Shown here one piece after another: positions 1 to 64,000 of a stretch of 64,000 nucleotides of DNA (position 1 is its first letter; each line of letters begins with the position of its first letter). Both the position numbers and the translations under genes were made by a program. The DNA comes from Carcharhinus amblyrhynchos (lineage: Eukaryota), in assembly GCA_965287045.1 (NCBI GenBank), contig CBDIYR020000303.1, positions 62,001 to 126,000 of the forward strand, in the 5' to 3' direction. The notes under the pieces were generated by a model. It was not told where the DNA came from, did not search any database, and worked only from the letters and a program-made list of their open reading frames with translations.

Positions 1-355
1 GGAACACAATTCTCTGAAGTTTCTCTTGCTTGAATTCTAACACTATCTGTCAGTAGTTTATGAGAAACACTTACAATATCAGAGGAAGAAATACGTGAAG
101 TCAATTTAGGCACAATAAGATGCCAGAGAAAATTTTGAAAAACTTTGAACAGTGTAGAATGTTAGATACTGAGCAAAGTCAAACCCCTAAAATAACATTT
201 AAGGGAGGAGCATGTTACACACCCTACCTATCTGTTTGGAGCATCCATTTGAGCAGATCGCGCTTTCTAATAGGATGGGCGATTGTGATCACAAATCATC
301 TGAAACAAATGGCTGAAAAGCATAAATCTGAACAAACTAATGTGATCTTAAATAG

Positions 356-469
356 GAACCTCATCAACACGACAGCAATCAACTGGAGAATTAACTTCAA
401 CTGACACAACCACATTAACCATCAGTACAAATGTTCCCACCACATCTCCTGGAGCCTCAGTATCAGGAG
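356..469 (+). CDS. Mucin PTS cassette exon A (first copy): GTSSTRQQSTGE(L/S)TSTDTTTLTISTNVPTTSPGASVSG
   Basis: ttaaatAG|GAACC...TCAGGAG|GTAAAT, 114 nt, phase 1-1. Copies start at 356, 1610, 2866, 4119, 5373, 6627, 7883, 9137, 10393, 11646, 12900, 14154, 15410, 16663, 17917, 19171, 20427, 21680, 22934, 24190, 25443, 26696, 27951, 29203, 30457, 31710, 32963, 34217, 35470, 36725. Confidence 0.88.
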
Positions 470-3400
470 GTAAATGCCAGAGATGGGGATCTGTGGGGCG
501 GACAGTTATTCATTGCTGCAGTCGGGAAAGTGTGCAGGTGCAATTTCCAAATTTCATTCAAGGAGGACGGTACTGGATCCTGTAACAGTTTCCCTCTGGG
601 AACAGTGTCACTGAATAAACATAGATATACACAGCCTTCAATTCATACACAATGGGAGCATTAAATTCAAGATGCACGTGAGCAGGCAATTCATTTCAAT
701 GACGTTGCTAAGATTTACGTAGGACCACTGTCCTGCTTCTGTTCATAAGGTACCTTCAGATCCAGTACTGGACCAAAGTGGGGAGATTGCGCTCCATTGA
801 ACATCTCAGTGGGGAATAATATCTGTGATAGTGAAGCACTCCCTCTGAGCACTACTGAGAGGATCAGCCTAGCTTTTGCTCTTTGAAGCTGTGACTGCCT
901 CTTAACGTTGATCCAGAAGGAGCCTATGAGAAGTAGTCTTCCATTTCAATATGATAGAAGTACTAGAATTTGAAGCCGGTGTGTGGACATTCACATGGGA
1001 AAGCAGAGACATGGAAAGACCGTTCATTATAAATGTGACACAATTAACTTGACTTTAAACAGGAACAACATCAACAGAACAGGTATCAACAAGTGAATCA
1101 AGTTCAACTGGATCTCCAGCAGCAACCAGCCGCCCAAATCCTGGCCTGACATCGACTGGACCCCGGACATCAGGAGGTAAATGACAGACAATCTGACCGA
1201 TTGTCTCAACATATCAAACTGGAAATATTCTCTGAGCAGCTGGTAGACAAACGGGGAACACAATTCTCTGAAGTTTCTCTTGCTTGAATTCTAACACTAT
1301 CTGTCAGTAGTTTATGAGAAACACTTACAATATCAGAGGAAGAAATACGTGAAGTCAATTTAGGCACAATAAGATGCCAGAGAAAATTTTGAAAAACTTT
1401 GAACAGTGTAGAATGTTAGATACTGAGCAAAGTCAGACCCCTAAAATAACATTTAAGGGAGGAGCATGTTACACACCCTACCTATCTGTTTGGAGCATCC
1501 ATTTGAGCAGATCGCGCTTTCTAATAGGATGGGCGATTGTGATCACAAATCATCTGAAACAAATGGCTGAAAAGCATAAATCTGAACAAACTAATGTGAT
1601 CTTAAATAGGAACCTCATCAACACGACAGCAATCAACTGGAGAATCAACTTCAACTGACACAACCACATTAACCATCAGTACAAATGTTCCCACCACATC
1701 TCCTGGAGCCTCAGTATCAGGAGGTAAATGCCAGAGATGGGGATCTGTGGGGCGGACAGTTATTCATTGCTGCAGTCGGGAAAGTGTGCAGGTGCAATTT
1801 CCAAATTTCATTCGAGGAGGACGGTACTGGATCCTGTCACAGTTTCCCTCTGGGAACAGTGTCACTGAATAAACATAGATATACACAGCCTTCAATTCAT
1901 ACACAGTGGGAGCATTAAATTCAAGATGCACGTGAGCAGTCAATCCATTTCAATGATGTTGTTAAGATTTACGCAGGACCACTGTCCTGCTTCTGTTCAC
2001 AAGGTAACCTCAGATCCAGTACTGGACCAAAGTGGGGAGATTGCGCTCCATTGAATGTCTCGGTGGGGAATGATATCTGTGACAGTGAAGCACTTTCTCT
2101 GTGGACTACTGAGAGGATCAGCCTAGCTTTCCTCTGTGAAGCTGTGACTGCCTCTTACTGTTGATCCAGAAGGAGCCTATGAGAAGTAGTCTTCCATTTC
2201 AATATGATAGAAGTACTAGTATTTGAGTGCCGAAGTGTGGATATTCAGATGGGAAAGCAGAGACATGGAAAGACCGTTCATTATAAATGTGACACAATTA
2301 ACTTGACTTTAAACAGGAACAACATCAACAGAACAGGTATCAACAAGTGAATCAAGTTCAACTGGATCTCCAGCAGCAACCAGCCGCCCAAATCCTGGCC
2401 TGACATCGACTGGACCCCGGACATCAGGAGGTAAATGACAGACAATCTGACCGATTGTCTCAACATATCAAACTGGAAATATTCTCTGAGCAGCTGGTAG
2501 ACAAACGGGGAACACAATTCTCTGAAGTTTCTCTTGCTTGAATTCTAACACTATCTGTCAGTAGTTTATGTGAAACAGTTACCATATCAGAGGAAGAAAT
2601 ACGTGAAGTCAATCTCGGCACAATATGATGCCAGAGAAAATTTTGATAACCTTTCAACAGAGAGTAGAATGTTAGACACTGAGCAAAGTCTGACCCCTAA
2701 AATAACACTTAAGGGATGAGCATGTTACGCGCCCTACCTATCGGTTTGGAGCATCCATGTGAGCAGATCACGCTTTCTAATAGGATGGGCGATTGTGATC
2801 ACAAATCATCTGAAACAAATGGCTGAAAAGCATAAATCTGAACAAACTAATGTGATCTTAGATAGGAACCTCATCAACACGACAGCAATCAACTGGAGAA
2901 TCAACTTCAACTGACACAACCACATTAACCGTCAGTACAAATGTTCCCACCACATCTCCTGGAGCCTCAGTATCAGGAGGTAAATGCCAGACATTGGGAT
3001 CTATGGGGCGGACAGTTATTCATTGCTGCAGTCGGGAAAGTGTGCAGGTGCAATTTCCAAATTTCATTCGAGGAGGACGGTACTGGATCCTGTCACAGTT
3101 TCTCTCTGGGAACAGTGTCACTGAATAAACATAGATATACACAGCTTTGAATTCATACACAATGGGAGCATTAAATTCAAGATGCACGTGAGCAGGCAAT
3201 CTATTGCAATGACGTTGCTAAGATTTACTAGGACCACTGTCCTGCTTCTGTTCACAATGTACCCTCAGATCCAGTACTGGACCAAAGTGGGGAGATTGCG
3301 CTCCATTGAACATCTCAGGGGGGAATAATATCTGTGACAGTGAAGCACTCCCTCTGAGCACTACTGAGAGGATCAGCCTAGCTTTTGCTCTTTGAAGCTG

Positions 3401-6400
3401 TGACTGCCTCTTAACGTTGATCCAGAAGGAACCTATGAGAAATAGTCTTCCATTTCAATATGATAGAAGTACTAGTATTTGAAGCCGGTGTGTGGACATT
3501 CAGATGGGAAAGCAGAGACATGGAAAGACCGTTCATTATAAATGTGACACAATTAACTTGATTTTAAACAGGAACAACATCAACAGAACAGGTATCAACA
3601 AGTGAATCAAGTTCAACTGGATCTCCAGCAGCAACCAGCCGCCCAAATCCTGGCCTGACATCGACTGGACCCCGGACATCAGGAGGTAAATGACAGACAA
3701 TCTGACCGATTGTCTCAACATATCAAACTGGAAATATTCTCTGAGCAGCTGGTAGACAAACGGGGAACACAATTCTCTGAAGTTTCTCTTGCTTGAATTC
3801 TAACACTATCTGTCAGTAGTTTATGAGAAACACTTACAATATCAGAGGAAGAAATACGTGAAGTCAATTTAGGCACAATAAGATGCCAGAGAAAATTTTG
3901 AAAAACTTTGAACAGTGTAGAATGTTAGATACTGAGCAAAGTCAGACCCCTAAAATAACATTTAAGGGAGGAGCATGTTACACACCCTACCTATCTGTTT
4001 GGAGCATCCATTTGAGCAGATCGCGCTTTCTAATAGGATGGGCGATTGTGATCACAAATCATCTGAAACAAATGGCTGAAAAGCATAAATCTGAACAAAC
4101 TAATGTGATCTTAGATAGGAACCTCATCAACATGACAGCAATCAACTGGAGAATCAACTTCAACTGACACAACCACATTAACCATCAGTACAAATGTTCC
4201 CACCACATCTCCTGGAGCCTCAGTATCAGGAGGTAAATGCCAGAGATTGGGATCTGTGGGGCGGACAGTTATTCATTGCTGCAGTCGGGAAAGTGTGCAG
4301 GTGCAATTTCCAAATTTCATTCGAGGAGGACGGTACTGGATCCTGTCACAGTTTCCCTCTGGGAACAGTGTCACTGAATAAACATAGATATACACAGCCT
4401 TCAATTCATACACAGTGGGAGCATTAAATTCAAGATGCACGTGAGCAGGCAATTCATTTCAATGACGTTGCTAAGATTTACGTAGGACCACTGTCCTGCT
4501 TCTGTTCATAAGGTACCTTCAGATCCAGTACTGGACCAAAGTGGGGAGATTGTGCTCCATTGAACATCTCAGTGGGGAATAATATCTGTGATAGTGAAGC
4601 ACTCCCTCTGAGCACTACTGAGAGGATCAGCCTAGCTTTTGCTCTTTGAAGCTGTGACTGCCTCTTAACGTTGATCCAGAAGGAGCCTATGAGAAGTAGT
4701 CTTCCATTTCAATATGATAGAAGTACTAGTATTTGAAGCCGGTGTGTGGACATTCAGATGGGAAAGCAGAGACATGGAAAGACCGTTCATTATAAATGTG
4801 ACACAATTAACTTGATTTTAAACAGGAACAACATCAACAGAACAGGTATCAACAAGTGAATCAAGTTCAACTGGATCTCCAGCAGCAACCAGCCGCCCAA
4901 ATCCTGGCCTGACATCGACTGGACCCCGGACATCAGGAGGTAAATGACAGACAATCTGACCGATTGTCTCAACATATCAAACTGGAAATATTCTCTGAGC
5001 AGCTGGTAGACAAACGGGGAACACAATTCTCTGAAGTTTCTCTTGCTTGAATTCTAACACTATCTGTCAGTAGTTTATGAGAAACACTTACAATATCAGA
5101 GGAAGAAATACGTGAAGTCAATTTAGGCACAATAAGATGCCAGAGAAAATTTTGAAAAACTTTGAACAGTGTAGAATGTTAGATACTGAGCAAAGTCAGA
5201 CCCCTAAAATAACATTTAAGGGAGGAGCATGTTACACACCCTACCTATCTGTTTGGAGCATCCATTTGAGCAGATCGCGCTTTCTAATAGGATGGGCGAT
5301 TGTGATCACAAATCATCTGAAACAAATGGCTGAAAAGCATAAATCTGAACAAACTAATGTGATCTTAAATAGGAACCTCATCAACACGACAGCAATCAAC
5401 TGGAGAATTAACTTCAACTGACACAACCACATTAACCATCAGTACAAATGTTCCCACCACATCTCCTGGAGCCTCAGTATCAGGAGGTAAATGCCAGAGA
5501 TGGGGATCTGTGGGGCGGACAGTTATTCATTGCTGCAGTCGGGAAAGTGTGCAGGTGCAATTTCCAAATTTCATTCGAGGAGGACGGTACTGGATCCTGT
5601 AACAGTTTCCCTCTGGGAACAGTGTCACTGAATAAACATAGATATACACAGCTTTGAATTCATACACAATGGGAGCATTAAATTCAAGATGCACGTGAGC
5701 AGGCAATTCATTTCAATGACGTTGCTAAGATTTACGTAGGACCACTGTCCTGCTTCTGTTCATAAGGTACCTTCAGATCCAGTACTGGACCAAAGTGGGG
5801 AGATTGCGCTCCATTGAACATCTCAGTGGGGAATAATATCTGTGATAGTGAAGCACTCCCTCTGAGCACTACTGAGAGGATCAGCCTAGCTTTTGCTCTT
5901 TGAAGCTGTGACTGCCTCTTAACGTTGATCCAGAAGGAGCCTATGAGAAGTAGTCTTCCATTTCAATATGATAGAAGTACTAGAATTTGAAGCCGGTGTG
6001 TGGACATTCACATGGGAAAGCAGAGACATGGAAAGACCGTTCATTATAAATGTGACACAATTAACTTGACTTTAAACAGGAACAACATCAACAGAACAGG
6101 TATCAACAAGTGAATCAAGTTCAACTGGATCTCCAGCAGCAACCAGCCGCCCAAATCCTGGCCTGACATCGACTGGACCCCGGACATCAGGAGGTAAATG
6201 ACAGACAATCTGACCGATTGTCTCAACATATCAAACTGGAAATATTCTCTGAGCAGCTGGTAGACAAACGGGGAACACAATTCTCTGAAGTTTCTCTTGC
6301 TTGAATTCTAACACTATCTGTCAGTAGTTTATGAGAAACACTTACAATATCAGAGGAAGAAATACGTGAAGTCAATTTAGGCAGAATAAGATGCCAGAGA

Positions 6401-9400
6401 AAATTTTGAAAAACTTTGAACAGTGTAGAATGTTAGATACTGAGCAAAGTCAGACCCCTAAAATAACATTTAAGGGAGGAGCATGTTACACACCCTACCT
6501 ATCTGTTTGGAGCATCCATTTGAGCAGATCGCGCTTTCTAATAGGATGGGCGATTGTGATCACAAATCATCTGAAACAAATGGCTGAAAAGCATAAATCT
6601 GAACAAACTAATGTGATCTTAAATAGGAACCTCATCAACACGACAGCAATCAACTGGAGAATCAACTTCAACTGACACAACCACATTAACCATCAGTACA
6701 AATGTTCCCCCCACATCTCCTGGAGCCTCAGTATCAGGAGGTAAATGCCAGAGATGGGGATCTGTGGGGCGGACAGTTATTCATTGCTGCAGTCGGGAAA
6801 GTGTGCAGGTGCAATTTCCAAATTTCATTCGAGGAGGACGGTACTGGATCCTGTCACAGTTTCCCTCTGGGAACAGTGTCACTGAATAAACATAGATATA
6901 CACAGCCTTCAATTCATACACAGTGGGAGCATTAAATTCAAGATGCACGTGAGCAGTCAATCCATTTCAATGATGTTGTTAAGATTTACGCAGGACCACT
7001 GTCCTGCTTCTGTTCACAAGGTAACCTCAGATCCAGTACTGGACCAAAGTGGGGAGATTGCGCTCCATTGAATGTCTCGGTGGGGAATGATATCTGTGAC
7101 AGTGAAGCACTTTCTCTGTGGACTACTGAGAGGATCAGCCTAGCTTTCCTCTGTGAAGCTGTGACTGCCTCTTACTGTTGATCCAGAAGGAGCCTATGAG
7201 AAGTAGTCTTCCATTTCAATATGATAGAAGTACTAGTATTTGAGTGCCGAAGTGTGGATATTCAGATGGGAAAGCAGAGACATGGAAAGACCGTTCATTA
7301 TAAATGTGACACAATTAACTTGACTTTAAACAGGAACAACATCAACAGAACAGGTATCAACAAGTGAATCAAGTTCAACTGGATCTCCAGCAGCAACCAG
7401 CCGCCCAAATCCTGGCCTGACATCGACTGGACCCCGGACATCAGGAGGTAAATGACAGACAATCTGACCGATTGTCTCAACATATCAAACTGGAAATATT
7501 CTCTGAGCAGCTGGTAGACAAACGGGGAACACAATTCTCTGAAGTTTCTCTTGCTTGAATTCTAACACTATCTGCCAGTAGTTTATGTGAAACAGTTACC
7601 ATATCAGAGGAAGAAATACGTGAAGTCAATCTCGGCACAATATGATGCCAGAGAAAATTTTGATAACCTTTCAACAGAGAGTAGAATGTTAGACACTGAG
7701 CAAAGTCTGACCCCTAAAATAACACTTAAGGGATGAGCATGTTACGCGCCCTACCTATCGGTTTGGAGCATCCATGTGAGCAGATCACGCTTTCTAATAG
7801 GATGGGCGATTGTGATCACAAATCATCTGAAACAAATGGCTGAAAAGCATAAATCTGAACAAACTAATGTGATCTTAGATAGGAACCTCATCAACACGAC
7901 AGCAATCAACTGGAGAATCAACTTCAACTGACACAACCACATTAACCATCAGTACAAATGTTCCCACCACATCTCCTGGAGCCTCAGTATCAGGAGGTAA
8001 ATGCCAGAGATGGGGATCTGTGGGGCGGACAGTTATTCATTGCTGCAGTCGGGAAAGTGTGCAGGTGCAATTTCCAAATTTCATTCGAGGAGGACGGTAC
8101 TGGATCCTGTAACAGTTTCCCTCTGGGAACAGTGTCACTGAATAAACATAGATATACACAGCTTTGAATTCATACACAATGGGAGCATTAAATTCAAGAT
8201 GCACGTGAGCAGGCAATTCATTTCAATGACGTTGCTAAGATTTACGTAGGACCACTGTCCTGCTTCTGTTCATAAGGTACCTTCAGATCCAGTACTGGAC
8301 CAAAGTGGGGAGATTGCGCTCCATTGAACATCTCAGTGGGGAATAATATCTGTGATAGTGAAGCACTCCCTCTGAGCACTACTGAGAGGATCAGCCTAGC
8401 TTTTGCTCTTTGAAGCTGTGACTGCCTCTTAACGTTGATCCAGAAGGAGCCTATGAGAAGTAGTCTTCCATTTCAATATGATAGAAGTACTAGAATTTGA
8501 AGCCGGTGTGTGGACATTCACATGGGAAAGCAGAGACATGGAAAGACCGTTCATTATAAATGTGACACAATTAACTTGACTTTAAACAGGAACAACATCA
8601 ACAGAACAGGTATCAACAAGTGAATCAAGTTCAACTGGATCTCCAGCAGCAACCAGCCGCCCAAATCCTGGCCTGACATCGACTGGACCCCGGACATCAG
8701 GAGGTAAATGACAGACAATCTGACCGATTGTCTCAACATATCAAACTGGAAATATTCTCTGAGCAGCTGGTAGACAAACGGGGAACACAATTCTCTGAAG
8801 TTTCTCTTGCTTGAATTCTAACACTATCTGTCAGTAGTTTATGAGAAACACTTACAATATCAGAGGAAGAAATACGTGAAGTCAATTTAGGCACAATAAG
8901 ATGCCAGAGAAAATTTTGAAAAACTTTGAACAGTGTAGAATGTTAGATACTGAGCAAAGTCAGACCCCTAAAATAACATTTAAGGGAGGAGCATGTTACA
9001 CACCCTACCTATCTGTTTGGAGCATCCATTTGAGCAGATCGCGCTTTCTAATAGGATGGGCGATTGTGATCACAAATCATCTGAAACAAATGGCTGAAAA
9101 GCATAAATCTGAACAAACTAATGTGATCTTAAATAGGAACCTCATCAACACGACAGCAATCAACTGGAGAATCAACTTCAACTGACACAACCACATTAAC
9201 CATCAGTACAAATGTTCCCACCACATCTCCTGGAGCCTCAGTATCAGGAGGTAAATGCCAGAGATGGGGATCTGTGGGGCGGACAGTTATTCATTGCTGC
9301 AGTCGGGAAAGTGTGCAGGTGCAATTTCCAAATTTCATTCGAGGAGGACGGTACTGGATCCTGTCACAGTTTCCCTCTGGGAACAGTGTCACTGAATAAA

Positions 9401-12400
9401 CATAGATATACACAGCCTTCAATTCATACACAGTGGGAGCATTAAATTCAAGATGCACGTGAGCAGTCAATCCATTTCAATGATGTTGTTAAGATTTACG
9501 CAGGACCACTGTCCTGCTTCTGTTCACAAGGTAACCTCAGATCCAGTACTGGACCAAAGTGGGGAGATTGCGCTCCATTGAATGTCTCGGTGGGGAATGA
9601 TATCTGTGACAGTGAAGCACTTTCTCTGTGGACTACTGAGAGGATCAGCCTAGCTTTCCTCTGTGAAGCTGTGACTGCCTCTTACTGTTGATCCAGAAGG
9701 AGCCTATGAGAAGTAGTCTTCCATTTCAATATGATAGAAGTACTAGTATTTGAGTGCCGAAGTGTGGATATTCAGATGGGAAAGCAGAGACATGGAAAGA
9801 CCGTTCATTATAAATGTGACACAATTAACTTGACTTTAAACAGGAACAACATCAACAGAACAGGTATCAACAAGTGAATCAAGTTCAACTGGATCTCCAG
9901 CAGCAACCAGCCGCCCAAATCCTGGCCTGACATCGACTGGACCCCGGACATCAGGAGGTAAATGACAGACAATCTGACCGATTGTCTCAACATATCAAAC
10001 TGGAAATATTCTCTGAGCAGCTGGTAGACAAACGGGGAACACAATTCTCTGAAGTTTCTCTTGCTTGAATTCTAACACTATCTGCCAGTAGTTTATGTGA
10101 AACAGTTACCATATCAGAGGAAGAAATACGTGAAGTCAATCTCGGCACAATATGATGCCAGAGAAAATTTTGATAACCTTTCAACAGAGAGTAGAATGTT
10201 AGACACTGAGCAAAGTCTGACCCCTAAAATAACACTTAAGGGATGAGCATGTTACGCGCCCTACCTATCGGTTTGGAGCATCCATGTGAGCAGATCACGC
10301 TTTCTAATAGGATGGGCGATTGTGATCACAAATCATCTGAAACAAATGGCTGAAAAGCATAAATCTGAACAAACTAATGTGATCTTAGATAGGAACCTCA
10401 TCAACACGACAGCAATCAACTGGAGAATCAACTTCAACTGACACAACCACATTAACCATCAGTACAAATGTTCCCACCACATCTCCTGGAGCCTCAGTAT
10501 CAGGAGGTAAATGCCAGACATTGGGATCTATGGGGCGGACAGTTATTCATTGCTGCAGTCGGGAAAGTGTGCAGGTGCAATTTCCAAATTTCATTCGAGG
10601 AGGACGGTACTGGATCCTGTCACAGTTTCTCTCTGGGAACAGTGTCACTGAATAAACATAGATATACACAGCTTTGAATTCATACACAATGGGAGCATTA
10701 AATTCAAGATGCACGTGAGCAGGCAATCTATTGCAATGACGTTGCTAAGATTTACTAGGACCACTGTCCTGCTTCTGTTCACAATGTACCCTCAGATCCA
10801 GTACTGGACCAAAGTGGGGAGATTGCGCTCCATTGAACATCTCAGGGGGGAATAATATCTGTGACAGTGAAGCACTCCCTCTGAGCACTACTGAGAGGAT
10901 CAGCCTAGCTTTTGCTCTTTGAAGCTGTGACTGTCTCTTAACGTTGATCCAGAAGGAACCTATGAGAAATAGTCTTCCATTTCAATATGATAGAAGTACT
11001 AGTATTTGAAGCCGGTGTGTGGACATTCAGATGGGAAAGCAGAGACATGGAAAGACCGTTCATTATAAATGTGACACAATTAACTTGATTTTAAACAGGA
11101 ACAACATCAACAGAACAGGTATCAACAAGTGAATCAAGTTCAACTGGATCTCCAGCAGCAACCAGCCGCCCAAATCCTGGCCTGACATCGACTGGACCCC
11201 GGACATCAGGAGGTAAATGACAGACAATCTGACCGATTGTCTCAACATATCAAACTGGAAATATTCTCTGAGCAGCTGGTAGACAAACGGGGAACACAAT
11301 TCTCTGAAGTTTCTCTTGCTTGAATTCTAACACTATCTGTCAGTAGTTTATGAGAAACACTTACAATATCAGAGGAAGAAATACGTGAAGTCAATTTAGG
11401 CACAATAAGATGCCAGAGAAAATTTTGAAAAACTTTGAACAGTGTAGAATGTTAGATACTGAGCAAAGTCAGACCCCTAAAATAACATTTAAGGGAGGAG
11501 CATGTTACACACCCTACCTATCTGTTTGGAGCATCCATTTGAGCAGATCGCGCTTTCTAATAGGATGGGCGATTGTGATCACAAATCATCTGAAACAAAT
11601 GGCTGAAAAGCATAAATCTGAACAAACTAATGTGATCTTAGATAGGAACCTCATCAACACGACAGCAATCAACTGGAGAATCAACTTCAACTGACACAAC
11701 CACATTAACCATCAGTACAAATGTTCCCACCACATCTCCTGGAGCCTCAGTATCAGGAGGTAAATGCCAGAGATTGGGATCTGTGGGGCGGACAGTTATT
11801 CATTGCTGCAGTCGGGAAAGTGTGCAGGTGCAATTTCCAAATTTCATTCGAGGAGGACGGTACTGGATCCTGTCACAGTTTCCCTCTGGGAACAGTGTCA
11901 CTGAATAAACATAGATATACACAGCCTTCAATTCATACACAGTGGGAGCATTAAATTCAAGATGCACGTGAGCAGGCAATTCATTTCAATGACGTTGCTA
12001 AGATTTACGTAGGACCACTGTCCTGCTTCTGTTCATAAGGTACCTTCAGATCCAGTACTGGACCAAAGTGGGGAGATTGTGCTCCATTGAACATCTCAGT
12101 GGGGAATAATATCTGTGATAGTGAAGCACTCCCTCTGAGCACTACTGAGAGGATCAGCCTAGCTTTTGCTCTTTGAAGCTGTGACTGCCTCTTAACGTTG
12201 ATCCAGAAGGAGCCTATGAGAAGTAGTCTTCCATTTCAATATGATAGAAGTACTAGTATTTGAAGCCGGTGTGTGGACATTCAGATGGGAAAGCAGAGAC
12301 ATGGAAAGACCGTTCATTATAAATGTGACACAATTAACTTGATTTTAAACAGGAACAACATCAACAGAACAGGTATCAACAAGTGAATCAAGTTCAACTG

Positions 12401-15400
12401 GATCTCCAGCAGCAACCAGCCGCCCAAATCCTGGCCTGACATCGACTGGACCCCGGACATCAGGAGGTAAATGACAGACAATCTGACCGATTGTCTCAAC
12501 ATATCAAACTGGAAATATTCTCTGAGCAGCTGGTAGACAAACGGGGAACACAATTCTCTGAAGTTTCTCTTGCTTGAATTCTAACACTATCTGTCAGTAG
12601 TTTATGAGAAACACTTACAATATCAGAGGAAGAAATACGTGAAGTCAATTTAGGCACAATAAGATGCCAGAGAAAATTTTGAAAAACTTTGAACAGTGTA
12701 GAATGTTAGATACTGAGCAAAGTCAGACCCCTAAAATAACATTTAAGGGAGGAGCATGTTACACACCCTACCTATCTGTTTGGAGCATCCATTTGAGCAG
12801 ATCGCGCTTTCTAATAGGATGGGCGATTGTGATCACAAATCATCTGAAACAAATGGCTGAAAAGCATAAATCTGAACAAACTAATGTGATCTTAAATAGG
12901 AACCTCATCAACACGACAGCAATCAACTGGAGAATTAACTTCAACTGACACAACCACATTAACCATCAGTACAAATGTTCCCACCACATCTCCTGGAGCC
13001 TCAGTATCAGGAGGTAAATGCCAGAGATGGGGATCTGTGGGGCGGACAGTTATTCATTGCTGCAGTCGGGAAAGTGTGCAGGTGCAATTTCCAAATTTCA
13101 TTCGAGGAGGACGGTACTGGATCCTGTAACAGTTTCCCTCTGGGAACAGTGTCACTGAATAAACATAGATATACACAGCCTTCAATTCATACACAATGGG
13201 AGCATTAAATTCAAGATGCACGTGAGCAGGCAATTCATTTCAATGACGTTGCTAAGATTTACGTAGGACCACTGTCCTGCTTCTGTTCATAAGGTACCTT
13301 CAGATCCAGTACTGGACCAAAGTGGGGAGATTGCGCTCCATTGAACATCTCAGTGGGGAATAATATCTGTGATAGTGAAGCACTCCCTCTGAGCACTACT
13401 GAGAGGATCAGCCTAGCTTTTGCTCTTTGAAGCTGTGACTGCCTCTTAACGTTGATCCAGAAGGAGCCTATGAGAAGTAGTCTTCCATTTCAATATGATA
13501 GAAGTACTAGAATTTGAAGCCGGTGTGTGGACATTCACATGGGAAAGCAGAGACATGGAAAGACCGTTCATTATAAATGTGACACAATTAACTTGACTTT
13601 AAACAGGAACAACATCAACAGAACAGGTATCAACAAGTGAATCAAGTTCAACTGGATCTCCAGCAGCAACCAGCCGCCCAAATCCTGGCCTGACATCGAC
13701 TGGACCCCGGACATCAGGAGGTAAATGACAGACAATCTGACCGATTGTCTCAACATATCAAACTGGAAATATTCTCTGAGCAGCTGGTAGACAAACGGGG
13801 AACACAATTCTCTGAAGTTTCTCTTGCTTGAATTCTAACACTATCTGTCAGTAGTTTATGAGAAACACTTACAATATCAGAGGAAGAAATACGTGAAGTC
13901 AATTTAGGCACAATAAGATGCCAGAGAAAATTTTGAAAAACTTTGAACAGTGTAGAATGTTAGATACTGAGCAAAGTCAGACCCCTAAAATAACATTTAA
14001 GGGAGGAGCATGTTACACACCCTACCTATCTGTTTGGAGCATCCATTTGAGCAGATCGCGCTTTCTAATAGGATGGGCGATTGTGATCACAAATCATCTG
14101 AAACAAATGGCTGAAAAGCATAAATCTGAACAAACTAATGTGATCTTAAATAGGAACCTCATCAACACGACAGCAATCAACTGGAGAATCAACTTCAACT
14201 GACACAACCACATTAACCATCAGTACAAATGTTCCCACCACATCTCCTGGAGCCTCAGTATCAGGAGGTAAATGCCAGAGATGGGGATCTGTGGGGCGGA
14301 CAGTTATTCATTGCTGCAGTCGGGAAAGTGTGCAGGTGCAATTTCCAAATTTCATTCGAGGAGGACGGTACTGGATCCTGTCACAGTTTCCCTCTGGGAA
14401 CAGTGTCACTGAATAAACATAGATATACACAGCCTTCAATTCATACACAGTGGGAGCATTAAATTCAAGATGCACGTGAGCAGTCAATCCATTTCAATGA
14501 TGTTGTTAAGATTTACGCAGGACCACTGTCCTGCTTCTGTTCACAAGGTAACCTCAGATCCAGTACTGGACCAAAGTGGGGAGATTGCGCTCCATTGAAT
14601 GTCTCGGTGGGGAATGATATCTGTGACAGTGAAGCACTTTCTCTGTGGACTACTGAGAGGATCAGCCTAGCTTTCCTCTGTGAAGCTGTGACTGCCTCTT
14701 AACGTTGATCCAGAAGGAGCCTATGAGAAGTAGTCTTCCATTTCAATATGATAGAAGTACTAGTATTTGAGTGCCGAAGTGTGGATATTCAGATGGGAAA
14801 GCAGAGACATGGAAAGACCGTTCATTATAAATGTGACACAATTAACTTGACTTTAAACAGGAACAACATCAACAGAACAGGTATCAACAAGTGAATCAAG
14901 TTCAACTGGATCTCCAGCAGCAACCAGCCGCCCAAATCCTGGCCTGACATCGACTGGACCCCGGACATCAGGAGGTAAATGACAGACAATCTGACCGATT
15001 GTCTCAACATATCAAACTGGAAATATTCTCTGAGCAGCTGGTAGACAAACGGGGAACACAATTCTCTGAAGTTTCTCTTGCTTGAATTCTAACACTATCT
15101 GTCAGTAGTTTATGTGAAACAGTTACCATATCAGAGGAAGAAATACGTGAAGTCAATCTCGGCACAATATGATGCCAGAGAAAATTTTGATAACCTTTCA
15201 ACAGAGAGTAGAATGTTAGACACTGAGCAAAGTCTGACCCCTAAAATAACACTTAAGGGATGAGCATGTTACGCGCCCTACCTATCGGTTTGGAGCATCC
15301 ATGTGAGCAGATCACGCTTTCTAATAGGATGGGCGATTGTGATCACAAATCATCTGAAACAAATGGCTGAAAAGCATAAATCTGAACAAACTAATGTGAT

Positions 15401-18400
15401 CTTAGATAGGAACCTCATCAACACGACAGCAATCAACTGGAGAATCAACTTCAACTGACACAACCACATTAACCATCAGTACAAATGTTCCCACCACATC
15501 TCCTGGAGCCTCAGTATCAGGAGGTAAATGCCAGACATTGGGATCTATGGGGCGGACAGTTATTCATTGCTGCAGTCGGGAAAGTGTGCAGGTGCAATTT
15601 CCAAATTTCATTCGAGGAGGACGGTACTGGATCCTGTCACAGTTTCTCTCTGGGAACAGTGTCACTGAATAAACATAGATATACACAGCTTTGAATTCAT
15701 ACACAATGGGAGCATTAAATTCAAGATGCACGTGAGCAGGCAATCTATTGCAATGACGTTGCTAAGATTTACTAGGACCACTGTCCTGCTTCTGTTCACA
15801 ATGTACCCTCAGATCCAGTACTGGACCAAAGTGGGGAGATTGCGCTCCATTGAACATCTCAGGGGGGAATAATATCTGTGACAGTGAAGCACTCCCTCTG
15901 AGCACTACTGAGAGGATCAGCCTAGCTTTTGCTCTTTGAAGCTGTGACTGCCTCTTAACGTTGATCCAGAAGGAACCTATGAGAAATAGTCTTCCATTTC
16001 AATATGATAGAAGTACTAGTATTTGAAGCCGGTGTGTGGACATTCAGATGGGAAAGCAGAGACATGGAAAGACCGTTCATTATAAATGTGACACAATTAA
16101 CTTGATTTTAAACAGGAACAACATCAACAGAACAGGTATCAACAAGTGAATCAAGTTCAACTGGATCTCCAGCAGCAACCAGCCGCCCAAATCCTGGCCT
16201 GACATCGACTGGACCCCGGACATCAGGAGGTAAATGACAGACAATCTGACCGATTGTCTCAACATATCAAACTGGAAATATTCTCTGAGCAGCTGGTAGA
16301 CAAACGGGGAACACAATTCTCTGAAGTTTCTCTTGCTTGAATTCTAACACTATCTGTCAGTAGTTTATGAGAAACACTTACAATATCAGAGGAAGAAATA
16401 CGTGAAGTCAATTTAGGCACAATAAGATGCCAGAGAAAATTTTGAAAAACTTTGAACAGTGTAGAATGTTAGATACTGAGCAAAGTCAGACCCCTAAAAT
16501 AACATTTAAGGGAGGAGCATGTTACACACCCTACCTATCTGTTTGGAGCATCCATTTGAGCAGATCGCGCTTTCTAATAGGATGGGCGATTGTGATCACA
16601 AATCATCTGAAACAAATGGCTGAAAAGCATAAATCTGAACAAACTAATGTGATCTTAGATAGGAACCTCATCAACACGACAGCAATCAACTGGAGAATCA
16701 ACTTCAACTGACACAACCACATTAACCATCAGTACAAATGTTCCCACCACATCTCCTGGAGCCTCAGTATCAGGAGGTAAATGCCAGAGATTGGGATCTG
16801 TGGGGCGGACAGTTATTCATTGCTGCAGTCGGGAAAGTGTGCAGGTGCAATTTCCAAATTTCATTCGAGGAGGACGGTACTGGATCCTGTCACAGTTTCC
16901 CTCTGGGAACAGTGTCACTGAATAAACATAGATATACACAGCCTTCAATTCATACACAGTGGGAGCATTAAATTCAAGATGCACGTGAGCAGGCAATTCA
17001 TTTCAATGACGTTGCTAAGATTTACGTAGGACCACTGTCCTGCTTCTGTTCATAAGGTACCTTCAGATCCAGTACTGGACCAAAGTGGGGAGATTGTGCT
17101 CCATTGAACATCTCAGTGGGGAATAATATCTGTGATAGTGAAGCACTCCCTCTGAGCACTACTGAGAGGATCAGCCTAGCTTTTGCTCTTTGAAGCTGTG
17201 ACTGCCTCTTAACGTTGATCCAGAAGGAGCCTATGAGAAGTAGTCTTCCATTTCAATATGATAGAAGTACTAGTATTTGAAGCCGGTGTGTGGACATTCA
17301 GATGGGAAAGCAGAGACATGGAAAGACCGTTGATTATAAATGTGACACAATTAACTTGATTTTAAACAGGAACAACATCAACAGAACAGGTATCAACAAG
17401 TGAATCAAGTTCAACTGGATCTCCAGCAGCAACCAGCCGCCCAAATCCTGGCCTGACATCGACTGGACCCCGGACATCAGGAGGTAAATGACAGACAATC
17501 TGACCGATTGTCTCAACATATCAAACTGGAAATATTCTCTGAGCAGCTGGTAGACAAACGGGGAACACAATTCTCTGAAGTTTCTCTTGCTTGAATTCTA
17601 ACACTATCTGTCAGTAGTTTATGAGAAACACTTACAATATCAGAGGAAGAAATACGTGAAGTCAATTTAGGCACAATAAGATGCCAGAGAAAATTTTGAA
17701 AAACTTTGAACAGTGTAGAATGTTAGATACTGAGCAAAGTCAGACCCCTAAAATAACATTTAAGGGAGGAGCATGTTACACACCCTACCTATCTGTTTGG
17801 AGCATCCATTTGAGCAGATCGCGCTTTCTAATAGGATGGGCGATTGTGATCACAAATCATCTGAAACAAATGGCTGAAAAGCATAAATCTGAACAAACTA
17901 ATGTGATCTTAAATAGGAACCTCATCAACACGACAGCAATCAACTGGAGAATTAACTTCAACTGACACAACCACATTAACCATCAGTACAAATGTTCCCA
18001 CCACATCTCCTGGAGCCTCAGTATCAGGAGGTAAATGCCAGAGATGGGGATCTGTGGGGCGGACAGTTATTCATTGCTGCAGTCGGGAAAGTGTGCAGGT
18101 GCAATTTCCAAATTTCATTCGAGGAGGACGGTACTGGATCCTGTAACAGTTTCCCTCTGGGAACAGTGTCACTGAATAAACATAGATATACACAGCTTTG
18201 AATTCATACACAATGGGAGCATTAAATTCAAGATGCACGTGAGCAGGCAATTCATTTCAATGACGTTGCTAAGATTTACGTAGGACCACTGTCCTGCTTC
18301 TGTTCATAAGGTACCTTCAGATCCAGTACTGGACCAAAGTGGGGAGATTGCGCTCCATTGAACATCTCAGTGGGGAATAATATCTGTGATAGTGAAGCAC

Positions 18401-21400
18401 TCCCTCTGAGCACTACTGAGAGGATCAGCCTAGCTTTTGCTCTTTGAAGCTGTGACTGCCTCTTAACGTTGATCCAGAAGGAGCCTATGAGAAGTAGTCT
18501 TCCATTTCAATATGATAGAAGTACTAGAATTTGAAGCCGGTGTGTGGACATTCACATGGGAAAGCAGAGACATGGAAAGACCGTTCATTATAAATGTGAC
18601 ACAATTAACTTGACTTTAAACAGGAACAACATCAACAGAACAGGTATCAACAAGTGAATCAAGTTCAACTGGATCTCCAGCAGCAACCAGCCGCCCAAAT
18701 CCTGGCCTGACATCGACTGGACCCCGGACATCAGGAGGTAAATGACAGACAATCTGACCGATTGTCTCAACATATCAAACTGGAAATATTCTCTGAGCAG
18801 CTGGTAGACAAACGGGGAACACAATTCTCTGAAGTTTCTCTTGCTTGAATTCTAACACTATCTGTCAGTAGTTTATGAGAAACACTTACAATATCAGAGG
18901 AAGAAATACGTGAAGTCAATTTAGGCACAATAAGATGCCAGAGAAAATTTTGAAAAACTTTGAACAGTGTAGAATGTTAGATACTGAGCAAAGTCAGACC
19001 CCTAAAATAACATTTAAGGGAGGAGCATGTTACACACCCTACCTATCTGTTTGGAGCATCCATTTGAGCAGATCGCGCTTTCTAATAGGATGGGCGATTG
19101 TGATCACAAATCATCTGAAACAAATGGCTGAAAAGCATAAATCTGAACAAACTAATGTGATCTTAAATAGGAACCTCATCAACACGACAGCAATCAACTG
19201 GAGAATCAACTTCAACTGACACAACCACATTAACCATCAGTACAAATGTTCCCACCACATCTCCTGGAGCCTCAGTATCAGGAGGTAAATGCCAGAGATG
19301 GGGATCTGTGGGGCGGACAGTTATTCATTGCTGCAGTCGGGAAAGTGTGCAGGTGCAATTTCCAAATTTCATTCGAGGAGGACGGTACTGGATCCTGTCA
19401 CAGTTTCCCTCTGGGAACAGTGTCACTGAATAAACATAGATATACACAGCCTTCAATTCATACACAGTGGGAGCATTAAATTCAAGATGCACGTGAGCAG
19501 TCAATCCATTTCAATGATGTTGTTAAGATTTACGCAGGACCACTGTCCTGCTTCTGTTCACAAGGTAACCTCAGATCCAGTACTGGACCAAAGTGGGGAG
19601 ATTGCGCTCCATTGAATGTCTCGGTGGGGAATGATATCTGTGACAGTGAAGCACTTTCTCTGTGGACTACTGAGAGGATCAGCCTAGCTTTCCTCTGTGA
19701 AGCTGTGACTGCCTCTTACTGTTGATCCAGAAGGAGCCTATGAGAAGTAGTCTTCCATTTCAATATGATAGAAGTACTGGTATTTGAGTGCCGAAGTGTG
19801 GATATTCAGATGGGAAAGCAGAGACATGGAAAGACCGTTCATTATAAATGTGACACAATTAACTTGACTTTAAACAGGAACAACATCAACAGAACAGGTA
19901 TCAACAAGTGAATCAAGTTCAACTGGATCTCCAGCAGCAACCAGCCGCCCAAATCCTGGCCTGACATCGACTGGACCCCGGACATCAGGAGGTAAATGAC
20001 AGACAATCTGACCGATTGTCTCAACATATCAAACTGGAAATATTCTCTGAGCAGCTGGTAGACAAACGGGGAACACAATTCTCTGAAGTTTCTCTTGCTT
20101 GAATTCTAACACTATCTGTCAGTAGTTTATGTGAAACAGTTACCATATCAGAGGAAGAAATACGTGAAGTCAATCTCGGCACAATATGATGCCAGAGAAA
20201 ATTTTGATAACCTTTCAACAGAGAGTAGAATGTTAGACACTGAGCAAAGTCTGACCCCTAAAATAACACTTAAGGGATGAGCATGTTACGCGCCCTACCT
20301 ATCGGTTTGGAGCATCCATGTGAGCAGATCACGCTTTCTAATAGGATGGGCGATTGTGATCACAAATCATCTGAAACAAATGGCTGAAAAGCATAAATCT
20401 GAACAAACTAATGTGATCTTAGATAGGAACCTCATCAACACGACAGCAATCAACTGGAGAATCAACTTCAACTGACACAACCACATTAACCATCAGTACA
20501 AATGTTCCCACCACATCTCCTGGAGCCTCAGTATCAGGAGGTAAATGCCAGAGATTGGGATCTGTGGGGCGGACAGTTATTCATTGCTGCAGTCGGGAAA
20601 GTGTGCAGGTGCAATTTCCAAATTTCATTCGAGGAGGACGGTACTGGATCCTGTCACAGTTTCTCTCTGGGAACAGTGTCACTGAATAAACATAGATATA
20701 CACAGCTTTGAATTCATACACAATGGGAGCATTAAATTCAAGATGCACGTGAGCAGGCAATCTATTGCAATGACGTTGCTAAGATTTACTAGGACCACTG
20801 TCCTGCTTCTGTTCACAATGTACCCTCAGATCCAGTACTGGACCAAAGTGGGGAGATTGCGCTCCATTGAACATCTCAGGGGGGAATAATATCTGTGATA
20901 GTGAAGCACTCCCTCTGAGCACTACTGAGAGGATCAGCCTAGCTTTTGCTCTTTGAAGCTGTGACTGCCTCTTAACGTTGATCCAGAAGGAACCTATGAG
21001 AAATAGTCTTCCATTTCAATATGATAGAAGTACTAGTATTTGAAGCCGGTGTGTGGACATTCAGATGGGAAAGCAGAGACATGGAAAGACCGTTCATTAT
21101 AAATGTGACACAATTAACTTGATTTTAAACAGGAACAACATCAACAGAACAGGTATCAACAAGTGAATCAAGTTCAACTGGATCTCCAGCAGCAACCAGC
21201 CGCCCAAATCCTGGCCTGACATCGACTGGACCCCGGACATCAGGAGGTAAATGACAGACAATCTGACCGATTGTCTCAACATATCAAACTGGAAATATTC
21301 TCTGAGCAGCTGGTAGACAAACGGGGAACACAATTCTCTGAAGTTTCTCTTGCTTGAATTCTAACACTATCTGTCAGTAGTTTATGAGAAACACTTACAA

Positions 21401-24400
21401 TATCAGAGGAAGAAATACGTGAAGTCAATTTAGGCACAATAAGATGCCAGAGAAAATTTTGAAAAACTTTGAACAGTGTAGAATGTTAGATACTGAGCAA
21501 AGTCAGACCCCTAAAATAACATTTAAGGGAGGAGCATGTTACACACCCTACCTATCTGTTTGGAGCATCCATTTGAGCAGATCGCGCTTTCTAATAGGAT
21601 GGGCGATTGTGATCACAAATCATCTGAAACAAATGGCTGAAAAGCATAAATCTGAACAAACTAATGTGATCTTAGATAGGAACCTCATCAACACGACAGC
21701 AATCAACTGGAGAATCAACTTCAACTGACACAACCACATTAACCATCAGTACAAATGTTCCCACCACATCTCCTGGAGCCTCAGTATCAGGAGGTAAATG
21801 CCAGAGATTGGGATCTGTGGGGCGGACAGTTATTCATTGCTGCAGTCGGGAAAGTGTGCAGGTGCAATTTCCAAATTTCATTCGAGGAGGACGGTACTGG
21901 ATCCTGTCACAGTTTCCCTCTGGGAACAGTGTCACTGAATAAACATAGATATACACAGCCTTCAATTCATACACAGTGGGAGCATTAAATTCAAGATGCA
22001 CGTGAGCAGGCAATTCATTTCAATGACGTTGCTAAGATTTACGTAGGACCACTGTCCTGCTTCTGTTCATAAGGTACCTTCAGATCCAGTACTGGACCAA
22101 AGTGGGGAGATTGTGCTCCATTGAACATCTCAGTGGGGAATAATATCTGTGATAGTGAAGCACTCCCTCTGAGCACTACTGAGAGGATCAGCCTAGCTTT
22201 TGCTCTTTGAAGCTGTGACTGCCTCTTAACGTTGATCCAGAAGGAGCCTATGAGAAGTAGTCTTCCATTTCAATATGATAGAAGTACTAGAATTTGAAGC
22301 CGGTGTGTGGACATTCACATGGGAAAGCAGAGACATGGAAAGACCGTTCATTATAAATGTGACACAATTAACTTGATTTTAAACAGGAACAACATCAACA
22401 GAACAGGTATCAACAAGTGAATCAAGTTCAACTGGATCTCCAGCAGCAACCAGCCGCCCAAATCCTGGCCTGACATCGACTGGACCCCGGACATCAGGAG
22501 GTAAATGACAGACAATCTGACCGATTGTCTCAACATATCAAACTGGAAATATTCTCTGAGCAGCTGGTAGACAAACGGGGAACACAATTCTCTGAAGTTT
22601 CTCTTGCTTGAATTCTAACACTATCTGTCAGTAGTTTATGAGAAACACTTACAATATCAGAGGAAGAAATACGTGAAGTCAATTTAGGCACAATAAGATG
22701 CCAGAGAAAATTTTGAAAAACTTTGAACAGTGTAGAATGTTAGATACTGAGCAAAGTCAGACCCCTAAAATAACATTTAAGGGAGGAGCATGTTACACAC
22801 CCTACCTATCTGTTTGGAGCATCCATTTGAGCAGATCGCGCTTTCTAATAGGATGGGCGATTGTGATCACAAATCATCTGAAACAAATGGCTGAAAAGCA
22901 TAAATCTGAACAAACTAATGTGATCTTAAATAGGAACCTCATCAACACGACAGCAATCAACTGGAGAATCAACTTCAACTGACACAACCACATTAACCAT
23001 CAGTACAAATGTTCCCACCACATCTCCTGGAGCCTCAGTATCAGGAGGTAAATGCCAGAGATGGGGATCTGTGGGGCGGACAGTTATTCATTGCTGCAGT
23101 CGGGAAAGTGTGCAGGTGCAATTTCCAAATTTCATTCGAGGAGGACGGTACTGGATCCTGTCACAGTTTCCCTCTGGGAACAGTGTCACTGAATAAACAT
23201 AGATATACACAGCCTTCAATTCATACACAGTGGGAGCATTAAATTCAAGATGCACGTGAGCAGGCAATCCATTTCAATGATGTTGTTAAGATTTACGCAG
23301 GACCACTGTCCTGCTTCTGTTCACAAGGTAACCTCAGATCCAGTACTGGACCAAAGTGGGGAGATTGCGCTCCATTGAATGTCTCGGTGGGGAATGATAT
23401 CTGTGACAGTGAAGCACTTTCTCTGTGGACTACTGAGAGGATCAGCCTAGCTTTCCTCTGTGAAGCTGTGACTGCCTCTTACTGTTGATCCAGAAGGAGC
23501 CTATGAGAAGTAGTCTTCCATTTCAATATGATAGAAGTACTAGTATTTGAGTGCCGAAGTGTGGATATTCAGATGGGAAAGCAGAGACATTGAAAGACCG
23601 TTCATTATAAATGTGACACAATTAACTTGACTTTAAACAGGAACAACATCAACAGAACAGGTATCAACAAGTGAATCAAGTTCAACTGGATCTCCAGCAG
23701 CAACCAGCCGCCCAAATCCTGGCCTGACATCGACTGGACCCCGGACATCAGGAGGTAAATGACAGACAATCTGACTGATTGTCTCAACATATCAAACTGG
23801 AAATATTCTCTGAGCAGCTGGTAGACAAATGGGGAACACAATTCTCTGAAGTTTCTCTTGCTTGAATTCTAACACTATCTGTCAGTAGTTTATGTGAAAC
23901 AGTTACCATATCAGAGGAAGAAATACGTGAAGTCAATCTCGGCACAATATGATGCCAGAGAAAATTTTGATAACCTTTCAACAGAGAGTAGAATGTTAGA
24001 CACTGAGCAAAGTCTGACCCCTAAAATAACACTTAAGGGATGAGCATGTTACGCGCCCTACCTATCGGTTTGGAGCATCCATGTGAGCAGATCACGCTTT
24101 CTAATAGGATGGGCGATTGTGATCACAAATCATCTGAAACAAATGGCTGAAAAGCATAAATCTGAACAAACTAATGTGATCTTAGATAGGAACCTCATCA
24201 ACACGACAGCAATCAACTGGAGAATCAACTTCAACTGACACAACCACATTAACCATCAGTACAAATGTTCCCACCACATCTCCTGGAGCCTCAGTATCAG
24301 GAGGTAAATGCCAGACATTGGGATCTATGGGGCGGACAGTTATTCATTGCTGCAGTCGGGAAAGTGTGCAGGTGCAATTTCCAAATTTCATTCGAGGAGG

Positions 24401-27400
24401 ACGGTACTGGATCCTGTCACAGTTTCTCTCTGGGAACAGTGTCACTGAATAAACATAGATATACACAGCTTTGAATTCATACACAATGGGAGCATTAAAT
24501 TCAAGATGCACGTGAGCAGGCAATCTATTGCAATGACGTTGCTAAGATTTACTAGGACCACTGTCCTGCTTCTGTTCACAATGTACCCTCAGATCCAGTA
24601 CTGGACCAAAGTGGGGAGATTGCGCTCCATTGAACATCTCAGGGGGGAATAATATCTGTGACAGTGAAGCACTCCCTCTGAGCACTACTGAGAGGATCAG
24701 CCTAGCTTTTGCTCTTTGAAGCTGTGACTGCCTCTTAACGTTGATCCAGAAGGAACCTATGAGAAATAGTCTTCCATTTCAATATGATAGAAGTACTAGT
24801 ATTTGAAGCCGGTGTGTGGACATTCAGATGGGAAAGCAGAGACATGGAAAGACCGTTCATTATAAATGTGACACAATTAACTTGATTTTAAACAGGAACA
24901 ACATCAACAGAACAGGTATCAACAAGTGAATCAAGTTCAACTGGATCTCCAGCAGCAACCAGCCGCCCAAATCCTGGCCTGACATCGACTGGACCCCGGA
25001 CATCAGGAGGTAAATGACAGACAATCTGACCGATTGTCTCAACATATCAAACTGGAAATATTCTCTGAGCAGCTGGTAGACAAACGGGGAACACAATTCT
25101 CTGAAGTTTCTCTTGCTTGAATTCTAACACTATCTGTCAGTAGTTTATGAGAAACACTTACAATATCAGAGGAAGAAATACGTGAAGTCAATTTAGGCAC
25201 AATAAGATGCCAGAGAAAATTTTGAAAAACTTTGAACAGTGTAGAATGTTAGATACTGAGCAAAGTCAGACCCCTAAAATAACATTTAAGGAAGGAGCAT
25301 GTTACACACCCTACCTATCTGTTTGGAGCATCCATTTGAGCAGATCGCGCTTTCTAATAGGATGGGCGATTGTGATCACAAATCATCTGAAACAAATGGC
25401 TGAAAAGCATAAATCTGAACAAACTAATGTGATCTTAAATAGGAACCTCATCAACACGACAGCAATCAACTGGAGAATTAACTTCAACTGACACAACCAC
25501 ATTAACCATCAGTACAAATGTTCCCACCACATCTCCTGGACCCTCAGTATCAGGAGGTAAATGCCAGAGATGGGGATCTGTGGGGCGGACAGTTATTCAT
25601 TGCTGCAGTCGGGAAAGTGTGCAGGTGCAATTTCCAAATTTCATTCGAGGAGGACGGTACTGGATCCTGTCACAGTTTCCCTCTGGGAACAGTGTCACTG
25701 AATAAACATAGATATACACAGCCTTCAATTCATACACAGTGGGAGCATTAAATTCAAGATGCACGTGAGCAGTCAATCCATTTCAATGATGTTGTTAAGA
25801 TTTACGCAGGACCACTGTCCTGCTTCTGTTCACAAGGTACCCTCAGATCCAGTACTGGACCAAAGTGGGGAGATTGCGCTCCATTGAATGTCTCGGGGGG
25901 GAATGATATCTGTGACAGTGAAGCACTTTCTCTGTGGACTACTGAGAGGATCAGCCTAGCTTTCCTCTGTGAAGCTGTGACTGCCTCTTACTGTTGATCC
26001 AGAAGGAGCCTATGAGAAGTAGTCTTCAATTTCAATATGATAGAAGTACTAGTATTTGAAGCCGGTGTGTGGACATTCAGATGGGAAAGCAGAGACATGG
26101 AAAGACCGTTCATTATAAATGTGACACAATTAACTTGATTTTAAACAGGAACAACATCAACAGAACAGGTATCAACAAGTGAATCAAGTTCAACTGGATC
26201 TCCAGCAGCAACCAGCCGCCCAAATCCTGGCCTGACATCGACTGGACCCCGGACATCAGGAGGTAAATGACAGACAATCTGACCGATTGTCTCAACATAT
26301 CAAACTGGAAATATTCTCTGAGCAGCTGGTAGACAAACGGGGAACACAATTCTCTGAAGTTTCTCTTGCTTGAATTCTAACACTATCTGTCAGTAGTTTA
26401 TGAGAAACATTTACAATATCAGAGGAAGAAATACGTGAAGTCAATTTAGGCACAATAAGATGCCAGAGAAAATTTTGAAAAACTTTGAACAGTGTAGAAT
26501 GTTAGATACTGAGCAAAGTCAGACCCCTAAAATAACATTTAAGGGAGGAGCATGTTACACACCCTACCTATCTGTTTGGAGCATCCATTTGAGCAGATCG
26601 CGCTTTCTAATAGGATGGGCGATTGTGATCACAAATCATCTGAAACAAATGGCTGAAAAGCATAAATCTGAACAAACTAATGTGATCTTAAATAGGAACC
26701 TCATCAACACGACAGCAATCAACTGGAGAATTAACTTCAACTGACACAACCACATTAACCATCAGTACAAATGTTCCCACCACATCTCCTGGACCCTCAG
26801 TATCAGGAGGTAAATGCCAGAGATGGGGATCTGTGGGGCGGACAGTTATTCATTGCTGCAGTCGGGAAAGTGTGCAGGTGCAATTTCCAAATTTCATTCG
26901 AGGAGGACGGTACTGGATCCTGTCACAGTTTCCCTCTGGGAACAGTGTCACTGAATAAACATAGATATACACAGCTTTGAATTCATACACAATGGGAGCA
27001 TTAAATTCAAGATGCACGTGAGCAGGCAATCTATTGCAATGACGTTGCTAAGATTTACTAGGACCACTGTCCTGCTTCTGTTCACAATGTACCCTCAGAT
27101 CCAGTACTGGACCAAAGTGGGGAGATTGCGCTCCATTGAACATCTCAGGGGGGAATAATATCTGTGATAGTGAAGCACTCCCTCTGAGCACTACTGAGAG
27201 GATCAGCCTAGCTTTTGCTCTTTGAAGCTGTGACTGCCTCTTAACGTTGATCCAGAAGGAGCCTATGAGAAGTAGTCTTCCATTTCAATATGATAGAAGT
27301 ACTAGTATTTGAAGCCGGTGTGTGGACATTCAGATGGGAAAGCAGAGACATGGAAAGACCGTTGATTATAAATGTGACACAATTAACTTGATTTTAAACA

Positions 27401-30400
27401 GGAACAACATCAACAGAACAGGTATCAACAAGTGAATCAAGTTCAACTGGATCTCCAGCAGCAACCAGCCGCCCAAATCCTGGCCTGACATCGACTGGAC
27501 CCCGGACATCAGGAGGTAAATGACAGACAATCTGACCGATTGTCTCAACATATCAAACTGGAAATATTCTCTGAGCAGCTGGTAGACAAACGGGGAACAC
27601 AATTCTCTGAAGTTTCTCTTGCTTGAATTCTAACACTATCTGTCAGTAGTTTATGTGAAACAGTTACCATATCAGAGGAAGAAATACGTGAAGTCAATCT
27701 CGGCACAATACGATGCCAGAGAAAATTTTGATAACCTTTCAACAGAGAGTAGAATGTTAGACACTGAGCAAAGTCTGACCCCTAAAATAACACTTAAGGG
27801 ATGAGCATGTTACGCGCCCTACCTATCGGTTTGGAGCATCCATGTGAGCAGATCACGCTTTCTAATAGGATGGGCGATTGTGATCACAAATCATCTGAAA
27901 CAAATGGCTGAAAAGCATAAATCTGAACAAACTAATGTGATCTTAGAGAGGAACCTCATCAACACGACAGCAATCAACTGGAGAATCAACTTCAACTGAC
28001 ACAACCACATTAACATGAGTACAAATGTTCCCACCACATCTCCTGGAGCCTCAGTATCAGGAGGTAAATGCCAGACATTGGGATCTATGGGGCGGACAGT
28101 TATTCATTGCTGCAGTCGGGAAAGTGTGCAGGTGCAATTTCCAAATTTCATTCGAGGAGGACGGTACTGGATCCTGTCACAGTTTCTCTCTGGGAACAGT
28201 GTCACTGAATAAACATAGATATACACAGCTTTGAATTCATACACAATGGGAGCATTAAATTCAAGATGCACGTGAGCAGGCAATCTATTGCAATGACGTT
28301 GCTAAGATTTACTAGGACCACTGTCCTGCTTCTGTTCACAATGTACCCTCAGATCCAGTACTGGACCAAAGTGGGGAGATTGCGCTCCATTGAACATCTC
28401 AGGGGGGAATAATATCTGTGACAGTGAAGCACTCCCTCTGAGCACTACTGAGAGGATCAGCCTAGCTTTTGCTCTTTGAAGCTGTGACTGCCTCTTAACG
28501 TTGATCCAGAAGGAACCTATGAGAAATAGTCTTCCATTTCAATATGATAGAAGTACTAGTATTTGAAGCCGGTGTGTGGACATTCAGATGGGAAAGCAGA
28601 GACATGGAAAGACCGTTCATTATAAATGTGACACAATTAACTTGATTTTAAACAGGAACAACATCAACAGAACAGGTATCAACAAGTGAATCAAGTTCAA
28701 CTGGATCTCCAGCAGCAACCAGCCGCCCAAATCCTGGCCTGACATCGACTGGACCCCGGACATCAGGAGGTAAATGACAGACAATCTGACCGATTGTCTC
28801 AACATATCAAACTGGAAATATTCTCTGAGCAGCTGGTAGACAAACGGGGAACACAATTCTCTGAAGTTTCTCTTGCTTGAATTCTAACACTATCTGTCAG
28901 TAGTTTATGAGAAACACTTACAATATCAGAGGAAGAAATACGTGAAGTCAATTTAGGCACAATAAGATGCCAGAGAAAATTTTGAAAAACTTTGAACAGT
29001 GTAGAATGTTAGATACTGAGCAAAGTCAGACCCCTAAAATAACATTTAAGGAAGGAGCATGTTACACACCCTACCTATCTGTTTGGAGCATCCATTTGAG
29101 CAGATCGCGCTTTCTAATAGGATGGGCGATTGTGATCACAAATCATCTGAAACAAATGGCTGAAAAGCATAAATCTGAACAAACTAATGTGATCTTAGAT
29201 AGGAACCTCATCAACACGACAGCAATCAACTGGAGAATCAACTTCAACTGACACAACCACATTAACCATCAGTACAAATGTTCCCACCACATCTCCTGGA
29301 GCCTCAGTATCAGGAGGTAAATGCCAGAGATTGGGATCTGTGGGGCGGACAGTTATTCATTGCTGCAGTCGGGAAAGTGTGCAGGTGCAATTTCCAAATT
29401 TCATTCGAGGAGGACGGTACTGGATCCTGTCACAGTTTCCCTCTGGGAACAGTGTCACTGAATAAACATAGATATACACAGCCTTCAATTCATACACAGT
29501 GGGAGCATTAAATTCAAGATGCACGTGAGCAGGCAATTCATTTCAATGACGTTGCTAAGATTTACGTAGGACCACTGTCCTGCTTCTGTTCATAAGGTAC
29601 CTTCAGATCCAGTACTGGACCAAAGTGGGGAGATTGTGCTCCATTGAACATCTCAGTGGGGAATAATATCTGTGATAGTGAAGCACTCCCTCTGAGCACT
29701 ACTGAGAGGATCAGCCTAGCTTTTGCTCTTTGAAGCTGTGACTGCCTCTTAACGTTGATCCAGAAGGAGCCTATGAGAAGTAGTCTTCCATTTCAATATG
29801 ATAGAAGTACTAGTATTTGAAGCCGGTGTGTGGACATTCAGATGGGAAAGCAGAGACATGGAAAGACCGTTCATTATAAATGTGACACAATTAACTTGAT
29901 TTTAAACAGGAACAACATCAACAGAACAGGTATCAACAAGTGAATCAAGTTCAACTGGATCTCCAGCAGCAACCAGCCGCCCAAATCCTGGCCTGACATC
30001 GACTGGACCCCGGACATCAGGAGGTAAATGACAGACAATCTGACCGATTGTCTCAACATATCAAACTGGAAATATTCTCTGAGCAGCTGGTAGACAAACG
30101 GGGAACACAATTCTCTGAAGTTTCTCTTGCTTGAATTCTAACACTATCTGTCAGTAGTTTATGAGAAACACTTACAATATCAGAGGAAGAAATACGTGAA
30201 GTCAATTTAGGCACAATAAGATGCCAGAGAAAATTTTGAAAAACTTTGAACAGTGTAGAATGTTAGATACTGAGCAAAGTCAGACCCCTAAAATAACATT
30301 TAAGGGAGGAGTATGTTACACACCCTACCTATCTGTTTGGAGCATCCATTTGAGCAGATCGCGCTTTCTAATAGGATGGGCGATTGTGATCACAAATCAT

Positions 30401-33400
30401 CTGAAACAAATGGCTGAAAAGCATAAATCTGAACAAACTAATGTGATCTTAAATAGGAACCTCATCAACACGACAGCAATCAACTGGAGAATTAACTTCA
30501 ACTGACACAACCACATTAACCATCAGTACAAATGTTCCCACCACATCTCCTGGACCCTCAGTATCAGGAGGTAAATGCCAGAGATGGGGATCTGTGGGGC
30601 GGACAGTTATTCATTGCTGCAGTCGGGAAAGTGTGCAGGTGCAATTTCCAAATTTCATTCGAGGAGGACGGTACTGGATCCTGTCACAGTTTCCCTCTGG
30701 GAACAGTGTCACTGAATAAACATAGATATACACAGCCTTCAATTCATACACAGTGGGAGCATTAAATTCAAGATGCACGTGAGCAGTCAATCCATTTCAA
30801 TGATGTTGTTAAGATTTACGCAGGACCACTGTCCTGCTTCTGTTCACAAGGTACCCTCAGATCCAGTACTGGACCAAAGTGGGGAGATTGCGCTCCATTG
30901 AATGTCTCGGGGGGGAATGATATCTGTGACAGTGAAGCACTTTCTCTGTGGACTACTGAGAGGATCAGCCTAGCTTTCCTCTGTGAAGCTGTGACTGCCT
31001 CTTACTGTTGATCCAGAAGGAGCCTATGAGAAGTAGTCTTCAATTTCAATATGATAGAAGTACTAGTATTTGAAGCCGGTGTGTGGACATTCAGATGGGA
31101 AAGCAGAGACATGGAAAGACCGTTCATTATAAATGTGACACAATTAACTTGATTTTAAACAGGAACAACATCAACAGAACAGGTATCAACAAGTGAATCA
31201 AGTTCAACTGGATCTCCAGCAGCAACCAGCCGCCCAAATCCTGGCCTGACATCGACTGGACCCCGGACATCAGGAGGTAAATGACAGACAATCTGACCGA
31301 TTGTCTCAACATATCAAACTGGAAATATTCTCTGAGCAGCTGGTAGACAAACGGGGAACACAATTCTCTGAAGTTTCTCTTGCTTGAATTCTAACACTAT
31401 CTGTCAGTAGTTTATGAGAAACATTTACAATATCAGAGGAAGAAATACGTGAAGTCAATTTAGGCACAATAAGATGCCAGAGAAAATTTTGAAAAACTTT
31501 GAACAGTGTAGAATGTTAGATACTGAGCAAAGTCAGACCCCTAAAATAACATTTAAGGGAGGAGCATGTTACACACCCTACCTATCTGTTTGGAGCATCC
31601 ATTTGAGCAGATCGCGCTTTCTAATAGGATGGGCGATTGTGATCACAAATCATCTGAAACAAATGGCTGAAAAGCATAAATCTGAACAAACTAATGTGAT
31701 CTTAAATAGGAACCTCATCAACACGACAGCAATCAACTGGAGAATTAACTTCAACTGACACAACCACATTAACCATCAGTACAAATGTTCCCACCACATC
31801 TCCTGGAGCCTCAGTATCAGGAGGTAAATGCCAGAGATGGGGATCTGTGGGGCGGACAGTTATTCATTGCTGCAGTCGGGAAAGTGTGCAGGTGCAATTT
31901 CCAAATTTCATTCGAGGAGGACGGTACTGGATCCTGTCACAGTTTCCCTCTGGGAACAGTGTCACTGAATAAACATAGATATACACAGCTTTGAATTCAT
32001 ACACAATGGGAGCATTAAATTCAAGATGCACGTGAGCAGGCAATCTATTGCAATGACGTTGCTAAGATTTACTAGGACCACTGTCCTGCTTCTGTTCACA
32101 ATGTACCCTCAGATCCAGTACTGGACCAAAGTGGGGAGATTGCGCTCCATTGAACATCTCAGGGGGGAATAATATCTGTGATAGTGAAGCACTCCCTCTG
32201 AGCACTACTGAGAGGATCAGCCTAGCTTTTGCTCTTTGAAGCTGTGACTGCCTCTTAACGTTGATCCAGAAGGAGCCTATGAGAAGTAGTCTTCCATTTC
32301 AATATGATAGAAGTACTAGTATTTGAAGCCGGTGTGTGGACATTCAGATGGGAAAGCAGAGACATGGAAAGACCGTTGATTATAAATGTGACACAATTAA
32401 CTTGATTTTAAACAGGAACAACATCAACAGAACAGGTATCAACAAGTGAATCAAGTTCAACTGGATCTCCAGCAGCAACCAGCCGCCCAAATCCTGGCCT
32501 GACATCGACTGGACCCCGGACATCAGGAGGTAAATGACAGACAATCTGACCGATTGTCTCAACATATCAAACTGGAAATATTCTCTGAACAGCTGGTAGA
32601 CAAACGGGGAACACAATTCTCTGAAGTTTCTCTTGCTTGAATTCTAACACTATCTGTCAGTAGTTTATGAGAAACACTTACAATATCAGAGGAAGAAATA
32701 CGTGAAGTCAATTTAGGCACAATAAGATGCCAGAGAAAATTTTGAAAAACTTTGAACAGTGTAGAATGTTAGATACTGAGCAAAGTCAGACCCCTAAAAT
32801 AACATTTAAGGGAGGAGCATGTTACACACCCTACCTATCTGTTTGGAGCATCCATTTGAGCAGATCGCGCTTTCTAATAGGATGGGCGATTGTGATCACA
32901 AATCATCTGAAACAAATGGCTGAAAAGCATAAATCTGAACAAACTAATGTGATCTTAGATAGGAACCTCATCAACACGACAGCAATCAACTGGAGAATCA
33001 ACTTCAACTGACACAACCACATTAACCATCAGTACAAATGTTCCCACCACATCTCCTGGAGCCTCAGTATCAGGAGGTAAATGCCAGAGATTGGGATCTG
33101 TGGGGCGGACAGTTATTCATTGCTGCAGTCGGGAAAGTGTGCAGGTGCAATTTCCAAATTTCATTCGAGGAGGACGGTACTGGATCCTGTCACAGTTTCC
33201 CTCTGGGAACAGTGTCACTGAATAAACATAGATATACACAGCCTTCAATTCATACACAGTGGGAGCATTAAATTCAAGATGCACGTGAGCAGGCAATTCA
33301 TTTCAATGACGTTGCTAAGATTTACGTAGGACCACTGTCCTGCTTCTGTTCATAAGGTACCTTCAGATCCAGTACTGGACCAAAGTGGGGAGATTGTGCT

Positions 33401-36400
33401 CCATTGAACATCTCAGTGGGGAATAATATCTGTGATAGTGAAGCACTCCCTCTGAGCACTACTGAGAGGATCAGCCTAGCTTTTGCTCTTTGAAGCTGTG
33501 ACTGCCTCTTAACGTTGATCCAGAAGGAGCCTATGAGAAGTAGTCTTCCATTTCAATATGATAGAAGTACTAGTATTTGAAGCCGGTGTGTGGACATTCA
33601 GATGGGAAAGCAGAGACATGGAAAGACCGTTCATTATAAATGTGACACAATTAACTTGATTTTAAACAGGAACAACATCAACAGAACAGGTATCAACAAG
33701 TGAATCAAGTTCAACTGGATCTCCAGCAGCAACCAGCCGCCCAAATCCTGGCCTGACATCGACTGGACCCCGGACATCAGGAGGTAAATGACAGACAATC
33801 TGACCGATTGTCTCAACATATCAAACTGGAAATATTCTCTGAGCAGCTGGTAGACAAACGGGGAACACAATTCTCTGAAGTTTCTCTTGCTTGAATTCTA
33901 ACACTATCTGTCAGTAGTTTATGAGAAACACTTACAATATCAGAGGAAGAAATACGTGAAGTCAATTTAGGCACAATAAGATGCCAGAGAAAATTTTGAA
34001 AAACTTTGAACAGTGTAGAATGTTAGATACTGAGCAAAGTCAGACCCCTAAAATAACATTTAAGGGAGGAGTATGTTACACACCCTACCTATCTGTTTGG
34101 AGCATCCATTTGAGCAGATCGCGCTTTCTAATAGGATGGGCGATTGTGATCACAAATCATCTGAAACAAATGGCTGAAAAGCATAAATCTGAACAAACTA
34201 ATGTGATCTTAAATAGGAACCTCATCAACACGACAGCAATCAACTGGAGAATTAACTTCAACTGACACAACCACATTAACCATCAGTACAAATGTTCCCA
34301 CCACATCTCCTGGACCCTCAGTATCAGGAGGTAAATGCCAGAGATGGGGATCTGTGGGGCGGACAGTTATTCATTGCTGCAGTCGGGAAAGTGTGCAGGT
34401 GCAATTTCCAAATTTCATTCGAGGAGGACGGTACTGGATCCTGTCACAGTTTCCCTCTGGGAACAGTGTCACTGAATAAACATAGATATACACAGCCTTC
34501 AATTCATACACAGTGGGAGCATTAAATTCAAGATGCACGTGAGCAGTCAATCCATTTCAATGATGTTGTTAAGATTTACGCAGGACCACTGTCCTGCTTC
34601 TGTTCACAAGGTACCCTCAGATCCAGTACTGGACCAAAGTGGGGAGATTGCGCTCCATTGAATGTCTCGGGGGGGAATGATATCTGTGACAGTGAAGCAC
34701 TTTCTCTGTGGACTACTGAGAGGATCAGCCTAGCTTTCCTCTGTGAAGCTGTGACTGCCTCTTACTGTTGATCCAGAAGGAGCCTATGAGAAGTAGTCTT
34801 CAATTTCAATATGATAGAAGTACTAGTATTTGAAGCCGGTGTGTGGACATTCAGATGGGAAAGCAGAGACATGGAAAGACCGTTCATTATAAATGTGACA
34901 CAATTAACTTGATTTTAAACAGGAACAACATCAACAGAACAGGTATCAACAAGTGAATCAAGTTCAACTGGATCTCCAGCAGCAACCAGCCGCCCAAATC
35001 CTGGCCTGACATCGACTGGACCCCGGACATCAGGAGGTAAATGACAGACAATCTGACCGATTGTCTCAACATATCAAACTGGAAATATTCTCTGAGCAGC
35101 TGGTAGACAAACGGGGAACACAATTCTCTGAAGTTTCTCTTGCTTGAATTCTAACACTATCTGTCAGTAGTTTATGAGAAACATTTACAATATCAGAGGA
35201 AGAAATACGTGAAGTCAATTTAGGCACAATAAGATGCCAGAGAAAATTTTGAAAAACTTTGAACAGTGTAGAATGTTAGATACTGAGCAAAGTCAGACCC
35301 CTAAAATAACATTTAAGGGAGGAGCATGTTACACACCCTACCTATCTGTTTGGAGCATCCATTTGAGCAGATCGCGCTTTCTAATAGGATGGGCGATTGT
35401 GATCACAAATCATCTGAAACAAATGGCTGAAAAGCATAAATCTGAACAAACTAATGTGATCTTAAATAGGAACCTCATCAACACGACAGCAATCAACTGG
35501 AGAATTAACTTCAACTGACACAACCACATTAACCATCAGTACAAATGTTCCCACCACATCTCCTGGAGCCTCAGTATCAGGAGGTAAATGCCAGAGATGG
35601 GGATCTGTGGGGCGGACAGTTATTCATTGCTGCAGTCGGGAAAGTGTGCAGGTGCAATTTCCAAATTTCATTCGAGGAGGACGGTACTGGATCCTGTCAC
35701 AGTTTCCCTCTGGGAACAGTGTCACTGAATAAACATAGATATACACAGCTTTGAATTCATACACAATGGGAGCATTAAATTCAAGATGCACGTGAGCAGG
35801 CAATCTATTGCAATGACGTTGCTAAGATTTACTAGGACCACTGTCCTGCTTCTGTTCACAATGTACCCTCAGATCCAGTACTGGACCAAAGTGGGGAGAT
35901 TGCGCTCCATTGAACATCTCAGGGGGGAATAATATCTGTGATAGTGAAGCACTCCCTCTGAGCACTACTGAGAGGATCAGCCTAGCTTTTGCTCTTTGAA
36001 GCTGTGACTGCCTCTTAACGTTGATCCAGAAGGAGCCTATGAGAAGTAGTCTTCCATTTCAATATGATAGAAGTACTAGTATTTGAAGCCGGTGTGTGGA
36101 CATTCAGATGGGAAAGCAGAGACATGGAAAGACCGTTGATTATAAATGTGACACAATTAACTTGATTTTAAACAGGAACAACATCAACAGAACAGGTATC
36201 AACAAGTGAATCAAGTTCAACTGGATCTCCAGCAGCAACCAGCCGCCCAAATCCTGGCCTGACATCGACTGGACCCCGGACATCAGGAGGTAAATGACAG
36301 ACAATCTGACCGATTGTCTCAACATATCAAACTGGAAATATTCTCTGAGCAGCTGGTAGACAAACGGGGAACACAATTCTCTGAAGTTTCTCTTGCTTGA

Positions 36401-39400
36401 ATTCTAACACTATCTGTCAGTAGTTTATGTGAAACAGTTACCATATCAGAGGAAGGAATACGTGAAGTCAATCTCGGCACAATACGATGCCAGAGAAAAT
36501 TTTGATAACCTTTCAACAGAGAGTAGAATGTTAGACACTGAGCAAAGTCTGACCCCTAAAATAACACTTAAGGGATGAGCATGTTACGCGCCCTACCTAT
36601 CGGTTTGGAGCATCCATGTGAGCAGATCACGCTTTCTAATAGGATGGGCGATTGTGATCACAAATCATCTGAAACAAATGGCTGAAAAGCATAAATCTGA
36701 ACAAACTAATGTGATCTTAGAGAGGAACCTCATCAACACGACAGCAATCAACTGGAGAATCAACTTCAACTGACACAACCACATTAACATGAGTACAAAT
36801 GTTCCCACCACATCTCCTGGAGCCTCAGTATCAGGAGGTAAATGCCAGACATTGGGATCTATGGGGCGGACAGTTATTCATTGCTGCAGTCGGGAAAGTG
36901 TGCAGGTGCAATTTCCAAATTTCATTCGAGGAGGACGGTACTGGATCCTGTCACAGTTTCTCTCTGGGAACAGTGTCACTGAATAAACATAGATATACAC
37001 AGCTTTGAATTCATACACAATGGGAGCATTAAATTCAAGATGCACGTGAGCAGGCAATCTATTTCAATGACGTTGCTAAGATTTACGCAGGACCACTGTC
37101 CTGCTTCTGTTCACAATGTACCCTCAGATCCAGTACTGGACCAAAGTGGGGAGATTGCGCTCCATTGAATGTCTCGGGGGGGAATGATATCTGTGACAGT
37201 GAAGCACTTTCTCTGTGGACTACTGAGAGGATCAGCCTAGCTTTCCTCTGTGAAGCTGTGACTGCCTCTTACTGTTGATCCAGAAGGAGCCTATGAGAAG
37301 TAGTCTTCCATTTCAATATGATAGAAGTACTAGTATTTGAGTGCCGAAGTGTGGATATTCAGATGGGAAAGCAGAGACATGGAAAGACCGTTCATTATAA
37401 ATGTGACACAATTAACTTGACTTTAAACAGGAACAACATCAACAGAACAGGTATCAACAAGTGAATCAAGTTCAACTGGATCTCCAGCAGCAACCAGCCG
37501 CCCAAATCCTGGCCTGACATCGACTGGACCCCGGACATCAGGAGGTAAATGACAGACAATCTGACCGATTGTCTCAACATATCAAACTGGAAATATTCTC
37601 TGAGCAGCTGGTAGACAAACGGGGAACACAATTCTCTGAAGTTTCTCTTGCTTGAATTCTAACACTATCTGTCAGTAGTTTATGTGAAACAGTTACCATA
37701 TCAGAGGAAGAAATACGTGAAGTCAATCTCGGCACAATATGATGTCAGAGAAAATTTTGATAACCTTTCAACAGAGAGTAGAATGTTAGACACTGAGCAA
37801 AGTCTGACCCCTAAAATAACACTTAAGGGATGAGCATGTTACGCGCCCTACCTATCGGTTTGGAGCATCCATGTGAGCAGATCACGCTTTCTAATAGGAT
37901 GGGCGATTGTGATCACAAATCATCTGAAACAAATGACTGAAAAGCATAAATCTGAACAAACTAATGTGATCTTAAATAGGAACCTCATCAACAGGACAGG
38001 AATCAACTGGAGAATCAACTTCAACTGTCACAACACCATTAACCAGCAGTGCCGATGTTCCCACCTCATCTTCTGCGGCCCCAACATCAGGAGGTAAGTG
38101 GCAGACGTTGGGATCTAAGGGGTGGACAATTATTCGTTTCTGGAGCTGGGAAATTGCGCAGGCACAATATCCAAATTATATTCCGGGAGGGCAGTGCTGG
38201 ATCCTTGGGACAGTTTGAAGTGAGGAAATGACCTGAAATCTCACTTTCACCAATTAACGGCCCCTTGACCTCATTAAGGAACCTGTCACAGTTTCTCTCC
38301 GGGAACAGTGTCACAGAATTAACAGAGAGATACACAGCCTTCAATTGATAGACAGTGGGAGCACTAAATTCAAGATGCACGTGAGCAGACAATCTATTTC
38401 AATGACGTTGCTAAGATTTACGCAGGACCACTGTCCTGCTTCTGTTCACAATGTACCCTCAGATCCAGTACTGGACCAAAGTGGGGAGATTGCGCTCCAT
38501 TGAACATCTCGGGGCGAATTATATCTGTGACAGTGAAGCACTCCCTCTGAGGACTACTGAGAGGATCAGCCTAGCTTTTGCTCTTTTAAGCTGTGACTGC
38601 CTCTTAACGTTGATCCAGAAGGAGCCTATGAGAAGTAGTCTTCCATTTCAATATGATAGAAGTACAAGTGTTTGAGTGCCGGTGTGTGGACATTCAGATG
38701 GGAAAGCAGAAACATGGAAAGACCGTTTATTATAAATGTGACACAATTAACTTGATTTTAAACAGGAACAACATCAACAGAACAGGAAGCAACAAGTGAA
38801 TCAAGTTCAACTGCATCTCCAGCAGCAACCAGCAGCCCAAATCCTGGCCTGACATCGACTGGACCCTGGACATCAGGAGGTAAATGACAAACAATCTGAC
38901 CGATTGTCTCAACATATCAAACTGGAAATATTCTCTGAGCAGCTGGTAGACAAATGGGGACCACAATTCTCTGAAGTGTCTCCCTCTTGAGTTCTAACAG
39001 TGAATGTAACTATTTTATGTGAAACGCTTACAATTATCAGGGAAAGAAATATGTGATGTCAATTTCGGCACAATAAGATGCCAGAGAAAATTCTGATGAC
39101 CTATGAACAGAGATTAGAACGTGAGGCACTGAGCAAAGTCAGGTTTCAAAAGTATCATTTAAATTCAGGAAGGAGAATGTTACGCACCCTTCTTTTCAAT
39201 TTGGAGCATCGATTTGAGTAGATCACGCTTCCTATTTGAAGGGTGATTCTGATCACAAATCATCTCAAATAAATATTTGCAAAGTGTAAACCTGAACAAA
39301 CCAATGTGATCTAAAACAGGAACCTCATCAACAGGACAGGAATCAACAAGTGAATCAAGTTCAACTGGATCCCCAGCAGCAACTAGCCGCCCAAATCCTG

Positions 39401-42400
39401 GCCTGACATCGACTGGACCCCGGACATCAGGAGGTAAATGACAGACAATCTGACCGATTGTTTCAACATATCAAACTTGAAATATTCTCTGAGCAGCTGG
39501 TAGACAAATGGGGTACACAATTCTCTGAAGTTTCTCTTGCTTGAATTCTCACACTATCTGTCAGTAGTTTATGTGAAACAGTTACCATATCAGAAGAAGA
39601 AATACGTGAAGTCAATTTAAGCACAATATGATGCCAGAGAAAATTTTGATAACCTTTCAACAGAGAGTAGAATGTTAGACACTGAGCAAAGTCTGACCCC
39701 TAAAATAACATTTAAGGGATGAGCATGTGACGTGCCCTACCTATCAGTTTGGAGCATCCATTTGAGCAGATCGCGCTTTCTAATAGGATGGGCGATTGTG
39801 ATCACAAATCATCTGAAACAAATGGCTGAAAAGCATAAATCTGAACAAACTAATGTGATCTTAAATAGGAACCTCATCAACACGACAGCAATCAACTGGA
39901 GAATCAACTTCAACTGACACAACCACATTAACCAGCAGTCCAAATGTTCCCACCACATCTCCTGGAGCCTCAGTATCAGGAGGTAAATGCCAGACATTGG
40001 GATCTATGGGGCGGACAGTTATTCATTGATGCAGTCGGGAAAATGTGCAGGTGCAATTTCCAAATTTCATTCGAGGAGGACGGTACTGGATCCTGTCACA
40101 GTTTCTCTCTGGGAACAGTGTCACTGAATAAACATAGATATACACAGCCTTCAATTCATACACAATGGGAGCATTAAATTCAAGATGCACGTGAGCAGTC
40201 AATCCATTTCAATGATGTTGCTAAGATTTACGCAGGACCACTGTCCTGCTTCTGTTCATAAGGTACCTTCAGATCCAGTACTGGACCAAAGTGGGGAGAT
40301 TGCGCTCCATTGAACATCTCGGGGGGAATGATATCTGTGACAGTGAAGCACTCTCTCTGTGCACTACTGAGAGGATCAGCCTTGCTTTCCTCTGTGAAGC
40401 CGTGACTGCCTCTTACTGTTGATCCAGAAGGAGCCTATGAGAAGTAGTCTTCCATTTCAATATGATAGAAGTACTGTTATTTGAGTGCCGGTGTGTGGAT
40501 ATTCAGATGGGAAAGCAGAAACAAGGAAAGACCGTTCATTATAAATGTGACACAATTAACTTGATTTTAAACAGGAACAACATCAACAGAACAGGTATCA
40601 ACAAGTGAATCAAGTTCAACTGGATCTCCAGCAGCAACCAGCCGCCCAAATCCTGGCCTGACATCGACTGGACCCCGGACATCAGGAGGTAAATGACAGA
40701 CAATCTGACCGATTGTTTCAACATATCAAACTGGAAATATTCTCTGAGCAGCTGGTAGTCAAATGGGGTACAAAATTCTCTGAAGTTTCTCTTGCTTGAA
40801 TTCTAACACTATCTGTCAGTAGTTTATGTGAAACAGTTACCAATATCAGAGGAAGAAATACGTGAAGTCAATCTAGGCACTATAAGATGCCAGAGAAAAA
40901 TTTGATTAGCTTTCAACAGAGGGTAGAATGTTAGACACTGAGCAAAGTCAGACCCCTAAAATAACACTTAAGGGATGAGGATGTTACGCGCCCTACCTAT
41001 CGGTTTGGAGCATCCATTTGAGCAGATCACACTTCCTAATAGGATGGGTGATTGTGATCACAAATCATCTGAAACAAATGACTGAAAAGCATAAATCTGA
41101 ACAAACTAATGTGATCTTAAATAGGAACCTCATCAACAGGACAGGAATCAACTGGAGAATCAACTTCAACTGTCACAACACCATTAACCAGCAGTGCCGA
41201 TGTTCCCACCTCATCTTCTGCGGCCCCAACATCAGGAGGTAAGTGGCAGACATTGGGATCTAAGGGGTGGACAATTATTTGTTTCTGGAGCTGGGAAAGT
41301 GCGCAGGCACAATATCCAAATTATATTCCGGGAGGGCAGCGCTGGATCCTTGGGACAGTTTGAAGTGAGGAAACGACCTGAAATCTCACTTTCACCAATT
41401 AACGGCCCCTTGACCTCATTAAGGAACCTGTCACAGTTTCTCTCCGGGAACAGTGTCACAGAATTAACAGAGAGATACACAGCCTTCAATTGATAGACAG
41501 TGGGAGCACTAAATTCAAGATGCACGTGAGCAGACAATCTATTTCAATGACGTTGCTAAGATTTACGCAGGACCACTGTCCTGCTTCTGTTCACAATGTA
41601 CCCTCAGATCCAGTACTGGACCAAAGTGGGGAGATTGCGCTCCATTGAACATCTCGGGGCGAATTATATCTGTGACAGTGAAGCACTCCCTCTGAGCACT
41701 ACTGAGAGGATCAGCCTAGCTTTGCTCTTTGAAGCTGTGACTGCCTCTTAACGTTGATCCAGAAGGAGCTGATGGGAAGTAGTCTTCCATTTCAATATGA
41801 TAGAAGTACTAGTATTTGAGAGCCGGTGTGTGGACATTCAGATGGGAAAGCAGAAACATGGAAAGACCGTTCATTATAAATCTGACACAATTAACTTGAT
41901 TTTAAACAGGAACAACATCAACAGAACAGGAAGCAACAAGTGAATCAAGTTCAACTGCATCTCCAGCAGCAACCAGCAGCCCAAATCCTGGCCTGACATC
42001 GACTGGACCCTGGACATCAGGAGGTAAATGACAAACAATCTGACCGATTGTCTCAACATATCAAACTGGAAATATTCTCTGAGCAGCTGGTAGACAAATG
42101 GGGACCACAATTCTCTGAAGTGTCTCTCTCTTGAGTTCTAACAGTGAATGTAACTATTTTATGTGAAACGCTTACAATTATCAGGGAAAGAAATATGTGA
42201 TGTCAATTTCGGCACAATAAGATGCCAGGGAAAATTCTGATGACCTATGAACAGAGATTAGAACGTGAGGCACTGAGCAAAGTCAGATTCCGAAAGTATC
42301 ATTTAAATTCAGGAAGGAGAATGTTACGCACCCTTCCTTTCAATTTGGAGCATCGATTTGTGTAGATCACGCTTCCTATTTGAAGGGTGATTCTGATCAC

Positions 42401-45400
42401 AAATCATCTCAAATAAATATTTGCAAAGTGTAAACCTGAACAAACCAATGTGATCTTAAACAGGAACCTCATCAACAGGACAGGAATCAACTGGAGAATC
42501 AACTTCAACTGACACAACCACATTAACCAGCAGTGCAAATGTTCCCACCACATCTCCTGGAGCCTCAGTATCAGGAGGTAAATGCCAGACATTGGGATCT
42601 ATGGGGTGGACAGTTATTCATTGATGCAGTCGGGAAAGTGTGCAGGTTGTATTTCCAAACTTTATTTGAGGAGGACAGTACTGGATCCTTGACGTTTGAA
42701 ATTTTCAAATGTCCTACAGGGGGGAATGGAACTGAAAACTCACTTTCACCAATTAACGGCCCCTTGACCTCATTAAGGAACCTGTCACAGTTTCTCTCTG
42801 GGAACAGTGTCACTGAATAAACATAGAGATTAACAGCCTTCAATTCATACACAATAGGAGTACTAAATTCAAGATGCACGTGAACAGACAATGTATTTCA
42901 ATGACGTTGCTAAGATTTACGCAGGACCACTGTCCTGCTTCTGTTCACAATGTACCCTCAGATCCAGTACTGGACCAAAGTGGAGAGATTGCGTTCCATT
43001 GAACATCTCAGGGGGGAATGATATCTGTGACAGTGAAGCACTCTCTCTGTGCACTACTGAGAGGATCAGCCTAGCTTTTGCTCTTTGAATCCGTGACTGC
43101 CTCTTAACGTTGATCCAGAAGGAGCCTATGAGAAGTAGTCTTCCATTTCAATATGACAGAAGTACTAGTATTTGAGCGCCGGTGTGTGGACATTCAGATG
43201 GGAAAGCAGAAACATGGAAAGACCGTTCATTATAAATGTGACACAATTAACTTGATTTTAAACAGGAACAACATCAACAGAACAGGAATCAACAAGTGAA
43301 TCAAGTTCAACTGGATCTCCAGCAGCAACCAGCCGCCCAAATCCTGGCCTGACATCGACTGGACCCCGGACATCAGGAGGTAAATGACAGACAATCTGAC
43401 CGATTGTTTCAACATATCAAACTGGAAATATTCTCTGAGCAGCTGGTAGACAAATGGGGAACACAAATCTCTGAAGTTTCTCTTGCTTGAATTCTAACAC
43501 TATCTGTTAGTAGTTTATGTGAAACACTTACAATATCAGAGGAAGAAATACGTGAAGTCAGTTTAGGCACAATAAGATGCCAGAGAAAATTTTGATAACC
43601 TTTGAACAGAGTGTAGAATGTTAGACACTGAGCAAAGTCAGACCCCTAAAATAACATTTAAGGGATGAGCATGTTACACACCCTACCTATCGGTTTGGAG
43701 CATCCATTTGAGCAGATCGCGCTTTCTAATAGGATGGGTGATTGTGATCACAAATCATCTGAAACAAAAGCATAAATCTGAACAAACTAATGTGATCTTA
43801 AATAGGAACCTCATCAACAGGACAGGAATCAACTGGAGAATCAACTTCAACTGTCACAACACCATTAACCAGCAGTGCCGCTGTTCCCACCTCATCTTCT
43901 GCAGCCCCAACATCAGGAGGTAAGTGCCAGACATTGGGATCTAAGGGGTGGACAATTATTCGTTTCCGAAGTCGGGAAAGCGTGCAGGCACAATTTCCAA
44001 ATTATATTCCGGGGGGGCAGCGCTGGATCCTTGGGACAGTTTGAAGTGAGGAAATGCCCTGAAAACTCACTTTCACAATTAACAGCCCCTTGACCTCATT
44101 AAGGAACCTGTCACAGTTTCTCTCCAGGAACAGTGTCACTGAATAAACGGTGAGATACACAGCCTTCTCTTTCTTGAATTCTAACAGTATCTGTCAGCAG
44201 TTTATGTGAAACACTTACAATATCAGAGGAAGAAATATTTGAAGTCAACTTAGGGACAATAAGATGCCAGAGAAAATTTTGATAACTTTTGAACAGAGTG
44301 TAGAATGTTAGACACTGAGCAAAGTCAGACCCCTAAAATAACATTTAAGGGATGAGCATGTTACACACCCTACCTATCGGTTTGGAGCATCCATTTGAGC
44401 AGATTGCGCTTTCTAATAGGATGGGTGATTGTGATCACAAATCATCTAAACAAAAGGCTTAGAAGCATAAATGTGAACAAACTAATGTGATCTTAAATAG
44501 GAACCTCATCAACAGGACAGGAATCAACTGGAGAATCAACTTCAACTGTCACAACACCATTAACCAGCAGTGCAGATGTTCCCACCTCATCTTCTGCGGC
44601 CCCAACATCAGGAGGTAAGTGCCAGACGTTGGGATCTAAGGGGTGGACAATTATTCATTTCTGAAGTCAGGAAAGTGTGCAGGCACAACTTCCAAATTAT
44701 ATTCCGGGTGGGCAGTGCTGGATCCTTGGGACAGTTTGAACTGAGGAAATGCCCTGAAATCTCACTTTCACCAATTAACGGCTCCTTGACCTCATTAAGG
44801 AACCCGTCACAGTTTCTCTCCAGGCACAGTGTCACTGAATAAACAGTGAGATACACAGCCTTCAATTCATACACAATGGGAGCATTAAATTCAAGATGCA
44901 CGTGAGCAGGCAATCTATTTCAATGACGTTGCTAAGATTTACGCAGGACCACTGTCCTGCTTCTGTTCACAATGTACCCTCAGATCCAGTACTGGACCAA
45001 AGTGGGGAGATTGCGCTCCATTGAACATCTTGGGGCGAATTATATCTGTGACATTGAAGCACTCCCTCTGAGCACTACTGAGAGGATCAGCCTAGCTTTG
45101 CTCTTTGAAGCTGTGACTGCCTCTTAACGTTGATCCAGAAGGAGCCTATGAGAAGTAGTCTTCCATTTCAATATGACAGAAGTACTAGTATTTGAGCGCC
45201 GGTGTGTGGACATTCAGATGGGAAAGCAGAAACATGGAAAGACCGTTCATTATAAATGTGACACAATTAACTTGATTTTAAACAGGAACAACATCAACAG
45301 AACAGGTATCAACAAGTGAATCAAGTTCAACTGGATCTCCAGCAGCAACCAGCCGCCCAAATCCTGGCCTGACATCGACTGGACCCCGGACATCAGGAGG

Positions 45401-48400
45401 TAAATGACAGACAATCTGACCGATTGTTTCAACATATCAAACTGGAAATATTCTCTGAGCAGCTGGTAGACAAATGGGGAACACAAATCTCTGAAGTTTC
45501 TCTTGCTTGAATTCTAACACTATCTGTTAGTAGTTTATGTGAAACACTTACAATATCAGAGGAAGAAATACGTGAAGTCAGTTTAGGCACAATAAGATGC
45601 CAGAGAAAATTTTGATAACCTTTCAACAGAGAGTAGAATGTTAGACACTGAGCAAAGTCTGACCCCTAAAATAACATTTAAGGGATGAGCATGTTACACA
45701 CCCTACCTATCGGTTTGGAGCATCCATTTGAGCAGATCGCGCTTTCTAATACGATGGGTGATTGTGATCACAAATCATCTGAAACAAAAGCATAAATCTG
45801 AACAAACTAATGTGATCTTAAATAGGAACCTCATCAACACGACAGCAATCAACTGGAGAATCAACTTCAACTGACAGAACCACATTAACCAGCAGTGCAA
45901 ATGTTCCCACCCCATCTCCTGGAACCTCAGTATCAGGAGGTAAATGCCAGACATTGGGGTCTATGGGGCGGACAGTTATTCATTGCTGCAGTCGGGAAAG
46001 TGTGCAGGTGCAATTTCCAAATTTCATTCGAGGAGGACGGTACTGGATCCTGTCACAGTTTCTCTCTGGGAACAGTGTCACTGAATAAACATAGATATAC
46101 ACAGCCTTGAATTCATACACAATGGGAGCATTAAATTCAAGATGCACGTGAGCAGGGAATCTATTTCAATGACGTTGCTAAGATTTACGCAGGACCACTG
46201 TCCTGCTTCTGTTCACAATGTACCCTCAGATCCAGTACTGGACCAAAGTGGGGAGATTGCGCTCCATTGAACATCTCGGGGGGAATGATATCTAGTATTT
46301 GCGAGCTGGTGTGTGGACATTCAGATGGGAAAGCAGAAACATGGAAAGACCATTCATTATAAATGTGACACAATTAACTTGATACTAAACAGGAACAACA
46401 TCAACAGAACAGGAATCAACAAGCGAACATAGTTCAACTGACTCTCCAGCAGCAACCAGCAGCCCAAATTCTGCCCTGACATCGACTGGACCCAGGACAT
46501 CAGGAGGTAAATGACAGACAATCTGACCGATTGTTTCAACATATCAAACTGGAAATATTCTCTGAGCAGCTGGTAGACGAATGGGGGACACAATTCTCTG
46601 AAATTTCTCTTTCTTGAATTCTAACACTATCTGTCAGTAGTTTATGTGAAACTTACAATATCAGATGAATGGGAAACATAATTGTCTGAAGTTTCTCTTC
46701 CTTAAATTCTCACACTAAGTGTAACTAGTTTAGGTAAAACAGTTAAAAATCAGAGGAAGGAATATGTGAAGTCAATTTAGGCACAGTAAGATGCTAGAGA
46801 AAATTCTGATGACCTTTGAACTGAGTGAAGAATGTTAGACACTGAGCAAAGTCAGACTCCTAAAATAACATTTAGATTAAGGAGGATGTTATCCTTCCTT
46901 CTGAATTGGAGCATCCATTTGAGTAGATGAAACAGTGTAATGGGACGGACGATTCTGATAACAAATCATCTGAAATAAATCAGCTTGGATCATGTAGATC
47001 AAGCCCAAGACAGGAGATGAGAGCCCTGTCTTGTCAGCTTGGATCGGGAATGTCTCAACTTGTCGAGATTCTGAATTGGACTTGATTTGATTGAACTGGA
47101 TAAAAACAATGAAAAAAATATTTAGATTAAGGAGGGAGAATGTTAAACACCTATTTCCTCTTCTAGTGAAGACTTGAGCAGTGTAATGGGATGGGTGATT
47201 CTGATCACAATTCCTGTGCAAAAAATACAAAAGAAATTTAGATCTGAACAAACTGACGTTATATTAACAGGAACCTCATCAACAGAACAGAAATCAACTG
47301 GACAATCAACTTCAACTGACACAACACCATTAACCAGCAGTGCAGATGTTTCCACCACATCTCCTGGAGCCTCAGTATCAGGAGGTAAATGTTATACATT
47401 GTATTGAGCTGGAGTTCTATTTGTCACAGGATAATAAGCTCTTTTTTCCAGCTGTGTTATTTTGTGAAATTTGTGTGATCAACTGGAACTGGTGAACATG
47501 AGGCATTAACTTGGTATCTGTGGCCCCTTTGCTCTCCATGTCCTATCCGTGCCACTGCATGCCCCTGTACCAACCCCTCCAAACCCCCATGTTATCTAGT
47601 GCCCTGTACCCATAGCAAGCAATTTTGTTCACACTTCAGACATTTTTGTTCCAAAATTTAAAATGCCTTAACAGCTTGATAGCTTCCTTTGACATTTGGT
47701 TTTGACAGGTCCTTTTGACAGTCCTGTCAGGTTCTCTTGACAGTTCTGGCTTTTGCCTTTCAGAGGTCTCTTTGACAGGTATTTCTGACAATATTGACAA
47801 ATGCAGCAGAATTTTCAGGCTCCCCACGGCGTGTTTCTCAGTGGTGGGAGGGGTGCCACCATTGGCCGGCAAATGGGGATGTTCTGGTCCAGCTCCTGTC
47901 ACTGGGATTACCCACTGAATCTACCCCCTGCCGCTGGGAAATCCATGGTGCGGGTGCATCATTGGCAGGACCAGAAGATTCCGCCGCCAGCCAGTGGCCT
48001 GAAAGTCCCACTCTTGATGTTGACAGGTCTGTTGACAGTTCCAATACAAACATGCTTACTATCTCCATTTTAAATTCCAAAACAGTATTTACTACAACAA
48101 GTTCAATGACCACCACTATCAGACAGTCCAGTACAAACACCAATGAAGTACCGTCGACTACAGGTGAATGATTTTGTATATCGTTGTATTAATGGTGTTG
48201 TTTGCGGTAATCTTGAAATATGTTCCTTAGAATGACTGAAAGTCCAGTTGTTGCAAATAGGGACATATAGATCAGTTAGATGATAATTGTTTCTCTGCGC
48301 ATTGAGTTAGAGTGGAATTATTCGCATACAGATTTAGATTATAGTGTATTTCACAACCTTGGGAGATTGCAAAGCATTTTTGCAGTATTTCTGAAGTGTG

Positions 48401-51400
48401 GTTACAGTTATTAATTGCACAGCAGAACTCCATAAACAGCTGCAGTCATACAGAGATGATAATCTGTTTTAGTGATAAACACTGACCAGGTCACCAAGGA
48501 GAACTCCCCTGCTTTTCTTCCAATAAGTGCCACAGCTTCTTTTACCGTCCCCTTAGAGCAAATTAGACCTTGGTCTAATGTTCTAGTGTCTCACTCCCTC
48601 AGTCTTGCATTGAGATTATCAACCTGGAGTGGGCTTGAGTCAACAGTGGGAAGGCAAGACTGTAGTCCCTGGAGCCATGACTAACATTATTTTATTGTCA
48701 TTATGACATTGTGATTCCAGCTCACTGCTCCTGTCTTAAGGTCCTGCAATTGTTGGAAAGTATAAAGCTTCAATCTATTAAACAGAAGGACAGTAACATA
48801 TATCATACAGTTCATCCTCTAATGTTTACCCATGATTATGAATGCTTGTGTCTTCAGTTCTACCAGTTAATCAATGTGAAAATGGAGGTTCCAGTGTTGA
48901 TGGAAAATGTATTTGCCCAATGCCATATCAAGGAGAGTACTGTAAATCAGTATCCAATTCTTTTCCAGGTAAGTTAGATTTGTTTTATAGTTATAGGTTA
49001 CTAGTTTTATAGTTTATAGGTTACAAAGCTTTCGTGGTTTGATTGCTGTGACTGTATAAGAAAATTATTTTGAAAGATACACAATAAAATTTGGAGAGCA
49101 TTACATCCCAATATTAACACAGGAAACATTACACCCTGAAATTAACACAATAAATATTATGCCTCAATTTTAACACAGGAAACATTACACACCAATTTTA
49201 AAACAGGAAGCATTAAACCCTGATAGTAACACAGAAAACGTGACACACCAATATTAACACAGGAAACATGACACACCAATGTTAACACAGGAAACATTAC
49301 ACCCCCATATTAACACAGAAAAGATTACACCCCAATACTAACACAGGAAACACTGCACACCAATTTTAACACAGGAAACATTACTCACCAATATTAAACA
49401 CAGGAAACATTACACCCAGATATTAACACAGGAAACATTACACCACAACATTAACACAGGAAACATTAAACCTCAATATTAACACAGGAAACATTACACC
49501 ACGACATTGACACAGGAAACATTAAACCTCAATATTAACACAGGAAACGTTACACCACGACATTAACACAGGAAACATTAAACCTCAATATTAACACAGG
49601 AAACATTACACCACGACATTAACACAGGAAACATGACATTTCAATGTTAACACAGAAAACATTACACCCAGATATTAATACAGGAAATGTAACACACAAA
49701 TATTAACACAGGAGAGATGACATCCCAATATTAACAGATGAAACATTACACCTCCATATTAACACGGGAAACATTACACCACGACATTAACACAGGAAAC
49801 ATTACACTCTGATATTAACACAGGAAACATTACACACCAATATTAACACAGCAAACATTACACACCAATATTAACATAGCAAATATTACACACCAATATT
49901 AACACAGCAAACATTACACACCAATATTAACACAGCAAACATTACACACCAATATTAACATAGGAATCATTACACTCTAGTATTAACACAGGAAACATTA
50001 CACACCAATATTAACACAGGAAACATTACAGCCTGATATTAACACTGGGTACATTACAACCTGATGTTAACACAAGAAACATTACATCTCAATATTAACA
50101 TAGGAAACATCAACATCAAAATTAGGACTCAACATGTTTTAAAAATTTAAAATAATTTCAAAATTTAAATGTATTTTCTCCTATCTCCCTAGCCTCCACT
50201 CCTCACCTAATTACCCTTCTCATACTCCCTATTCCCTACTGATTTCTGTCTTTCATCTATCCCCACCTCCACCTCTTATCCACTTTATAAACATAAGTCC
50301 TATTATAAATGCTAGATTGCATTCAAAAGCCAATAAAGCCTCAAATCAAACTGTTGTATAAAATTTGATAAGAATTTATTACCACATTAAAAAGCTGGAT
50401 AACATCTGTGAGCCCATACATCCCTAAAGTAAGTAATTTGACCTCAGAACTGCTAATTTCAGCAGAAGCTAAAATGAAAATATAAACGGAATTGCAAGTG
50501 CTTGAAAAATGACTTCCTTTTTCAAACTCTTCCTGCCTCCATGCATCTGGCATAAATCCCACCAGCTGCTGAAACCTGGCTGCCTGATACAAAATTAGAA
50601 AGCTTTCCAGAGATAAGCTCCTAATGAGGCTGCCACTATGTAAATTAACTTGTTAATAGAAACGGGTCATTCTCCTGCCCTCAGAAAAATGGTGGAGGGC
50701 AGAAACAAGTGGAATGTCCAGCTGAGTCACTTGGAGGACATTTTGTTTGCCATCTTGCTTCCATTCCTGTCTGATTTGGGAGGGGCAAATTCCAGCCCAT
50801 GATATATGTCTTACTCATAGACGGTGTAAGGTATTAACATGTGTTGCAATGCATTGCAGGAATCGTGACTTATGTAATCAGAGTGACAGTGGAGGTACAG
50901 AATAGAAATTATTCCACTGAACTGGAGAACAGAACATCTGATGAGTTCAGAAACTTTTCAAAGGAATTTAAGCAACAGGTTGGAAACTTTCAATAAATTC
51001 TACTGGAAATTTTTTTGAAAACATTATGATATGCCATGTTCCAATTACCATTCACATTTAGGTATTAATAGTTAAATGTCTGGAAATAAAGATTCATATC
51101 CCTGGCTATAGAATTAAAAGAGGAGTTCACTTGGCATCCGATCTGCAATATTTCCCCTGTTAAGGAACTGAATGCTGCCTACTGCACCGAATAATCCTAA
51201 CCAAAGTCTCAAATAGTCTTCTTTGTGTTTGACGAAATATATATCCTCGGCCTATCTGTTTTCTTGACATGGTTGACCACACCATTCTCCTCCAATGCCT
51301 GTCCCCATTGTCCACTTCAGTAGGTTGATCATTCCTTGGTATCTCCTGCAATGAAAGCTGGGAGTAACCTTAGACTGGGCCTGTAAAGAACAAAATGCTG

Positions 51401-54400
51401 TGGAGAGTGTGCTGTAATGTATAAGGGCAGCAAAGGATCATTGGCCATGTTAAGAAACTAACGAGGGATATCTTCACCACAGTTCTGAATATTGGTTGTC
51501 CACTAAATAATGTTTAGTCACTTTTGCTTTTAGTTTGTTAGAATAAAAGTCCTTAAACTTGAAATCTTGTTTTGCAATTCCTTTCAGTCGATAACTGAGA
51601 ATTCAAATATTTGTTTGGAAGTTACCCGTCACTATGGGGATTGTAATAAGATGCATGCTAAACACTGGATATTCCCCTATCCTTGCCCCACTTGGAACAT
51701 CAGGCCTGCATCCGATTCTGAAAGACCCCTCAATTCTATAGCCAGAATTCTCCGGCTGTTCACCCAAGAGGGATTCTCTCACCTTGCTGCAGTGAACGGA
51801 GGTTTGGCTGGGCACTAAATTCTCTGTCCTCGCTTGCAGCAGCAGTGGGGCGTGAATGCCTGGAAAATTCCAACCTCCGTCGCACACTTTTCCTATTCTG
51901 TGTCACTCTACGGAAGACCATTCCCATTTCCTTGGGCTGTCTCTTTAATACACGTACGCAGGTGTGCATGTTTACTTATCTACCCTTTTATCTTTTATAG
52001 ATGAAACTTGTTTATGGGCGTATTCGTGGATATGATACTGTAGAGATCACAATGACAAGGTAAGGATTTCAGAACAAAATACTTTGTTCTGTTAAATTTA
52101 TATTACTGGCGACAAAGACTTGCTGTATGTTCATTTTTAATTAGGTATGCATCTGCATAGAAGACATTTCAGTTCCGACAATGAAATATCCTCCAAGTTA
52201 GAGATGTAGATTCAAATTCACTTCAGAGGCTAGAGCACACGGTTTAAGCTGACATTGCATGGCAATACAGAAGGAGTGTTGCACTGTCAGAGATGCTATC
52301 CTTTGGTTGGGACATTAAGGGCTCATTTGCCTCTGAGGTCACTCTCCACTATTTCACAGCACCAAAGGGATCCTGAGCTTTACACACAGAGGCATCAGGA
52401 CCAAAAGAAAGTTATAGTACACCTTTATAAATTATAAGTAAGGCCCAGTTAGAGTCAAATTCACATTTCAAGATGGATGGCAAAGTCTTGCGGAAAGTGC
52501 AGAAGTGATTTAACAGAATGGTACCAGAGATGAGGGATTTCAATTATGTGGAGAGACTGGAGGAGCTTGGATTTTTCTACTTGGAGCAGAGAAGGTTAAA
52601 GAGAGGTCTAATGAGAATTTGAAATTCTGAAGAGTTTTAGAAAAGGAAATAAGGTGAAACTATTTCCTCTGGCAGGACAGTTGATAATTAAAGGATACAT
52701 ATTTCTGTTAATTGGCTAAAAAAGTGATTGGGCTAGTTCTGGAATGTACTTCTATACTTTCCAGCCTTCCCCACTGGTAGGACTGCCCCCTCCCGATGGA
52801 TTCCCCATTGGCGGGATGGATGAGCCACGCAAAGCGCTATAGGCACTGGAGAAGCTGGGAGGTCCCATTGGCGATGATGGTAGCCACATCTACCACCAGA
52901 AAATATGCAGCGGGTGGGCTAGAAAATCCTATCTTTAGTGTGGGTTGGAAGGTGGGATGAGTTGATGCTGGATGGAACTCCAGAAGCTAAAGCTTGAGCA
53001 AGACATGGATAAAGACATGGATGAAGGATGAGGTAAGAATCAGGTAAGGTTATTCATGCAAAGGTGTAAATAGGTGCTCTGATAATGAATAATGAAGGTT
53101 TAAAGGAGATAACTAAGGTTGCTCACTTTTGGGTTCACACTGAACAAGTAATTGGAATGAAGATTATATTAGAAGTCAAATTACAGAAACATGCCTCTCA
53201 CTGACTTCAGGACTTAGCTATTTACTCATGGGTCTTAAGGCAAAGGTAGATGAAATTCAGCTCCATCAATTGTAACAGTTGGATCTTGTTCCTGAGCGAT
53301 GTTGGAGGAGAGCAGCTGCTACTGAACACAATTTACCATGTCTCTGTTTTCTCTCCTTCATGATTCAAGTCCGGGCAGCATCATTACAAATCACAAAGCT
53401 ATCTTCAACATTGAAGCACAGAAATTTAATGACAACGTGCTAAAGATTACAGAGGAACATATTAGAGAACGCTTACAAGACACGAATTGTACCAACGAGA
53501 ATAAATCAGGTAAGACTATGGTTCTGTTTTTAATCTCCCTGTGCAGTGAAGTCACACTGTCATTTCAATCCACTCATCCCTAGTTCCTTTGCTGCATATT
53601 TTCAGGTTCAGAGATCAATGACCAAGTTAATGGATTTCCTGCTTTATAATGCAACGTCTTTGTCATGGTTGTGTTGAGTACTGATCCAAACTCATCCTCC
53701 CTCCATTACAGCAATCCAATGGAAATCACTAATAGACCCCAATATGGTGATGAGCAAAATTGGGATATACTCGGTGTTGGCCTGGCAGTCATCCTTTGAA
53801 GCTCTGAAAAAGAATCCCTCCAAATACCAGGCTTCTCTGCCACATCCTTGTGGACATGTATTAAACTCCCACATGTCTCCGCAATATAGCCCGTATCACC
53901 TGCATGATCCCCTGAACTCAGTTATAAGGCCCCATTAAATTAAACATCCATTTGTGGGTGAAAAAATTGAGGCTGATTCCTAATCTTCTATTCAATCATG
54001 GGGTGTGGACATCACAGGCCATGCCAGCATTTGTTGCCCATTCTCACTGCCCTCCAACTGAGTAGTTCGCTAGCCATTTCAAAGGACATTTTAAGAGTCA
54101 ATTATTGTGGATCTGGAGTCACATTTAAATTAGGCTGGGTAAGGACAGCAGATTTCCTTCCCTCAAGGATTACTGAGTCAAATGGATTTTTCCAACAACA
54201 GTTTCATGGTCATCATTAGACCTTTCATTCCAGATTTTTATTGAATTCAAATTCCACCAACTGCCAGGGTGGGATTCAAATCCTGGATCTCTGGATTACT
54301 AATCCAGAGACAATACCACTAAGCCACTACCTTCCCAAGCATGCAAATATAGGATGTCAAGGGCTTATACATCTATTACATGAAAAAAATTGATTTTTGG

Positions 54401-57400
54401 GACTGAAAAAATTTGAGGATTTATCAGCTTTTGAATGCAATCCAGCATTTATAATAGGACTTATGTTTATAAAGTGGATAAGAGGTGGAGGTGGGGATAG
54501 ATGAAAGACAGAAATCAATAGGGAATAGGGAGTGTGAGAAGGGTAATTGGGTGAGGGGTGGAGGTTAGGGAGATAGGGGAAAATACATTTAAATTTTGAA
54601 ATTACTTTAAATTAATTTTAAAACATGTTGAGTCCTAATTTTGATGTTAATGTTTCCTCTGTTAATATCAGGGTGTGATGTTTCCTTTGTTAATTTTGAT
54701 ACAAAATAACTCCATGTCAGTTGTTGATTACATGCTTCCTGCAGCGTTAGCTGCATATCATGGATGGCACCCTCATCTCTGCCTCAGAAAGTTGTGGGTT
54801 GAAGTCCCACTCCAGTGACTTTAGTCTAATCACAGGGAGGCCAGACTAGGAAAGGGTAGCGAGCTCTCAGTTGTCTTTTCTCACATGCCAACCTACATTG
54901 ATTCAATCTTTGATCAGATTTAGACTTGAGACCTCTGGGTTTCCAAACCAACCTACAATCTCTGCAGCTGATGTATTGCTTTCATTTATCGTCCAGCGTT
55001 TGCTTTCTTCAACCCATTTTATTTCTTAAAACATGCTCAGAGCCATTTTCAATTTCACCGACTGCCTGATACTCTGGTGGATAATCGGCTTGTTGATTTC
55101 AAAGGGCGAGCGATTGACTCTGCCAGTTTATCACCCAACTGCTTTGTTTTTTTTCCAACTGGCATGATTCACATGTAAAGAAAGGGCAAGTGAAGTGAGG
55201 TATGTGCTGATTGCTCAAAAGAACAATTGTGAGAGTGTGCACTCCCTCTGTGTCCAAAGTGTAAATATTTCTTTGGTTTTTATCACTTGAAGTTGATGAC
55301 AGTTATGTTAATATATAAATGATTAACCATTTCCCAGAACTGACTATAAAATATTTGGCATGTATTAAATGCATTTCACATTATTCATGGGGTCATGGTT
55401 AGCAAGCAAGCTCGATTTTGAGCCTGCAGCCACTCACTCGCCTAGGCTACCTATCACTGTCTTAAACTGACATGCTGGAATTTGAATTCAGAGTTCTCTG
55501 AATTCCAAGTCCAGCAACATAATCACTGACACGATTGTGTCGTCAAAATAAATAAAACAATCTCAAGTTTTTACACACATCCCTGTCCTGATAAGTATAA
55601 TTATTAATTAAAAGATGATTAAAAGTTTATTCTGTGTATGTCCTAATTATTCTGTTTTTAATTGTAACATAATTAACATTTCAGAAAACTGTTCAGGACT
55701 TCAACTTTCACCCGATTACAAAAATGTATCGTATTCCAATGATGACGTGACGGGTGAGTTTTCCATTATCATGATCACACTATGGCCAGAATTCTCCAGC
55801 CATTCATGCCCTGCCATTGCTACCAGTGAGACTGCAGAATTCCCGCCGTGTGCAAGATCGCAGAATTCCAGCCTATGTCAACTCAGAAACAGTTACACAG
55901 AGAAAGCCAAAGGTGTCATGTAATGATGTTGGGTCACTTAAATTGTTTTACTCACTTTTACCCAATTACTGACCCTATGATTATTGACCTACTACAATTA
56001 TTGATGTTACAATTATCGACCCTGTAGTTATTGACTCACCATGAATCAGTTCTTCTCTTCATAAGCACTGTGATGTAGTGCTGTAACTTTGACATCCTTA
56101 TCTTTTGCTCACCCTGTTCCTGATCTTGATGTCTGCAGTAGGATTGAGGGCCTTCAGTTCTGTGGAGAGAATACAATAGCTGGGAATATTCTCCATGGCA
56201 CAGGGAACATAAAGTTTAGTAGTGTTCAGAGTTTTTTTTTAAAATAGAAAATGCTGGAAAAACTCAGCATCGATGGAGAGAATCAGAGTTAACATTTTGG
56301 GTGCAATCTTACCGAATTTTTACACCCCACCACCGCTGCGAGGATGGAAAATTTGGTGCTTGACCAAATTTCTGTTCACTGAAGCGGGACCAGAAAATCC
56401 TGCCAGCGAGAATGGCCAGAAAATTCTACTTTTTGGAAGTGACCTTACAAAAAAATTCTAAATGTCAACCGAACGTGAAAATGGGAGACATTCTCCCTTT
56501 TTTTGGCGACTAAAAGAATCTAATCTTACCTGACTCTGTCGACAAAATGTGACCATACCAGTTTCTCATTAGCAAGGGAGTTGGCGGGCCTTGGTGCACC
56601 TGACAGCCAGCTGATAGCAGCAGAGGGTCTCATTATGCAAATGCAGACCTGTGTGTTCTGTGATTGCAAACCCAAACACACCCTGCCTGGACAAATCACA
56701 GCCAAAACAACCACCACCCCCCCCGCCCCACCCTGGCCTTGCGCACAGATGGTCAGCTGGTGTAGAGTGCACAGCTGTTCACCAGGCTGGCACTGCCCAA
56801 GGGGCACACCTGTCTGCCACTGACCTTTCAGGGTGGGTTCTCCGGATGACCAGCAAGGCCATCACAACAGGTCCCCATTGATGATCCTCACTGGAGAAAA
56901 TCTTCACCAGCGAGACCAGAGAGGCAAGTGAGCCCAGACAATTCCACCGTAGCCTCACTTGTAATATTTACCTAACCATTTAAATATTACAATGGTAAGA
57001 TCGCAAGATGCAAGAAATCAGGCCTGAACCTCATTTCTTGGCTCTCTTGTGATCTTATTGGCTTGCCCTGCCCATTGGCCAGTGGGGCAAAATGGTAAGA
57101 TTTGAGACACTTTGAGTCTGTTTGGCTTTACTTCTAGGGTCTGCATAGGAGTCTTTTGGACTTAAAATGTTAACTTTATTTTTTTTCTCCACAGATGCTA
57201 CCAGACCTGCTGAGTTTTTCCAGACTTTTTTTTGTGTCTGATTTTCAATCTGCAGTATTTTGATTTTATTTTGGGGATCAGGACTAATTGGATAACTCTT
57301 TCCAGGAATCATGATGGGCCAAATGTCTGTGCTTTAAGATTTTGTAATAAATTCTGAACCATAAGGTATTTTCAAGGAGTTAGATATATCTCTTGGGCAA

Positions 57401-60400
57401 AGGACATTAAAGGACATGGGGGGAAGGCAGAATCAGCCTATTGAGTTGGATGATCAGCCATGATCATAATAAATGGTGAAGCAGGCCCGAAGGGCCGAAT
57501 GGCCTAATCCAGCTTCTATTTTCGATGCTCCTGAAAGTGTCAGTTGCTCACTTAATCTGTTGAAAGCAATTTGTGTCATGGTGAAAACAAGAGCCTCGCT
57601 ACTTTAATGAAAACTAACCAGTTAGTGTGAATCTCAGTGATTTTAACACTCTAGCTTTGCTTGTAGTTATGCCTATTACACTGTCACTGATAATTCATTT
57701 CTGTCTGCATTAGTGAAGATTTATCAGCTGACTGTGTTTTGCATAGACAAAATTTCACCATTTCCTGTCTCCAATCATGCTACCCATATTGGACATCAAA
57801 CACTCTGATTAGAAATTGTCCTGCAATGCATTGTGGATTATGTCTCCATGGTATTTCAGTACAATCATGAAAGAGGTACCGTGCAATGTACTATGGGGTG
57901 AGTACTATGGCCAACTGAATTCCCTGAGGAATGTTCTTCCACATGGGAGAAGATCTGGGTGCTCTTCAGAGCTTGGCAATGGTATTTATAATAACCCCAG
58001 GAGTCGGCGATAAAAGAACTGCGCTTTTATTGCACAAAATGAAAATAAACAATAACCACTAGCCTGTGGTGAACAAAACAGGTGACAACCAGGACTGAAA
58101 AGGTTAATGGAGCCTCTCAAGGTCTTGCTTTATGCAGGGCTCAGTATACAAGCTCCACGTGGTTGACTAGTTACAAATTCCCAGGGAGCTCATATTGAAC
58201 AAACCCAACTGGGAGGTCAGTTAGTGATTCCCCATGCAGATCATGGGGATAAGTTCTCACAGTATTATTCCTGATTGGGTCAGGATATCTGAGTCAGGTG
58301 GGTTGAAAACCAGGGAGAAGGGGGACTAAAGGAAGTGCATGGCCATTCAGATGGGTGGGTGAAAGTCAGGTGAAGAAAACTGCCCTTGGAAAACTATCAG
58401 CTTAAGTCAAGATGAGCACATTACAGACCGACAATGACAAATAGTACCAGTGGAGAACAAGCATCTGCAGGATTAAGTAAAATAAAGTGACATTCCGATC
58501 AGAGACCATTATCTTTCTGGGGACAGGTAGTGGTGGAATGCAGATGCTGGAAATTCAAAATGGAGCCCAGGTAACTCTGGTTGACTAAGTGCCCGAATAG
58601 GAGCATGATGGCAATATACCTCCGAATCTTCTTTTGTTGAGCACTGCTTGTTTAGCTCACTGGTCGTACATATAAGATTGCTACAAAGCTGTGCACATGT
58701 GCATCATCATTGATTGTGTGTGGGATTCCTTATTGTGTTTGGTCTTGTGGTACATCCACTATTGCTGGGCAGCTGAGGGGAAATATTTACAGAGAGTGCA
58801 GGATACCTTTGGTAATGACATTGTTTTCTGCTCTTCATTCAACAGTTGGTTGCAAAGTGAATGTGGACGACAAAGTCAACGGCTATTATACAGCTGAAAA
58901 TATATCCTCGGGTTTGGTCTGTGTGTCCAGGTGTCACAAAGAGAGTAAAAATGCTTTACAGTGCATATATGGAAAATGCGAGCTCTCAACGAAAGGCCCC
59001 AAGTGCTTGTAAGGTTCAATTGTTAGGACTGTATTTGATCCATAGTGGTTAATTTGACAAAGCCTATATTTGCCACCTCTGTAGAATTTGTCATGATATC
59101 TCCAGATTTATGGATTAATCTCTTAGATAATTCTGCAGGAAGAAAAATCATTGTAGTATTAAAAAGAACTGAACGCTTTCATATTTTCATTGAACACTCT
59201 TGTTTATGATTTTAAATGCAGTAGAAAAGGCTGTATGGGTGGGGAGGTTGAATGTGCTGTGCCAAAACCTCCAACCAGACCTGAAATCCCATCAGAAAGG
59301 ACCACAGGTTATGGAATTGGTGCAGCCCTACACCTTGACCTAGGAGTGCCAGCTCAAAACATCCACAGTACAGCTTTTTAAATTTCATGTTGTTAATGAA
59401 TTGATCTCTGTTCGGTAACTACTTTACATGATGCTTACTTAACCAATACTGGGAGTGTTTGATGGGGACAAGGAACTTCACTCAGTATCTAACCCTGTGC
59501 TGTACCTGTCCTGGGAGTGTTTGATGGGGACAGTGTCGAGGTAGCTTTACTCTGTATCTAACCCCGTGCTGTACCTGTCCTGGGAGTGTTTGATGGGGGA
59601 CAGTGTAGAGGGAGCTTTACTCTGTATCTAACCCTGTGCTGTACCTGTCCTGGGAGTGTTTGATGGGGGACAGTGTAGAGGGAGCTTTACTCTGTATCTA
59701 ACCCTGTGCTGTACCTGTCCTGGGAGTGTTTGATGGGGACAGTGTCGAGGTAGCTTTACTCTGTATCTAACCCCGTGCTGTACCTGTCCTGGGAGTGTTT
59801 GATGGGGGGGACAGTGTAGAGGGAGCTTTACTCTGTATCTAACCCCGTGCTGTACCTGTCCTGGGAGTGTTTGATAGTGGGACAGTGTAGAGGGAGCTTT
59901 ACTCTGTATCTAACCCTGTGCTGTACCTGTCCTGGGACTGTTTGATGGGGACAGTGTCGAGGTAGCTTTACTCTGTATCTAACCCCGTGCTGTACCTGTC
60001 CTGGGAGTGTTTGGTGGTGGACAGTGTAGAGGGAGCTTTACTCTGTATCTAACCCTGTGCTGTACCTGTCCTGGGACTGTCTGATGGGGACAGTGTAGAG
60101 GGAGCTTTACTCAGTATCTAACCCCATGCTGTACCTGTCGTGGGAGTGTTTGATGGGGGTACAGTGCAAAGGGAGCTTTACTCAATATCTAACTCCATGC
60201 TGTATCTATCCTTGGAATGTTTGATGGGGATGGTGTGTAGACGGAGCTTTACTCTGCATCTAAACCTGTGCTGTAACTGTCCTGGGAGCGTTTGATGGGC
60301 ACAGTGAAGATGGAGCTTTACTGTGTATCTAACCCCATGCTGTACCTGTCCTGGGGGTGTTTGATGGGGACAAGGTACAGGGAGCTTCACTCTGTATTTA

Positions 60401-61459
60401 ATCCCATGCCGTACCTGTCCTGGGAGTGTTTGATGGGGACGAGATATGGGGAACTTTACTCTGTACCTAACACGTGCCATACCTATCCTGGCGGTGTTCG
60501 GCGGGGGACGGTGCAGAGGGAGCTTTACTCAGTATCTAACCCTGTGCTGTACCTGTCCTGGGAGTGTTTGATGGGGACAGTGTACAGGGAGCTTTACTCT
60601 GTATCTAACCTCGTGCTGTACCTGTCCTGGGAGTGTTTGATGGGGGACAGTGTAGAGGGAGCTTTACTCTGTATCTAACCCCATGCTGTACCTGTCCTGG
60701 GAGTGTTTGATGGGGGGACAGTGTAAAGGGAGCTTTACTCTGTATCTAACCCCGTGCTGTACCTGTCCTGGGAGTGTTTGATGGGGGACAGTGTAGAGGG
60801 AGCTTTACTCTGTATCTAACCCCGTGCTGTACCTGTCCTGGGAGTGTTTGATGGGGACAGTGTAGAGGGAGCTTTACTCTGTATCTAACCCCGTGCTGTA
60901 CCTGTCCTGGGAGTGTTTGATGGGGACAGTGTAGAGGGAGCTTTACTCAGTATCTAACCCTGTGCTGTACCTGTCCTGGGAGTGTTTGATGGGGACAGTT
61001 AGAGGGAGCTTTACTCTGTATCTAACCCCATGCTGTACCTGTCCTGGGAGTGTTTGATGGGGGACAGTTAGAGGGAGCTTTATTCTGTATCTAACCCCGT
61101 GCTGTACCTGTCTTGGGAATTTTTTTTGGAGACAGTGTAGAGAGAGCTTTATTCTGTATCTAACCCCGTGCTGTACCTGTCTTGGGAATTTTTTTTGGAG
61201 ACAGTGTAGAGGGAGCTTTACTCTGGATGTTCATTCTAGTTTAGTCATTTCAAAGAACTTGACCATTTATTTTTGGTTGCAGCTGTGACACGTCAAAGGA
61301 TTACTGGTACATCGGAGAAAACTGCCAACTCCAAGTCCATATATTGACACTAATCCTGGTGACAGTAGCCATGGCTCTGATAATCATCAGCGTGCTGACT
61401 GTGATGATTGTGTGTTGCATAAGATACCGGCACACAAACAAGCAAAACTCTATGTTAAG
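356..61459 (+). CDS. Spliced membrane-bound mucin, MUC3/MUC12/MUC17-like (PTS cassette exons - EGF-like - SEA - EGF-like - TM); partial, 5' end and cytoplasmic-tail end outside the window
   Basis: 75 AG/GT-bounded Thr/Ser-rich cassette exons (73 of 114 nt, 2 of 113 nt) followed by 8 unique exons with mutually consistent phases (1,1,1-0,0-2,2-1,1,1-2,2-2). They translate into the known CRD1-SEA-CRD2-TM architecture of MUC3-type mucins. Orthology to a specific gene was not tested. Confidence 0.9.
640..900 (-). mobile_element. Decayed SINE (Deu-domain/SacSINE-like) fragment in the A-to-B intron, amplified with every unit
   Basis: ga(t/c)agtgaagcactccctctgagcactactgagaggatcagcctagcttttgctc and tcctgcttctgttcacaatgtacc resemble the single-copy element at 48330-48660 and my recollection of the reverse strand of shark Deu-SINEs. 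Family assignment is from memory only. Confidence 0.45.
1063..1176 (+). CDS. Mucin PTS cassette exon B (first copy): GTTSTEQVSTSESSSTGSPAATSRPNPGLTSTGPRTSG
   Basis: tttaaacAG|GAACA...TCAGGAG|GTAAAT, 114 nt, phase 1-1. Copies start at 1063, 2317, 3572, 4826, 6080, 7334, 8590, 9844, 11099, 12353, 13607, 14861, 16116, 17370, 18624, 19878, 21133, 22387, 23641, 24896, 26149, 27402, 28656, 29910, 31163, 32416, 33670, 34923, 36176, 37431. Confidence 0.88.
4119..4232 (+). pseudogene. Exon A copy 4 with nonsense change (CGA>TGA at 4133-4135)
   Basis: Sequence reads GA ACC TCA TCA ACA TGA where other copies read ACA CGA. Confidence 0.75.
27951..28063 (+). pseudogene. Exon A copy 23: 113 nt, in-frame TGA at 28016-28018, acceptor changed TAG>GAG
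   Basis: tcttagaGAG|GAACC; TTAACATGAGT replaces TTAACCATCAGT. Confidence 0.8.
36725..36837 (+). pseudogene. Exon A copy 30: 113 nt, in-frame TGA at 36790-36792, acceptor changed TAG>GAG
   Basis: Same lesions as copy 23, 8,774 bp downstream. Confidence 0.8.
37980..47384 (+). CDS. 15 diverged 114-nt PTS cassette exons at the 3' edge of the array
   Basis: C-type (GTSSTGQESTGESTSTVTTPLTSSADVPTSSSAAPTSG) at 37980-38093, 41125-41238, 43806-43919, 44501-44614. B-type at 38766-38879, 40575-40688, 41910-42023, 43266-43379, 45286-45399, 46393-46506. A-type at 39869-39982, 42464-42577, 45826-45939, 47271-47384. Hybrid at 39320-39433. All keep AG/GT, 114 nt and an open frame despite intron indels. Confidence 0.87.
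47805..48010. mobile_element. Short GC-rich non-autonomous (MITE-like) interspersed repeat
   Basis: gcagaattttc...ggaccagaagattccgcc. Related GC-rich patches with gaattctcc/gaaaat(t/c)cc ends occur at ~51740-51872, ~52735-52932, ~55785-55850 and ~56300-56430. Confidence 0.4.
48086..48163 (+). CDS. Unique Thr-rich linker exon: VFTTTSSMTTTIRQSSTNTNEVPSTT
   Basis: aaacAG|TATTT...CTACAG|GTGAAT, 78 nt, phase 1-1. Confidence 0.8.
48330..48660 (-). mobile_element. Deu-domain-type SINE remnant
   Basis: gagaactcccctgcttttcttccaataagtgcc...cactccctcagtcttgcattg...ggagtgggcttga. A plus-strand relative lies at ~52190-52340. Confidence 0.55.
48858..48968 (+). CDS. Cys-rich EGF-like domain 1 exon: VLPVNQCENGGSSVDGKCICPMPYQGEYCKSVSNSFP
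   Basis: tcttcAG|TTCTA...TTCCAG|GTAAGT, 111 nt, phase 1-1. CxNGG...CxC...YxGxxC pattern with 4 Cys as in MUC3/MUC17 CRD1. Confidence 0.93.
49100..50115. repeat. ~27-28-bp minisatellite (ATTAACACAGGAAACATTACACACCAAT)
   Basis: Visible tandem repetition, roughly 36 degenerate copies. Confidence 0.95.
50040..50346 (+). repeat. Left arm of ~280-300-bp long-range inverted repeat
   Basis: Reverse complement of 54411-54693, e.g. ccacctcttatccactttataaacataagtcctattataaatgct vs agcatttataataggacttatgtttataaagtggataagaggtgg. Confidence 0.92.
50860..50978 (+). CDS. SEA domain exon 1: GIVTYVIRVTVEVQNRNYSTELENRTSDEFRNFSKEFKQQ
   Basis: ttgcAG|GAATC...CAACAG|GTTGGA, 119 nt, phase 1-0. Typical SEA N-terminal Y/F-x-x-x-L-x-N-x-x-S-x-x-F motif. 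Confidence 0.9.
51265..51335 (+). mobile_element. Tiny L2/CR1 reverse transcriptase remnant
   Basis: gacatggttgaccacaccattctcctccaatgcctg translates DMVDHTILLQCL, similar to the FDTVDHxILL RT motif. Confidence 0.5.
52001..52059 (+). CDS. SEA domain exon 2: MKLVYGRIRGYDTVEITMT(S)
   Basis: Pyrimidine tract, ttttatAG|ATGAAA...ACAAG|GTAAGG, 59 nt, phase 0-2. Confidence 0.9.
52400..52720 (+). mobile_element. CR1-clade LINE ORF2 C-terminal fragment, decayed
   Basis: Translates approximately VQK*FNRMVPEMRDFNYVERLEELGFFYLEQRRLKRGL, matching the CR1 'VQRRFTRM..ERL..LGLFSLE.RRLRGDL' motif. Confidence 0.8.
53370..53509 (+). CDS. SEA domain exon 3 with autoproteolysis motif: (S)PG/SIITNHKAIFNIEAQKFNDNVLKITEEHIRERLQDTNCTNENKS
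   Basis: ctctccttcatgattcaAG|TCCGGGCAGC...AAATCAG|GTAAGA, 140 nt, phase 2-1. GSII corresponds to the G/SVVV cleavage motif. Confidence 0.9.
53990..54335 (-). mobile_element. tRNA-derived SINE
   Basis: Reverse complement begins GGTAGTGGCTTAGTGGTATTG (A-box-like) ... GGATTTGAATCCCACC (B-box-like). A more decayed plus-strand relative lies at ~61500-61845. Confidence 0.65.
54411..54693 (-). repeat. Right arm of long-range inverted repeat; includes ~2 units of the 27-bp minisatellite in reverse
   Basis: Reverse complement of 50040-50346. Confidence 0.92.
55685..55753 (+). CDS. Post-SEA linker exon: ENCSGLQLSPDYKNVSYSNDDVT
   Basis: catttcAG|AAAAC...GTGACGG|GTGAGT, 69 nt, phase 1-1. Confidence 0.82.
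57360..57530 (+). mobile_element. CR1-type LINE 3' tail fragment
   Basis: gatcagccatgatc...aatggtgaagcaggcccgaagggccgaatggccta is the characteristic CR1/HER1-like 3' end. Confidence 0.75.
58846..59008 (+). CDS. Cys-rich/EGF-like domain 2 exon: VGCKVNVDDKVNGYYTAENISSGLVCVSRCHKESKNALQCIYGKCELSTKGPKC(F)
   Basis: ttcaacAG|TTGGT...AAGTGCTT|GTAAGG, 163 nt, phase 1-2. CVSxC...CxxGxC....GPxC pattern of MUC3-type CRD2. Confidence 0.93.
59448..61228. repeat. ~69-71-bp minisatellite (CTGTACCTGTCCTGGGAGTGTTTGATGGGGACAGTGTAGAGGGAGCTTTACTCTGTATCTAACCCCGTG), ~25 copies
   Basis: Visible tandem repetition with variable G-run length. I recall this motif as a common dispersed minisatellite in shark genomes. 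Confidence 0.97.
61283..61459 (+). CDS. EGF2 end + transmembrane helix + start of cytoplasmic tail: CDTSKDYWYIGENCQLQVHILTLILVTVAMALIIISVLTVMIVCCIRYRHTNKQNSML
   Basis: ggttgcAG|CTGTGAC...GTTAAG|GTACTT, 177 nt, phase 2-2. YWYxGExC motif, ~26 hydrophobic residues, then CC and basic stop-transfer residues. Confidence 0.93.
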
Positions 61460-61499
61460 GTACTTCAGTCACCTTTTCTCATCTCTCCTTGTTTGTCTT

Positions 61500-61845
61500 G
61501 GCTTCCATGGACTAATTAAGTAGAGAAGTCAAGTTTAAATCCCTGAATGCCAGTTTCAGATTGGAATTTTATTTAACTAATGTAAAAATAACTCACTGGT
61601 TTCAATGACCATGGAGTTGCTGGATTGATACAACAACCCAACAAAACCATTATACTCTAGGGAAGGAAATCTGCATCCTAATCCAGTCTGTTATCCAAGA
61701 CTTCAATCCAACATCAATGTGGGTCATCTCTTAATTGCTCTCGGATGTATCATAGTGTTTCAGTTCAAGGGGAAGGCTCACCATGAGTTCTCAGGAAAAT
61801 GAGAAATGGGCATTATATGCTGGCCATATAACTGATGCCCACTTA
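61500..61845 (+). mobile_element. Decayed tRNA-SINE, same family as 53990-54335
   Basis: aatgaccatgga...agggaaggaaatctgcatcct...atgggca...atgctggcc...gatgcccac mirrors the reverse complement of the 54-kb element. Confidence 0.55.
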
Positions 61846-63309
61846 ATAATAAATTAATGAAAAGTAAAATGGAATGTGATTCCCGCTCATCTAGTCCTCT
61901 GAGAACTGGGCCAAAGAGATCCTTCAAGGGACAAACCTGTTCAGTACCACTCCAACTCTGCATTCACTGAAACTAACACACGACAAAATCTTTGCAATCC
62001 AACAGGGAGAAGAGAGGCAAACAGAAAGTAGATTGGTGGGAGGAGGACACTTGGGAGTGGCCATACAAAGGTTTAACCCTTGGAAATCCTGCTGCTGGGA
62101 ATTTGCATGGTAAGATTCAAGGTCTTTTGAGATACGTAGTTAATAAACTGTCATGACATACCTGATGTATCTGACATCAGATTGACACAGCCAGCGAGGA
62201 GAATCAGAGCAACTGCCGCACAAGTGATGGTGAAAGGTATTTGATTAAGTTTAGTGTATCCAACATTTTTGGACATCCAGAAGATAACAGAAGCTTTGGC
62301 CAGGTGGGATCCTACTTCACTGGGAGTCTGGGTGTTGGGCACTATTCAGAAATGCTGGGTGCTATGATCTGAGATGATGCAAGACTTGGACAGTCAAGGT
62401 GCTGTGATGTTGAGAAGCTGCGAGACTCAGTGATCTGAGTGCTGGTATCCTGCATCAATCAGATTCTGGATGCTGGTGTGATAACATGGCCCCTTTAAGG
62501 GACACATGATCAGGATGGAGCTATGCAGAGGGTGTGTGGGAATTGGGAGCAAAACCGTGTGTCCTGGGATCAGGAAGGGGATCCTCAAATGGAGCCAGGG
62601 AGAAGAGAATAGACTTGTATATTAGATCTGTCAGACCTTTATCTCATATATACTTTATATTAGTTAATAAACCATTATTTGTTGAAGCCACAATGAGTCA
62701 CCTCCCAATTTACTGAAGCTGGGATCCTGCATCATTGGATTCTGGTTGCTAGAATGTGGCCTGTTGCTGGATTTGGAATTCAGTATTATGGGAGGTGGGA
62801 AGGTTGGTGCCAGCATCCCTCAGGTGAGGTCTGGCTCCAGAACGTTATCAGTGCTATAGACCTTTCAATGGTAAGGAGCGTACAAGGTATTTTAACAACT
62901 GTGTTCAAATCTGCAGGTTCAGCCATGAACACGGAACTGAAGAACTTCTCCCCCAGAATGGAGGCCATGGACTCATCTTCTAGGGTAGGACTGCATTTGG
63001 AAATCTGACTGTTAGGATTCAATTGGATAGAAATTGAGTATGTCCCATGGTGGTGTTAAGCTGAGGCCTGAGAGGCACTTCCCCAGTTACTGGCGGATGT
63101 GAGGTTTTTTGGGCAGCAAGACTGGTCTGGCTAACAAACTACAATGAGTCTGACTTAATTAGGTGATTGGGGGGATGGGAATTGCACAGTGGTTGATGAC
63201 AGCCCCCAGTTTTAATATGAATTCATGGAGAGCCATTCCTGTTCCTCACAGCCCCCTACTCAGGTGGGCTACAGCCCCAGCTCATTGCAGAGACATTTGT
63301 TCAAGAAGA

Positions 63310-64000
63310 AAGTAAGAAATAGGAGTAGGAGTAGACCGTTCAGCCTATCATGCCTGCTTTGCCATTCAATACAATTCTGGCTGTTTCTCGGCTTCAACTA
63401 CACCTTCTCCACATCTCAGTCCTAAATGATCAGCTTCTTTTCCTGGGACTGTACCCCCATGTTTTATATTCCTCAACCACTGGAAACAATCTCTCTGTGT
63501 TCATCATGCCAAGCCCCTTCAGAAGTTTGTACCTTTCAATCAAATCGCTTCTAATTTTCCAAACCCCAGTGAATATAGACCTTCATACTCAGCCTCTTAA
63601 CATAGGTCAATCCCCTTATCCCAGGAAACAATCTAGTGAACCTTCACTGCACTTCTCCAATATAAGCATATCATTCCAAACCACAGTATTCCTGGTGTGG
63701 TCTTGCCAAAGCCCTGTGCAAATGTAATACTTTATTTTTCTTGGACTTGAATCCCCCTGCAATAAAGAACAACGACATTCAATTTGCCTTTCTGATTGCT
63801 TGCGGTACCTTCATGCTAACTTGTGTTACTTGTACAAATACACCAAGTCCCTTTGAAAATTAACATTTACAAGTTTCACATCTTTTAGAAATATTTTGCA
63901 TTTCTATTTTAATGATCGAAGTGAATAATCTTACACTTTCCTCCTTGTTGCTGACTCACTCAACTGTCCATATCGCTTTGCAGTCTCTGTGTATCCTCTT
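63310..64000 (-). mobile_element. CR1-clade LINE fragment (3' tail and ORF2 end), decayed
   Basis: aggagtagaccgttcagcct...gccattcaata is the reverse 3' tail. atctagtgaaccttcactgcac (reverse of VQ.RFTR) and atttgccttt...ttgct...acct (reverse of QV...KAN) are also present. Confidence 0.8.

What the first reader, a model, noticed from the sequence alone, without database searches (positions are those of the whole stretch)
27941..28063. Stop-bearing cassette exon with coupled acceptor mutation, duplicated at 36715-36837
Seen: two A copies 8,774 bp (7 units) apart share TAG>GAG at the acceptor plus a 1-nt deletion/substitution giving ...ACA TTA ACA TGA. The identical recurrence argues against random sequencing error. 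Inference: a full-length TM mucin requires skipping these exons, which is internal evidence that cassette skipping happens. Inclusion would give NMD (poison exon) or a truncated, TM-less secreted mucin.
Basis: partly seen in the sequence, partly recalled or inferred. Interest (0 to 1): 0.75.

Follow-up and report, generated by a model that had tools for sequence, protein, structure and literature searches.

The report
Broken repeat exons in shark mucin
In a membrane-mucin gene, likely of a shark, whose stalk is predicted to be spliced from at least 75 near-identical small exons, the same broken exon sits in two copies of one 3.5-kb block and a third exon carries its own stop; these are likely damaged spare modules that splicing would skip, not a built-in control switch.

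Summary
The lesions are real in the assembly. Exons 27951-28063 and 36725-36837 share the acceptor change TAG>GAG, a 1-nt deletion, a C>G change and a TGA stop.

They are not independent recurrences. Both lie in one duplicated 3.5-kb block with 4 mismatches, so there is one origin.

- A third stop exon (4119-4232, CGA>TGA) has intact splice dinucleotides.
- A competing TAG lies 4 nt upstream of the acceptor in 14 of 30 young A exons.
- All three usable acceptors of the mutant exon lead to a stop.

The gene is a MUC3/MUC17-like mucin (84% identical to Mustelus mucin-17-like). Its C-terminus is intact and it has 75 symmetric repeat exons. All exon variation in the young array falls in A-type exons. 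A relative's contig shows a separate acceptor loss at exon A.

Best reading: decayed, optional A exons skipped in frame (0.5). Rivals are an LPA-like null haplotype (0.27), an assembly artefact (0.08) and a regulated poison exon (0.06). No RNA could be examined, so skipping is inferred, not shown. Multi-exon mucin domains and dead exons in tandem arrays are known.

The parts
356..47384 (+). Array of 75 phase-1/phase-1 PTS exons (72 intact 114-nt, 1 with a stop, 2 of 113 nt); 38 A-type, 37 B-type; unit about 1,254 bp; runs off the left edge of the window
   Evidence: exon borders inferred from AG/GT and frame, not from RNA
27943..27950 (+). Mutant acceptor TTAGAGAG: candidate AGs end at -5 (TAG), -3 (GAG) and -1 (GAG); only branch-point match CTAAT, with its A at -16
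27951..28063 (+). Broken A exon, copy 1 (113 nt; C deletion and C>G; TGA 28016-28018; donor intact)
36725..36837 (+). Broken A exon, copy 2 (same lesions; TGA 36790-36792)
4119..4232 (+). Third stop-bearing A exon: CGA>TGA at 4133, singleton, splice dinucleotides unchanged, acceptor of the TTAGATAG class
24767..28289 (+). Duplicated block, first copy (holds broken exon 1)
   Evidence: 4 mismatches in 3,523 bp
33541..37063 (+). Duplicated block, second copy (holds broken exon 2)
27402..27515 (+). B exon upstream of broken copy 1 (identical in 30 of 30 young copies)
28656..28769 (+). B exon downstream of broken copy 1; joining it to the upstream B keeps the frame
48086..62984 (+). Ten predicted downstream exons (48086-48163, 48858-48968 EGF, 50860-50978 / 52001-52059 / 53370-53509 SEA, 55685-55753, 58846-59008 and 61283-61459 second Cys-rich domain plus hydrophobic TM-like stretch, 62006-62109, 62917-62984 tail): 363 codons, no stop
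   Evidence: 84% identical over 333 columns to XP_078056943.1 mucin-17-like [Mustelus asterias]

Best explanation
The two 113-nt exons lie in two copies of one 3.5-kb block of a mucin repeat array, and are likely a single decayed A-type exon, copied once by unequal crossing-over, that splicing would mostly skip so that B joins B in frame. Shown: the lesions, the shared block, the symmetric exon phases, the open C-terminal frame, and that exon variation is confined to A exons. Inferred: the acceptor weakened first (AG gain at -5, then T>G at -3), the exon then decayed freely, and losing one 38-residue module out of dozens costs little. Any inclusion, most plausibly through the TAG at -5, would give a stop and loss of that transcript by NMD as a side effect, not as regulation.
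For: One origin: block of 3,523 bp with 4 mismatches. Unit U22 differs from its class mate U12 at only 4 positions, and all 4 alleles are shared with U29. All 75 exons are phase 1-1, and leaving out the three stop exons in silico gives 3,099 codons without a stop. Among 29 young units, exon B has 0 of 114 variable columns and exon A has 7 of 114, against 82 of 1,029 in introns. All 6 events fall in A (P=0.016 if A and B were equal; post hoc), whereas a null haplotype should decay in A and B alike. A acceptors are repeatedly damaged: AG gain in 14 of 30 young copies, inside the human high-risk zone BP+8 to ACC-4 (PMC10655562). GAG is the least favoured acceptor (PMC3095350). Run X6 (organism A) has a contig of mean depth 275 with AG>GG at the same acceptor, and an overlapping contig of depth 366 with a Ser>Cys change; 0 of 2,774 residues of the window's 114-nt exons are Cys. 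A frameshift and a splice-site hit in the same unit would coincide by chance about 1-3% of the time. The single private difference between the two blocks suggests an age of about 2e5 generations (95% range 5e3-1.1e6; rate from PMC10587355).
Against: No RNA was examined, so skipping is not shown. The third stop exon (4119-4232) keeps its AG and GT and would also have to be skipped. The TAG at -5 is a canonical YAG 11 nt after the predicted branch point. In human pathogenic cases AG gains made a new acceptor in 74% and caused complete skipping in 31%, so inclusion with a stop may be commoner than skipping. A exons are not simply neutral. They alternate with B in a catshark gene model (74-79% identity). 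Common variants are depleted in exon A (2 of 114 vs 70 of 1,029, P=0.04), although intron variants are clustered and not independent. The local depth of the X6 acceptor change is unknown. The age estimate rests on one base and on another species' mutation rate.
Confidence: 0.5

Rival explanations
1. Null haplotype, as in LPA KIV-2. The stop exons are included, the mRNA is lost to NMD, and further lesions pile up on an already dead allele. The other allele or a paralogue supplies the mucin.
For: There are two independent truncating lesions on one haplotype, one with intact splice dinucleotides. The TAG at -5 offers an inclusion route that still ends in a stop. Human precedent: an Arg>stop in a KIV-2 repeat rides on a haplotype already null by a splice mutation (PMC7442989 abstract). 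The intact C-terminus has little power to exclude a young null allele (inference).
Against: Exon variation is confined to A: 0 of 114 columns vary in B, and 30 of 30 young B copies are identical. The frameshift is coupled to an acceptor hit. An acceptor loss at exon A also appears in a relative's contig.
Confidence: 0.27
2. Assembly or polishing artefact: a read error or chimeric unit was duplicated during assembly of the repeat.
For: None of the alleles appeared in contigs of X1, X3 or X6. A 3,536-bp perfect repeat lies between the two copies.
Against: The same contigs also fail to show the -5 G allele of 14 of 30 young A exons, so the test is insensitive or the runs come from other animals. 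The two blocks differ at 4 sites. Four linked private alleles, three of them substitutions, are shared by U22 and U29. 3 of 10 singletons are CpG transitions, including the third stop (P=0.004), which looks like real mutation.
Confidence: 0.08
3. Regulated poison exon, or a switch to a secreted TM-less mucin.
For: All three acceptors lead to a stop, the donor is intact, and the lesion survived a duplication.
Against: The exon is not conserved: 2 of 30 young copies, with one origin. There is a further stop upstream at 4133. At least 39 predicted exons follow the stop in the second copy, which favours decay of the mRNA over a stable secreted form (NMD rule from general knowledge). No orthologous lesion was seen in 3 runs (an insensitive test).
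Confidence: 0.06

Closest known systems
Chicken and zebrafish Muc13 with a multi-exon PTS domain (Lang 2006, PMC1552070; passages read)
   Same: One near-identical exon per PTS repeat in a SEA-type membrane mucin. That paper already proposed length control by alternative splicing.
   Different: Here the C-terminus matches proteins named mucin-17-like / mucin-3B-like. The repeats are 38 residues in an alternating A/B pair, there are at least 75 of them, and some carry stops. The passages read report no stop-bearing exons ('stop codon' 0 hits).
Human MUC3A/MUC3B/MUC12/MUC17 cluster (PMC9578598, PMC13643018; passages read)
   Same: PTS, SEA flanked by two EGF-like domains, TM and cytoplasmic tail.
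   Different: The mammalian PTS is one large exon; here it is split into dozens. The PDZ motif and the ACHE/TRIM56 synteny could not be checked in this window.
LPA KIV-2 array with R21X and splice variants (PMC7442989; abstract read)
   Same: A nonsense change in one copy of a tandem coding repeat array, linked to a splice lesion on the same haplotype.
   Different: In LPA the alleles are null. Here every exon is symmetric, so a single exon can drop out in frame.
Glycophorin B pseudoexon 3 (PMC11073628; passages read)
   Same: An exon silenced by an inactive splice site in a functional gene, and exchangeable by gene conversion.
   Different: That case is a fixed lesion in a single-copy exon of a paralogue. 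Here it is a rare acceptor lesion in 2 of 30 tandem copies, and the silencing is not shown.

Membership tests
MUC3/MUC12/MUC17-type membrane mucin | S/T/P-rich repeat domain | tested here: met
   T 27%, S 25%, P 8% over 2,774 residues
MUC3/MUC12/MUC17-type membrane mucin | SEA domain flanked by two EGF-like domains, then TM | tested here: met
   Single-exon Pfam hits, all below the curated cut-offs: SEA E=1.5e-5 (25.5 vs 26.4 bits), EGF_2 E=8.7e-4. The exon of the second Cys-rich domain had no Pfam hit. The chain is 84% identical to mucin-17-like of Mustelus, which carries PF01390. TM judged by eye from the hydrophobic stretch.
MUC3/MUC12/MUC17-type membrane mucin | Nearest named relatives belong to the family | tested here: met
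   Of 10 hits looked up (out of 150 listed), 2 are named mucin-17-like, 4 mucin-3B(-like), 4 uncharacterised/hypothetical, and none MUC13. These are automated names; no tree was built.
MUC3/MUC12/MUC17-type membrane mucin | PTS encoded by one large exon (mammalian definition) | tested here: not met
   75 separate exon-like modules with stop-containing spacers. It is therefore MUC3/17-like, not filed as an orthologue.
MUC3/MUC12/MUC17-type membrane mucin | C-terminal PDZ motif, signal peptide, ACHE/TRIM56 synteny | not testable with these tools
   The last exon was not found by a motif scan up to 64000, the first exon lies left of the window, and no genome is held.
Regulated poison exon | Inclusion introduces a premature stop upstream of further junctions | tested here: met
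   All three acceptors give a stop
Regulated poison exon | Conserved across individuals and species | tested here: inconclusive
   Not seen in contigs of X1, X3 or X6; X7 laid nothing. The contigs also miss a common allele. Within the array it has one origin, in 2 of 30 copies.
Regulated poison exon | Regulated inclusion, stabilised when NMD is blocked | not testable with these tools
   No RNA run was available to lay
Pseudoexon in a functional gene (GYPB-type) | Splice signal damaged | tested here: inconclusive
   The -3 base is changed to G, but AG and GT remain and a TAG at -5 could serve. No splice-scoring program was available.
Pseudoexon in a functional gene (GYPB-type) | Absent from mature mRNA while the gene stays expressed | not testable with these tools
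   No RNA run was available to lay

The most novel reading that the evidence does not exclude
A-type exons form an optional tier of a modular mucin. Acceptor-weakening variants (AG gain at -5 in 14 of 30 copies, T>G at -3, AG>GG in a relative) spread through the array by unequal crossing-over. The splice-site make-up of a haplotype, and not only its copy number, would then set stalk length, A:B composition and, through NMD, expression level. The three stop exons would be a natural reporter for the length control by splicing that Lang et al. proposed in 2006.
Probability: 0.15. Interest if true: 0.6.

Novelty: new member of a known kind. Interest (0 to 1): 0.3.

Why it matters
If skipping is real, this haplotype is a ready-made test of an old proposal (PMC1552070) that multi-exon mucin domains change length by splicing: any TM-bearing transcript from it must lack three defined exons. 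It would also show how symmetric exons let a long coding array absorb nonsense and frameshift lesions. If the haplotype is null, it is an ordinary LPA-like loss-of-function allele. Either way the specific claim of a duplicated, regulated poison exon is weak.

Tried and rejected
Expression and raw reads
- No RNA holder was listed. This is no evidence on expression either way.
- 4 of 21 listed runs were laid, all of them contigs. X7 laid 0 records and 15 of 37 records were not shown. Every listed difference had at least one contig with 31 or more letters to its end, so variants near contig ends are probably hidden (my inference). Absence of the mutant alleles is therefore uninformative.
- No whole genome is held, so paralogues, the first exon and synteny could not be examined.

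Protein searches
- Longer homologues of P0001: none scored among 1,475 candidates.
- Proteins with the B repeat: none among 71 candidates. Both are weak negatives.

Earlier scan findings: none.

Literature
- Searches listed nothing on stop-bearing or skipped repeat exons in shark mucins.
- PMC13345508 had 0 hits for five truncation terms. PMC4948705 passages added nothing.
- The library lacks most subscription papers, and no supplements were read. Supplements of the mucin inventories could list this gene.

Readings rejected
- Independent recurrence: there is one duplicated block.
- Frame rescue by the TAG at -5 plus the deletion: the exon is 117 nt and the frame is restored, but a TGA at 27997-27999 comes first.
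- Stop-restart at the ATGA overlap (ATG at 28015): the product would lack a signal peptide, and I saw no supporting element.
- A local template for the lesion: no match of 10 nt or longer on the same strand elsewhere in the window.

Full report
OBSERVATION. The left 47.4 kb of the window is a tandem array of 75 exon-like modules bounded by AG and GT, 38 A-type and 37 B-type, with a unit of about 1,254 bp. Seventy-three are 114 nt and read in phase 1-1 as 38-residue repeats (T 27%, S 25%, P 8%, no Cys). Two are 113 nt: 27951-28063 and 36725-36837, 8,774 bp or 7 units apart. Both carry T>G at acceptor position -3, a C deletion and a C>G change four bases on, giving TGA at 28016-28018 and 36790-36792. 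Their donors are intact.

First, a third A exon (4119-4232) has CGA>TGA at 4133 with AG and GT unchanged; its unit differs from a class mate by this one base. In silico, leaving out only the two 113-nt exons still leaves this stop, while leaving out all three gives 3,099 open codons through the last exon found. Second, the mutant acceptor offers three AGs, ending at -5 (TAG), -3 (GAG) and -1 (GAG). They give exons of 117, 115 and 113 nt, and each contains a stop. Third, the TAG at -5 is not private: 14 of 30 young A exons have it (12 TTAGATAG, 2 TTAGAGAG) and 0 of 8 older ones do. The only branch-point match is at -16, so this AG lies in the zone BP+8 to ACC-4. In humans, AG gains in introns made a new acceptor in 74% and caused complete skipping in 31% of 350 pathogenic cases (PMC10655562, passages). 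GAG is the least preferred acceptor, in the order C>T>A>G (PMC3095350, passages). All three stop exons are of the TTAG class, but these are only two events, which is not significant.

ONE ORIGIN. The two broken exons lie in a block 24767-28289 / 33541-37063 with 4 mismatches in 3,523 bp. Unit U22 differs from its class mate U12 at 4 positions, and all 4 alleles are shared with U29. Three of the four block mismatches are alleles present in other units, and one is private. The recurrence is therefore a duplication, most simply by unequal crossing-over (inference), and not repeated selection. One new base in 2 x 3,523 bp at 7e-10 per generation (epaulette shark, PMC10587355, passages) gives about 2e5 generations, with a 95% range of 5e3 to 1.1e6. 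This rests on one base and another species.

THE GENE. Ten predicted downstream exons join into 363 codons without a stop. They are 84% identical over 333 columns to P0001, mucin-17-like of Mustelus asterias, and 50% identical to mucin-17-like of Narcine. My first two attempts at the tail were wrong: one search omitted an exon and one search was off by one base. Pfam on 7 single reading frames gave SEA (E 1.5e-5) and EGF (E 9e-4) hits below their cut-offs, weak hits on the hydrophobic exon, and nothing on 4 frames. Of 10 hits looked up, 6 are named mucin-17-like or mucin-3B(-like). A Scyliorhinus torazame gene model has the same alternating 38-residue repeats (A 74-79%, B 70% identical), so A is an ancestral coding module. 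The source is likely a ground shark (inference from these identities). Mammalian MUC3/12/17 have a single PTS exon (PMC9578598, PMC13643018, passages). Multi-exon PTS domains are known from chicken and zebrafish Muc13, where length control by splicing was proposed (PMC1552070, passages).

SELECTION IN THE ARRAY. I used 29 young units; U30, of the older type, was dropped. Exon B has 0 of 114 variable columns, exon A 7 of 114 and introns 82 of 1,029. B versus introns gives P=0.0002 and A versus introns P=0.58. Only 31 of 1,257 windows of 114 nt are invariant. All seven A changes alter or break the protein. Against plain neutrality of A, its common variants are fewer than in introns (2 of 114 vs 70 of 1,029, P=0.04), and its variants are skewed to rare ones (5 rare to 2 common, vs 12 to 70; P=0.002). 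Intron variants come in clusters, so these P values are too small. All 6 exon events fall in A (P=0.016, post hoc). A frameshift and a splice-site hit in one unit would coincide by chance in 1-3% of cases. Three of 10 singletons are CpG transitions, including the third stop (P=0.004), which looks like real mutation rather than read error.

OTHER RUNS. The run search listed 21 runs, none on record as RNA. Four were laid on a wild-type A exon (15290-15640). X7 laid nothing. X1, X3 and X6 hold the array at a depth about 20-28 times that of contigs carrying the unique 3' end (the tool warns that depth is no copy number). None showed the mutant alleles, but none showed the common -5 G allele either, so this does not test for an artefact. 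In X6 (organism A) a contig of mean depth 275 reads AG>GG at the A-exon acceptor, and an overlapping contig of depth 366 has TCT>TGT (Ser>Cys). The depth at the site itself is unknown. It is a hint of a separate loss of exon A in a relative.

MECHANISM AND RIVALS. The most likely reading (0.5) is that A exons are partly dispensable. One copy lost acceptor strength, decayed and was duplicated. It is mostly skipped, joining B to B in frame, and any inclusion simply wastes that transcript. The steps from 'dispensable' onward are inferred. The main rival (0.27) is a null haplotype like the double-null LPA alleles (PMC7442989, abstract). The third stop and the usable TAG at -5 favour it, and the untouched B exons count against it. 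An assembly artefact (0.08) and a regulated poison exon or secreted isoform (0.06) are less likely. The NMD rule and default skipping after acceptor loss are general knowledge and come from no call.

VERDICT. The feature is real in the assembly and ordinary in kind: dead or optional exons in a tandem coding array, as in LPA KIV-2 and the glycophorin B pseudoexon (PMC11073628, passages). Searches listed no report of such exons in a shark mucin, within a library that lacks most subscription papers. No supplements were read. The remaining value is as a test case for splicing-based length control of multi-exon mucins. Interest 0.3.

Noticed in passing
window 4119-4232: Third stop-bearing A exon (CGA>TGA at a CpG) with intact splice dinucleotides.
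   Followed up: yes
window, acceptors of 14 of 30 young A exons (e.g. 29195-29202): A>G at -5 creates a competing TAG 4 nt upstream of the acceptor. Its use would give a 118-nt exon with a stop. It was not seen in contigs of X1, X3 or X6.
   Followed up: partly
run X6 laid on window 15408 and 15500: In organism A, high-depth contigs show AG>GG at the A-exon acceptor and a Ser>Cys codon: possibly an independent loss of exon A.
   Followed up: partly
window 29053-32588 and 32813-36348: Perfect 3,536-bp direct repeat (3 units) between the two broken exons: a very recent duplication or an assembly duplication.
   Followed up: no
window 1063-24000: Higher-order repeat of about 4 units (period about 5,017 bp) with hybrid units, changing to a 3-unit period further right.
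   Followed up: partly
window 28015-28018: The lesion makes an ATGA overlap whose ATG is in the original downstream frame. Probably chance (ATC>ATG).
   Followed up: partly
window 37980-47384: Older, more diverged A, B and hybrid exons; all 15 are intact.
   Followed up: partly
window 62006-62109 and downstream: The Mustelus model ends just after the exon matching 62006-62109, whereas the window offers an in-frame continuation at 62917-62984 resembling the Narcine tail: possibly alternative cytoplasmic tails.
   Followed up: no
window 49099-50110 and 59472-61225: Intronic minisatellites of 28 bp (36 copies) and 69 bp (25 copies).
   Followed up: no
window about 50125-50330 and 54490-54700: An inverted pair of a similar dispersed element of about 200 bp in two introns (seen by eye and as matching frames).
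   Followed up: no
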